In this document: positions 1 to 47,643 of the stretch, piece after piece
Layout: every line of letters starts with the position of its first letter
Position numbering within the stretch: position 1 is the stretch's first letter
NCBI GenBank assembly: GCA_937914775.1
Contig: CALDNB010000023.1
Location: 1 to 47,643 of the forward strand
Direction of reading: 5' to 3'
DNA: 47,643 nucleotides
DNA from: an uncultured Clostridia bacterium
GTDB taxonomy: Bacteria > Bacillota > Clostridia > Monoglobales > Firm-18
The notes under the pieces: generated by a model
Seen by the model: the letters and a program-made list of their open reading frames with translations, nothing else
What the model was told of the DNA's origin: nothing
Databases searched by the model: none
Position numbers and translations under genes: made by a program

Positions 1-375
1 CCCCGTACAATCCTTTTCACGCTCAACCCGAAGGATAACTATGTGCTCGGCACAATGCTCGGCAACTTCCAGACGAGTGAAGCACCGTCAAAGATTCAGT
101 TCGGCTCCGGTTGGTGGTTTAACGACAACCGTGACGGTATGGAAGCGCAGATGAAAGCCCTTGGCAACCTTGGTATTCTTGGTAAATTTGTGGGAATGTT
201 AACAGACTCACGAAGTTTCGTATCATACCCACGTCACGAGTATTTCAGACGAATTATGTGCAACATAATTGGCGAATGGGTTGAAAACGGCGAATATCCC
301 AACGATAAAAAATACTTAAAGGAAATCGTAGAGGGAATCAGTTACCGTAACGGGAAGGAGTATTTTAATTTCTGA
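1..375 (+). CDS. uxaC: glucuronate (uronate) isomerase, C-terminal fragment (ORF open to window edge)
   Basis: Frame 1 is open from base 1. Translation ..[55 protein letters not shown].. matches the conserved UxaC C-terminus as I recall it from E. coli. Confidence 0.85.
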
Positions 376-1580
376 TGGATAAACTTACCGATAAAAAACA
401 AATTAATGGTATCATTAATTTGTTTATGTTTATTTATTTAATAAGTTACATAACGAGGATTAATTACGGTGCAATTATTGTTGAAATGGAAAAGACTACA
501 GGATTTTCCAAGTCAGTGTTATCTCTGGCTTTAACGGGAAGTTCTGTGGCTTACGGAACAGGTCAGATTATAAGCGGTATATGCGGAGACAGATTTCAGC
601 CAAAAGCCCTTGTTTCTTTTGGGGTGTTGGTTGCATCACTTATGAATATAATAATTCCGTTTTGTCCATCACCTTATTTAATGACTTTAGTGTGGTGCGT
701 AAACGGTTTTGCACAATCCTTCTTATGGCCTCCGCTTGTTAAATTATCAACCACACTTTTATCTGCCGATGATTACAAAGTGGCTTCGGTAAAAATTTCC
801 TGGGGCAGTTCCTTTGGCACAATTGTTGTATATCTTCTTGCTCCACTCATTATTACTGTTGCAGGTTGGAAAGTTGTTTTCTGGTTCAGCGCATTTTGTG
901 CACTGGCAATGCTTATTGTATGGAATAAAAAGTGCCCAAATATTCCTGTTTATAAAGCAGAAGAAACTGTCGGCGAAAAAAAGAGCATCGCTGTTTTGTT
1001 TACACCTATGATGCTTTTTGTAATGCTGGTAATTGTTTTGCAGGGTGCTTTAAGAGATGGTGTTACTACCTGGATGCCGTCATATATTTCCGAAACTTAT
1101 AGCCTTGGCAGTAAAATATCTATATTAACAGGGGTAGTGTTGCCTGTGTTCAGTATTTTCTGCTATAAAATTGTGCAAAAATTGTATCAGTCAAAACTTA
1201 AAAATCCCATTACCTGTGCAGGTACGGTTTTCGGAGTAGGTGCAATCGCTTCTGTTGTCCTTATTTTTGTTACGGGGCAGAATGCAGTAATGTCAGTGGT
1301 GTTCTCCGCATTACTTGCAGGTTCTATGCACGGCGTCAACCTTATTTTAATATGTATGTTGCCTCCGTTTTTTGAAAAGTACGGAAACGTTTCAACCGTT
1401 TCAGGTGTGCTTAATGCCTGTACTTATGTAGGTAGCGCAGTTTCAACTTATGGAATAGCATCAATTTCTGAGAATATGGGCTGGAATACAACAATTCTGC
1501 TTTGGTGTGCCGTTGCAGTTTTGGGTACTGCAATATGCTTTGCAGTAGTCCCTGCCTGGCGAAAATTTGAGAAAAAATAA
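375..1580 (+). CDS. MFS-type transporter (about 12 hydrophobic segments)
   Basis: 401-aa ORF that is hydrophobic throughout. Its ATG overlaps the uxaC TGA by 1 nt. The context suggests a sugar-acid permease, but the substrate cannot be called. Confidence 0.75.
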   Translation: MDKLTDKKQINGIINLFMFIYLISYITRINYGAIIVEMEKTTGFSKSVLSLALTGSSVAYGTGQIISGICGDRFQPKALVSFGVLVASLMNIIIPFCPSPYLMTLVWCVNGFAQSFLWPPLVKLSTTLLSADDYKVASVKISWGSSFGTIVVYLLAPLIITVAGWKVVFWFSAFCALAMLIVWNKKCPNIPVYKAEETVGEKKSIAVLFTPMMLFVMLVIVLQGALRDGVTTWMPSYISETYSLGSKISILTGVVLPVFSIFCYKIVQKLYQSKLKNPITCAGTVFGVGAIASVVLIFVTGQNAVMSVVFSALLAGSMHGVNLILICMLPPFFEKYGNVSTVSGVLNACTYVGSAVSTYGIASISENMGWNTTILLWCAVAVLGTAICFAVVPAWRKFEKK

Positions 1581-1582
1581 TT

Positions 1583-1620
1583 AAAAACCCTCGTAATACT
1601 CCAGTATTACGGGGTTTTGT
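1583..1620 (+). terminator. rho-independent terminator after the MFS gene
   Basis: AAAACCCTCGTAATACT-CC-AGTATTACGGGGTTTT hairpin with a T-tract. Confidence 0.6.
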
Positions 1621-1622
1621 TT

Positions 1623-1675
1623 CACTGTCCGTTTTAATACCCACTTAATTTGATATAATGATTACAATGAAAGAG
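1623..1675 (+). promoter_or_regulatory. conserved promoter/operator element, copy A (extended -10 TGATATAAT at 1651-1659)
   Basis: CACTGTCCGTTTTAATACCCAC(T)TAATTTG is shared with 6099-6128 (29 of 30 identical). Similarity continues to AAAGAG. Confidence 0.5.
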
Positions 1676-1700
1676 TTTGAAAAGTGAGGTGCGTATTATT

Positions 1701-2834
1701 ATGAATGACAAAGAAAAACAATTTGATATTTTTACTAATTATACTTTTTCTGGGAAAGAATGGTCAGCTCCAACCTTGAAGTATGCTGTGGAAATCAAAA
1801 AAGAACTTGAAAAAATGCAGTTGGTTGGAAGGCGAATTAAAAAGATGAAAATGATAGGCTTGAGTTACTATCTGACGCGAGATTGGATCGAAAGTGCTGC
1901 GTATAGAAAACTTTCTCATTTACCCGAGGATGAGCGACAGAAGATGTCTGATTATAAAAACATTTCGCCAGATATGAAATTTTCAAGATATTCAGAAATT
2001 GACGAACCGTTTCTAATCGAATTTGATGACGGTGATGTTTTTGAAATTGATACTCCTCAAGATCCATGTTATCGTTTTTCAATGAATTGCATTCCTTGGC
2101 ATACAGATGCGGGGACGAATCTTCCTAACGCTGATGCAAATAAACTTTTTTCTGTATGCATTGGCAATAAAATTGAAGAAATTGAAGTTTGCGAATATAC
2201 GGATGGATATGAGGCAGAAAAAGGATTTGTATCAAGAATTGTCTTCTGGTTGGAAAATGGTATAGGGTTGTGCATACATCCTGTGTTTGATTATTGTAGA
2301 GTTTCTTGTATTGATAAAAATAATGAAGATGTATTAATTACATTCAAAGAGTTAAAAGATGCTTTGTTCAATTACGAAGATCTTCATACAGATGATACAT
2401 TCAGTTTTGAAGGAAGTAACACATTATACTTTGGTGAAAAAGGAGCAGAACATACGGAAACACCATATATGTCGTTAGTGCCTTCTGAAAAGGGTACATC
2501 ACTTCATATTTCTGTTGATGATTTTGACTTGTTTAGATGGAGTATGACAATTGCTTTAAAAGAAGATTTTGATGAATATAGCGACTATAGTTTACCTTAT
2601 AATCAATGGAACAAAGTTTTGGTTGTGGCAAAAAATATTCTTGATTTCAAATCGTTTGATGATTTATTTGATTATATTGTTGCACAAATAGATAATGGTT
2701 TGTGGTATTTGAACAATCATGGTGCAGAGTTCTGGAAGAATAAAGTAAAGTACGAAACGCAATTATCGGATGTATCAAAATGGTCTGAATTAGCATTAGG
2801 TAAAGATGATGTTTTAAACATCTATGGGTTTTAG
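1701..2834 (+). CDS. hypothetical protein (377 aa from ATG 1701; the track ORF starts at TTG 1677)
   Basis: Long ORF with GAGGTG 9 nt upstream of ATG 1701. I recognise no motif. Confidence 0.6.
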   Translation: MNDKEKQFDIFTNYTFSGKEWSAPTLKYAVEIKKELEKMQLVGRRIKKMKMIGLSYYLTRDWIESAAYRKLSHLPEDERQKMSDYKNISPDMKFSRYSEIDEPFLIEFDDGDVFEIDTPQDPCYRFSMNCIPWHTDAGTNLPNADANKLFSVCIGNKIEEIEVCEYTDGYEAEKGFVSRIVFWLENGIGLCIHPVFDYCRVSCIDKNNEDVLITFKELKDALFNYEDLHTDDTFSFEGSNTLYFGEKGAEHTETPYMSLVPSEKGTSLHISVDDFDLFRWSMTIALKEDFDEYSDYSLPYNQWNKVLVVAKNILDFKSFDDLFDYIVAQIDNGLWYLNNHGAEFWKNKVKYETQLSDVSKWSELALGKDDVLNIYGF

Positions 2835-2843
2835 GAGGTTACT

Positions 2844-5800
2844 ATGAAACAATATGATTTGATTAAACTTCTTGGTGATGCATTTGCATTAGGCAATGTT
2901 GATGAACTTATTACCCATATGGCTGATGACTGTAAATATTTTTCTGAATATGCAAATAAAAGTTTTTGTTCTGCTGACGAAATTGCAGAAAGAATGAAAT
3001 ATGTAGATTCACAACTGGATGAAACAAATTCCTACTCTTACGAGATTGTAAAACTTGATAGTATCACAAATTTTTCAGATGCAGAGAAACTGTTTGTCAC
3101 TGAGAAAAAAACTTTGTTGTGTAAATATGGAATGTATTTATATCAATCCAGTAAGGTACATCCCGTTGCAATAGTTGTTGCAGTTATCAATCGCAAGAAG
3201 AAAATATGCAACATTACGCTTTCGAGGAATAAAAAACTGTTTGATATTGAATTTTATGGAGAAAAAATTGAAAAAGATTCTCCGTTTGATAAACCCGATA
3301 CTGTAAAGCCGTTAACACGACACAATCGTCAGGTAAAAGAAATGCAAGGAGTTTTTTCGGGACAACATCTTGAAGAAAAAGCATATTCTGATGACGAAGT
3401 GTACATATGGCGAAAATCTGATGAGTTTTTTAAGAAATGGCTTGATAACAATGGATACTATGTGCAGGAAACAGATGTTTTAGATGATTGTATAGGATAT
3501 CTGTGTAATCGAAACGGTTTCGAATATGCCGTATATATGTACGCATACGGAAAAGAGAGGACTACACAGCTTGACGGGGAATATTGCAGTAAGTTAAGGA
3601 ATCATCCCTATGCGAAAAACAGAACTGTTTTAATGGTTTATCTTAGAGTAAAGCGTTTTATGAATGGCGATGAAGTGGCATATGGTGTCTATAGTTATGG
3701 CGACAATGAAGATAAAAACATAGAATTATGGCGTTTGGGAGAAGTAAATGGAAAGTCAATTATCGAATACTATCCAAGAAAAGAAATGGTTGACCGTACT
3801 TATGAACTTATGTATGCTTTTAATCATGCCTCTCTTGATGTGTATGATGACATTATTTGCAAAAGCAATCCGTATTTTAATGGTTACAATTCACAAGGTA
3901 TTACTTTAAACAGTGCTTTCTATTATAACCTGCAGAAATTGCATAAAAAATATGGCGATATGAAAATTGGTTATGTCCGCTACAATGATGTGGTATATAG
4001 CAAAGTGCCGTATCTTGATGATTATGGATTTTTTGGTTTTATTGTAGACAAGGAAAATCGCATCTCGCAAGTTTATACTTGTCCATTTGACGGAGGAGAA
4101 AAACCTGTTGCAGAATTCATAAAAACAGAAATACGAGAAAACGAAGAAATGTATTCTCGTTTTCCAAAGTTGGTTAATATAGAACCGATATTGCCGGTTA
4201 TGTATGAGCGTTTTGCCTTAAAACTTATGTTTGATAACGGAGAATGTAAAAAATATGTTCTTCCGGTTAATGCTGAAAACGAGAATGATGAAGTTGTTAA
4301 ATATTGTAATCACGTATTTACGGATAAAATATGGAATTCTGCTGAAATTGTATCTTCTGTAGAAAGTGAATACGGCTATTACCCTTTACGAGGACAAGCA
4401 ATTACGTTTAAAAACGGTTTTTCTTTATCGACGCATTATTGCTATCAGAACAGCAAGGAGTATCAGGAACCAGTGATTTGCAACGATACAGTTTACGAAG
4501 ATGACGAAATAAAAATAAACAGACTGTGGAAATGGAAAGCAAATTCAATACATCAGGACGAGGAAACAGGTATTATCAAGGCGCTTCTTAAGGGTTTCGC
4601 ATTTAATTTTGAAGGAGTTTCTACTTTTGCAACTTTAGAAGGTTCCCGTTTGACAAGCCATGATTTTGATTATATAGACAGTTTCAAGGAAGGCTTGGCT
4701 GTAGTTGGAATTCAAGGGCGTGGATATGGCTATATAGATACATCAGGAAAAATTGCGATTCCTGCAATATACGAAAATGCAGATAAATTTCATAACGGCA
4801 TGGCGATGGTTAAGAAAGACGGGAAATGGTATTATATAGATAAGTCAGGGAATGAAACTTCGATAGAATCTGCCTTCGGTGAAAGGTATCAAGAAGTTGG
4901 TGAATTCTGCGAGGGTTTGTGCAAGGTTTCTACATTAAAACTTGGATTTATGGATTTGGCATATCATTCTGACTATTCAGAAATCGCCGGAACATGGGGA
5001 TATGTTGACGAAAACGGCACCGAGATTATTTCGCCTCAATACATTTATGCAAATGATTTTAATGATGGTGTTGCAATTGTATGTAAAGGGAAATGGACTC
5101 GTGATGAAAAATGGAACAACAAGTATAATTCCGGGCGTTACTGGACTGAAGAAGAACTTTGGGGTGCTATTGACAAAACCGGAAAAGAAGTTATTCCATG
5201 TGTTTTTGATGAAATCAGGGAACTTTGGGATACGACAGATATATTCGTTGCACATTCCGGCGGATGGGAAAATGGTAAATGGGGAGTTATTGACAAGAAT
5301 GGTAGATGGCTTGTTGAACCTATTTTCGAAGATATTGGATATGAATATAAAAATGGCTTATTTTCATTTTATGCAGATGATAAATGGAGCGACGATGTGT
5401 CGTTAGGAATCTATGATATTGTTCAACAAAAAGTATTATTTGAACCTCAATTTTTGGATGTGGACTTTATGGATGATGGCAACATCAAGGTTGAAATTTA
5501 CGATAAATCCCTTAATAGAAACATAGCAAAGATTATCAATCGAAACGGAGAAGAGTTGTTTCCGTCTGTCTATTCTTCTATTTATACATGGAGGGAACCG
5601 TACGAAGTTGTCATAAGGGATGAGAATGGTTCCAGACATGGTTTAATTGATAAACAAGGTAATGTAATTCTTCCGTGCAAATATGATTTATCGTGGAATG
5701 GTATTCACTACGATAAAAAACTCATGGTATATGAAAGTGATAAAAAGCAAGGCCTTATTGATTTTAATGATAATATTGTAGTGCCCGCCATATATCATGA

Positions 5801-5996
5801 GATACATGGAGTGGATAATCCGTTATTAACAGTTCGCGACGGAGATAAGGATAATTATCTTGAAGGATTGATAAAGCACAATGGGGATAAGGTTGTTGAA
5901 GCAAAATATAAACGAATTTCGTGGTGCGATAATAATTATCTTTTATGTTCTTTTGACGGAGAATGTGAAGTTTTGCAATATGTAAAAAAGAATTAA
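2844..5996 (+). CDS. 1050-aa protein with C-terminal WG/KWG-type repeats; N-terminal ~600 aa unassigned
   Basis: RBS AGGAGG precedes the start. From about aa 620 there are repeated motifs: WGYVDENGTEIISPQY, WGAIDKTGKEVIPCVF, WGVIDKNGRWLVEPIF, GLIDKQGNVILPCKY. Confidence 0.75.
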   Translation: MKQYDLIKLLGDAFALGNVDELITHMADDCKYFSEYANKSFCSADEIAERMKYVDSQLDETNSYSYEIVKLDSITNFSDAEKLFVTEKKTLLCKYGMYLYQSSKVHPVAIVVAVINRKKKICNITLSRNKKLFDIEFYGEKIEKDSPFDKPDTVKPLTRHNRQVKEMQGVFSGQHLEEKAYSDDEVYIWRKSDEFFKKWLDNNGYYVQETDVLDDCIGYLCNRNGFEYAVYMYAYGKERTTQLDGEYCSKLRNHPYAKNRTVLMVYLRVKRFMNGDEVAYGVYSYGDNEDKNIELWRLGEVNGKSIIEYYPRKEMVDRTYELMYAFNHASLDVYDDIICKSNPYFNGYNSQGITLNSAFYYNLQKLHKKYGDMKIGYVRYNDVVYSKVPYLDDYGFFGFIVDKENRISQVYTCPFDGGEKPVAEFIKTEIRENEEMYSRFPKLVNIEPILPVMYERFALKLMFDNGECKKYVLPVNAENENDEVVKYCNHVFTDKIWNSAEIVSSVESEYGYYPLRGQAITFKNGFSLSTHYCYQNSKEYQEPVICNDTVYEDDEIKINRLWKWKANSIHQDEETGIIKALLKGFAFNFEGVSTFATLEGSRLTSHDFDYIDSFKEGLAVVGIQGRGYGYIDTSGKIAIPAIYENADKFHNGMAMVKKDGKWYYIDKSGNETSIESAFGERYQEVGEFCEGLCKVSTLKLGFMDLAYHSDYSEIAGTWGYVDENGTEIISPQYIYANDFNDGVAIVCKGKWTRDEKWNNKYNSGRYWTEEELWGAIDKTGKEVIPCVFDEIRELWDTTDIFVAHSGGWENGKWGVIDKNGRWLVEPIFEDIGYEYKNGLFSFYADDKWSDDVSLGIYDIVQQKVLFEPQFLDVDFMDDGNIKVEIYDKSLNRNIAKIINRNGEELFPSVYSSIYTWREPYEVVIRDENGSRHGLIDKQGNVILPCKYDLSWNGIHYDKKLMVYESDKKQGLIDFNDNIVVPAIYHEIHGVDNPLLTVRDGDKDNYLEGLIKHNGDKVVEAKYKRISWCDNNYLLCSFDGECEVLQYVKKN

Positions 5997-6014
5997 CAGC
6001 ATAAGTAAAAAACG

Positions 6015-6053
6015 AAAAAGCGGTCTGGAAGTTATCTTTCGGACCGCTTTTTA
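6015..6053 (+). terminator. rho-independent terminator after the WG-repeat gene
   Basis: AAAAGCGGTCTGG..loop..CGGACCGCTTTTT. Confidence 0.65.
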
Positions 6054-6060
6054 ATATGTA

Positions 6061-6089
6061 TTGATTTAATAAATATATTATGCTATACT
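6061..6089 (+). promoter_or_regulatory. sigma-A-type promoter TTGATT-17-TATACT with TGn
   Basis: TTGATT (6061-6066), 17-nt spacer ending in TGC, TATACT (6084-6089). Confidence 0.55.
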
Positions 6090-6098
6090 TTGATTAAA

Positions 6099-6147
6099 CA
6101 CTGTCCGTTTTAATACCCACCTAATTTGTTAGAATAAGTATAAAGAG
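6099..6147 (+). promoter_or_regulatory. conserved promoter/operator element, copy B (TGTTAGAAT extended -10-like)
   Basis: CACTGTCCGTTTTAATACCCAC(C)TAATTTG is near-identical to 1623-1652. Confidence 0.5.
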
Positions 6148-6167
6148 AAGAACGGGGGTTAAAACGT

Positions 6168-6986
6168 ATGAAAAAATATCCAATCGGCTTTAATACAAAA
6201 ACAGATATAGTGGTTGAAAAAGTAATACCTGCTACACCTGAGTCTGTGGAAATCAATCCGCGAAAATCGATTGTCAGGGTGTATTTTCCTCACAGAGATA
6301 TGGGCTGGTCATATTATAATGACAGTTTTGACTTGAAGGTTGGAGACTTTGTTTATGTGGAAGGTAAGATGGAAGGCATCCGCGGACAGGTTACCGAGGT
6401 TAACTACTGTTTTAAGATTAAGCCTTCTGATTATATGAGGGTTATTGCCCTTGTTGATGCCAATGTAAAAGGTGACTTCTACCTTGCGGGGTCACATGTT
6501 GTAAGTTTCGACAAAGGGGCAATTCCTTTTTCAAAAGTTCTTACATGGTTTAAGGCACCTGAAAATTATGAGGAATATGTAAGCGGTAATGATGATACAA
6601 ACAGATTCCCGCTTGATGATTTGTCAAAGATGAAAATATCTCACGATGCCGCTGACCGTGGACACGACTATTATATCGAAAACAGAGTCGGTTTTGTTGA
6701 GATAGACGGTACTCGTGGTCACGCCATTGTTGAAGGCAACGAGAATTACGAAATAGAATTTGATTACATAGAGGGTGAAATCTCAAACCTCAAATGTTCT
6801 TGCTTCTGCAGCGGCGCTTGCAAACACGAATTTGCTGCAATGCTCCAGCTTAAAGAATCCCTTGAACTCATAACCGAAAACTATGAGGATGAATATAACG
6901 GCTACTTTGCAATCATCAGCAAGGGTGTGTTTATGAATACGGTTATGAACAAAAAAGTATCAGGTAAAATCAGTCTGGGGGTGTAA
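6168..6986 (+). CDS. SWIM zinc-finger protein
   Basis: CxCxnCxH signature CSCFCSGACKHEF near aa 209-221. RBS GGGGG. Confidence 0.7.
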   Translation: MKKYPIGFNTKTDIVVEKVIPATPESVEINPRKSIVRVYFPHRDMGWSYYNDSFDLKVGDFVYVEGKMEGIRGQVTEVNYCFKIKPSDYMRVIALVDANVKGDFYLAGSHVVSFDKGAIPFSKVLTWFKAPENYEEYVSGNDDTNRFPLDDLSKMKISHDAADRGHDYYIENRVGFVEIDGTRGHAIVEGNENYEIEFDYIEGEISNLKCSCFCSGACKHEFAAMLQLKESLELITENYEDEYNGYFAIISKGVFMNTVMNKKVSGKISLGV

Positions 6987-6989
6987 ATT

Positions 6990-7130
6990 ATGGTTTATGA
7001 TTGGAATCAGAATGGAAAACAGGATTTTTACGACAGTTATATGGATTATATGGCATCTCATTCAATGAGTGGTGACGAAGAAGATTATAATGAATATAAT
7101 GAGTACGTTGATGAAACTGAAGAGGAATAA
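6990..7130 (+). CDS. 46-aa hyper-acidic, Tyr-rich peptide (not in the ORF track)
   Basis: MVYDWNQNGKQDFYDSYMDYMASHSMSGDEEDYNEYNEYVDETEEE. GGGGGTG lies 8 nt upstream. The ORF fills the gap between the SWIM and WYL genes. Confidence 0.4.
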   Translation: MVYDWNQNGKQDFYDSYMDYMASHSMSGDEEDYNEYNEYVDETEEE

Positions 7131-7150
7131 AAAATTAAGGAAGTTATTTT

Positions 7151-8131
7151 ATGAAATTATCACATCAAAAACTTAAAATGATGTATCTGGCTAAGATACT
7201 GTTGGACAAAACTGACGAGGAGCACACAATTACTGTGCCTGAAATGATTGCAGAACTTGCAAAACTGGGTATTTCTGCAGAACGAAAAAGTATTTATGAT
7301 GATTTGGAATACTTGCAATTATACGGTCTTGATATCTGCTCAAATAAAACACGTACAACCAACTACTATGTTGCAAGTCGTGACTTTGAACTGCCCGAAC
7401 TGAAACTTCTGGTCGACAGTGTTCAGGCATCAAAGTTCATTACCCGCAAAAAGAGTATGGAACTGATTTCGAAAATTGAGAAGTTAACCAGTCACGAGAA
7501 CGCCAAAAAACTGCAAAGACAGGTTTTTATAACAAACCGTGTAAAAACCCTTAATGAGCAGATTTACTATAACGTTGATAAAATTCACGAGGCAATTGCG
7601 GCAAATAAACAGATTACTTTTAAGTATTTTAATCTTGATGTAAATAAGAAGAAGGTGTACCGTAAAGACGGTGGACTATATACGGAATCGCCCGTTTCAC
7701 TTACCTGGGATGATGAAAATTATTATCTAATTACATACAAGGAAAAGTATGACAACTACACCCATTACCGCGTTGACAAAATGGAAAATATTGAACTTAT
7801 GGAAGAGGACAGAGTTTTGTCAGACAAGCCCTTTGATTTGTCACACTATTCAAAGACAATGTTTCAGATGTTTAGCGGTGAAGAAACAGATGTTTCCATA
7901 GAGTTTGACAACAAACTTGTAGGAGTTGTGTTTGACAGATTCGGTATAGATATCCCCATTGTGAAATCAGACGAAGACCATTTCATCTATCGCGTTAAAG
8001 TTGCCGTTAGTCCGCAATTCCTGTCGTGGGTAATGAGTTTTGGAAAACAGGCAAAAATTATATCTCCCGATTATGTGGTAGAAGAGATGTATCAACTGGC
8101 ACGGGATATAATTGAAATTTATGAAAAATAG
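7151..8131 (+). CDS. HTH-WYL domain transcriptional regulator (BrxR/CapW/PafBC-like architecture)
   Basis: N-terminal winged HTH (TITVPEMIAELAKLGISAERKSIYDDLEYL) and a central WYL-type segment (WDDENYYLITYKEKYDNYTHYRVDKMENIE). Confidence 0.75.
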   Translation: MKLSHQKLKMMYLAKILLDKTDEEHTITVPEMIAELAKLGISAERKSIYDDLEYLQLYGLDICSNKTRTTNYYVASRDFELPELKLLVDSVQASKFITRKKSMELISKIEKLTSHENAKKLQRQVFITNRVKTLNEQIYYNVDKIHEAIAANKQITFKYFNLDVNKKKVYRKDGGLYTESPVSLTWDDENYYLITYKEKYDNYTHYRVDKMENIELMEEDRVLSDKPFDLSHYSKTMFQMFSGEETDVSIEFDNKLVGVVFDRFGIDIPIVKSDEDHFIYRVKVAVSPQFLSWVMSFGKQAKIISPDYVVEEMYQLARDIIEIYEK

Positions 8132-8150
8132 GTTTGATACGACGGCTAAC

Positions 8151-8831
8151 TTACTTATTTTGTCTTATTTTCATTTTTTGCCAGTTGATAAAGCCGTAAA
8201 TGTCATTAAAAAGAAATGCAACAAAGCAGAACACAACTGAAATGTATCGGATGTTATAAAAACTTGCTAGTATCCATAGAATTATCAGCACAATGTCATT
8301 TAGGGCATAGGCGATGGCAAAGTACGGACTTCTTCTGAAAGTAAGGTAAACGGCCACGAAACTGGTGGTAACAGAAAGTGTGCTCGGGATAACATTTGCC
8401 GTGCCGAAGTAAGTTAATATAAAGTAAAAGACAACTGTAACGACAATAGTTATTATCCACATAAAGGCGTGTTCTTTTTTGGAGACAGAATTAACTTTAA
8501 CCTCTGATTTATTTCCGTTATAGGGGTTTTTGAGCCAGGATACAAGTGCAAAAACTGCCATAGGCATTGTCATTCCAAGATAGGTTATCATTTCTCCGTA
8601 ATATGAAAAGGTATAGGAAATTATTCCGTACAGTAAACTGAATATTACCATTAAAAGTTGCCCGAAAGGATTACCTTTTGCATTAAATATAAGTGAGGTT
8701 ACGCCAATAAGCGATGCACATAGCACCAGATAGCTTTCTTTATCAAAAATGCAGAAGGAACCAATGATAAGAACAACGGAAGATAACCACAGAATTTTTT
8801 CGGTTTTTGAAAAGTATTTTGATTTAATCAT
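8151..8831 (-). CDS. pnuC: PnuC-family nicotinamide riboside (vitamin) transporter
   Basis: 226 aa, about 7 TM segments. Both PnuC repeat signatures are present: ..NAKGNPFGQLLMVIFSLLYGIISY..VSWLKN and ..ALNDIVLIILW..FNDIYGFINWQK. Confidence 0.8.
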   Translation of the reverse strand: MIKSKYFSKTEKILWLSSVVLIIGSFCIFDKESYLVLCASLIGVTSLIFNAKGNPFGQLLMVIFSLLYGIISYTFSYYGEMITYLGMTMPMAVFALVSWLKNPYNGNKSEVKVNSVSKKEHAFMWIITIVVTVVFYFILTYFGTANVIPSTLSVTTSFVAVYLTFRRSPYFAIAYALNDIVLIILWILASFYNIRYISVVFCFVAFLFNDIYGFINWQKMKIRQNK

Positions 8832-8948
8832 AACAAGCCCCCTAAAAAAATAAACATCCGAAAGTATATCTTCAAAGACCTAACGATATACCAACGAATG
8901 CTTTACGCACTCACTACCCGGTGGCAGTGTGATTATTTTATTAATTAT

Positions 8949-8977
8949 ATTTTAGCATAGCGAACTAAAAAAAGCAA
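8949..8977 (-). promoter_or_regulatory. candidate pnuC promoter TTGCTT-17-TAAAAT with TGn
   Basis: Minus strand reads TTGCTT(8977-8972), 17 nt, TGCTAAAAT. A ~115-nt leader lies between it and the ATG. Confidence 0.45.
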
Positions 8978-8984
8978 TAACTTT

Positions 8985-9026
8985 TTGACATCATTTTGAC
9001 ATCAGGAAGGAAACAAAATATGTCAA
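8985..9026. repeat. TTGACATCA repeats outside attL (two direct, one inverted TTGACATA)
   Basis: CTTTTTGACATCATTTTGACATCA (8981-9004) is near-identical to 44951-44975 inside the prophage right arm. Confidence 0.6.
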
Positions 9027-9034
9027 ATTTCGGC

Positions 9035-9070
9035 AAAAAAAGGCAAGATTCTTTTGAATCTTGCCTTTTT
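9035..9070 (-). terminator. bidirectional hairpin terminator downstream of the displaced tRNA 3' fragment
   Basis: AAAAAAAGGCAAGATTC-TTTT-GAATCTTGCCTTTTTT. Confidence 0.65.
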
Positions 9071-9096
9071 TGGTCTGAGTGGGGAGACTTGAACTC
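9069..9096. repeat. attL core: displaced copy of the tRNA-Pro 3' end
   Basis: TTTGGTCTGAGTGGGGAGACTTGAACTC is identical to 45101-45128. Confidence 0.85.
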
Positions 9097-9139
9097 TTAA
9101 AAAATGTTATAAAATCAAGTTTTATATGGGTTTTGACAC

Positions 9140-10159
9140 CTATTTTACATCTCTATTGACAAATCTATTTAGAAGTTCTGCAGTTGCTTCTTTACGCCTA
9201 CTACTTATATGAGTATAAATCTCTCTTGTGATATTTATATTTGAATGTCCCATCAGTTCCTGGGCATCTTTATCCTTTATTCCTGCTTCATACAATATTG
9301 TTGCGTAAGCATGTCTTAACTGATGGGGAGTTATTGTTAAACCTGTTTCTGCCGTGTATTTATGCCACAATCTTTCGAAATTTGAACCGTGAAGAAGTTC
9401 GCCATTCCCCGATGAAAAGATATATTCATTTTTCTTTCCCTTTGGAATTTTTTCTGCAAGGCAATCAAGCAATATTATATCTCTTATTCCTGCCTCAGTT
9501 TTAGGCGTTTTTATTTTAGGACTATTATTAGCATAAGAAACAGATTTTGTTATATGAATTATTTTATTATCAAAATCTATGTCTCCATATTGAAGTGCCA
9601 GGGCTTCTCCACGTCTGCATCCTGTATATAAAATAAAATAAGCAAACAATCCAAAAGGCACATTTACGCTTTTATTTACTATCTCAATTTGATTTGCTTC
9701 CGGCAGTTCCCTTCTTGTCTGTTTCAAGTTTTTTGGTACAGATACATAAGCACAGGGATTATTTTCCACATATCCATTTATAACTGCATACTTGAAAATC
9801 AGACTTATGATTGACAATTGAGCTTTTACAGTCTTAAAAGCAAATCCTTTTTTTGCAAATGCTTTTATAAATGCATCTATTTTAGATATACTAATGTCCT
9901 TTATAAATTCATTACCAAAATACTCGACGGCTCTGTGGCAACAAGGTTTATATCTTTTAGCAGTTGTGTCCGCAACGTCTTCATAATGTTCACGTTCCCA
10001 CTGGTCGGCCACCTCTTTGAACGTTAAGCCGTTTTTCTCTTTTTCCCGGTAATTCATTATTTTATTTATTACTTCTTTTTCTGTTTTTCCGTAAAAATAT
10101 ATTCGTTTTCCATTTATGTTTATTGACTTCTGAAGTCTGCCATCTTTTCTTTTTCCCAT
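9140..10159 (-). CDS. int: tyrosine integrase
   Basis: Catalytic residues are present: GCRRGEALAL (R), HQLRHAYAT (HxxR), GHSNINITREIYTH (H..Y). The gene abuts attL. Confidence 0.9.
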   Translation of the reverse strand: MGKRKDGRLQKSININGKRIYFYGKTEKEVINKIMNYREKEKNGLTFKEVADQWEREHYEDVADTTAKRYKPCCHRAVEYFGNEFIKDISISKIDAFIKAFAKKGFAFKTVKAQLSIISLIFKYAVINGYVENNPCAYVSVPKNLKQTRRELPEANQIEIVNKSVNVPFGLFAYFILYTGCRRGEALALQYGDIDFDNKIIHITKSVSYANNSPKIKTPKTEAGIRDIILLDCLAEKIPKGKKNEYIFSSGNGELLHGSNFERLWHKYTAETGLTITPHQLRHAYATILYEAGIKDKDAQELMGHSNINITREIYTHISSRRKEATAELLNRFVNRDVK

Positions 10160-10176
10160 AGTTTCACCCTAATATT

Positions 10177-10452
10177 TTACTTCTTTTGTTTAGCAATTTC
10201 AACAATTCTTTCGCTTATATACATATCAAGAACAAACAGTCCTCCAGGTAATGCAGTTATCATTCCTACAAAAAAGAAAATTCCCTCAACGACTTCTGCA
10301 AAAACATATTTGATTTTGTTCTTCCTGCTTTTGTTTTCCAAATAACTTATTTCGCAGCGTTTAGAGATGTATGTTGTTATTTTCATTACATACGCCAACA
10401 CTATACTAAATACAATGAAATAAAAAAATTCTTTAAATGTTATATAGTTCAT
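10177..10452 (-). CDS. 91-aa two-TM membrane protein, paralog of the N-terminus of the next gene
   Basis: FKEFFYFIVFSIV..C.ISYL..KNKIKY..ALPGGLFVLD aligns with FKFLFYYIIFSFA..C.LDYL..KDKIKY..IIPGLISLID. Confidence 0.6.
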   Translation of the reverse strand: MNYITFKEFFYFIVFSIVLAYVMKITTYISKRCEISYLENKSRKNKIKYVFAEVVEGIFFFVGMITALPGGLFVLDMYISERIVEIAKQKK

Positions 10453-10461
10453 ATTTTCACC

Positions 10462-11148
10462 TTAATATTTTCCGTGATAATAAAAATTATGGTAATCAGG
10501 TTCTCTACCGTCTGAGCGAGGAATAACACATGGAATATGACCATCAGTTATTTTTTCCATCTCTTCAGGGCTAATGCCGTTATCCTTTGCTACATCATCA
10601 AGCCCTTTTTTAAATTCTGCAATATATTGTTCTCTTTCATAATCGTACAATTCTTTTTTATCAAAATAATCAAAAGATTCATTATTGTATCTTGATTCAA
10701 AGGAATAGTATTTTTCATATCCATAATAGTCTTCATCATATCTTATTTCTAAATCGGTATCAATATCTAAAAGTCTATATGCCAATACTTTACCGTTATG
10801 GTATGCCCTTTTCATTTCTTCGGGTACCCATTTTTCTTTCAGTTTATCCATTAGTTTTCTATTTTCGTAATATTCAATACGTTCAAGAATTTTTTTGTGA
10901 TAGTTCTCTATTTCGGTATCTATTAGAGAAATAAGTCCAGGTATAATTGTAAGATACAAAAGAAACATTTTAATGATATCAATCCATACAAAAATGTTAT
11001 ATTTAATTTTATCCTTCTTTTTCTCTGTTGTTAAATAGTCTAAATAGCAATTATCACGGATAAAATCCAATACTTTTAATAAAAACGCAAAGGCAAAAGA
11101 GAATATTATATAATAAAACAAAAATTTGAAATTCAATTCTTCCATCAT
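10462..11148 (-). CDS. 228-aa membrane protein (two-TM N-terminus plus a Tyr/Glu/Asp-rich cytoplasmic domain)
   Basis: RBS AAGAGG. Sits between the integrase and the ImmA-like gene. No known domain is recognisable. Confidence 0.65.
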   Translation of the reverse strand: MMEELNFKFLFYYIIFSFAFAFLLKVLDFIRDNCYLDYLTTEKKKDKIKYNIFVWIDIIKMFLLYLTIIPGLISLIDTEIENYHKKILERIEYYENRKLMDKLKEKWVPEEMKRAYHNGKVLAYRLLDIDTDLEIRYDEDYYGYEKYYSFESRYNNESFDYFDKKELYDYEREQYIAEFKKGLDDVAKDNGISPEEMEKITDGHIPCVIPRSDGREPDYHNFYYHGKY

Positions 11149-11167
11149 GTTTTTACCTCTTACTTAG

Positions 11168-11404
11168 TTAATTAACATCAAAGTTTTCAAGTTGTTCCGT
11201 TGTTTCAATCTCATTAAAACAGTCATCGCAATTAATGTGTTTTAATTCGTGTTTTATTGCCCGGATTTTCCCTTCTTCTGACAAACGTGAATTTACTACT
11301 ATTGTATAGCCAGTTCCTATCGCATCAGGAACGGCACACGCTTTAACCGAATTAGGCATATTTACATAAAAATACCTAACATCATAGTTTTGCATATTCA
11401 ACAC
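11168..11404 (-). CDS. minimal ImmA/IrrE-like zinc metallopeptidase (78 aa)
   Basis: HExxH motif in IRAIKHELKHI, preceded by YTIVVNSRLS. Lies directly downstream of the XRE repressor, the usual ImmR-ImmA arrangement. Confidence 0.6.
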   Translation of the reverse strand: MLNMQNYDVRYFYVNMPNSVKACAVPDAIGTGYTIVVNSRLSEEGKIRAIKHELKHINCDDCFNEIETTEQLENFDVN

Positions 11405-11427
11405 CTCTTTACAATTGTTGTAAGAAA

Positions 11428-11436
11428 ATTATAGCA
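11428..11436 (-). promoter_or_regulatory. possible extended -10 (TGCTATAAT) between the repressor and immA-like genes
   Basis: Minus strand reads TTTGCTATAATTTTC. There is no convincing -35. Confidence 0.35.
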
Positions 11437-11462
11437 AACAGAGTGTACGAAAAAACGGGCAC

Positions 11463-11849
11463 TTATTTTCCAAGCAGTGTTTTTATTATCTGTACTGCTT
11501 TTTCAACATCTTCTTTTTTAGCGTTTTTAGTCAAACTGAACATCATTCGTAATTCGGGATTTGTTCTTACGGCCTCCAGGTATTCGTTTAATTCCTGCTC
11601 TTCCTCCGGAGTACGCAATGAAAAGTTGTTTTTGCTTGTATTGGAATCACTTTCATCAACCCCAAGCAAATAATCTATTGAAACACCGAAAAACTTGGAA
11701 ATTTGTGGCAAATATTTTTTGTATGATTCTGTATGCCCGTTTTTCCAATTAGTAAACGCGTTTTTCTTTAGTCCCAAATAATCTGTTAGGTCCTTTTGCC
11801 TCTTATTTTGTTTTTTCAATAGTACCGAAATAATATCAATAGTACCCAA
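11463..11849 (-). CDS. XRE-family CI-like repressor (TTG start)
   Basis: HTH segment KRQKDLTDYLGLKKNAFTNWKNG..ISKFFGVSIDYLLG. GGGAG lies 8 nt upstream of the TTG. Divergent from the early promoter. Confidence 0.85.
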   Translation of the reverse strand: MGTIDIISVLLKKQNKRQKDLTDYLGLKKNAFTNWKNGHTESYKKYLPQISKFFGVSIDYLLGVDESDSNTSKNNFSLRTPEEEQELNEYLEAVRTNPELRMMFSLTKNAKKEDVEKAVQIIKTLLGK

Positions 11850-11907
11850 AATTTACACTCCCTTTTTAGTAATTATTAACAAAAGTACTCAAATTTGAAA
11901 TTTTATG

Positions 11908-11936
11908 TTGACAGTTTCAAAAGCGGGTACTATAAT
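11908..11936 (+). promoter_or_regulatory. early lytic promoter, perfect consensus TTGACA-17-TATAAT
   Basis: TTGACA 11908-11913, 17-nt spacer, TATAAT 11931-11936. The palindrome TCAAATTTGA lies just upstream. Confidence 0.7.
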
Positions 11937-11973
11937 ATAATCATCAAAGACGAAACAATTGGAGTTTTTATTT

Positions 11974-12162
11974 ATGGATGTTTTCGAATTTTATGAAAGA
12001 TTAGGAAAGCGGTGTTCAGAGATTCAGGCATTAGGTCCTGAAGCAAATTGCCATTTGTGCGTTTTTAGAAAATTCTGTTACACTATTCCGTCAGACGTTT
12101 CTCCCAGTTTTCTTCAAGAAACTCAGGAGCGTCTGGAGACATATCGTACGGTAGAGGATTAA
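11974..12162 (+). CDS. hypothetical 62-aa ORF (weak call)
   Basis: First ORF after the early promoter, with GGAG 9 nt upstream. It overlaps the convergent ORF 12083-12367 by 80 nt, so one of the two may not be real. Confidence 0.3.
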   Translation: MDVFEFYERLGKRCSEIQALGPEANCHLCVFRKFCYTIPSDVSPSFLQETQERLETYRTVED

Positions 12163-12367
12163 TTAGTTCACAAGGTCTATTGTATAAATCTATTCCATTG
12201 CATTTGTGGGTTTTTAGCCAACCTTTGTAAACATTACACGTTCCTTTTTCAAAGCGATATACATTTTTATCCGGAATGTATCTATATTGTTTTTCGATTG
12301 TGACATAAATTGATTTTTTGTTACACTTGGTTTTTGTATATATATATTTATATTCCGGCATGTCCAT
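12083..12367 (-). CDS. hypothetical 94-aa protein (moron-like, with its own promoter)
   Basis: RBS GGAGG 9 nt upstream. The promoter at 12450-12478 faces it. Confidence 0.5.
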   Translation of the reverse strand: MDMPEYKYIYTKTKCNKKSIYVTIEKQYRYIPDKNVYRFEKGTCNVYKGWLKTHKCNGIDLYNRPCELINPLPYDMSPDAPEFLEENWEKRLTE

Positions 12368-12449
12368 TTATAACAACCTCCATAACCTTTTGTCTTACTG
12401 AAATAAAGAGCAATATTAAAATATCCTCCAAGATATACTTTGCTCTTTT

Positions 12450-12478
12450 ATTTTACAACAACCGACAGTAAAAGTCAA
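12450..12478 (-). promoter_or_regulatory. minus-strand promoter TTGACT-17-TAAAAT
   Basis: Minus strand: TTGACT (12478-12473), 17 nt, TAAAAT (12455-12450). Followed by the hairpin AAAGAGCAA..TTGCTCTTT in the leader. Confidence 0.5.
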
Positions 12479-12504
12479 TAATTGTTATATAAGGAGGTGT
12501 CAGT

Positions 12505-12699
12505 ATGCTCGGAATGGTATATTTGAGAATTAAAAACGGTTACGAAACGCAGGTGGCATTAGCAGAAAAAATGGGTGTAAAAAAACAGGTAATAAGTGCA
12601 CTTGAAAAGGGTGGTATTCATAACAGTCCTGTGTGGCAAGTGCGTTTGGCCGAATTATTTAATGTGTCTATTAGTGAAATTACAAAAGAAATTGTATAA
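12505..12699 (+). CDS. XRE-family HTH protein, Cro-like
   Basis: 64 aa, ETQVALAEKMGVKKQVISALEKG. RBS AAGGAGG. Confidence 0.8.
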   Translation: MLGMVYLRIKNGYETQVALAEKMGVKKQVISALEKGGIHNSPVWQVRLAELFNVSISEITKEIV

Positions 12700-12733
12700 G
12701 CAGTATTTCTGATTTGTTTAAGGAGGGATAAGG

Positions 12734-12868
12734 ATGAAATGGTTTAAAGATTATTTAAGTGGTATCAAAAGAAACCCACAGGAGCATTTATTTATTTTAT
12801 TATTACCTTGCATGTGTGCTTCTGTGTGTTTAATAGTTATTGGAATAATGCAATTATTGAAACAGTGA
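12734..12868 (+). CDS. 44-aa single-TM peptide (not in the ORF track)
   Basis: MKWFKDYLSGIKRNPQEHLFILLLPCMCASVCLIVIGIMQLLKQ. RBS AAGGAGGG. Confidence 0.45.
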   Translation: MKWFKDYLSGIKRNPQEHLFILLLPCMCASVCLIVIGIMQLLKQ

Positions 12869-12888
12869 GTTCGAGGAGGGATGTTAAA

Positions 12889-13083
12889 ATGTGGAAAACC
12901 ATTGCAGTTATAGCAATAGTGCTGTTATATGTATTGATGGCTATGGTAACTTGTTTTAAGTTTAAAAAGTTAAAAAAATGCACAACGGTAATTCTGTTAT
13001 ACATAGCAGAACACGTTATGCTTATTTTGATATTATTGGGATCATTACTTTTTTTATCAACACTTAAAATAATAATGCTATGA
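12889..13083 (+). CDS. 64-aa two-TM membrane protein
   Basis: Internal ATG of the track ORF 12808-13083, preceded by GAGGAGGG. Confidence 0.5.
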   Translation: MWKTIAVIAIVLLYVLMAMVTCFKFKKLKKCTTVILLYIAEHVMLILILLGSLLFLSTLKIIML

Positions 13084-13336
13084 CAGCAATAACTGTTGAA
13101 ATTACGGTACAAAATATGATGATAGGTTTTTCGTAATCATTTATGAATGAACCAAATTTACCATACCTTTTTAATCTTAGCAGTTTATTAATATGTTTTT
13201 TCAGGTTTTTAAGTTCGTCTTTAGACATAAGTTCAATGTAATTAAGTGATAGTTCGTATTTTGTACGAAACTTTATATTTTCTGATTTGTGTTTACTTAG
13301 GTTATTATAAATAGTTTTAATATAATCATTTGACAA
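13064..13336 (-). CDS. about 90-aa tail-anchored membrane protein (TTG start), moron-like
   Basis: GAGGTG then TTG at 13336. C-terminal TM segment IIIFCTVISTVIAVIALLF. Its 3' end overlaps the convergent ORF by 20 nt. Confidence 0.55.
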   Translation of the reverse strand: MSNDYIKTIYNNLSKHKSENIKFRTKYELSLNYIELMSKDELKNLKKHINKLLRLKRYGKFGSFINDYEKPIIIFCTVISTVIAVIALLF

Positions 13337-13354
13337 AACAATCACCTCAATTTG

Positions 13355-13383
13355 ATTATAGCACGTAAGCACAAATTTGTAAA
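13355..13383 (-). promoter_or_regulatory. minus-strand promoter TTTACA-17-TATAAT with TGn
   Basis: Minus strand: TTTACA (13383-13378), 17 nt, TGCTATAAT. The palindrome ACAAATTTGT (13371-13380) overlaps the -35. Confidence 0.6.
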
Positions 13384-13408
13384 TGTGCAAACAAAAGGAG
13401 GGATAAGG

Positions 13409-13609
13409 ATGCCTATTTTTAACGAGGACAAGGTCACATACGCCAACAAATTAAGAGAGTCGTTTCCGGGAAAGGAATTACTGACTGTTACAGACTTATC
13501 CGTATTTTGCGGAATTAGTGATTCCAGGACGATAAAGAAAATTTTCAACATTACAAAGCCCTGCTACATAGCGGTTGAGAGAGCAGCATCGGTGTTGAGT
13601 AAACTTTAG
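13409..13609 (+). CDS. 66-aa putative DNA-binding protein (HTH-like LLTVTDLSVFCGISDSRTIKK)
   Basis: Internal ATG with AAGGAGGG. The same 17-nt RBS-to-start cassette occurs at 12720-12736. Confidence 0.5.
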   Translation: MPIFNEDKVTYANKLRESFPGKELLTVTDLSVFCGISDSRTIKKIFNITKPCYIAVERAASVLSKL

Positions 13610-13624
13610 GGGAGGAGTGATTTT

Positions 13625-13801
13625 ATGAAAAAAGTGCAAGGCAAGGTGGAAATGATGGTTTTAAAAGAAGAACAGGTCATTGTCAAGAGGACCTGGATAA
13701 TGATTGTCAAACCCGATGGTGAGCACAGATACGAATGTTATTCTGATTACCACACGTTAGATGGTGAATACATTGGCAGTACCGGGAAGGGCAGGGATTA
13801 A
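13625..13801 (+). CDS. hypothetical 58-aa protein (not in the track)
   Basis: GGAGGAG RBS. MKKVQGKVEMMVLKEEQVIVKRTW... Confidence 0.45.
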   Translation: MKKVQGKVEMMVLKEEQVIVKRTWIMIVKPDGEHRYECYSDYHTLDGEYIGSTGKGRD

Positions 13802-13803
13802 AA

Positions 13804-13959
13804 ATGTCAAAGAAAAAGCAATTGCCGTTGGACAAGGCGGTTAAGGAGTTAAACAAGTACAACAAGGAGCACGGCACAAATTTATCCTGGGGAAAATACA
13901 GTGCAATCCGGGAACTGGAAAAAGGAGGCGATAAGAAATGCAGGGAGCAAGTTACATAA
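13804..13959 (+). CDS. hypothetical 51-aa protein (not in the track)
   Basis: Tightly packed after the previous stop. MSKKKQLPLDKAVKELNKYNKEHG... Confidence 0.4.
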   Translation: MSKKKQLPLDKAVKELNKYNKEHGTNLSWGKYSAIRELEKGGDKKCREQVT

Positions 13960-14150
13960 TAACCTTATTATCGATTACGGGTACCATTGCCAATGCATTT
14001 CAAAAAAAGTGGTGTTTCTATTTATGGCTTGGTACCAACACATTCTGGGTAGTATATGACATCATAATCGGCGCATACGGACAAGCGCTGCTTTATGTAG
14101 TGAACGCCGTCATGTGCGTCGTGGGGTTAATCAAGTGGAAGAAAAACTGA
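13938..14150 (+). CDS. 70-aa three-TM protein resembling a single PnuC repeat
   Basis: ITGTIANAFQKKWCFYLWLGTNTFWVVYDIIIGAYGQALLYVVNAVMCVVGLIKWKK parallels the host PnuC repeat (..NAKGN..YG..VSWLKN / ..YGFINWQK). RBS GGAGG. Confidence 0.55.
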   Translation: MQGASYIITLLSITGTIANAFQKKWCFYLWLGTNTFWVVYDIIIGAYGQALLYVVNAVMCVVGLIKWKKN

Positions 14151-14171
14151 ATATGAAAGGAGAAGAAAGCA

Positions 14172-14423
14172 GTGACAAAGTTATTTGAATTTTTGCAGGT
14201 GATTACGGGGTTTATGATTTGCGGATTTATAAGCGCCTGCGACAACGGAGAGCCGATGGGACGGCAGGTGCTCCTGGTATTAGGTGGGTTTTTAGCAATA
14301 TACGTTTTCCAATGCATAAAAAAAGACTGCCAACGAATTGCAGTTCGTAAAGCAGCCAAGCAAAAAAATGACCACATTTATAGTAACACAAATCAAGACC
14401 ATTGTCAAGCAAAATCTGCTTAA
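14172..14423 (+). CDS. 83-aa membrane protein (GTG start)
   Basis: AAAGGAG RBS and two hydrophobic segments. Confidence 0.5.
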   Translation: MTKLFEFLQVITGFMICGFISACDNGEPMGRQVLLVLGGFLAIYVFQCIKKDCQRIAVRKAAKQKNDHIYSNTNQDHCQAKSA

Positions 14424-14444
14424 CATTTGTCCGGCATAGTTTTT

Positions 14445-14480
14445 AAGGTGAAAAAAGCATAGTTTTTTTCACCTTTCTTC
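14445..14480 (+). terminator. terminator-like hairpin
   Basis: AAGGTGAAAAAA-GCATAG-TTTTTTTCACCTT. Confidence 0.55.
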
Positions 14481-14496
14481 ACTATTCTCTTTTACT

Positions 14497-14598
14497 CGTT
14501 ACGAAGTAACATATCGTGTTTGAGCATAGTGAAAACATATCGAGCAAACGAAGTTTGCATATCAAAATTTGTGAAACAAATTATATACGGGGGTTATT
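14497..14598 (+). promoter_or_regulatory. duplicated regulatory module, copy 1
   Basis: GTTACGAAGTAAC palindrome, three (A/C)CATATC(G/A)A boxes, then the AATTTGTGAAACAAATT palindrome just before the RBS. Homologous to 18676-18772. Confidence 0.6.
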
Positions 14599-14760
14599 AT
14601 GTTCAGTATTATTTTAAAATTACGGCAGAAGTTCTGCAGACACAGGTACCTACGGGAATACATAAACGGATACAGAGTTATTGACGGTGCTCTGGTCCGG
14701 GCACAAAAGTACACCTGCGTTAAGTGCGGGAAAATTTCATACAAGATTGAAAGGAACTGA
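14599..14760 (+). CDS. 53-aa zinc-ribbon-like protein (not in the track)
   Basis: GGGGG RBS. MFSIILKLRQKFCRHRY...YTCVKCGKISYKIERN. Confidence 0.5.
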   Translation: MFSIILKLRQKFCRHRYLREYINGYRVIDGALVRAQKYTCVKCGKISYKIERN

Positions 14761-14766
14761 TTATTA

Positions 14767-15126
14767 ATGAGCAGACCAAATCATTTAACAAAAATCATAT
14801 CACAACAGAGGCAACTTGCATCAGAAGTTGCTTATTCCTGTGTTAAGGATATTTTATACGTTATATCGGCATCCATTGCTTCCCAGTTATACGAGAGAGG
14901 ATACGGTAAGCAGGGCATAAAAAGGTTTATGGACGGTGTTTTCAGTTATGTCCAGGAGTTTGTTGACAATGCAAAAGGTGAATACATAGACGAAAAGGGC
15001 TACACCCAGCATCGTAACATAAAATATGCTGCAAAGCGGTTAGCAGAGAGACAGGAAGAAATTATGGGAAAAGAGCCGTTAATTTACGACATCGGTGAGT
15101 TAGTGGAACTTATTATGAAGAAGTAG
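14767..15126 (+). CDS. hypothetical 119-aa protein
   Basis: ORF in the operon, with no recognisable motif. Confidence 0.55.
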   Translation: MSRPNHLTKIISQQRQLASEVAYSCVKDILYVISASIASQLYERGYGKQGIKRFMDGVFSYVQEFVDNAKGEYIDEKGYTQHRNIKYAAKRLAERQEEIMGKEPLIYDIGELVELIMKK

Positions 15127-15134
15127 GTGGGAAG

Positions 15135-15896
15135 ATGAAAGCCATATTAAAATATCCAGGAAGCAAGTGGCGTATTTCTGAATGGCTTTTAAGTCATTTT
15201 CCAGAACACAAAGTATATTGTGAGCCGTTCTTTGGTAGCGGTGCGGTTTTCTTTAACAAAAAACCGTCTTATATTGAAACCATAAATGATGTTGATGGAA
15301 ACATTGTTAATCTGTTTCGGGTTTGCCGGGAACAACCTGAAGCACTCGCAAAAGCGATAGAATTTACACCGTTTTCGCGAGAAGAATATATTGACTGCTA
15401 TGACATGAGTGTAGATGATAAGGTTGAACGAGCCCGTCGGACATTAGTGAGGTATCATCAATCTTTTGGTACTACAAACAGTTGCCGAAAGTCCTGGCGT
15501 AATGTTCAGACTTATGGAGGACCAAGATGTGCAACGATGTGGAATTATCTTCCGGGCGTTATATTGGATTGTTGCAAAAGACTTAAAAATGCGCAGATTG
15601 AAAATATAGATGGTGTGGAACTTATAAAAAGATATAACCACCCGGACACGCTTATATATGTTGACCCACCATATTTGCAATCCCTTCGAAAGAAAGCAAT
15701 GTATATTCACGAATTTGAAGAAATAAGGCACATCGAGTTACTTTATGCACTTAAACAAAGTAATTCTATGATTGTCTTAAGTGGATATGACAATGACTTA
15801 TATAATGAGATGCTTTCAGGGTGGCGAACTGACACCAAGGACACGCTGGCTCAAATGGGCTTACACAGGACAGAAAAAATATGGATGAATTTTTAA
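15135..15896 (+). CDS. dam: orphan Dam-family N6-adenine DNA methyltransferase
   Basis: LKYPGSKWRI, EPFFGSGAVFF (SAM binding) and VDPPY (catalytic DPPY). No restriction partner is present. Confidence 0.9.
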   Translation: MKAILKYPGSKWRISEWLLSHFPEHKVYCEPFFGSGAVFFNKKPSYIETINDVDGNIVNLFRVCREQPEALAKAIEFTPFSREEYIDCYDMSVDDKVERARRTLVRYHQSFGTTNSCRKSWRNVQTYGGPRCATMWNYLPGVILDCCKRLKNAQIENIDGVELIKRYNHPDTLIYVDPPYLQSLRKKAMYIHEFEEIRHIELLYALKQSNSMIVLSGYDNDLYNEMLSGWRTDTKDTLAQMGLHRTEKIWMNF

Positions 15897-15908
15897 GGAG
15901 TGAGAGGT

Positions 15909-16628
15909 ATGAAAGGAAACGCTGCTATTGCAGAAATATTGAAAAAGGACTATGACATAGACGACATAACTCCATTTGAGGAGATTGATTACGAGATTAT
16001 CCGTTACAGTGACGAAGTTTCTAAAGTGAAAATACAGTCAAAAACGGGACGTCGTTTTTGTTGTCCTGTTTATGCTATTTTCGACGGATATCACATGAGT
16101 TGGTACGGTGATTATGGTTTTTGGGGATTTTGTTGCACCTGAAAGACCGATGTTACAAATCTTGCTTATAATTCGCCATATTATCAACTGGAAAAACTTG
16201 AAAGCAGAGACAGGACCGAATTTTACGAAGAACACTGCCAGAAAGAATTATTAAGGCATATTAAAGAGGGCGACTGGTACAATTATGATTTATCAGAAGA
16301 GCAAAGAACAAGTTTTGATAAATTTTACGAAGAAGAGTACACATCCTATGTGGATGACGATGACTGCTTATACGAAATTGCTGAGACCTGCGAGGATTTA
16401 AAAACCTTAAAAGAAGCAGCAAACAACGAATACGACTGGATATTTTGTCTTAACAAAAGCAATTTCAGTGAGCATGATTATTATAATATTTTCGGTTGCG
16501 AACAATACGAGTTGTACGACATGGGCAAAAAAGCACCGGGCAGATTTTTTATAATTTTATATATGCTAAGTGTTGTTGCCAACACGGAAGCCGAGAAAGG
16601 CGGTGTAGGTAATGTCACAGACAATTGA
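15909..16628 (+). pseudogene. 239-codon reading frame interrupted by a single in-frame TGA (16140-16142): pseudogene or read-through gene
   Basis: The track ORFs 15900-16142 and 16350-16628 share a frame. I translated the 207 nt between them and found no stop and no ATG/GTG/TTG. Confidence 0.6.
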
Positions 16629-16794
16629 AATTACTTGTAACAGATGCGGCATAGACATATTTAATCCCAGCGGAGAAAACTACGAGCCAATATGTGAATT
16701 AAAGCACATTTGCAAGAAACAAAACAGTTATCCTGTTAAGGAAGAAAAGGAGTGTTTGAAAAATGGAAAACAAAAAATTACCGGAGTTAACTGA
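16612..16794 (+). CDS. hypothetical 60-aa Cys-containing protein
   Basis: ORF overlapping both neighbours, with a weak RBS. Confidence 0.35.
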   Translation: MSQTIEITCNRCGIDIFNPSGENYEPICELKHICKKQNSYPVKEEKECLKNGKQKITGVN

Positions 16795-17221
16795 TGAACA
16801 GATTATAAAGGCGTTGGAATGTTGCTCCCAGGAAGACAAGTGTCAGGAGTGTCCGTACGGTGCTGCTTGTCTTGATGAAAAGTATGTAAGTAACGTTAGC
16901 AGAGATGCTCTCGCTTTGATAAAACGTCTGCTAACTCAAAATTCCGAGTTGCATCAAATAATTTTGAATTACAACAAAGCAGTTGATGATTTAAAAGAGA
17001 CGTATTCAAAAACATTAATGCGATGCGACGAACTAAGTGACCTGAGCGATGGTGTGTTCAAAATTATCAAGTCTGAATTAATAAAAGATTTATTACTTCG
17101 GTTAAAAGAGTGTGAGAAAGTAATCGGAGAGGACAACGAATTAAAACCGTACATATTGGTTGAGGACCTTAACAGGATTGCAAAAGAAATGATGGGTCGA
17201 AATGGAGGACATGAAAATTGA
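16763..17221 (+). CDS. hypothetical 152-aa protein (N-terminal Cys cluster, C-terminal coiled coil)
   Basis: AAGGAG RBS. LECCSQEDKCQECPYGAAC. Confidence 0.6.
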   Translation: MENKKLPELTDEQIIKALECCSQEDKCQECPYGAACLDEKYVSNVSRDALALIKRLLTQNSELHQIILNYNKAVDDLKETYSKTLMRCDELSDLSDGVFKIIKSELIKDLLLRLKECEKVIGEDNELKPYILVEDLNRIAKEMMGRNGGHEN

Positions 17222-17589
17222 GCAAAACAGAGTTATATTTAAAATTCCGGGCGGAGTTGGACAAGTATTCTGTTCCGGTTATATTAAAATCGCTTACAAA
17301 GAAAATCAAAATCAAAGCAGACGGCAAGGACATAGGGTTATTATGTTTACACGGTGGATACATTGACTGTTTATACATAATTCCGTCATACAGGCGGCAG
17401 GGCCACGCCAGAAAAGCGGTATCAGACTACATTGAAAAGTACGGTATGCCCACATCGTTACACATTATCAACAGCAACGTTCCTGCCCTTAAGTTCTGGA
17501 ATTCAATTTTTCATTTAGTACCTATCTCCTGGAACGACGTTGACACGTTATACGAGATTAAAGCGTTGCGTGCGGCAACGCAACTATGA
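17218..17589 (+). CDS. GNAT-family N-acetyltransferase (TTG start)
   Basis: Motif A-like YIIPSYRRQGHARKAV. RBS GGAGGA. Confidence 0.65.
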   Translation: MSKTELYLKFRAELDKYSVPVILKSLTKKIKIKADGKDIGLLCLHGGYIDCLYIIPSYRRQGHARKAVSDYIEKYGMPTSLHIINSNVPALKFWNSIFHLVPISWNDVDTLYEIKALRAATQL

Positions 17590-17608
17590 TTGCCTTCGAC
17601 AACGCTAC

Positions 17609-17795
17609 GCAATGAATTGCCTGTGGCACGAATTGAAATCAAAGATTTCATTAATTGAGCCGTTGGCTCATGAATTGCACCTATGGTGCATTATGGTAGA
17701 AAACCGATGGCGGTTTTCCTCAACAATGAATTTCTATAAAATTCAATTCACGGAAGCGGCAGCGAGAATTCATGGCGGTACGCCAATTCACGACA
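17609..17795. repeat. iteron-like cluster, seven copies of CAATTCAYG (four inverted, then three direct)
   Basis: Minus orientation at about 17610, 17627, 17669 and 17724. Plus orientation at 17744, 17766 and 17784, spaced 22 and 18 bp. Confidence 0.6.
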
Positions 17796-17832
17796 ACGGT
17801 AGTTGTCAATTAATTTATACAGGAGTGTTATT

Positions 17833-18585
17833 ATGGATTTATTACAACAAATTGCTGGGTTTAGTGATTACGCTATGGTAAACCGTTTAAGCGCAGGTCA
17901 GATTGCATTATATTTTGCATTGTTAGATATAATGCTTCGTTCAGACTGTCAGGAATGGTTTCCTGTGTGCAATACAACCTTACAATTAAAGAGTGGTTTA
18001 TCCCTACAGGGCGTAATTAAAGCCAAAAATTCATTAAAACAAAGAAATCTTATTGATTTTGAAAACGGCAAGAGCAGGAAGTCTCCAATTTACAAATTAA
18101 CAGAGTTTTCTGCAAATAGTGTAAGTAATAGTGTAAGTATTGGTGTAAGTAATAGTGTAACTAATGGTGTAAATAACGGTGAAAAGGCAAAAGATAGTAT
18201 ATTTAATATTAATAATAAATATATAAATAATTTTACTACTACTACCCAAGACAGGTTAGATGGTAGTAGTAATATAAAGTGCATTTCGCACTATGAACAA
18301 AACATCGGCGTTATTACACCAAAAGCAGCAGAGATGTTAACGGATTATCTTAATTCGGGTATCGAGGACGAGATGCTTTGCTTATGCATTGACGAAGCGG
18401 TACGTGCCAATGCCCGGAATTTAAACTACATAGACAAGATAATTTTAAACTGTCAGAATCAGGGCATAGTTACTGCTAATGCCTTTCTTTCCCGTACCAA
18501 AAGCAAGAGAAAAGCGGGTGCGGAACAGGGCTCTGACTCTGCATCCGGAAGCGGCAGCGGATGGGGAAATATTAAAATGCTATAG
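17833..18585 (+). CDS. DnaD-domain replication initiator / replisome organizer
   Basis: ATG 17833 with AGGAG 7 nt upstream. N-terminal winged-helix-like region and a C-terminal DnaD-type segment (HYEQNIGVITPKAAEMLTDYL..DEAVRANARNLNYIDKI). Confidence 0.8.
   Translation: MDLLQQIAGFSDYAMVNRLSAGQIALYFALLDIMLRSDCQEWFPVCNTTLQLKSGLSLQGVIKAKNSLKQRNLIDFENGKSRKSPIYKLTEFSANSVSNSVSIGVSNSVTNGVNNGEKAKDSIFNINNKYINNFTTTTQDRLDGSSNIKCISHYEQNIGVITPKAAEMLTDYLNSGIEDEMLCLCIDEAVRANARNLNYIDKIILNCQNQGIVTANAFLSRTKSKRKAGAEQGSDSASGSGSGWGNIKML
18118..18181 (+). repeat. five tandem 12-bp repeats (RGTGTAANTAAT) inside the organizer gene, followed by an AT-rich tract (18194-18240)
   Basis: AGTGTAAGTAAT AGTGTAAGTATT GGTGTAAGTAAT AGTGTAACTAAT GGTGTAAATAAC. 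Confidence 0.8.
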
Positions 18586-18675
18586 CCCCACATGGCTATA
18601 GCAACTAAGTTTGTCCATTCGGGCAAGTGAAGTTACTTCGTAGTGAAGTTCTGCCTTGCGGCAGAGTGGTTTACG

Positions 18676-18772
18676 CGTTACAAAGTAACATATCGAGTGC
18701 GAAGCACATATCGAACAAACAACGTTTGCATATCGAAGTTTGTGAAACAAATTATTTACAGGGGGTGATTTT
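18676..18772 (+). promoter_or_regulatory. duplicated regulatory module, copy 2
   Basis: GTTACAAAGTAAC, three CATATCGA boxes and TTTGTGAAACAAA before the RBS. Collinear with 14497-14598 apart from a ~7-nt indel. Confidence 0.6.
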
Positions 18773-20017
18773 TTGAAAAAATTAGTGGCAGCAGAAGCAG
18801 AAAAGTACATACTTTCCTGCATTATTCAGTTCGGTCACAATGACAGAGGGGTTTGTTATGCCTTATCAAAGTTAGACAAGTTGGATTTTGCGGACAGCAT
18901 TAACAGGGATGTTTTTGTTGCTGCCTCCAGGTTATACCAAGCAGGCAAGCAAATTGATGCAATAAGTGTTAGTGCCGAATTAGGTGACGGTTACATTGAC
19001 ACTATCGGGGAATTAATCTTTGTTGTCTCAACTTCTGCCAACATCAAGTATTATGTGCGGTTATTAAAAGAGGAGCGGCAACGGGACAGGATTATTTACA
19101 ACCTGAACAAAGCCATTGAAGGTGATGATTTACTGCCATCTTTAGAAAAAATAATTGAGAAAGAGCGTGGCCGTGTGCTCACTCAGGACTACGACAGCAC
19201 CTGCGCCGAGAATTTAACTAATGCCATTAAGTCTATTTGTACACCTTTAGACCATTCAACAAGAATAAAGACGGGGTTTTTGAAATTAGACAACGCCCTG
19301 GGCGGACTGGAAAAGAGTACCGTATCATTAATTGGTGCATATCCCTCCTGCGGAAAGACTGCTTTTGCAATTAACATAATAAACAACAACTTATTGAAGG
19401 CAAGTAGCAAGTGTGCTTTTTTCTCCCTTGAAATGCTTACACAACAGATTTTTGAGAGATTCATATCAAGTTACTGCAGCATTAATTACGGCGTTATCAG
19501 AGAACACAAGTTGAAGCAAGAGCAAATCCAGGAAGCAAGTGTCTTATACAAAGCCATTTTAAACAGCAAGAAGTTAACAATTATTGACGACATTTACTAC
19601 TGCGAGGAAATATGCAAAGCCATATCAGACATAAAGCCCGACTACGTTGTTATTGATTTCCTCCACTGTGTCCGCACAATAAAGAAGTGCGAGAACAGGC
19701 GCGCGGAAATTGACTACATAAGTCAGAGTTTCAAGCAATGTGCAAAAACTAACAACTGTCACATTATTATCCTTTGCCAGTTATCCCGTCCCGAAAAAGG
19801 AGTTAAACGCGGTCCCAGGATGAGCGATTTAAAAGAGTCCGGTGCTTTAGAGCAGGACGGTGACTATATCATAATGCTTAACAGACCGTATGTAATTGAC
19901 AAGGAAAAAGACCCCACGGAGGCCTATGTATTAATTGATAAGAACAAATACGGTGACACAGGACAGATTCGATACAAATTCTGGGGCGCAACCCAAAAAT
20001 TTACAGAGTTGATATAA
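18773..20017 (+). CDS. dnaB: DnaB-type replicative DNA helicase (TTG start)
   Basis: N-terminal AEAEKYILSCII, Walker A GAYPSCGKTAF, FSLEM, IIILCQLSR, GALEQDGD. Confidence 0.9.
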   Translation: MKKLVAAEAEKYILSCIIQFGHNDRGVCYALSKLDKLDFADSINRDVFVAASRLYQAGKQIDAISVSAELGDGYIDTIGELIFVVSTSANIKYYVRLLKEERQRDRIIYNLNKAIEGDDLLPSLEKIIEKERGRVLTQDYDSTCAENLTNAIKSICTPLDHSTRIKTGFLKLDNALGGLEKSTVSLIGAYPSCGKTAFAINIINNNLLKASSKCAFFSLEMLTQQIFERFISSYCSINYGVIREHKLKQEQIQEASVLYKAILNSKKLTIIDDIYYCEEICKAISDIKPDYVVIDFLHCVRTIKKCENRRAEIDYISQSFKQCAKTNNCHIIILCQLSRPEKGVKRGPRMSDLKESGALEQDGDYIIMLNRPYVIDKEKDPTEAYVLIDKNKYGDTGQIRYKFWGATQKFTELI

Positions 20018-20030
20018 GGAGGAATGGGAC

Positions 20031-20213
20031 ATGGAATATTTTGATGCGTTATCACATTTCGTAAGGAATATTTGTCCTTACCGCATGGAGAACTGGTGCA
20101 ACGGGAAAAAGATACAGTCCCAGGGGACTATTGACAAGAAACCGTGCAAACTTTTTTACAACAACCGTTGCTTACATCCTTTACATCCCAAAAACAAAGG
20201 TGTTTCAAAATGA
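20031..20213 (+). CDS. hypothetical 60-aa Cys-rich protein
   Basis: AAGGAGG RBS. Confidence 0.5.
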   Translation: MEYFDALSHFVRNICPYRMENWCNGKKIQSQGTIDKKPCKLFYNNRCLHPLHPKNKGVSK

Positions 20214-20380
20214 AGAAAGAAAAAGGAATTTACGTCAAGAAATTCAGTTACTACACTGCGGAATTGTACAATTTATACCAATTGAACGAGGCCAAGAGGC
20301 GGAAAAAATTAAACCGTCTTGACGTTGACAAGGTAACTGAAAAGATATTAAAGGACATTGAGAAAGCCGATGGAAAATAA
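20210..20380 (+). CDS. hypothetical 56-aa basic protein
   Basis: ATGA start/stop overlap with the previous ORF (translational coupling). Confidence 0.5.
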   Translation: MKKEKGIYVKKFSYYTAELYNLYQLNEAKRRKKLNRLDVDKVTEKILKDIEKADGK

Positions 20381-20409
20381 AATTTTAGTCGGTTTTTCCG
20401 TCACAAACA

Positions 20410-20446
20410 GGTGCAAATTTAACAATAATTTGTGCCTTATTTTTTT
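20410..20446 (+). terminator. rho-independent terminator at the end of the early operon
   Basis: GGTGCAAATT-TAACAAT-AATTTGTGCC (two G-U pairs) followed by TTATTTTTTT. Confidence 0.6.
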
Positions 20447-20495
20447 GCTTAAAAATAAACATAAAAACAAACTGTTTATTTTTATATTAAAGATA

Positions 20496-20536
20496 CCGCT
20501 AAAATGCTTATAAAACAAGGGTTTAGCGGGTTTTTA
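20496..20536 (+). terminator. second terminator-like hairpin
   Basis: CCGCTAAA..18-nt loop..TTTAGCGG followed by GTTTTT. Confidence 0.45.
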
Positions 20537-20631
20537 TATTTATAAACAGTATTACAGATATGTATAGTTGATATATCTATTTCGGGGGTTTATGCCCTGA
20601 TATTACTGAATTTGTCATCGGGAAAAAGTAC

Positions 20632-20723
20632 TTGGCCACGTGGTCAAAATGTTTGCGATTTTCGTGTTTGATTTTTACTTTTGTTTCGGGCAAAACTTAC
20701 ATTTTGGCCAGGTAGCCAAAATG
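20632..20723. repeat. paired palindromic sites carrying the GNCAAAATGT half-site
   Basis: TTGGCCACGTGGTCAAAATGT (20632-20652) and the perfect 10-bp inverted repeat ACATTTTGGC-CAGGTA-GCCAAAATGT (20698-20723). Confidence 0.5.
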
Positions 20724-20887
20724 TGGGAGGGCATTTTTTCAGGGGTTTCCCGATAATTCGGGGTAAAAATATGTGTAAGCGTTGCCTGTGCAATGCAACT
20801 ATGATTGCCTTGCAGCAGTAAATTATTATTTTTGTTTTTGGTGAGAAGTTGCAAAAACTTTTTCCACCACAAATTTGGAGAATTCTA

Positions 20888-20916
20888 TTGACAAATTAAA
20901 AAATTTACACTATACT
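20888..20916 (+). promoter_or_regulatory. strong sigma-A-type promoter TTGACA-17-TATACT ahead of the late genes
   Basis: TTGACA 20888-20893, 17-nt spacer, TATACT 20911-20916. A second TATACT follows. Confidence 0.65.
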
Positions 20917-21040
20917 CCTATACTTTGTAAATAGGGGTTGTTATTTCTGCAGTGCTTAAAAACACCGAAAAACACAGTAAAATGGGCGTTTATAAGTAAA
21001 AGCACATCACATATTCTGCAGAGAATAAGCAACAAAGCAG

Positions 21041-21613
21041 GTGATTTTTATTAATTGGGTTGAGCCAATTCGTGATTTACACATTGTTGAGTCAATAGCA
21101 AAAGATTTTAAATATTCGAAATCCGCTACAGGAAAAAGAAATTACATACTATGGTGCATCGGCATTTACTGTGGTCTTCGTGTATCAGACATCCTACGGC
21201 TCAAAGTCCGTGACGTCAGAAACAAAGACGAAATCAACATAATAGAGCGAAAGACTGGAAAACGAAGATTTTACCCGTTACCGCCGCCGATTAAGGCAGT
21301 TCTTAATGAGTACTGCAGAGGAAAAGACAAAAACGATTATCTTATTGCCAAGTTATCGTGCAACAGTCCCATTAAGAGATGCCAGGCATACAAGATTATA
21401 TCTGATGCTGCAAGGAAGTACGGGCTTACATCAATCGGTACACACACAATGCGAAAGACATTTGGGTACTGGTTTTATAAGCAGACAGGTGACGTTTCAA
21501 TGCTGATGACTATATTCGGCCACAGTTGCGAAGCGGAAACCTTACGATACATCGGTGTTACAAAGTCCGTTATCAAAGAGGCGGTCAGAAACTTCAGGCC
21601 GTTTAAGATATAA
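21041..21613 (+). CDS. minimal (about 187-190 aa) tyrosine recombinase, catalytic domain only
   Basis: GLRVSDIL (R), KTGKRR (K), HTMRKTF (HxxR), GHS (H), LRYIGV (Y). The start is ambiguous: GTG 21041 has no RBS, while ATT 21050 lies 5 nt after AGGTGA. Confidence 0.8.
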   Translation: MIFINWVEPIRDLHIVESIAKDFKYSKSATGKRNYILWCIGIYCGLRVSDILRLKVRDVRNKDEINIIERKTGKRRFYPLPPPIKAVLNEYCRGKDKNDYLIAKLSCNSPIKRCQAYKIISDAARKYGLTSIGTHTMRKTFGYWFYKQTGDVSMLMTIFGHSCEAETLRYIGVTKSVIKEAVRNFRPFKI

Positions 21614-21627
21614 AGAGGTGATTTAAT

Positions 21628-22107
21628 ATTGCAAAAGAACAATACAATGAAAAAGTCGTTCCTCACTTAAAGGACATACCCGGGTGGCTCGCATCCGGTG
21701 CATCACAAAAGCAGATTGCCAACAGATTAGGCATTTCTCTGTCTTCGCTTAAGAACTACAAGGCAGAGCACGAAGAGTTATACGATGCCCTATCCTTTGG
21801 AAAAGGCAATATAACTATGGACATTGCTAAAACTGTTGTAGAGTTAGCCCAGGGCTACACCTACGAAGTAAAAGAGCCAATCAAATTGAAAAACGAGGAC
21901 GGCTCTGAACGTGTGGAAGTTAAGACAGTAACCAAATACGTTCCTCCGTCAATGGATGCTATTAAATATTTTCTCAAAAACCGTACTAAAAAGTGGTCGG
22001 ACAATCCTCAGGCGTTGGAACTTAAAAAGCAGGAGTTGGATATTAAGCGCCGTGAAGAGGGATTTACTACATCTTCATCCAAAGTTGAGGTAATTGATGA
22101 TGTATAG
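21628..22107 (+). CDS. terminase small subunit, apparently ATT-initiated
   Basis: The frame is open from 21622 and the only start-like codon is ATT 21628, 7 nt after AGAGGTG. The N-terminal HTH (GASQKQIANRLGISLSSLKNY) would be lost if ATG 21817 were used. Confidence 0.65.
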   Translation: MAKEQYNEKVVPHLKDIPGWLASGASQKQIANRLGISLSSLKNYKAEHEELYDALSFGKGNITMDIAKTVVELAQGYTYEVKEPIKLKNEDGSERVEVKTVTKYVPPSMDAIKYFLKNRTKKWSDNPQALELKKQELDIKRREEGFTTSSSKVEVIDDV

Positions 22108-23428
22108 CGTTAAAATAAGCGAAGTTATTGCTCCTGCATTTTTCGATTTACACCGTGACATAAAAGAAAACGGTCACACACATTATTTTATAAAAGGCGG
22201 ACGAGGCAGCACAAAGTCAAGTTTTGTGTCAATCGAGATTATAACAGGCATTATGAAAAGTCCCAATGCCTCTGCCATTGCATTTCGTAAAGTTGGAAAA
22301 GACGTTAAAGATTCAGTCTTTACACAGTTATTATGGGCAATTGACATTTTAGGAGTTGGCCATTTCTGGCAGGTGAAGTTATCCCCCATCCGTCTTATTT
22401 ACACACCAACCGGACAACAGGTATTATTCCGTGGCGTTGATGATGCTGCAAAGTCAAAATCAATCAAGTTACGTACCGGATATTTTAAATACATCTGGTT
22501 TGAAGAGGCTGACCAGTTCGGCGGTATGGAGGAATTACGAAAAATTACACAGTCGTTAATCAGAGGCGGCTCAAACCAAAAGGTATTTTACACATACAAT
22601 CCGCCAAAATCTGTTCAGAACTGGTTAAATACCGAGTGCAACATACAGAGGCCTGACCGTCTTATACATCATTCCATATACAAAGACGTTCCAAAAGAGT
22701 GGCTGGGTGAAGAATTCTTCATCGAAGCAGAAATGCTTAAACAAACAAACGAAGATGCTTACTGTCACGAATATTTAGGAGAAGTTACCGGTACCGGCGG
22801 AGAAGTTTTCAAAAATGTTGTTTTAAGAGAGATTTCACAGGAGGAAATAAACGGTCTGGGCAACATTTACAGAGGTCTGGACTTCGGATTTTCTGTTGAC
22901 CCCTGTGCTTACATTTGTTGCTGCTTACACAACCGTAAGTTATACATTTTTAACGAAATATACAAAGTGGGAATGGGCTACAACGAATTATACGAGGAAA
23001 TCTCAAAAGAGAACATTCACAACGGTCTTATATATGCCGACAGTGCAGAGCCGAGAAGCATACACGAGTTATGCATAAGAGGTCTTAAGGTATCAGGTGC
23101 GAGAAAGTACCAGGGCAGTGTTGACCACGGTATTACACGGTTAACAGAGGACCTGACAGAAATTATTATTGATAACGTAAAATGCCCGAACTGTGCAAGA
23201 GAGTTTACTCAATACGAGTTGGAAAAGGACAAAGACGATAATTTCAAGGCATTATTCCCCGACAAGAACAACCACACTATTGATGCAGTCCGTTACGCCC
23301 TATCCAACACTGAATTATTTACAAGAAAACGGGGTACGCCTGCAAAGAGGAAGCCTGATTTTGATTTCCAGAAAGAAAAGCGGTCAATTGCCGCATCATA
23401 CGATGTTAATGATTTTTTTGGGAGGTAA
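22097..23428 (+). CDS. terminase large subunit (PBSX/XtmB-like)
   Basis: Walker A in YFIKGGRGSTKSSF. Typical position and size. Confidence 0.9.
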   Translation: MMYSVKISEVIAPAFFDLHRDIKENGHTHYFIKGGRGSTKSSFVSIEIITGIMKSPNASAIAFRKVGKDVKDSVFTQLLWAIDILGVGHFWQVKLSPIRLIYTPTGQQVLFRGVDDAAKSKSIKLRTGYFKYIWFEEADQFGGMEELRKITQSLIRGGSNQKVFYTYNPPKSVQNWLNTECNIQRPDRLIHHSIYKDVPKEWLGEEFFIEAEMLKQTNEDAYCHEYLGEVTGTGGEVFKNVVLREISQEEINGLGNIYRGLDFGFSVDPCAYICCCLHNRKLYIFNEIYKVGMGYNELYEEISKENIHNGLIYADSAEPRSIHELCIRGLKVSGARKYQGSVDHGITRLTEDLTEIIIDNVKCPNCAREFTQYELEKDKDDNFKALFPDKNNHTIDAVRYALSNTELFTRKRGTPAKRKPDFDFQKEKRSIAASYDVNDFFGR

Positions 23429-23431
23429 ATT

Positions 23432-23689
23432 ATGATTTACATTATTGTTTTTTTAGTCTGTTTAGTTATTGGACTGCTTTGTGCATTTATTTTAGGTGCC
23501 GAGATTTACAGGCGAGGTTTTAACGAGGGTGCAGGAAAGGCAGTACCTGAAGTTGTAAAGCCAATAAAGAAAAAGGCAGTTCACAAAGACGAAGAGATAC
23601 AAAAAGCATTAAAAGAACGTGCAGAGGGATTTGAAAACATTATGAACTATGCCAACAGGCATCAGGACAATTTTGGAGGTAGAAAATAA
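23432..23689 (+). CDS. 85-aa single-TM protein
   Basis: GGGAGG RBS and N-terminal TM segment IYIIVFLVCLVIGLLCAFILGA. Confidence 0.5.
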   Translation: MIYIIVFLVCLVIGLLCAFILGAEIYRRGFNEGAGKAVPEVVKPIKKKAVHKDEEIQKALKERAEGFENIMNYANRHQDNFGGRK

Positions 23690-25503
23690 TGTCAGAAAGC
23701 AAGTCAGTATTTGACCAATACCAGCGAGGCGTTGAATACAAGCAAAGAATTGGCTATTATTCAGACGTTGACGAAAATTACAGGTATTTCCAGGGCGACC
23801 AATGGCACGGCGTTGATTCAAAAGGTTTACCTAAGCCAATATTTAACGTTATCAAGCCCATTATCAACTATAAAGTTTCAAACATAAAATCCACAGATGC
23901 AAAGATAGTTTACAAGTGCAACAACACTTTATCAGAAGACTTACAAATGCTTACTGAAGTTGCAGACAAATTAACTGCTTATGCCGGGCAGTTATACGAA
24001 AAGTTGAAGATGGACAACCTTTCAGAACGAATTTTAAAAGAGTCCGCCATTGTCGGCAACGGATTTACATATTTTTACTATGACAAAGGCACAAAGGAAG
24101 TAAAAGCAGAAGCCATTGACAGTACAAACGTTTATCCAGGAAACGTTAACCTATCATCAATACAGGACCAGGAAAGCGTTATTATATCATTCCGAAGAAG
24201 TGTTGAATCAGTTAAAGCAGAAGCAAAGGCCGCAGGAATAAAAGACGTTGATTTTATTACCGGTGACACTGACAACCAGGAATTAGCAGGTGACAAAGCA
24301 AAAATCGAAGTTGATGACAACGATATGTGCATTGTCTTACTTAAGTTCTGGCGAGACCGAGAGACAGGCACAATTTGGTTTAGAAAATCAATAAAGGATT
24401 ACGACATTATTAAGCCGACAAATCTTTTTATGCAGTATTATCCTATTGCAATGATGACATGGGAAAATCAGAAAAACTGTTTCTTCGGTGTATCGGATGT
24501 TGGAACTTTAATTCCCAATCAGGATTACATCAACACCATTGCTGCAATGATTATGAGTTCGACTACATTTACGGCATTTCCAAAGATGGTTTATGACGAA
24601 AATTTAGTTGACAATCCATCAAACAGAGTAGGCGAAGCAATTGCAGTTAACGGCGGTAATCAGGCAATAAAAAATATTATTGACTACATTACTCCGGGAC
24701 AGATTTCTTCCGATGCCTTTAACATGTTAAGTACTACCATCGTTCAGACCAAAGAGTTAAACGGTGCAAATGACGGTGCATTAGGAAACATCAATCCCGA
24801 ATCGGCATCAGGAAAGTCTATTATAGCAGTTGCAGAGCAGTCTGCAATACCTCTTGAGTCAATCAAGCAGCGTTATTACAACTATTTAGAAGACGTGGCT
24901 TTAATCTGGGCCGATATGTGGAGAGTTTATACTGATGACGGAAAAACAATTTCTATTCCCGGTGAAGACGGAAACGTTGAAAATTACAAGATTGTTGCCG
25001 ATACCTTCAACAAGTTAATGTTATCTGTAAAAATAGACATCGGTGCTACAAGCAGATACAGTGAGTTGGCAGTTATGCAGACACTTGATAACTTATTATT
25101 CAATCAATTTATCCCCTTTGACTGGTGGGTAGAATTACAGCCCGACAGTTCAGGGTTACCGAAAGCGAAGTTACTGGAATTTATTAAAAAGCAACAGCAA
25201 CAGTCTGTTCCGCAACAACCGGGATTTGACATTGATGGATTTTTAGCATCACTTCCCGAAGAAACACGGCAACAGGCAATTAAAAACCCGCAATTACTTG
25301 AGCAGTTGATTGCAGAGCAGATGGGCGCAGTTCCGTCACAGCAGTCTGCAGTTCAGGATGCAGGGCTACAACCACAACAACAACCTGACGTTGATATAGA
25401 TTCATTGCTCGACAATCTTCCCCCTGAAAAGCAAAAAGAATTTTTAGAAAATCCTGAAATGCTTGAGCAATTTATCGCACAACAAATGGGTGTTGAAAAG
25501 TAA
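23689..25503 (+). CDS. portal protein
   Basis: 604 aa, immediately after TerL. The Q-rich C-terminus carries a tandem duplication. Called from position and size. Confidence 0.7.
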   Translation: MSESKSVFDQYQRGVEYKQRIGYYSDVDENYRYFQGDQWHGVDSKGLPKPIFNVIKPIINYKVSNIKSTDAKIVYKCNNTLSEDLQMLTEVADKLTAYAGQLYEKLKMDNLSERILKESAIVGNGFTYFYYDKGTKEVKAEAIDSTNVYPGNVNLSSIQDQESVIISFRRSVESVKAEAKAAGIKDVDFITGDTDNQELAGDKAKIEVDDNDMCIVLLKFWRDRETGTIWFRKSIKDYDIIKPTNLFMQYYPIAMMTWENQKNCFFGVSDVGTLIPNQDYINTIAAMIMSSTTFTAFPKMVYDENLVDNPSNRVGEAIAVNGGNQAIKNIIDYITPGQISSDAFNMLSTTIVQTKELNGANDGALGNINPESASGKSIIAVAEQSAIPLESIKQRYYNYLEDVALIWADMWRVYTDDGKTISIPGEDGNVENYKIVADTFNKLMLSVKIDIGATSRYSELAVMQTLDNLLFNQFIPFDWWVELQPDSSGLPKAKLLEFIKKQQQQSVPQQPGFDIDGFLASLPEETRQQAIKNPQLLEQLIAEQMGAVPSQQSAVQDAGLQPQQQPDVDIDSLLDNLPPEKQKEFLENPEMLEQFIAQQMGVEK

Positions 25504-25622
25504 TTTTACAGGTTTTTAATAAAACCCGGTGTTGGTCGTTATGACCTGTCGTTGACTTCTTGCGACACAAAAGAATCAGACGGATTTTACAGTCGTACGG
25601 ACTTAAAACGGAGGTACATACA

Positions 25623-26447
25623 ATGGATATGGAAAAAACTAATGTTCTTGAAGAAAACGGTGGACAGTCCGGAAGTCCTGAAGTTAAACAAGAGCAGCAA
25701 GAAAACGGATTTTCACGTGAGCAGGTTAACGAAATCGTACAAAAACGCACAGCGCGATATGCTGAAAAGAACTCCAAGTTAGTACAGGAGTTGGAAAGTG
25801 CGAAAGTCAATTCCCAGAAATACGAGCAATTCGACAAGTTGTTCAGGGAGGCCGGTGCGGTTACTCCACAGCAACAGGCGGATTTATTATCAAACGTATT
25901 AGGGCTTGATTCTGACTCTGTATTATCACGATTAAGTGATAATGATGAAAAATCCGTGTCAAAAGGTGATGCATTCGCAACAGCGCAGATGTTTTTAAAA
26001 TCTGCAGACGATTTTGACATTGTAGATGAATTTGAACGTCTTAACGCAAAGCGAAAGAGCGCTCCTTCGTCCTTTACTGAAGCGGATATGGTAATGCTAT
26101 CCCAGTTAGAGGACAGATATGTGTCAATTAAGTATGCAGAAGACAGTGCCGCAGCAGAAAGCATCTGCAAACAAAACGGTGTTGATTTTAAAGCGCTTAT
26201 TAACGACACAGACTTTGCGGATTTTGCAAAGGATTTAAATTTACCGATTTCAAAAGCAGTTGCCAAGTGGATTAAAGTTAGCGGTGCCAAAAGCGGTGCA
26301 CATATTCCTGTATCAACAGGAAGTGCAAAGGACACCGGCGGCAACATGCAAAAGGATTATTATTCCAGAGATGAAGTCGCAAAAATGTCTCCTGAAGAAA
26401 TCCGCAAAAATTTGGATATTATTCACAAAAGCCAGTCTAAATGGTAG
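25623..26447 (+). CDS. scaffolding protein
   Basis: ATG 25623 with GGAGG. Acidic and helical, lying between the portal and capsid genes. Confidence 0.6.
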   Translation: MDMEKTNVLEENGGQSGSPEVKQEQQENGFSREQVNEIVQKRTARYAEKNSKLVQELESAKVNSQKYEQFDKLFREAGAVTPQQQADLLSNVLGLDSDSVLSRLSDNDEKSVSKGDAFATAQMFLKSADDFDIVDEFERLNAKRKSAPSSFTEADMVMLSQLEDRYVSIKYAEDSAAAESICKQNGVDFKALINDTDFADFAKDLNLPISKAVAKWIKVSGAKSGAHIPVSTGSAKDTGGNMQKDYYSRDEVAKMSPEEIRKNLDIIHKSQSKW

Positions 26448-26470
26448 AAACTGTAAAAAAGGAGAGTATT

Positions 26471-27319
26471 ATGAGTTACAAAAATTTTATTCCTACGCTT
26501 TGGAGCGAGGAAATTTTAAAAGAACGTGACGAAGTTTTAGTTGCAGGTAAAATCTGTAACAGAGACTACGAGGGCCTTGTTAAACAAAAAGGCGACAAAG
26601 TTAAAATTTTAGGTGTAGGCAGACCTACAATCAATGATTATGATGACGAAATAGGTCTTGGTGCTTTTGAAAGATTGCCTGACCAGTCAACAATGCTTGA
26701 AATCACCGAACAGAAAGCATTCCACTTTTACGTTGGTGACATCGACAAACGTCAGAGCATTGGTGATTTGATGTCTGCAGAAAAGAAAGAAGCATCTGCT
26801 GCTCTTGCAGAAGTTGCTGACAGTTTTATTTACAATAAAATTGCCAAAGAAGCAGGTATTGCAAAGTCAGTTGCATCTTTAACTGCATCAAACGTAATGT
26901 CAACAATTAGCGGTGCTTTAACAGATTTATGGAAAAACGGTGTGCCCAGAAACGAAAAGATTTATCTTGAAGTTTCACCCAACTTTGTTGAAAAGTTGAT
27001 GTTAGCAAACGTTTTAGTTAACACAGACAACTCAAAAATCATTACAAGCGGTGCTGTTGGTACTCTTAAGGTATTTAACATTGAAGTTCACATGTCAACT
27101 AACCTTAAGAACACTGCGGCTGACGGTGATTACTGTGTTGCAAGAACTAAGAAAGCCGTTACTTTTGCCGATGCTTTAACAGAAATCAAAGCATACGAGC
27201 CGGATAACTTCTTTGGTGAAGCAATCAAAGGTTTACAGGTTTACGGTGCAAAAGTTATCAGACCTAAAGAATGCGCTATTATCAAAGTTAAAGCATACGG
27301 CGCAGAAAACAACATATAA
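26471..27319 (+). CDS. major capsid protein
   Basis: ATG 26471 with AAGGAG. N-terminal NFIPTLWSEEIL..., and a position typical of coat proteins. Confidence 0.7.
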   Translation: MSYKNFIPTLWSEEILKERDEVLVAGKICNRDYEGLVKQKGDKVKILGVGRPTINDYDDEIGLGAFERLPDQSTMLEITEQKAFHFYVGDIDKRQSIGDLMSAEKKEASAALAEVADSFIYNKIAKEAGIAKSVASLTASNVMSTISGALTDLWKNGVPRNEKIYLEVSPNFVEKLMLANVLVNTDNSKIITSGAVGTLKVFNIEVHMSTNLKNTAADGDYCVARTKKAVTFADALTEIKAYEPDNFFGEAIKGLQVYGAKVIRPKECAIIKVKAYGAENNI

Positions 27320-27333
27320 GGAGGTAAGATATA

Positions 27334-27687
27334 ATGGCTGCTACTAACATTGTTATTACAAAATTAGTCAGAAACGAGGCAGATGTAATTCCTGCAACTG
27401 CGGCGGTTAATGCTACAGACGGTGCAATGCTTGATTTAAACGGCATTGTTGATGAAAAACTGCTTATCTTAATTGAAAATGCAGGCAGTGCCGCAAAAGT
27501 TGCAACAATCAAAGCCGGCAACGGCATCCAGGGCGTACACGACCTTGAAATAAGTGTCGAAGCAGGTAAAACTGTTGGCATTGTTATTGAATCAATGAAA
27601 TTCAAAAACGTGTCCGGAGAAAACATGGGCAAGGTTATCATTCTTGGTGCTTCAACTGACATCAAGATTGCTGCCGTACAGTTATAA
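27334..27687 (+). CDS. 117-aa head-associated protein (decoration?)
   Basis: AAGGAGG RBS, directly after the capsid gene. Confidence 0.5.
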   Translation: MAATNIVITKLVRNEADVIPATAAVNATDGAMLDLNGIVDEKLLILIENAGSAAKVATIKAGNGIQGVHDLEISVEAGKTVGIVIESMKFKNVSGENMGKVIILGASTDIKIAAVQL

Positions 27688-27701
27688 TTACATTTAAACT
27701 C

Positions 27702-27737
27702 AAAAAGGAGTTGGGGTGTTGGCTCCAACTCTTTTTT
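27702..27737 (+). terminator. hairpin terminator/attenuator after the head genes
   Basis: AAAAAGGAGTTGG..loop..CCAACTCTTTTTT. Confidence 0.65.
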
Positions 27738-27751
27738 CTTAGGAGGTAAAA

Positions 27752-28363
27752 ATGACATACAAAGAAAGTTTAGAAATTGCCTTTCGTTATGCCGACAGTA
27801 CGGAAAGTGATTTTGATTACAAAGAAATGTTTTACACCCTTGCCGATGAAGCGCAGAAGTTAATCGCAATTTACGGAAGACACATTTTAAGGACTATTGA
27901 AATTGTGCCGTTCCCGGAGGATGGTTTTGTTACGGTTTCTGCAGGCGGCAACGTTTCAAACGTTCCCTGCTCTGATTTCGGGAAAGAGGTTAAAATCCAG
28001 ATGCCAGATGATTTTCACGCCTTATCTCCCCAAGGGATTGTATATGCAGATGACTACACGTTACCTGTTGACTACAAATTTGTTGGTGAAACGGTGCTTT
28101 CCATCGTTCCTGATGACAAGTACACAGTAAATTACTATGCTTTACCGAAAACCATCAACGAAAACACTTCTGACGACTACGTTTACGAAGTGGATTCCGA
28201 CACACACAATGCCATTCCTTACTACATAGCATACCGTCTGGTGGGGACTGACGACATTACCTTATACCAGGCATTAAAAAACCAGTGGGATTTATACTTA
28301 TCATTATTTAACGACAGAGCAAAATGTGTAAGAAAACAAATAAGGAATTTTTACGGGAGGTAA
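27752..28363 (+). CDS. 203-aa virion protein (head-tail adaptor candidate)
   Basis: Called from position only. RBS AGGAGG. Confidence 0.45.
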   Translation: MTYKESLEIAFRYADSTESDFDYKEMFYTLADEAQKLIAIYGRHILRTIEIVPFPEDGFVTVSAGGNVSNVPCSDFGKEVKIQMPDDFHALSPQGIVYADDYTLPVDYKFVGETVLSIVPDDKYTVNYYALPKTINENTSDDYVYEVDSDTHNAIPYYIAYRLVGTDDITLYQALKNQWDLYLSLFNDRAKCVRKQIRNFYGR

Positions 28364-28368
28364 TTAAT

Positions 28369-30249
28369 GTGGCTATACAATACAAAGAAAAAGCACTTCC
28401 CTCTCCGCAAAAAATCGGTTTTTCCATTGACACGTTTTCAGGCATCAACATAAACGGCACTGCATCAAAAGGGGAATTTGTAAATTGCAAAAATTTATCC
28501 GGTGACAGATATCCTTACGCATCGCCCAGAGCATCGAAGGAAGTTATTGCAGATGGCATTGTGGCGCCGAAGAGGTTATTTTTCGCCGGTGACAACATGG
28601 CGTACATTGCAAACGGTCAGTTATACGTTAATACGGGTGAGGAATTTGAAAGCAAAGGTGTTGTCGGTGAGGTTAAATCCATTGTTGATTTTAATAATGC
28701 TGACGTATTGTTTTATCCGTCAAACTCCAAATACAGTATTAAAGACGGCACCTTATCAGATGTTACAGAGTATTTTGAAACAGGTCTGTTGGAAACTGGG
28801 AGATATGATAACAGGTACTTCGCTGATTATTATGACATTGAAAATGCTCCAAAGAAGAAAGATATTGAAGGCCACGCAATTTATTTAAAAGTTAACGGCT
28901 CAAGGGTTTTAAATCTTCCGCCATTGGAAAATGAGGACGGCACTCCAAAACTGGACGATGACGGAAATCCTTTGTATGGTTCTGTAACATTTAATGCTAC
29001 TGAAATTCCTGAAAAACTTATTGCAAATGGTGTTTACAAAAATGATCGTCTATATTTAAATCTGATAGTTTATCCTCTTAAAAATACGGGTGCAAGTGCA
29101 GGAAAGGCAAAACTATGCAATTTTGGCGAAGAAATATCATTTCCTTATGCTTCAATGATTATGGCGGATATCGTTATTTTTCATTACGGAATGATACCAC
29201 CGGACTATAGCAAATGCAAAAAGGAAGTTAACGCTCTATTAAATAACAAAGATTTTAAAGTATGGCTTACTGCAAGTACATATCCTGCACCTAACTCCAG
29301 ACCACACATTGATTACGCCTGTATGGACAACAACAGAGTAGTTGCGGTGCACAAAAACAGTTTTTATGCATCATCCTTAGGTGATTATACAAAGTGGACT
29401 GATTTTGTTGATGCAGAGGGTAATCCAAAAGCAACGGGCTCTTATGCAGAAGAATTAAACACTCCGGGCGACTTTAATTCCATTACCAAATACAACACTT
29501 CAGTTATTCTTACCAAAAACGATATTGTTTACGTCTGTTACGGAAACAAGCCACCATACAGAATAAACGAGGTTTGCAAGACCGGGTGTATTGACGGACG
29601 TACCATTGCGGAAGTTGATTCGTACCTTTACTGGCTTGGCCGTGACGGTATATACCGTTTCGGAGGCGGCAGTCCCCGTCTTATTTCACATAAAATCGGC
29701 GGTGATTTTGTTTCAGGCGTTGCAGTTGCAAATGGTCTTAAATATTACTGTTGTCTTTACGATGGTAAGTCCTACAAGATGTATGTGTATAACGCTCAAT
29801 ATGATTTCTGGCACATTGAGGACAGTGTTCAGTATGTGGACTTAGTTGCAAAAGACGGTATTGTTTACGGTCTTACTGCAGATGGAGAAATTGTTAAGTT
29901 CGATTCGGGTGACGAGAGGGTTTCCTGGTCATTTACAACTATTGATTTTGATTTCAGCACCGAATATACAAAGAACGTTGCAAAAGTTTACTGCAGATTA
30001 AAATTATACGACCAGGCATACGTTAATTTATACATTCGTTCAAACAAGCAGGACTGGTACAAATTTGCATCGTACAAGGCAGACGGGACAAACGTTTTTC
30101 AGGCAAAAGCAAAGTTAAAAAAATGCGATTATTTCACACTCAGGGTCGAGGGTGTAGGTGATGCGGAAATTATGGACATTTACGCAGATTGTCTTCTGGG
30201 CTCACAAAAGCACAGAAGTTCCGGATTATCGCAATTCAGAAAGGGGTAA
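28369..30249 (+). CDS. 626-aa virion structural protein (tail/nozzle candidate), GTG start
   Basis: GGGAGG lies 8 nt before GTG 28369. The track start at 28324 would overlap the upstream gene by 40 nt. Confidence 0.5.
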   Translation: MAIQYKEKALPSPQKIGFSIDTFSGININGTASKGEFVNCKNLSGDRYPYASPRASKEVIADGIVAPKRLFFAGDNMAYIANGQLYVNTGEEFESKGVVGEVKSIVDFNNADVLFYPSNSKYSIKDGTLSDVTEYFETGLLETGRYDNRYFADYYDIENAPKKKDIEGHAIYLKVNGSRVLNLPPLENEDGTPKLDDDGNPLYGSVTFNATEIPEKLIANGVYKNDRLYLNLIVYPLKNTGASAGKAKLCNFGEEISFPYASMIMADIVIFHYGMIPPDYSKCKKEVNALLNNKDFKVWLTASTYPAPNSRPHIDYACMDNNRVVAVHKNSFYASSLGDYTKWTDFVDAEGNPKATGSYAEELNTPGDFNSITKYNTSVILTKNDIVYVCYGNKPPYRINEVCKTGCIDGRTIAEVDSYLYWLGRDGIYRFGGGSPRLISHKIGGDFVSGVAVANGLKYYCCLYDGKSYKMYVYNAQYDFWHIEDSVQYVDLVAKDGIVYGLTADGEIVKFDSGDERVSWSFTTIDFDFSTEYTKNVAKVYCRLKLYDQAYVNLYIRSNKQDWYKFASYKADGTNVFQAKAKLKKCDYFTLRVEGVGDAEIMDIYADCLLGSQKHRSSGLSQFRKG

Positions 30250-30255
30250 TGTTAA

Positions 30256-30471
30256 TTGCAGATAGATTCATTAAGATATATGGCCGAACATGCGCAGAAC
30301 GTGGGCGATTTTTTTCGTTTATGCGAAGCCATTGTTGAATTTTTAGACTGTTATGTAAGAGAACTTGACGACACTTTAACAAATTTAGATTCTGACAATG
30401 TTAAGGAGTTGGATTTCTCCCAGACAAGAATTAAAAATTTCCAGGTACAAAGTGAGGTGACCGAAGAATGA
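30256..30471 (+). CDS. hypothetical 71-aa protein (TTG start)
   Basis: AAGGGG RBS. Its stop overlaps the next start (ATGA). Confidence 0.45.
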   Translation: MQIDSLRYMAEHAQNVGDFFRLCEAIVEFLDCYVRELDDTLTNLDSDNVKELDFSQTRIKNFQVQSEVTEE

Positions 30472-32531
30472 ACATAAAATTTGATGCACAAGGCAGATTA
30501 GTGGGCTCAACTGACGGCACATACTTTGCAGTTCACGGTGACAACAACACATTAATAATCTATGCGGTTTTTGACGAGGGTTATGCAGATTTTACGGCTT
30601 ACAGACGTGCATACGTTAAAGCGGCAAACGGCAACTCTGATGTCATTGATTTAGTGGACGATGTGCTTACGGTACCTGACAATTTAGTTGTTAACGGTAC
30701 CACGAGCATTACTTTCGAACTTATAAAGGACAGCGGAGAAGTAAAGCGCATGGAGCAGGTGGACATTTCTGTTGAAAGAGCCGTTAACCTTGGTCAGGGC
30801 AGTGCTCCTGTTGCGTACACAGTTACTGTTTCAGTTGATGAAGTAATTACATCAGAGCCCGGAGGTGCTACACAGGTTGAAAACGTGGGTACCGAAAAAG
30901 ACGTTAAGTTAAAATTTACCATCCCACGTGGTGAACAAGGACCCAAAGGCGACAAGGGTGATGTTGGTCCCCAGGGTGAGCAGGGCGTTCCCGGTGAACA
31001 AGGGCCACGTGGGGAGCAGGGTGTCAAGGGCGACAAAGGTGATGTTGGTCCTCAGGGGGAACAAGGCGTTCCCGGAGAGCAAGGTCCGCAAGGAGAACAG
31101 GGTGTTCCTGGAGAACAAGGACCACAGGGAGAGGTCGGACCTCAAGGCGAACAAGGCCCTAAAGGAGACAAAGGCGATAAAGGCGACACCGGGGAAAAAG
31201 GAGACAAAGGCGATAAAGGTGACGTTGAAATTAACAGTGATACTGTAAATTCTTTGACAGAGATAATATTCGACCCGGAAAGTGTTGTTGAAGTACCAGG
31301 AAGCTTTGACGGAACAGATGCTGCAATTGTTGACTTTAAAGCAGTTATTGATGTTGACGGAGAAGAAAAGACCATCACCAAAGACACAGAGGGTTTGGAC
31401 AGTTTTTATATTGGCGGTGATTATAACCATCACCTTGGGGACAATGGGGATGAATATGAGTCTTTTGACTGCAAAACGCTGCCATTTGAATTAGAGCCGT
31501 ATGATGATTATATTGTACAGATTTTCCGAATTGAATATAACGGTGTTGAGTATCACACATGGAATTTTACTATATCTCTTGCGAAAAACTATTCAAAACT
31601 TGCTACCACTAAATTTGTTAAAGAAAAGGTTGCTTTTGCCGGCACAAAAGCAGACGTAAACATGAGAAACGTTGGTGCTGCCGGTGCGAAATATCTTCAA
31701 TATATTGTTTTTCAGTCGGGAGCAACAAGAGAGGTTGAAGGTTGGGACAGTTTTGACGGCACAAATCACAATCTTATTGATTTCAAGTTAGTAACCACAA
31801 TCAACGGAGTTGAAACAACGCTTACAAAGGATACGGAAGGCGTAACGGGTTATAGAATTTCAGGCGGATTTAACAACGGTGAATATGTCAGAGACATAAC
31901 CGATTTGCCGTATGCAATATCAGGCACTTGCGGTGTTGATGCTATTTCTGTAACATACAACGGCAAAGTTTATTCAAACTACGACAGTACAACAACATAC
32001 TCTGCTCTTGTAGTGGAGGATATGAACGACACTGTTGATGATAAGATGGCTACCGAAAAGTATGTAAAAAAGAAAATTGACGAAATTGATGTTGGTGGTA
32101 ATACAGACTTATCAAAAGTAAGTGGTGAAGACGTTAAAAAACTTACCGAAGTATCTTTCTATGAGAGCACACGGGAAGTTCAGGTGTGGTCAGGGGAACA
32201 TATTTCTGACAGCAATACATTTATTATTGATTTTAAAGTAAGTATTAATGCAGATGGTGAACAAAAAATCATTACCAAAGATACAGAGGGCTTGGAAAGT
32301 TTTGAAATTACTTATATGGATATGCTTTCAAGTTCAGATTATTCTTGTGATAGTTTGCCGTGTGAATTGGCTTGTGACGTTGCCATGATAAACACCGTTT
32401 CCTTTGTATACAACGGTACAGAATATACTGTTAATAGTTTGGAGGATGTGGTTGTACTGGGTAAAAACAGCGACAAGATAGCAACGTTGTCAGAGTTATT
32501 GGCACTTATCGGAGACGAGGTGAGTTACTGA
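30468..32531 (+). CDS. collagen-like tail fibre with three repeated C-terminal modules
   Basis: 33 uninterrupted G-X-Y triplets, then three modules of ~130 aa sharing FDGT..(I/L)(V/I)DFK..(D/N)G(E/V)..T(I/L)TKDTEG. Confidence 0.8.
30930..31226 (+). repeat. collagen G-X-Y coding repeat (33 triplets)
   Basis: [26 protein letters not shown]..., counted directly. Confidence 0.9.
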
Positions 32532-33475
32532 TGGCTAAAAAGTTATACGAAGAAAGCAATATTCAAGCCATTGCCGATGCTATAAGGGAGAAAAACGGCA
32601 CTACCGATACTTACAAGGTAAGTGAAATGGCAAGTGCTATTGAAGAAATAGAAGCAGGTGGTGGTAGTGGTATCAATCCTGAATGGACTAATTGGAAATA
32701 TTTTAGTTGCAATAATAATCGTAACGATTTGGTGGAAAAACTAAAATTTAGTGACACAAGTAATGGTACAGATTTTACTTCTATGTTTAGCAGTTGCTCA
32801 AAATTAACAACAATACCTTTAATAGACATTAGCAAAGGTAAAACTTTTGACAGTATGTTTTATAACTGTACTGGATTAACAACGATACCGCAATTAGATT
32901 ATAGTAGTGGGACATCTTTTCACCAACTGTTTAACGGTTGCTCGAAATTAACAACAATACCTCAGCTCAACACAAGCAACGGAACTAAGTTTACTTATAT
33001 GTTTTATGGTTGTAGCGAATTAACGACTATACCACAATTAGATGTTAGTGGTGGAACGGACTTTAGTTATATGTTTAACGGTTGCTCAAAATTAACTGAA
33101 ATACCCGAATTAGATACGAGCAACAGTAATACATTTTATGCTATGTTCTATAATTGTTATGCTTTAACTACTATACCATTGTTAGATGTTAGTAAAGCAA
33201 AAACAGGTTCATACAGTTTAAGCGGTTTGTTTAGTGGTTGCAGAGAATTAGTAAACGTAACCTTTGCTGGTACATTTCCGATAACATCAAATTTATCTGT
33301 ATTCAGTAGTTCAAGTAAACTAACCGTAGATAGTTTAATGAGTTTTATCAATGCTTTAAGTGACAATAGCGGTCTATCAACTACATATACAGTAACGATA
33401 GGAAGTACAAACCTTGCTAAATTAACACCTGAACAAATAGCAATAGCAACAAATAAAAATATAATACTTGCATAA
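32531..33475 (+). CDS. BspA-type leucine-rich-repeat protein (receptor-binding candidate)
   Basis: Six or more ~23-aa repeats of the form F..C..LTTIP.LD.S.GT.F..MF. Confidence 0.75.
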   Translation: MAKKLYEESNIQAIADAIREKNGTTDTYKVSEMASAIEEIEAGGGSGINPEWTNWKYFSCNNNRNDLVEKLKFSDTSNGTDFTSMFSSCSKLTTIPLIDISKGKTFDSMFYNCTGLTTIPQLDYSSGTSFHQLFNGCSKLTTIPQLNTSNGTKFTYMFYGCSELTTIPQLDVSGGTDFSYMFNGCSKLTEIPELDTSNSNTFYAMFYNCYALTTIPLLDVSKAKTGSYSLSGLFSGCRELVNVTFAGTFPITSNLSVFSSSSKLTVDSLMSFINALSDNSGLSTTYTVTIGSTNLAKLTPEQIAIATNKNIILA

Positions 33476-33490
33476 AAGGGGGATTTTAAT

Positions 33491-33841
33491 GTGTGGAGTT
33501 TTACAGACGATTATAGTATATTACCAAACTTATATGTGAGAAGCCGTTTGAAAGACGGAGCATTGCAGTATTTTCAAATATATCCTTGCGACGGATATGT
33601 ATTGAGAACACCGATTATGGACGAATACCAAATGGACGAAGAAGGGAACTATGTTTTTGACGAAAATGGAGAGCGTATTTTAGTTATGCCTTATCGTACT
33701 TGGGGTGGTGCGACAGCATTGAAAAATTATGATTTCACAACAAATCCGAGTGGTTTTTGTGCAGAATTATATGATGAAAGTATGACTATTTTCGGTGATG
33801 TTACAGATAAACCTATTGAAGAAATTACAGAACAGGAGTGA
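33491..33841 (+). CDS. hypothetical 116-aa protein (GTG start)
   Basis: AAGGGGG RBS. Confidence 0.45.
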   Translation: MWSFTDDYSILPNLYVRSRLKDGALQYFQIYPCDGYVLRTPIMDEYQMDEEGNYVFDENGERILVMPYRTWGGATALKNYDFTTNPSGFCAELYDESMTIFGDVTDKPIEEITEQE

Positions 33842-33846
33842 TTTTT

Positions 33847-34746
33847 ATGAATAAAACATTTGGAGTTATACCGGAATATGTAAGCCACACACGGAACTAT
33901 GATTACGAGATGGTATGCGGTGCAAGTGGTACGGACTTCCCGGAAGAGTATGAAATACCGAGAGATAACACAGGCACGCTGAAAAATCAAGGCGGTGTAG
34001 GTGCCTGTGCGGCAGAAACAATTGCACAGATTGCAGAAAGTTTCTACCAGGAAGAGATGTCAGAGGGTTACATATACACTGAGTTCAGAGAGCCAACCTT
34101 AACCTGCGCCGGTTTAATCGTCTCAAAGGCAATGGATTTCTGGACTTCCATCGGCACATTACCCAAAAAGTATTTTGATTTACTTGGTGAGATGCCCGAA
34201 TTTAAGCAAATTACCAACAATTTTCCAGAATTGCACAAATTTGCATCAAAGCATAAATTAAAAGGTTATGCATCAATTGGCTATGCAGACAAAACAAGAA
34301 GGGACAATGCCATTAAAGATGCCCTTACAAAGTTCAAGCGTGGCTTAGTAGCGGTATCAAACGAATATTTTGGCGGCAGTCATTGTATTGTGTTAACGGG
34401 ATGGAATGACAAAAAAGACAAATATAAAATCAAAAATTCGTGGGGTAAGACCTACGGAGACAACGGCTTTGCAGAAATACCTAAGAGTGCAATTAATGCC
34501 GTGTACGTTCCATTTTTTGAGGATATTATGTTACCGTTTACCGATGTTAAGGAAACAGACTGGTTTTTCAAAGATGTTAAGGCAATGTATTTTGCCGAGA
34601 TGATGAAAGGAACAAGCGACACAACCTTTGAGCCGGACAAACCTATGACAAGGGCAGAAATGGCTACATTAACAAACAGAATACTCAAGTTAATTGACGA
34701 AAGATTTGATATTTTCAACAGAGTTATGGCAGAAAAGTTAAAGTAG
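33847..34746 (+). CDS. papain-family (C1) cysteine peptidase fused to an SLH domain
   Basis: QGGVGACAAE (Cys), GGSHCIVLTGW (His) and YKIKNSWG (Asn-Ser-Trp). C-terminal SLH: FTDVKETDWFFKDV..GTSDTTFEPDKPMTRAEMATL. Confidence 0.8.
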   Translation: MNKTFGVIPEYVSHTRNYDYEMVCGASGTDFPEEYEIPRDNTGTLKNQGGVGACAAETIAQIAESFYQEEMSEGYIYTEFREPTLTCAGLIVSKAMDFWTSIGTLPKKYFDLLGEMPEFKQITNNFPELHKFASKHKLKGYASIGYADKTRRDNAIKDALTKFKRGLVAVSNEYFGGSHCIVLTGWNDKKDKYKIKNSWGKTYGDNGFAEIPKSAINAVYVPFFEDIMLPFTDVKETDWFFKDVKAMYFAEMMKGTSDTTFEPDKPMTRAEMATLTNRILKLIDERFDIFNRVMAEKLK

Positions 34747-34754
34747 GGGTTAAT

Positions 34755-35387
34755 ATGGAATTTACAAACATACCAAATCAGTTACTTAAAGGTGCGTTAA
34801 CGCCTCTTGTTTTATCAAAAGTTGATACCATAGTTTTACATCACATGGCACATCCTATAGCTGACGTTAAAATGGTGGAAAATTGGCACGTTAACGGGAA
34901 CGGCTGGTGTGCCATCGGATACAACTACTGGATTGGCTTTGACGGGAAGATTTACAAAGGCAGAGGCCTTAACAAAGGTGCTGCTGTTGAAAATCACAAC
35001 AGTCACATTATATCAATTGGTTTTCAGGGGGACTACAGTCAGAATTTCGCCTCGATGCCGGACAGTCAGTTTAATTCCGGTATTGACCTGATTTTATGGC
35101 TGAAAAGCAAAATACCGGGTGCAAAATCGATTGTGGGCCACAAGCATTTTGGCGGCACGATTTGTCCCGGACAATATTTTCCTTTAGAGGAAATGAAAAC
35201 ATTAAAGAAAAGAGATGTTTTTATGTACAACACATTAGAGGAGTGTCCGTCATGGGCGCAACCTACAATAAAAAAATTAATCAGCAAAGGTTACCTTAAA
35301 GGAAACGAAAAAGGTGAACTGGAGTTGAATTATACTATGTTAAAAATACTTGTAATTAACGACAGAGCAGGTATTTACGATTTATAA
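34755..35387 (+). CDS. N-acetylmuramoyl-L-alanine amidase endolysin (Amidase_2/PGRP type)
   Basis: IVLHHMAH, GYNYWIGFDGKIYKGRG, GHKHFGGTICPG. The C-terminal ~50 aa look like a wall-binding segment resembling half an SLH domain. Confidence 0.85.
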   Translation: MEFTNIPNQLLKGALTPLVLSKVDTIVLHHMAHPIADVKMVENWHVNGNGWCAIGYNYWIGFDGKIYKGRGLNKGAAVENHNSHIISIGFQGDYSQNFASMPDSQFNSGIDLILWLKSKIPGAKSIVGHKHFGGTICPGQYFPLEEMKTLKKRDVFMYNTLEECPSWAQPTIKKLISKGYLKGNEKGELELNYTMLKILVINDRAGIYDL

Positions 35388-35401
35388 GGAGGAAAAACAC
35401 T

Positions 35402-35791
35402 ATGTCAAAAGTAATTATTGCGATTAAAGTCGGTTTTACCGCAATTGTCGGCGGATTATCAGTTTTATTAGGCGGTTTTGATGCTTTAATTATCTGTTTA
35501 TGCTCTCTGGTGATTTTCGACTACATAACAGGCGTTTTTTGCGGAATTATCCAAAAGAAACTGAACAGCAGGACGGGGTTTATAGGCATTATCAAAAAAG
35601 TCTGTATTTTTTTAGTAGTTGCCGTTGCAAACAGCATTGGTGATATTACAGGCATAAGCGGACTTCGTGACATTGCCGTTTCATTCTACATAGCCAATGA
35701 GGGCATATCAATAATCGAAAATTTAGGTATCATAGGCGTACCTTTACCTAAAAAATTAATAGAAATACTTGAACAGTTAAAAAACAAATAG
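35402..35791 (+). CDS. holin (holin_4_1 / TcdE-like family)
   Basis: 129 aa, three or four TM segments. FDYITG..KLNS..G..G..KK..F and ANEGISIIENL. Confidence 0.8.
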   Translation: MSKVIIAIKVGFTAIVGGLSVLLGGFDALIICLCSLVIFDYITGVFCGIIQKKLNSRTGFIGIIKKVCIFLVVAVANSIGDITGISGLRDIAVSFYIANEGISIIENLGIIGVPLPKKLIEILEQLKNK

Positions 35792-35803
35792 GAGGGGTGT
35801 TTT

Positions 35804-36862
35804 ATGGCTATTTATGATATGTCACAAAATGATTTGTATACGTATGCTAACAACAAAAGGATTGCAGAGACCACGGACGTAAATTCGGCGGAATACGGAA
35901 GAGCAACGGCTGAAAACCAAAATCTTCGTAATATTTACGGTATCGAGTCCGACGACTACAATTACGAAGCATTTTCAAAGAAATACATTGCCGGCGGACT
36001 TAAAGACCAGTCAAACAAGTATTTAAAGCGTTTAGACAGTGGCTACAAATCAAAATACGGTGACCAGTTACGGTCCGATGCGGCAGCGATAAGAAATTTT
36101 ACTTACAATCCCAACAGTGACCCGAATTTTAAAGTGTATGCTGATATGTATGCACGTCAGGGCAAGGCGGCGCAGGGTCAGACGTTATCAGAGTTGACGG
36201 GTATATCGGGAGGCAGGAACAACAGTTGGGCTTCTGCTGCAGTTGGTCAGGTAGGACAGGCATACGCCCAGAAGACAGCGGATATGATTCCGCAGTTGGC
36301 AGAACAGGCGTACAACAAGTTATTACAGAATTACAACCTGACAAGAGACCTGGAGGAAACTGATTATCAGCGCTTCAATGACAATTTCAACAGAAACAAA
36401 CTCCTTGCCGATTCTTTCTACGACAGATACAACACTGAGTATGACAGGATAAACAACGATTTAGACCGGTGGCGCCAGAACAAATACAACGACCTGGCAT
36501 ACGCTTCCCAGATGTTACAGTATGAACTTGACAAGCAGTATTTATCACCTGAAAGGCAGTTGGCTCTTGAGCAGTTAAAGCAGCAGGTGGAAAGCGGAAA
36601 GTTGTCAAATCAGCAGTTGAAAATTGCCCTTAAGTATCTTGATGACGGTTATTCTTTAGACAATGCCATTAAGAGAGCGCAGTTGGAAAATTTTAATAAG
36701 GGGTCAGGACCAGATGGTGGACCTGGCCCCGGATATGACGGAACAGATATAGCTGCTTATTTAGCATGGCTGAACTCTATGGATGAAAAGGCAAAAAAAG
36801 ACGACGAAATGCTTTATAAGATTGACAACAGAAACTATCTTGTTCAGGACCTTTGGAAATAG
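35804..36862 (+). CDS. 352-aa Q/N/Y-rich protein, internal-virion candidate
   Basis: AGGAGGGG RBS. No recognisable motif. Paired with the giant ORF. Confidence 0.5.
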   Translation: MAIYDMSQNDLYTYANNKRIAETTDVNSAEYGRATAENQNLRNIYGIESDDYNYEAFSKKYIAGGLKDQSNKYLKRLDSGYKSKYGDQLRSDAAAIRNFTYNPNSDPNFKVYADMYARQGKAAQGQTLSELTGISGGRNNSWASAAVGQVGQAYAQKTADMIPQLAEQAYNKLLQNYNLTRDLEETDYQRFNDNFNRNKLLADSFYDRYNTEYDRINNDLDRWRQNKYNDLAYASQMLQYELDKQYLSPERQLALEQLKQQVESGKLSNQQLKIALKYLDDGYSLDNAIKRAQLENFNKGSGPDGGPGPGYDGTDIAAYLAWLNSMDEKAKKDDEMLYKIDNRNYLVQDLWK

Positions 36863-36874
36863 GAGGATAAATCT

Positions 36875-39800
36875 ATGGCAATTGATTACGAAAAAACGTT
36901 AAGGGCGGCATATTTGCCGTCCCTTGACGGTAAATTACCTTCTCAAAAGCAGGAGGATATATACAAGTTTGACGGGAAATTTACTCCGTATCTTACTCCG
37001 GAACAAAAGGAAAAACAGGAGGAAATACAAAGGTATTATGAAAATATTATCAAAAAGCAACAGTTGACGGAGCCACAGGATAATACTTATAAGTTTGACG
37101 GCATTTTTACCAAAGAACAAAAGAAAATGCGTGATTTATTAAAAGCCCTTTTTACAGAAACAGAAAAAGAACGTGCCAAAGCGGAGAAGGAAAAATTTGA
37201 AAAGGACGCACTTCAGCGCGAAAAAACAAGAATTACCCGTAATGCTGATTTTGAAAAGTTATCAAAGTTTGATGACACCAAAGACTACAGCACAGAGGAT
37301 ATTTATTTTCTTGTTAATAATCCATCCCACGCAGACAAAGCAATACATTTAGACGGCAGATATAAAGATATTATAAAAAATATGGACGATATCGAAAGAA
37401 GAACATTTACATACCATGCAAACAAGCATGGCTCAGATAGAGCAACACAATATTTTTTGGGTCTTGAGCCAACGATAAAAGAACGTATGGCAAACGGTGA
37501 GCATTACCAGGAATATTATTCTGACCTTAATCAGGAAATTAAGGACATGGAAAGGGTAAGACAAGCCACCGATTTTGACCAGTACAAGAACGTGGCAGAG
37601 GGAGAACTTGACGTATTAGGTTTGGTGTATTCTAAAAACAAGGGCATTCCCGGCAATGGAGATTTTGAGAAAATAGCCAATTTTATGGAGCCATACGAAA
37701 AAGAAACCTATAACTATTATTTTCATAAATTTGGCGAAGAATCTGCTCTTAATTACTACAAATTAATTGAAAGAAAGATAAACCAAAGGCAGGCAGAATA
37801 TAAATCAAAACAGACTACTGAATTTGCCGAAGAACATCCTGTTCTTGCAGATGTTAGTTATCCAATTGCTTCTCTTGGTAATTTTGCAGGTCTTTTAGCA
37901 ACTGCAGGTCAAAACATCAAAAACAACGTCACCGGTAAAGACGTTCCTGTTGACATTAACAGCAGAGCATTCAGCACCGTCAGGTACAGAAACGACGTTC
38001 AACAGTCATTGACAGAGGGCAAAAGCGGTCTTGAACAGTTATTAATAAGCACCGGTTTATCTATAGGAGATATGATGGTAGCATTGCCTTTTGGTGCCTC
38101 TGCAGGTGCCGCTATTCTTGGTAGTAATGCGGCATCACACACTGCGTATGATGTTATGGAACGTGGCGGCTCAACGGCACAAGCATTAGGGCTTGGTATT
38201 GCTGCAGGTGTTACAGAGTATATAACAGAAAAAATTCCCCTTGAAAATATATTCAAACTTGCTAAAGGTCCAAAACTTACATTTACCAAAAAAGTAATTA
38301 ATGTTTTAAAACAGTCAGGAATGGAAGGTACGGAAGAATTTATAAGCGAAATCGCCAATAATGTATATGACGATTTAATTATGGGCGAGAAATCCAACTT
38401 CAACGTTACTAAAAACAAATATATTGAAATGGGCTATTCAGAAGTCGAGGCATCTCTAAAAGCATTTACAGATTGTTATGTTGTTAATCCCCTTATGGCT
38501 TTTGCAGGCGGCGCTATCTCCGGTGGTGTAATGGGTACCGGCGGTGTTACTGTGTCGGATTTTAAACAAAACATGATGACGAAAACCGAAAAAGATGTTT
38601 CAAAAATTGTAAGAAATGCGGTTGTACCGTCAACTGAGCCGTCTTCGAAGCAGGTGACACCTGCGCAGACTGACAATAAGGTTATATCAACTGAGATGTC
38701 TGATGTTGGGAAAGCGGCAGAGATGAAACAAAATAATGAAAATGTTGCATCTGATAATGGAAATGTTGAAAAAAGTACAAAGCCACTGACTATTGAACAA
38801 AAAATCAGGGCTTTTCTTAAAAGTGAAAACAAAAGAGTTTCAACTGCCACAGGAAAAACACTTACAGAAGATGCTTTTTCCATAGTAGAGCCAACAACAA
38901 GAAAACAGAAAAATCTTGTTAAGGACTGCGCATCTCTTGGCATCGAAGTCAGGTACATCAAGACACAAAACAATGATATTATTGGAACATCTCACAACAT
39001 CAACGGCGCATACAGAGACGGGGTTATTTACATTAACGAAGATGCACAAAATCCATACAGGGTTGTTCTTGGCCACGAAGTGACACATCAGATTAAAGTT
39101 ACAGACGTTAAGGCATACAATGCTTTAGAAGACATTGCAAGGAAGCACATCGGGGAAAGTTTTGATAATTTAACGCTGGACAAGCAAGAGGAAGCGGTTG
39201 CAGACTTTGTAGGTGCTGTTATGGACAATCCAAGAGCGTACAAGAGTGTGTTCCAACAGAACAGAAACTTATTACAGCGCTTCATCGAGGCGGTTGACAG
39301 TATCATTGGCAAATTCAGAGGCACTGAAACATACAACGACGACCTGGGCAAAATGCTTGATGACACCAAAGCGGAACTTACGGGTGAGGATGTAGGTGAG
39401 ACGAAGTATAATTATAGTTTAGATTTTGGTCAGCAACTACAAGATTGGTTTGATGGTCAAGGTAAAAAATACGGAACATATAACGGGGAATATTTTGATT
39501 TTGGCACTACTCCTGATAAATTAATTAAACATGGTGCTTCAAAAAACAAAACCATTATTACAGAGAATTGTATTATTAAGGTAACTGGAGGAAAACATTC
39601 GATAAGTATTGATGAACTGAAAAAGTTACCGTTTGAATTAAATGACCCTGTTTTATTGTTCAAGAGTACTTATAAAGATAAGTTCGGAAATTCAAAAAAA
39701 GCTTTTGTTGCTTTGACAGAATTAAAAGACAAATCTGGTAATGATGTAATTGCTGCTATTCACATCAACGTATCGCATGGTCATAATATTGTTGATAGAA

Positions 39801-42800
39801 TCTCAAGTATTTATAGCAAATCAGATGAATTTGGAAACAATAAAATTCTTGAATATGTTAACACACAAATAGGTCTTGGGAATCTTTGCGATGGAAACAT
39901 AAAAAAAGCATCGAATTGGTTTACGACTAAAGGGCTCCAATTGCCCAACGTGGTTCAAACCATAATCGATGCTAACAATATGGTATCACAAGATGAACCA
40001 ATTGTCAATAACAATTATATGCAGGATGGGGAAAATGATACACAAGGCACCACAAAACATTCCAGAATGACCGAGAAAGCAAACAAATTACAAAGAAAAG
40101 ACCCAACCAAACTTACCGAAAATGATTTTAGAGAATTATTAGATTCTTCAAAAAGGAAAGTATTTTCTGATAATACATATATTCCTGCAAGGACAAATAC
40201 TCCTCAGATTTTAATTGATTTTGCTAAGGAATTGGGGTATATACTTGAAAATCATCCTTTGGCTATGAGTGTTTACAAGACACGTCAAGCTTTATCTAAC
40301 GAACAAGAATGGGACGGTTATTTTCATGATAAGCCGCACAATTTGACGTCTGATGAAATCATAGACATTATTAAGGGAATGGATAATCCGTCATACTTAG
40401 TTTTTCAAACTCAAAATGAGAGATTTGCCGAAATTGTTAAGTTTACAAAAGACGGCGGGAATGCAAAGGCTTACGCAATTATAGATTTTTTTGATATTGA
40501 TAAGAACCCTGAATATATGAATGGATATAATGGTGGCAAATATAACATTTTAGTAACTATTTATCCATCAGATGATTCATTGGAATTAAAACAGTATTTA
40601 AATAATAAAAATAATATTGTTTTAACTGGAGATGAAATAAAAAAGAAAACCTCATCACAAAGAGGTTCGGGCAGCTTTGTGCCGTCGCATTTAAATGACT
40701 TGGCTTTCTATAATGATAGTATAACCAATCCTGAAGAAAAAGTCAAGGATGAAATTTCTGACACCACAAAACATTCCAGAATGACCGAGAATGCTGACAC
40801 AAGCGCTGCGTCAGAGCAGCAGAGTAATGTTATTGACAGCAATTCAAAGGTTAACAATTACCTGCGGAGAGCGAGAACGATGTTTGTTAACGATGTTGAA
40901 GAGTTAATGAACATACCAAAAGTGCTAAAAAACAACGATTTAAAGCAGGTATTTAATCAACTGTGGAATGAGTACAAGGAAAGTGGGAAAATCGCTCCTG
41001 ATTCGTTTAACAAGGTATTTGATATGCTTTACGAGAACGGAAAGGCAATCAGCACAGAGTTCTACGAGCAATACAAGGACTTAAAAGCAGACATCCGAAA
41101 CACACATTTCCGTATTACTGATGACATTAAGAGTTCTATTCCTGATTTTGAGCAATTCAGAAGAAGAAACATCAGTACATTCAAAACTGCGGCAGACGGA
41201 GTGTCAGTTGATTCGTATTACGAGGAATTATCGGCATCTTATCCTGATTTATTCCCGGAAGACATAATTGCACCTGCAGACAGGTTATTACGAATTGCAG
41301 AGGTTGCAAAGAGCATAAAGCCACAGGAAGACGGTTTTGACACGTTCTCTCCCGAATACAAGGACCACATACGCCAACAGTTTGAAAATTCTTTTTCAAA
41401 GGTGACAGACCAGTTCCACTGGGCCAAACGTTATCTTGACGACAAGGTATCAGTTGATAGTGAGGAAGACGTTGTATATACTGCGGAGCAGGTTGAACAA
41501 TTATACAAACAAAAAACGTTACAAGAACTTGTAGTAGAAAAACTAAAAGACAACGAGTTATTGACAGAAAAGGACGAAACAACGGCAGAGCGTCTTGCAA
41601 AGGGAGAAATTACTGTTGATGAAATTCCAAAAGATTGTTGGCGTGAGGGTGTTATTGAGTTAGGAAATGCACAGAAGGAGTTATTTGATACCGAAAGAAG
41701 CATCAGTAAACACAATGACGGAATAAAGGCAATGTACAGAGCAGAAGCGGAAGCGTTAATTGAAAGTTCTGACGACTGGAAAGACAGCAAGGCAATGTTT
41801 AAGTTTACTCTTTTAACTCCTGAGCGTATTATTCGTTCTATTGTTAAAAACGAGGATGTTGCAAACAGAATAATCAACAAGTTTTTCGTTCCAATAGGTA
41901 AAGCCAACGCAAAAACTGTTAAATTCATCAACGGTTATGCAAAAAGAGTTGATGCGCTTAAGTTAACAAAGGAAGAAAGTGAAGCAGTACAATTTATCGG
42001 AGAAAAGCAGGCATCTATAACAAACGAAAATGATGCTGCAAAAAAAGAGGAACTTACAAAGGAACTGGAAGATTTCTTTTTGGAGCACAAAAACCTTGAT
42101 ATGAAAAAAATAAATTTTGCAATTAAGGAGTTCCGTGCTATTTACAATGACATATTTAAGCAGATAAATGATGTTTTAATTGCAAATGGTTACGGCCCGA
42201 TTGAGTACAGAAAAGACTATTTTCCGCATTTCACGGAAGATGACAGCAATTTATTGAACAAAATTGCAAAAGTTATAGGTGTTGACACTTCTGTTACAGA
42301 GTTACCTGCAGATTTAACAGGCAAAACTGCTGCCTTCAGACCAGGGAAGACCTTTTTCCAGAATGCTTTGCAGAGAAAAGGTAATACAACAACATTTGAT
42401 GCAGTGGAAGGATTTAACAGATATATTAAAGGCGCTGCAGATGTTATTTTTCAAACAGAAAATATTCAGCGCTTAAGAGCACTTGACAACGCCATCAGGT
42501 ACAAATATTCGAAAAAAGGTGTCCAGGAAGCAATCAAGAAAATTGAAGAAGACCCTTTTATTGCGTTTGAGGATAAAAAATCACGTATTGATGACCTTAC
42601 AACAAAGAACTTATCAAAGCACAACGGTCTTGTAAACTGGCTTACAGAATATACTAATGTTCTTGCAAACAAGAAATCCTATGCGGATAGGCCTGACGAA
42701 AAGAATTTCGGCAGAACTCTTACATATCGGCTTTCCCTTTGGTGGCAGAAAAATTATGCTGTAAACATGGTGTTACACAATGTTTCGAGTGCTTTATCAA

Positions 42801-44923
42801 ACACGGTTCCATTACAACAGGCGTATTCAGTAATAAACAGCAGAGATTTTGCATGCGGAATGTATGATACTATTAAAAACATCAAAGAGAGTGACGGTTT
42901 TGCAGATAAGTCTGATTTCCTTACAATCAGAAAAGGTGCATTTGCTGCAGGAGAAACTAAATTACAAAAATTCGGCGAAGCAGCAAACTTAATGGAGCAC
43001 ACTGATTTATTTGTTTGTCAGGCAATAGTACGTGCAAGATATTACGAAAACATGAGAGTTCGCAAGATGTCAGAGGCAGAAGCGTTAGCGGAAGCAGACG
43101 ATTTTGCTAAATCTCTTATTGCAGGACGTGGAAAAGGTGATTTACCTCTTATATTCACTGAAACGACTTTTAAAAAAAGGTTATTTACTTCATTCCAACT
43201 TGAGGTTAACAACCAGTTACAATTTTTATTTAAAGATGCACCGAAACGTATTTTAGATGAAAAGGGCATAAAAGGTCTTGCAAATTACATTATCAAGTAT
43301 TTGATTTCTGCTTATATTTACAACGAGTTTTTTGAAAAAATCACCGGCAGAAAAATTGCCATTGATCCGTTAGGGTTTGTTGAGTCCTGCATCGAGTCAT
43401 ACACCGGTATAAGAATACCAAACAAACTTGATATGCTTATGGGTGAAAAAATCAAGTATGAAAAAAACAACGATGGATTCGACCGTGTAGGTGCTGTTTT
43501 TAAAACAGCAAAGGAAGAAATTACAGACCAGATACCGTTTGTTGGTTCCTTGCTTGGCGGTGGACGTATTCCTGCTGCGATGGCAATTCCTGATATGGTA
43601 TCAATCGGCTCATCAATTAAAAATCTTGTTAGCGGAGAGGGAGATGTTGGTAAGAATGTTGAAAATCTTATTACAGACGGTATTCTTCCATTGGCTTATG
43701 GATTTAATAAATTTGGCGGGTTAAATCAGGCAAAAAAGACTGTTCAGGGTATCTCAACTGTTATGAAGGGTGAAGTGCTTGACAACAAGGGTAAATTAAA
43801 GTACGGAGTTGAGCAAACGCTGGGTAATTACATCAAAGGTGCAATTCTTGGGCCGTCATCATTAAAAGACACAAGAGATTTTTACGATGCAGGCGGCAAA
43901 GGACTTACTGATACAGAGCAGAAGTATTATGACAAGGTTACGGAAAGTGGCGTGTCAAAGTACGAGGCATATCAGAACGTAATAGGTGTCAGAAATGCAA
44001 AGAACGAAATATCTCGAAAGAACACTTTCTACAGAATTATGTCCAACGACAAATTTGTGGGCAATGTTAAACTTGGCGCTGACAATGCTGCTTACCAGGA
44101 GATAATGCGGCTTAAAAAAGCAGACACAGGCATATCACTTGATTACACAGTTCCTGACAATTCATTTAAGGTGAATGGAGAAGACGTATTCCTTACCAAC
44201 GCAAAATACAGAAAATATGCTTCTGAGTGCAGCAAGTCTGCTCTTGACGGTATCAAGACATTAATTGCCACGGATTATTACAAAAAGGCAAGTGACGTGG
44301 AAAAGGCGGAGTTAATTGAGGAAATTTACTCTTATTCAAAAGGCATTTCGAAAACTAAAGTGTCAAAATACGAGCCGGAATCAGACGTGCTTAAAGCAAC
44401 ACTTGCGAAAAAAAGCAAAGTTAGTGTTGGTGACTATTTTACATTTAAAAAGCAGTTACCCGAAAAGTACAACGAGGCAGATGCATATTCACTTACACAG
44501 GAATTAAAAATGTCAGAAGAGCAGGCGACAATGCTTACAAATCTTTCAAAGTATTCCTACGACCAATGCAAAAGGTTGCAGGATGCAGGTGGCTTTAAGT
44601 ACAGTCAGCAGGTGAGACGTTTATATACTTCGATGCGTCAGAGAGGTTATGACTGCGACACGATATATGCGCCGATGGTCAGCAAGACGTTTAAGTACAC
44701 CAACAAGAAGCAGGGCATCAGTTACGAGACACAGTTATCAGATGACGATATGCTTAAATTACAGAAAGTGTATTTACACTTATACGAAAAGAAGTTGGGC
44801 GAAGCGTTCCAGCACAATTACAGAAGTATAGAAAGTTTATACGATACTGTTGAGTCTGCACGTTATTCCACAATGACCGAGGCAAAGAAGATATTTTATC
44901 AATATCTGCAGCAGAAGAAGTAA
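36875..44923 (+). CDS. 2682-aa multidomain polyvalent-type virion/ejection protein with a zincin HExxH
   Basis: Uninterrupted ORF with RBS AGGAGG. VVLGHEVTHQ (nt 39074-39088), Gly/Ala-rich hydrophobic blocks, and repeated TTKHSRMTE linkers. Confidence 0.8.
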   Translation: MAIDYEKTLRAAYLPSLDGKLPSQKQEDIYKFDGKFTPYLTPEQKEKQEEIQRYYENIIKKQQLTEPQDNTYKFDGIFTKEQKKMRDLLKALFTETEKERAKAEKEKFEKDALQREKTRITRNADFEKLSKFDDTKDYSTEDIYFLVNNPSHADKAIHLDGRYKDIIKNMDDIERRTFTYHANKHGSDRATQYFLGLEPTIKERMANGEHYQEYYSDLNQEIKDMERVRQATDFDQYKNVAEGELDVLGLVYSKNKGIPGNGDFEKIANFMEPYEKETYNYYFHKFGEESALNYYKLIERKINQRQAEYKSKQTTEFAEEHPVLADVSYPIASLGNFAGLLATAGQNIKNNVTGKDVPVDINSRAFSTVRYRNDVQQSLTEGKSGLEQLLISTGLSIGDMMVALPFGASAGAAILGSNAASHTAYDVMERGGSTAQALGLGIAAGVTEYITEKIPLENIFKLAKGPKLTFTKKVINVLKQSGMEGTEEFISEIANNVYDDLIMGEKSNFNVTKNKYIEMGYSEVEASLKAFTDCYVVNPLMAFAGGAISGGVMGTGGVTVSDFKQNMMTKTEKDVSKIVRNAVVPSTEPSSKQVTPAQTDNKVISTEMSDVGKAAEMKQNNENVASDNGNVEKSTKPLTIEQKIRAFLKSENKRVSTATGKTLTEDAFSIVEPTTRKQKNLVKDCASLGIEVRYIKTQNNDIIGTSHNINGAYRDGVIYINEDAQNPYRVVLGHEVTHQIKVTDVKAYNALEDIARKHIGESFDNLTLDKQEEAVADFVGAVMDNPRAYKSVFQQNRNLLQRFIEAVDSIIGKFRGTETYNDDLGKMLDDTKAELTGEDVGETKYNYSLDFGQQLQDWFDGQGKKYGTYNGEYFDFGTTPDKLIKHGASKNKTIITENCIIKVTGGKHSISIDELKKLPFELNDPVLLFKSTYKDKFGNSKKAFVALTELKDKSGNDVIAAIHINVSHGHNIVDRISSIYSKSDEFGNNKILEYVNTQIGLGNLCDGNIKKASNWFTTKGLQLPNVVQTIIDANNMVSQDEPIVNNNYMQDGENDTQGTTKHSRMTEKANKLQRKDPTKLTENDFRELLDSSKRKVFSDNTYIPARTNTPQILIDFAKELGYILENHPLAMSVYKTRQALSNEQEWDGYFHDKPHNLTSDEIIDIIKGMDNPSYLVFQTQNERFAEIVKFTKDGGNAKAYAIIDFFDIDKNPEYMNGYNGGKYNILVTIYPSDDSLELKQYLNNKNNIVLTGDEIKKKTSSQRGSGSFVPSHLNDLAFYNDSITNPEEKVKDEISDTTKHSRMTENADTSAASEQQSNVIDSNSKVNNYLRRARTMFVNDVEELMNIPKVLKNNDLKQVFNQLWNEYKESGKIAPDSFNKVFDMLYENGKAISTEFYEQYKDLKADIRNTHFRITDDIKSSIPDFEQFRRRNISTFKTAADGVSVDSYYEELSASYPDLFPEDIIAPADRLLRIAEVAKSIKPQEDGFDTFSPEYKDHIRQQFENSFSKVTDQFHWAKRYLDDKVSVDSEEDVVYTAEQVEQLYKQKTLQELVVEKLKDNELLTEKDETTAERLAKGEITVDEIPKDCWREGVIELGNAQKELFDTERSISKHNDGIKAMYRAEAEALIESSDDWKDSKAMFKFTLLTPERIIRSIVKNEDVANRIINKFFVPIGKANAKTVKFINGYAKRVDALKLTKEESEAVQFIGEKQASITNENDAAKKEELTKELEDFFLEHKNLDMKKINFAIKEFRAIYNDIFKQINDVLIANGYGPIEYRKDYFPHFTEDDSNLLNKIAKVIGVDTSVTELPADLTGKTAAFRPGKTFFQNALQRKGNTTTFDAVEGFNRYIKGAADVIFQTENIQRLRALDNAIRYKYSKKGVQEAIKKIEEDPFIAFEDKKSRIDDLTTKNLSKHNGLVNWLTEYTNVLANKKSYADRPDEKNFGRTLTYRLSLWWQKNYAVNMVLHNVSSALSNTVPLQQAYSVINSRDFACGMYDTIKNIKESDGFADKSDFLTIRKGAFAAGETKLQKFGEAANLMEHTDLFVCQAIVRARYYENMRVRKMSEAEALAEADDFAKSLIAGRGKGDLPLIFTETTFKKRLFTSFQLEVNNQLQFLFKDAPKRILDEKGIKGLANYIIKYLISAYIYNEFFEKITGRKIAIDPLGFVESCIESYTGIRIPNKLDMLMGEKIKYEKNNDGFDRVGAVFKTAKEEITDQIPFVGSLLGGGRIPAAMAIPDMVSIGSSIKNLVSGEGDVGKNVENLITDGILPLAYGFNKFGGLNQAKKTVQGISTVMKGEVLDNKGKLKYGVEQTLGNYIKGAILGPSSLKDTRDFYDAGGKGLTDTEQKYYDKVTESGVSKYEAYQNVIGVRNAKNEISRKNTFYRIMSNDKFVGNVKLGADNAAYQEIMRLKKADTGISLDYTVPDNSFKVNGEDVFLTNAKYRKYASECSKSALDGIKTLIATDYYKKASDVEKAELIEEIYSYSKGISKTKVSKYEPESDVLKATLAKKSKVSVGDYFTFKKQLPEKYNEADAYSLTQELKMSEEQATMLTNLSKYSYDQCKRLQDAGGFKYSQQVRRLYTSMRQRGYDCDTIYAPMVSKTFKYTNKKQGISYETQLSDDDMLKLQKVYLHLYEKKLGEAFQHNYRSIESLYDTVESARYSTMTEAKKIFYQYLQQKK
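40048..40077 (+). repeat. 30-bp exact direct repeat, copy 1
   Basis: CACCACAAAACATTCCAGAATGACCGAGAA. Confidence 0.9.
40762..40791 (+). repeat. 30-bp exact direct repeat, copy 2
   Basis: Identical 30-mer, 714 bp downstream of copy 1. Confidence 0.9.
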
Positions 44924-44926
44924 ACG

Positions 44927-44957
44927 AAAAAAGGGGTTGAAAATCAACCCCTTTTTT
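44927..44957 (+). terminator. rho-independent (bidirectional) terminator
   Basis: AAAAAAGGGGTTGA-AAA-TCAACCCCTTTTTT. Confidence 0.75.
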
Positions 44958-44995
44958 GACATCATTTTGACATCATTGACATCATTTTGACATCC
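44956..44995 (+). repeat. four TTGACATC(A/C) direct repeats (candidate integrase/Xis arm sites)
   Basis: Copies at 44956, 44967, 44976 and 44987, spaced 11, 9 and 11 bp. Confidence 0.7.
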
Positions 44996-45052
44996 ATAAA
45001 AACGCTATTTTTTACCAAAATTTACTAAAAATCACAAAGTCAAAAATATAAT

Positions 45053-45097
45053 AAAAGCCATATATACTAGGTATTTTGCCTATATATATGGCTTTTT
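45053..45097 (-). terminator. terminator hairpin downstream of tRNA-Pro (phage-derived side)
   Basis: AAAAGCCATATATA..16-nt loop..TATATATGGCTTTT. Confidence 0.55.
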
Positions 45098-45100
45098 GCG

Positions 45101-45128
45101 TTTGGTCTGAGTGGGGAGACTTGAACTC
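45101..45128. repeat. attR core (within the tRNA-Pro 3' end)
   Basis: Identical to 9069-9096. Confidence 0.85.
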
Positions 45129-45179
45129 CCGGCCTCTTGAACCCCATTCAAGCACGCTACCAAACTGCGCTACACCCAG
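45103..45179 (-). tRNA. tRNA-Pro, anticodon GGG, 77 nt with encoded CCA
   Basis: Folded by hand. Acceptor CTGGGTG/CACTCAG (C1-G72), D arm GCGC/GCGT, anticodon arm CTTGA-ATGGGGT-TCAAG, T arm GGGAG-TTCAAGT-CTCCC, A73, CCA. Confidence 0.9.
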
Positions 45180-45199
45180 ATTTTTATCACGCAGTAAAT

Positions 45200-45228
45200 A
45201 TTATACGGCTATTTCGGCTAAATGTCAA
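45200..45228 (-). promoter_or_regulatory. consensus promoter TTGACA-17-TATAAT for tRNA-Pro
   Basis: Minus strand: TTGACA (45228-45223), 17 nt, TATAAT (45205-45200). Confidence 0.7.
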
Positions 45229-45235
45229 GTATTTT

Positions 45236-45724
45236 TTAAAACTTATTATGTTCTTTTATGGTTCTGTCAATGTTCCTTTTTGCGTCACGTTTTGCAGCGT
45301 CTTCACGCTTATCGTACAGTTTTTTACCCTTTGCAAGAGCAAGTTCAACTTTTACTTTTGAGCCGTTAAAATAAACGGAAGTAGGAATTAAAGAGTAGCC
45401 CTGTTGCTTTACAAGTCCAAGCAGTCTCATAATTTCCCTTTTATGCATTAAAAGTTTTCTTTTTCTTAAAGGGTCTTTATTAAATATGTTTCCCTGTTCA
45501 TAAGGGCTTATGTGCATACCTGTTACAAACATTTCACCTTTTTCCACAGAGGCGAAGGAGTCTTTAAGATTAACTTTTCCTTGTCTTATAGATTTTACTT
45601 CTGTACCGAAAAGTTCTATTCCGCACTCGAATTTTTCTTCTATAAAGTAGTCGTGAAAGGCTTTTTTATTTTGAGCGACGACCTTTATGCTTTGATTTTT
45701 TGCTGTGTTTTCTCCTTGTGCCAT
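45236..45724 (-). CDS. smpB: SsrA-binding protein
   Basis: [30 protein letters not shown]..., LLMHKREI, and a C-terminal basic tail. ATG 45724 is preceded by GGGGTGA. Confidence 0.9.
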
Positions 45725-47249
45725 TAGTTTTTTCACCCCGTTTTTTTATCTGTTTTTCTTTATAGGGAACAAAATCTATTTGTTTTAATTCGGTGTTTAC
45801 TTTTGATAAAATTACATCTATTCTGTCACCGATTTTATATACTTTATCTGAACGCTTACCAAAGAGGACGAAGTTATTTTCGTCAAACTCATAGTAATCG
45901 TCATCTAAGTCAACCATTCTTACCAGGCCCTCAACTGTATTATCCATCTGGACAAAGAAGCCAAAGGAGGTAGTAGAGGAAATAACCCCTGAAAATTTTT
46001 GCCCTATTTTATCTGACATAAATTCACAAGCCTTATAGTCAACATAGTCACGCTCTGCAATAACTGCATCGGCTTCGGTTTCACTACTTTGTAGTGCTGC
46101 CCTTTTTGCATTTACAAACATAACAGATTTGATTTCGTCGGTCAGTTCTCCTTTTATTTCCATAGAAAGTATTCTGTGAACAAACAAGTCGGGATATCTT
46201 CTTATGGGAGAAGTGAAGTGACAGTAATGCTGTGCCGCAAGACCAAAGTGACCAAGGTTTTCCTCGCAGTATCTTGCTTTCATCATAGAGCGAAGCATAA
46301 TTGTACTTATTGCAAGTTCTGCGTCAGTACCTGTTATTTCAAACAACAGATTCTGCATTGCCTTGGGACTTACTGTTTCTTTTAGTTTAAATTTATACCC
46401 AAGAGGTTTTACAACACCTGCAAGGCGTGTTATCTTTTCACTTTCGGGCTCTTCGTGAATACGGAATACCCCGGGCAAATCATTATTTAAAAGATGCTTT
46501 GCAACTGTTTCATTAGCAACAAGCATAAATTCTTCGATTATTTTATTTGCTATAGTTATTTTATATTTGACAATGTCTGTTACCTTGCCGTTTTCGTCTG
46601 TTACAACCTTTGCCTCTGGGAAGTTAAAATCAATACTTCCGCGGCGGCAACGCTTATCCCTTAAAACAAGTGCAAGTTCGCGCATAAGTTCAAGGAGGGG
46701 CACGATTTCGGCGTATTTTTCACGCCCAGACATATCACCGTCCAGTATTTTATAAACGGTATTATAATCCATTCTGTATTTTGTTTTAATTACAGTCTTT
46801 TTAATTTCGTAGTTTATAACGCCGCCGTTTGGCAGTATTTCCATTATACAGGAAAGAGCAAGGCGTGGTTTATGGGGCAAAAGACTGCAAAGGCCGTTTG
46901 ACAGTTTTTTAGGAAGCATAGGAACAACGGTATCTGCAAGGTAAACGCTTGTGCCCCGTATAAATGCCTCGTCGTCAATGGCGGTACCCTCTTTGACATA
47001 GTGGCTTACGTCTGCAATATGAACCCCTAAAAGGTAGTTGCCGTTTTTAAGTTTTTTAAGGGAAACGGCATCGTCTAAATCTTTTGCGTCTTCGCCGTCA
47101 ATAGTGATAATGGTTTCGTCAAAAAGATTCTCGCGACTATTTATTTCGTTATCCGGAATAATGTCGGGAATGTTTTCTAATTCTTTTATGACGGCGTAAT
47201 TAAACTCTACGCTGTAATTCTTTTCGTTTAAATATTCTATAATATCCAT
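45666..47249 (-). CDS. rnr: RNase R/RNase II-family exoribonuclease (RNB plus S1 plus basic tail; no N-terminal cold-shock domains)
   Basis: [28 protein letters not shown]1-like [16 protein letters not shown], Lys/Arg-rich tail. Confidence 0.85.
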
Positions 47250-47265
47250 AAATTTTCCTTTCGAA

Positions 47266-47296
47266 ATAAAAAAACTGTCCGTTTCGGACAGTTTAA
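47266..47296 (-). terminator. rho-independent terminator
   Basis: Minus strand: AAACTGTCCG-AAA-CGGACAGTTTTTTT. Confidence 0.7.
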
Positions 47297-47300
47297 TTAA

Positions 47301-47643
47301 TTACAAAATTGAAAGCAAAACAGAAGTAAGCAGGAAGATAACTGCAGCAACGCCTGTAACTTTACCATTTTGGTCTACAGTTGCCTTGGATCCGTCAGAA
47401 GAAAACCATATATATTTTGTTGTGTTAGGTGGTGCATACTGCTTGTCAAGAGTGATTTCACTTTCAATACCAACTGAATCAGCTCCTGTTATTTCCATAT
47501 CCTTAATATTGATTGTCGCAGTTCCTGTTTTACCATCCGCATCAGTAGCAGTTACAGTAACTTCACCTTCTGTAGAACCAGCTGTCAGATACCATTCGCC
47601 ATTTTCATTTATTACTTTATCAAAACCATTTTGTTCTAAGTCG
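47301..47643 (-). CDS. C-terminal end of a Big_2 (Ig-like) surface protein with a C-terminal TM anchor; ORF open to the window edge
   Basis: The frame stays open upstream of the track start: ..GEVTVTATDADGKTGTATINIKDMEITGADS.. Also SSDGSKATVDQNGKVTGVA, then VIFLLTSVLLSIL. Confidence 0.65.
   Translation of the reverse strand, partial: DLEQNGFDKVINENGEWYLTAGSTEGEVTVTATDADGKTGTATINIKDMEITGADSVGIESEITLDKQYAPPNTTKYIWFSSDGSKATVDQNGKVTGVAAVIFLLTSVLLSIL

Follow-up and report, generated by a model that had tools for sequence, protein, structure and literature searches.

Genomic context of the giant gene

The window, which is the whole stretch of 47,643 nt that was analysed, contains a prophage that carries integrase, terminase, portal and major capsid protein genes between two att repeats, and whose right arm ends in a gene for a protein of 2682 aa. 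The features of this arm, together with an associated gene located further upstream, are:

28324..30249, + strand: 641-aa gene, matching phrog_511 'internal virion protein' and the first of a conserved three-gene module
35804..36862, + strand: 352-aa partner gene; in 21 related loci the giant gene is preceded, at a distance of 4-18 nt, by a homologue of it
36861..36866, + strand: ribosome-binding site AGGAGG, by direct sequence reading
36875..44923, + strand: giant polyvalent-protein gene (ORF list and translation; 8,049 nt, ATG start, 2682 aa, unbroken)
44927..44957, unstranded: hairpin with a 14-bp stem and T/A runs on both sides, just past the giant-gene stop
45101..45128, unstranded: attR core, representing the 3' end of tRNA-Pro; 28-bp repeat with an identical attL core at 9069-9096

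The giant gene was confirmed to be one uninterrupted open reading frame with a strong ribosome-binding site, as the sequence-only reading had described it, the AGGAGG motif being situated 8 nt ahead of the ATG and overlapping the TAG stop codon of the 352-aa gene. The gap between the two genes is 12 nt, and the 352-aa gene is to all appearance translationally coupled to the giant gene; no family was assigned to its product by searches that included NCBIfam. The giant gene runs in the same direction as the late genes, and the promoter signals upstream of it were no better than background. Its placement downstream of both the amidase (34755-35387) and holin (35402-35791) genes and as the last gene before attR was also borne out, no ORF being found between it and the att repeat at 45101, and the hairpin reads as a two-way terminator that closes the late operon. 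The tRNA-Pro(ggg) gene is located at 45103-45179 and the attL copy (9069) adjoins the integrase. On this annotation the giant gene closes the series of late genes in a podovirus-like prophage of approximately 36 kb integrated in tRNA-Pro. Similarity to metagenome-assembled genomes places the host among gut Clostridia-like bacteria. The head genes of this prophage are directly followed by a 203-aa gene, the 641-aa gene and a gene for a collagen-like fibre, such that fibre and lysis genes separate the 641-aa gene from the 352-aa and giant genes. A dN/dS of 0.23 was obtained for the giant gene as compared to a 79%-identical relative in locus L006, which indicates that it is functional and under purifying selection. 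As a separate observation, the situation of the giant gene at the extreme end of the prophage beside attR counts against a virion role, and lysogenic-conversion genes also occur next to attR.

Domain organisation of the giant protein

The peptides quoted in the sequence-only reading were all located in the translation (aa 29, 71, 174, 275, 394, 439, 542, 730, 1059, 1297 and 2220), and the protein was divided into the following segments:

36875..37684, + strand: variable N-terminal region, aa 1-270, with P0125 as its sole homologue (61% identity)
37685..38629, + strand: conserved Gly/Ala-rich helical block, aa 271-585, present in 154 of 285 collected family proteins and matching phrog_22978
38852..39379, + strand: putative zincin-like metallopeptidase domain, aa 660-835, with HEVTH at aa 734-738 (nt 39074-39088) and a predicted third ligand, E773 (nt 39191-39193)
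39452..40047, + strand: cassette 1, of MuF_C/PBECR type, aa 860-1058, with Pfam PF18819 at aa 907-996 and with His908 and Ser978
40048..40077, + strand: 30-nt direct repeat, copy 1, encoding TTKHSRMTE
40070..40762, + strand: cassette 2, divergent MuF_C/PBECR-like, aa 1066-1296, with His1155 and Thr1228, by profile comparison
40762..40791, + strand: 30-nt direct repeat, copy 2, in frame and 714 nt after copy 1
40772..44071, + strand: conserved all-alpha core, aa 1300-2399 (~1100 aa), to which all 118 homologues listed align
44072..44923, + strand: variable C-terminal tail, aa 2400-2682 (283 aa), and stop codon; common to three relatives only, with no Pfam match

The N-terminus is hydrophilic and has no signal-peptide-like stretch. 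Both of the internal duplications claimed for it are real: the YKFDG duplication at aa 29 and 71 was recovered by BLASTP (E 6e-5), while the second, in which aa ~160-213 copy a family motif of aa 271-314, was missed by pairwise BLASTP and became evident at profile level, where a profile of the family segment preceding the Gly/Ala block, from which this N-terminus had been masked, matched aa ~160-210 with an E value of 2e-12. A joined query of the variable N-terminus, cassette 2 and the tail found relatives for cassette 2 only, plus one partial N-terminal homologue. The adjacent Gly/Ala block provides the sole PHROGs match of the giant protein, phrog_22978 being an unnamed giant-protein family, and was modelled by AF2 as helices at aa 271-320 and 420-550 with a pLDDT of ~85-95. 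Its earlier description as a Gly/Ala-rich hydrophobic block holds for composition, as G+A content peaks here at 25%, but not for hydrophobicity at large, transmembrane-like hydropathy being confined to one stretch at aa 389-415. The presence of a single membrane-grade hydrophobic segment counts, as an observation in its own right, against the role proposed below for the giant protein.

The zincin motif that had been proposed from the sequence was substantiated, as HEVTH occurs once in the giant protein (aa 734) and 241 of the 244 domains collected for the family possess HExxH, with H734 and E735 invariant and H738 and E773 conserved in at least 90% of the family, thereby defining a conserved HExxH...E pattern. 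The AF2 model of this region consists of a beta sheet and a HExxH helix (pLDDT 73-85); the polyvalent MPTase is known to comprise a three-stranded sheet, a helix bearing HExxH and a Glu on the helix that follows (Iyer et al. 2017, PMC5512222), and the secondary structure predicted by AF2 agrees with this. The domain remained below every Pfam threshold, giving weak matches only, and the giant protein does not match MPTase-PolyVal; among 25 relatives scanned, MPTase-PolyVal was found in two and DUF6782 in four, all of them weak matches, and a PDB sequence search with the zincin profile retrieved WLM/M48 peptidases at E values of 0.3-0.9 only.

The two cassettes between the zincin domain and the core had been regarded as unassigned, a view that has to be revised by our Pfam and hhalign results. 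Cassette 1 matches Pfam PF18819 (MuF_C) with an E value of 6e-19 and 68.6 bits, the cut-off being 27.6 bits. No Pfam model matched cassette 2, and its likeness to cassette 1 was missed by pairwise BLASTP and required profiles; alignment of the cassette 2 family to MuF_C with hhalign, in which the two alignments were row-disjoint with no sequence common to both, gave a probability of 97.1% and an E value of 6.6e-11. AF2 modelled cassette 2 as a helix followed by four strands (pLDDT 79-92), and its relatives keep the His column in 18 of 19 cases and the Thr column in 16 of 19. Active PBECR domains have a His and a Ser/Thr at given positions (Iyer et al., PMC5512222, section 19), and these are retained by both cassettes (His908/Ser978 and His1155/Thr1228). 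Both are MuF_C/PBECR-type domains and are predicted to act as metal-independent RNases, the endoribonuclease activity of the PBECR family as a whole being itself a prediction (Iyer et al., PMC5512222). Cassette 2 is mobile, 42-66% identical copies being present in otherwise unrelated proteins, and it is bracketed by the TTKHSRMTE repeat, which had been read as a linker and proved to be an exact 30-nt repeat at the DNA level with copies at aa 1059 and 1297. Such a repeat within 8 kb cannot be due to chance. TTKHSRMTE was found in this protein alone, without copies in the family, and is therefore not a family-wide cleavage motif.

The C-terminal region of ~1,400 aa with glycine-rich segments, as delineated in the sequence-only reading, does contain a Gly-rich motif that is invariant (IPFVGSLLGGGRIPAAMAIPD; aa 2220-2242, nt 43532-43600), but is in reality composed of a conserved core of ~1100 aa and a variable tail of 283 aa, and the notion that it is a string of effectors does not hold as it consists mostly of conserved family core. 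The core was modelled by AF2 as all-helical (pLDDT 69) and has no match in Pfam, NCBIfam or PDB, while BFVD yielded 63 matches to it; many phage polyvalent proteins in BFVD are matched by the core in their C-terminal portions. It holds ~50 invariant polar residues, which could mean that it is an enzyme and not a conduit. Pfam scans of the whole protein and of its segments detected MuF_C only, NCBIfam scans detected nothing, and PDB sequence searches with the protein and with the full-family profile retrieved only low-complexity or designed helical proteins, none of them meaningful. Foldseek searches of PDB with both AF2 models gave no match below an E value of 0.06; the model of aa 271-1300 is multi-domain, with a pLDDT below 50 for its MuF_C part, so the zincin and cassette 2 folds were not separately matchable by Foldseek.

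Family, synteny and cassette exchange

The giant protein is a member of a family of proteins of 2000-3900 aa from gut Clostridia prophages, the core of which accounts for 2873 clusters at 50% identity in the representative library and is present on 373 IMG/VR contigs. The layout is fixed, with a variable N-terminus, the Gly/Ala block, the HExxH...E zincin, swappable cassettes, the ~1100-aa core and a variable tail, and the domain order was identical in all 90 complete family proteins (90/90). In homologues the cassette slot, i.e. the interval between zincin and core, is occupied by ART-PolyVal, PBECR3/5, LPD3, LPD23 or ddrB-ParB. Exchange is evident from close pairs: P0005 and P0008, which occupy the same site in the same prophage, share 94% and 86% identity across the two flanks of a MuF_C/PBECR3 swap, while P0013 corresponds to P0012 with an insertion of ~540 aa and possesses LPD3 and an ADP-ribosyltransferase toxin domain, both of which are absent from P0012.

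The module order in relatives is 641-like, 352-like and giant gene, being unbroken in 21 related loci, and a 641-aa homologue is located directly ahead of the 352-like gene in 20 loci. In many relatives the giant gene is located inside the structural block, past the head genes and ahead of the fibre/lysis genes, which is the slot occupied by T7 gp13-16 and N4 gp52-50. The position after the lysis genes, which the sequence-only reading had pointed out, is one of several arrangements in the family.

Proposed role of the giant protein

Polyvalent proteins are giant multidomain proteins of phages and conjugative elements which are delivered with the DNA (Iyer, Burroughs, Anand, de Souza and Aravind 2017, PMC5512222). 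The giant protein is a large multidomain prophage protein that combines disparate domains, namely a zincin motif and MuF_C, in a late/virion gene setting. Its assignment to the phage-type polyvalent-protein class, as originally suggested, is supported by a MuF_C match above the Pfam cut-off, the conserved HExxH...E motif, the presence of domains of this class in the slot of homologues and the BFVD matches of the core.

The analysis establishes which domains the protein contains, a family of fixed domain order, the exchange of cassettes, the synteny, selection of the purifying kind and a place in the late operon. We consider it probable that the giant protein is an encapsidated and ejected internal virion protein that carries effectors on a conserved chassis, analogous to T7 gp16, N4 gp50 and phi24B gp47. 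We infer encapsidation, ejection, self-cleavage, RNase activity and the targets thereof, and the suggestion of virion presence, injection and self-processing derives from synteny combined with the precedents of phi24B gp47, N4 gp50 and T7 gp16. The protein would be made late and co-translated with its 352-aa partner, would be enclosed, as an internal virion protein, in a capsid of the short-tailed type and would be ejected via the tail, before or with the DNA. The helical core and hydrophobic Gly-rich segments may aid passage of DNA across the Gram-positive envelope, and the peptidase may release or activate the RNase cassettes, resulting in early cleavage of host or defence RNAs; recombination at the cassette borders would alter the effector set among related phages. 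More tentatively, and with somewhat less than even confidence, the core, the Gly/Ala block and both partners (641 aa and 352 aa) might together constitute an undescribed and very widespread genome-delivery machine of podophages that infect Gram-positive gut bacteria, doing the job of T7 gp14-16 without detectable homology and serving also as a fixed chassis for the swapping of effector cassettes by short repeats. In a stronger variant of this idea the invariant polar residues of the core may mark a new enzymatic activity.

The great length of the protein, the late genome position of its gene and its Gly/Ala-rich hydrophobic segments, which are a feature of many tape measures, would be compatible with a tape-measure protein or another long-tail component. 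This is very improbable, as the head genes directly precede the 203-aa and 641-aa genes and the collagen-like fibre, family members carry enzymatic polyvalent domains, and Pfam and PHROGs scans of the giant gene and its neighbours, though no formal exclusion, revealed no tape-measure, tail tube, sheath or tail-chaperone genes; the tape-measure architecture with tail chaperones that the sequence-only reading had named as evidence against its view was thus not found. The protein might instead have a solely structural or assembly role in the head interior or tail hub, staying with the particle and delivering no effectors, its peptidase acting in maturation and its MuF_C domains in nucleic acid binding within the capsid, as has been put forward for the inactive PBECR domain of Mu gp30. 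This would fit the structural-gene slot in relatives, the large helical core under purifying selection and the MuF-C of Mu gp30, which is probably a non-catalytic binder (Iyer et al., PMC5512222, section 19). We regard this as unlikely, as the His and the Ser/Thr that mark active PBECR families are kept in both cassettes, the ADP-ribosyltransferases and nucleases of relatives are sensible only inside a host cell, and the fast turnover of cassettes points to an arms race.

Such toxin-type cassettes, which are swappable and comprise BECR-fold RNases here and ADP-ribosyltransferases in relatives, could be expected of a lysogenic-conversion or competition factor, i.e. a MuF-type polymorphic toxin or other prophage weapon which is released by lysis or exported and is not part of the virion; the location of the giant gene as the last before attR and the occurrence of MuF_C domains in polymorphic MuF toxins that temperate phages encode (PMC5576092) are in line with this. 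It is nevertheless quite unlikely, since the N-terminal Phage_Mu_F domain was not found by Pfam, the cassettes are internal and not C-terminal, the gene is followed by a terminator and attR with no immunity gene downstream, the N-terminus offers no export signal of the signal-peptide kind, and translational coupling to the late operon, as well as the structural-block location in relatives, point elsewhere. An N4-like virion RNA polymerase, which would transcribe the early genes once injected, is suggested by N4 gp50, a virion protein of 3500 aa that includes a zincin domain (PMC5512222, section 8) and in the N4 genome comes after a 644-aa virion protein. This we find scarcely credible, given that RNA polymerase motifs were searched for in the giant protein and none was found, that hhalign against N4 gp50 was empty, that no polymerase was among the PDB or BFVD matches, and that a virion polymerase would be of no evident use to a temperate phage equipped with a repressor module. 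An ejected, effector-carrying internal virion protein is the reading we prefer.

Prophages of this type abound in gut Clostridia, yet their largest gene is without a family model over approximately two thirds of its length. The domain map, with a chassis and exchangeable RNase, ADP-ribosyltransferase and nuclease cassettes, supplies constructs for tests of early host takeover or anti-defence activity, and also opens tests of protein injection by Gram-positive podoviruses and of cassette swapping. For this window the outcome is chiefly solid annotation and not a new principle.

Comparison with known systems

Internal virion proteins are extensively alpha-helical, and the IVP-D relatives N4 gp50 and H66 gp60 host extra domains (Hardies 2016, PMC4819975). 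Like T7 gp16 (IVP-D), the giant protein is helical, contains domains that make sense only in the host cytoplasm and is the product of the largest of consecutive genes following the head and tail-tube genes; unlike T7 gp16 it has no lytic transglycosylase domain and shows no detectable likeness in sequence or fold, and with a Gram-positive host there is no periplasm to span. Comparison by hhalign gave probabilities of at most 1.1% against T7 gp16 and at most 8% against N4 gp50 and Stx gp68, sensitivity being limited with these single-sequence targets; profiles of five families (core, Gly/Ala block, zincin, 641-aa and 352-aa) matched none of T7 gp13-16, N4 gp50-54 and Stx gp67/68, and Foldseek against PDB, which includes T7 gp16, found no match to the giant protein. 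The connection to known ejection proteins is consequently one of analogy and synteny.

A precedent for a location in virions is gp47 of Stx phage phi24B, a 2811-aa polyvalent protein with MuF-C that was identified in virions by proteomics (bioRxiv 10.64898/2026.04.10.717836). It shares with the giant protein its position as the product of the last late-operon gene of a temperate podovirus, and its authors propose an encapsidated ejection protein; this protein and its relatives (Shigella phage 75/02 gp68, 2793 aa) are also giant polyvalent proteins with MuF_C and HExxH, the MuF_C there being 28% identical to aa 874-1024 of the giant protein. However, beyond MuF_C and a zincin match of low strength no likeness was detected, the remaining domains are different ones (LPD5, LPD1, LPD38) and these phages have a Gram-negative host. 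MuF polymorphic toxins, which are characterised by an N-terminal Phage_Mu_F domain, a C-terminal toxin and a downstream immunity gene (Jamet 2017, PMC5576092), resemble the giant protein as temperate-phage proteins with exchangeable toxin-type modules and a name related to MuF, but differ from it as it has no N-terminal MuF, its modules are internal and no immunity gene is located downstream.

Prophages phi1 and phi4 of Clostridium clostridioforme LM41 are ~41 kb in size and predicted to be podovirus-like, with a last ORF of ~8 kb that makes up ~20% of the genome; particles of podovirus-like appearance are released and the ORFs resemble 'LPD3 Podoviridae sp.' proteins (PMC11318856). The likeness of these ORFs, as putative homologues, to the giant gene is drawn from the published description, and that study contains no domain dissection. 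With the polyvalent proteins of Iyer et al. the giant protein has in common a predicted zincin-like peptidase combined with PBECR/MuF-C, a late/virion gene location and a highly variable architecture among orthologues, while the differences are that none of the Pfam models of that study matches its ~1100-aa core or its Gly/Ala block, which are two of the three conserved parts of the chassis, that its zincin does not reach the MPTase-PolyVal model and that it is not fused to MuF (Phage_Mu_F) or portal. The class has been in the literature since 2017 (Iyer 2017), and an 8-kb ORF at the 3' end of podovirus-like prophages from Lachnospiraceae was reported in 2024. The giant protein, as a typical member of a very large class that has been described, therefore represents a good example of it and not a new kind.

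Architecture and distribution of the family

The 2682-aa product of the giant gene is a further member of the polyvalent-protein class described in 2017 (PMC5512222). A search of 5.8 billion proteins returned 909 matches to it, these relatives being giants of 2400-3900 aa on contigs mainly of 10-90 kb, and the genome matches were almost all gut Clostridia MAGs (Oscillospiraceae, Lachnospiraceae, Butyricicoccaceae and Christensenellaceae), the nearest being a Clostridia from yak rectum at 75% identity. Relatives are encoded on 373 IMG/VR contigs, those listed seldom exceeding ~45 kb. The family alignment is conserved at aa 271-584, 700-814 and ~1300/1560-2390 and variable at the N-terminus, at aa 830-1300 and over the last 283 aa. 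Among 151 diverse members the layout runs from a variable N-terminus (median 266 aa) through a Gly/Ala block, a zincin and a variable stretch (42-1479 aa) to a core of ~1100 aa and a variable tail (median 263 aa), and the domain order was identical in all 90 complete family proteins. Pfam domains found in 29 full-length members were ART-PolyVal, LPD23, PBECR5, MuF_C, PBECR3, LPD3 and ddrB-ParB, exactly the families which Iyer et al. defined from polyvalent proteins (PMC5512222); in P0016 and P0145, homologues for which coordinates were listed, nearly all such matches sit between zincin and core.

The core (aa ~1300-2399) is predicted to be wholly alpha-helical (pLDDT 69, pTM 0.58) and had no match in Pfam, NCBIfam or PDB by sequence, profile or fold searches; ~50 invariant residues, mostly polar, were retained across 17 sequences at only 25-34% identity. 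When only the core was used as query in an exhaustive HMMER search, representatives of 2873 clusters (50% identity) were matched, 1558 with E-values below 1e-30. Against BFVD, 63 models were matched at E ≤ 1e-3, often at only 10-13% identity, and the named matches were C-terminal fragments of giant phage proteins annotated as PolyVal ART, LPD3, MuF-C, nuclease, methylase or SNF2 ATPase; the core is therefore a body common to many phage polyvalent proteins.

The Gly/Ala block is predicted to be helical (AF2, pLDDT ~85-95 at aa 271-320 and 420-550), with membrane-like hydropathy at one stretch (aa 389-415), and its sole match was an unnamed PHROG of giant proteins. In the peptidase domain, AF2 places HEVTH in a helix following a small sheet; H734 and E735 are invariant and H738 and E773 at least 90% conserved across 25 diverse relatives, and 241 of 244 family domains retain an unbroken HExxH. 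As no Pfam model was reached, relatives matching DUF6782 and MPTase-PolyVal weakly, the domain is assigned as a predicted zincin by motif and modelled fold, outside any named model. Cassette 1 (aa 860-1058) is MuF_C (PF18819, E 6e-19), classed by Iyer et al. as PBECR, a predicted RNase of BECR fold (PMC5512222). Cassette 2 (aa 1066-1296) had no Pfam match and is homologous to MuF_C on profile comparison, using alignments without common rows (97.1% probability, E 6.6e-11); its AF2 fold, a helix then strands, is confident. Both cassettes retain the His and Ser/Thr residues reported for PBECR families that are active, H908/S978 in cassette 1 and H1155/T1228 in cassette 2.

The giant gene and its prophage

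The uninterrupted ORF proposed by the sequence-only reading was recovered by ORF listing and translation, with an ATG start and 2682 codons, and the peptides which that reading quoted were all found in place, HExxH occurring once, as HEVTH at aa 734. The gene is the last late gene and lies downstream of the holin, as that reading placed it, and of a 352-aa gene. The relevant features of the window are:

9069 and 45101, 28-bp direct repeat, the 3′ end of tRNA-Pro(ggg), bounding the ~36-kb prophage (attL and attR)
9140-10159, integrase of the prophage
28324-30249, 641-aa partner gene
35804-36862, 352-aa partner gene
36875-44923 (+), giant gene
40048-40077 and 40762-40791, exact 30-nt direct repeat flanking cassette 2, copies in frame and 714 nt apart

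The ribosome binding site of the giant gene (AGGAGG, 8 nt upstream) overlaps the stop of the 352-aa gene, the intergenic gap being 12 nt, and 3′ of its own stop lies a hairpin (14-bp stem) that T/A runs flank on either side. Purifying selection acts on the gene (dN/dS 0.23, 1357 codons). PHROGs matches in the prophage comprise small and large terminase subunits, portal, major head protein, collagen-like tail fibre, amidase and holin, with the 641-aa product matching phrog_511 'internal virion protein'; tape measure, tail tube, sheath and chaperone genes were not seen in the prophage scans (PHROGs and Pfam). The element resembles a temperate phage with a short tail.

In 21 related loci the giant gene is immediately preceded by homologues of the 641-aa and 352-aa genes, with gaps of 4-18 nt. 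Relatives with visible head genes carry portal, a scaffold-sized gene, major head protein and small genes, then a ~600-aa gene, a ~300-450-aa gene and the giant, followed by fibre and lysis genes; the slot is that of gp13-16 in T7 and gp52-50 in N4. In the window the fibre and lysis block interrupts this module between the 641-aa gene and the 352-aa/giant pair; a holin is located ~1.1 kb upstream of the giant gene in four other loci too.

Several further observations were made at these loci. The motif TTTTTGACATCATTTTGACATCA occurs in ~3 overlapping copies just inside attR (44953-44995) and again on the host side, ~65 nt outside attL (8982-9004), while related locus L006 carries TTGACAAC repeats at the equivalent place before a different tRNA; these repeats are probably integrase or excisionase arm sites, and the host-side copy suggests that a related prophage occupied the tRNA-Pro site earlier and left its right end behind as a relic. 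A second tyrosine-recombinase-like ORF (21041-21613 (+), 190 aa, GTG start, phrog_216, E 4e-52) lies directly upstream of the small terminase gene, distant from the attL integrase. Two genes between tail fibre and amidase (32531-33475 and 33838-34746 (+)), one encoding a PARCEL-repeat surface-protein-like product (TIGR02167, E 1e-18) and the other with a weak NEAT/LRR-like and peptidase-like match, may specify receptor-binding or cell-wall-binding tail parts. Host genes just left of the prophage specify a WG-repeat protein of 1050 aa and a WYL/WCX regulator (2844-5996 and 7151-8131 (+)), for which no connection to the phage was seen. In locus L005 a ParE-toxin/antitoxin pair (8310-8803, opposite strand) is present between the ~623-aa and ~344-aa genes preceding the giant, and is missing from the otherwise near-identical prophage L001. 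Upstream of their tail genes, two relatives with a 3422-aa giant (L003, 2133-3230; L004, 304-1401) carry a reverse transcriptase gene (RVT_1) adjoining a CBM_5_12 gene, probably a diversity-generating retroelement.

Cassette turnover

Homologues P0005 and P0008 come from one type of prophage, integrated at one chromosomal site. The two flanks of a ~200-aa segment are 94% and 86% identical between them, and the segment itself is MuF_C in one protein but PBECR3 in the other. P0013 equals P0012 plus a ~540-aa insertion, LPD3 and an ADP-ribosyltransferase toxin domain being present in P0013 and absent from P0012. Copies of cassette 2 at 42-66% identity were found in otherwise unrelated proteins. 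The DNA around the two 30-nt repeat copies is dissimilar, and the encoded TTKHSRMTE is absent from all other family members; a recombination scar, or a substrate for losing the cassette in frame, is a more plausible reading of it than a cleavage site under conservation. The 714-nt cassette 2 module would be removed precisely if the two copies recombined.

Proposed role and comparison with known systems

Class membership, coupling to the late operon, synteny, the helical core and published precedents argue for an encapsidated internal virion protein, which would be ejected along with the DNA. Delivery may be the task of the helical core together with the Gly-rich segments, the zincin may process its own polypeptide, and the two PBECR cassettes, as predicted RNases, would target RNA of the newly infected cell. 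A polymorphic toxin expressed from the prophage is unlikely, since the MuF N-domain is absent, the cassettes are internal, no immunity gene accompanies them and translation of the gene is coupled to that of late genes. The protein could also be purely structural, with nothing delivered. Tape measure and virion RNA polymerase were also considered and rejected, the scans and searches having shown neither the family matches nor the motifs and context expected.

An ~8-kb last ORF with LPD3 similarity was reported in 2024 from ~41-kb podovirus-like prophages of C. clostridioforme (PMC11318856). In the literature compared, no description was found of how large and how constant the unmodelled core family is, nor of the conserved three-gene module (641-like, 352-like, giant), the cryptic second PBECR domain or the 30-nt repeat around it.

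As precedents, N4 gp50 is packaged inside the virion, and gp47 of Stx phage phi24B, a polyvalent protein of 2811 aa, is abundant in virions (bioRxiv 10.64898/2026.04.10.717836). The relation of the giant protein to known ejection proteins is considered one of analogy, because profile and fold comparisons with the T7, N4 and Stx proteins were negative; beyond MuF_C and a weak zincin match, no homology was detected between the Stx and window giants. In Stx podophages (Shigella phage 75/02, L077 6853-15234) the gene for the 2793-aa 'LPD5 domain-containing protein' is likewise the last of the late operon, and is preceded by a 421-aa gene, paralleling the pair formed by the 352-aa and giant genes in the window.
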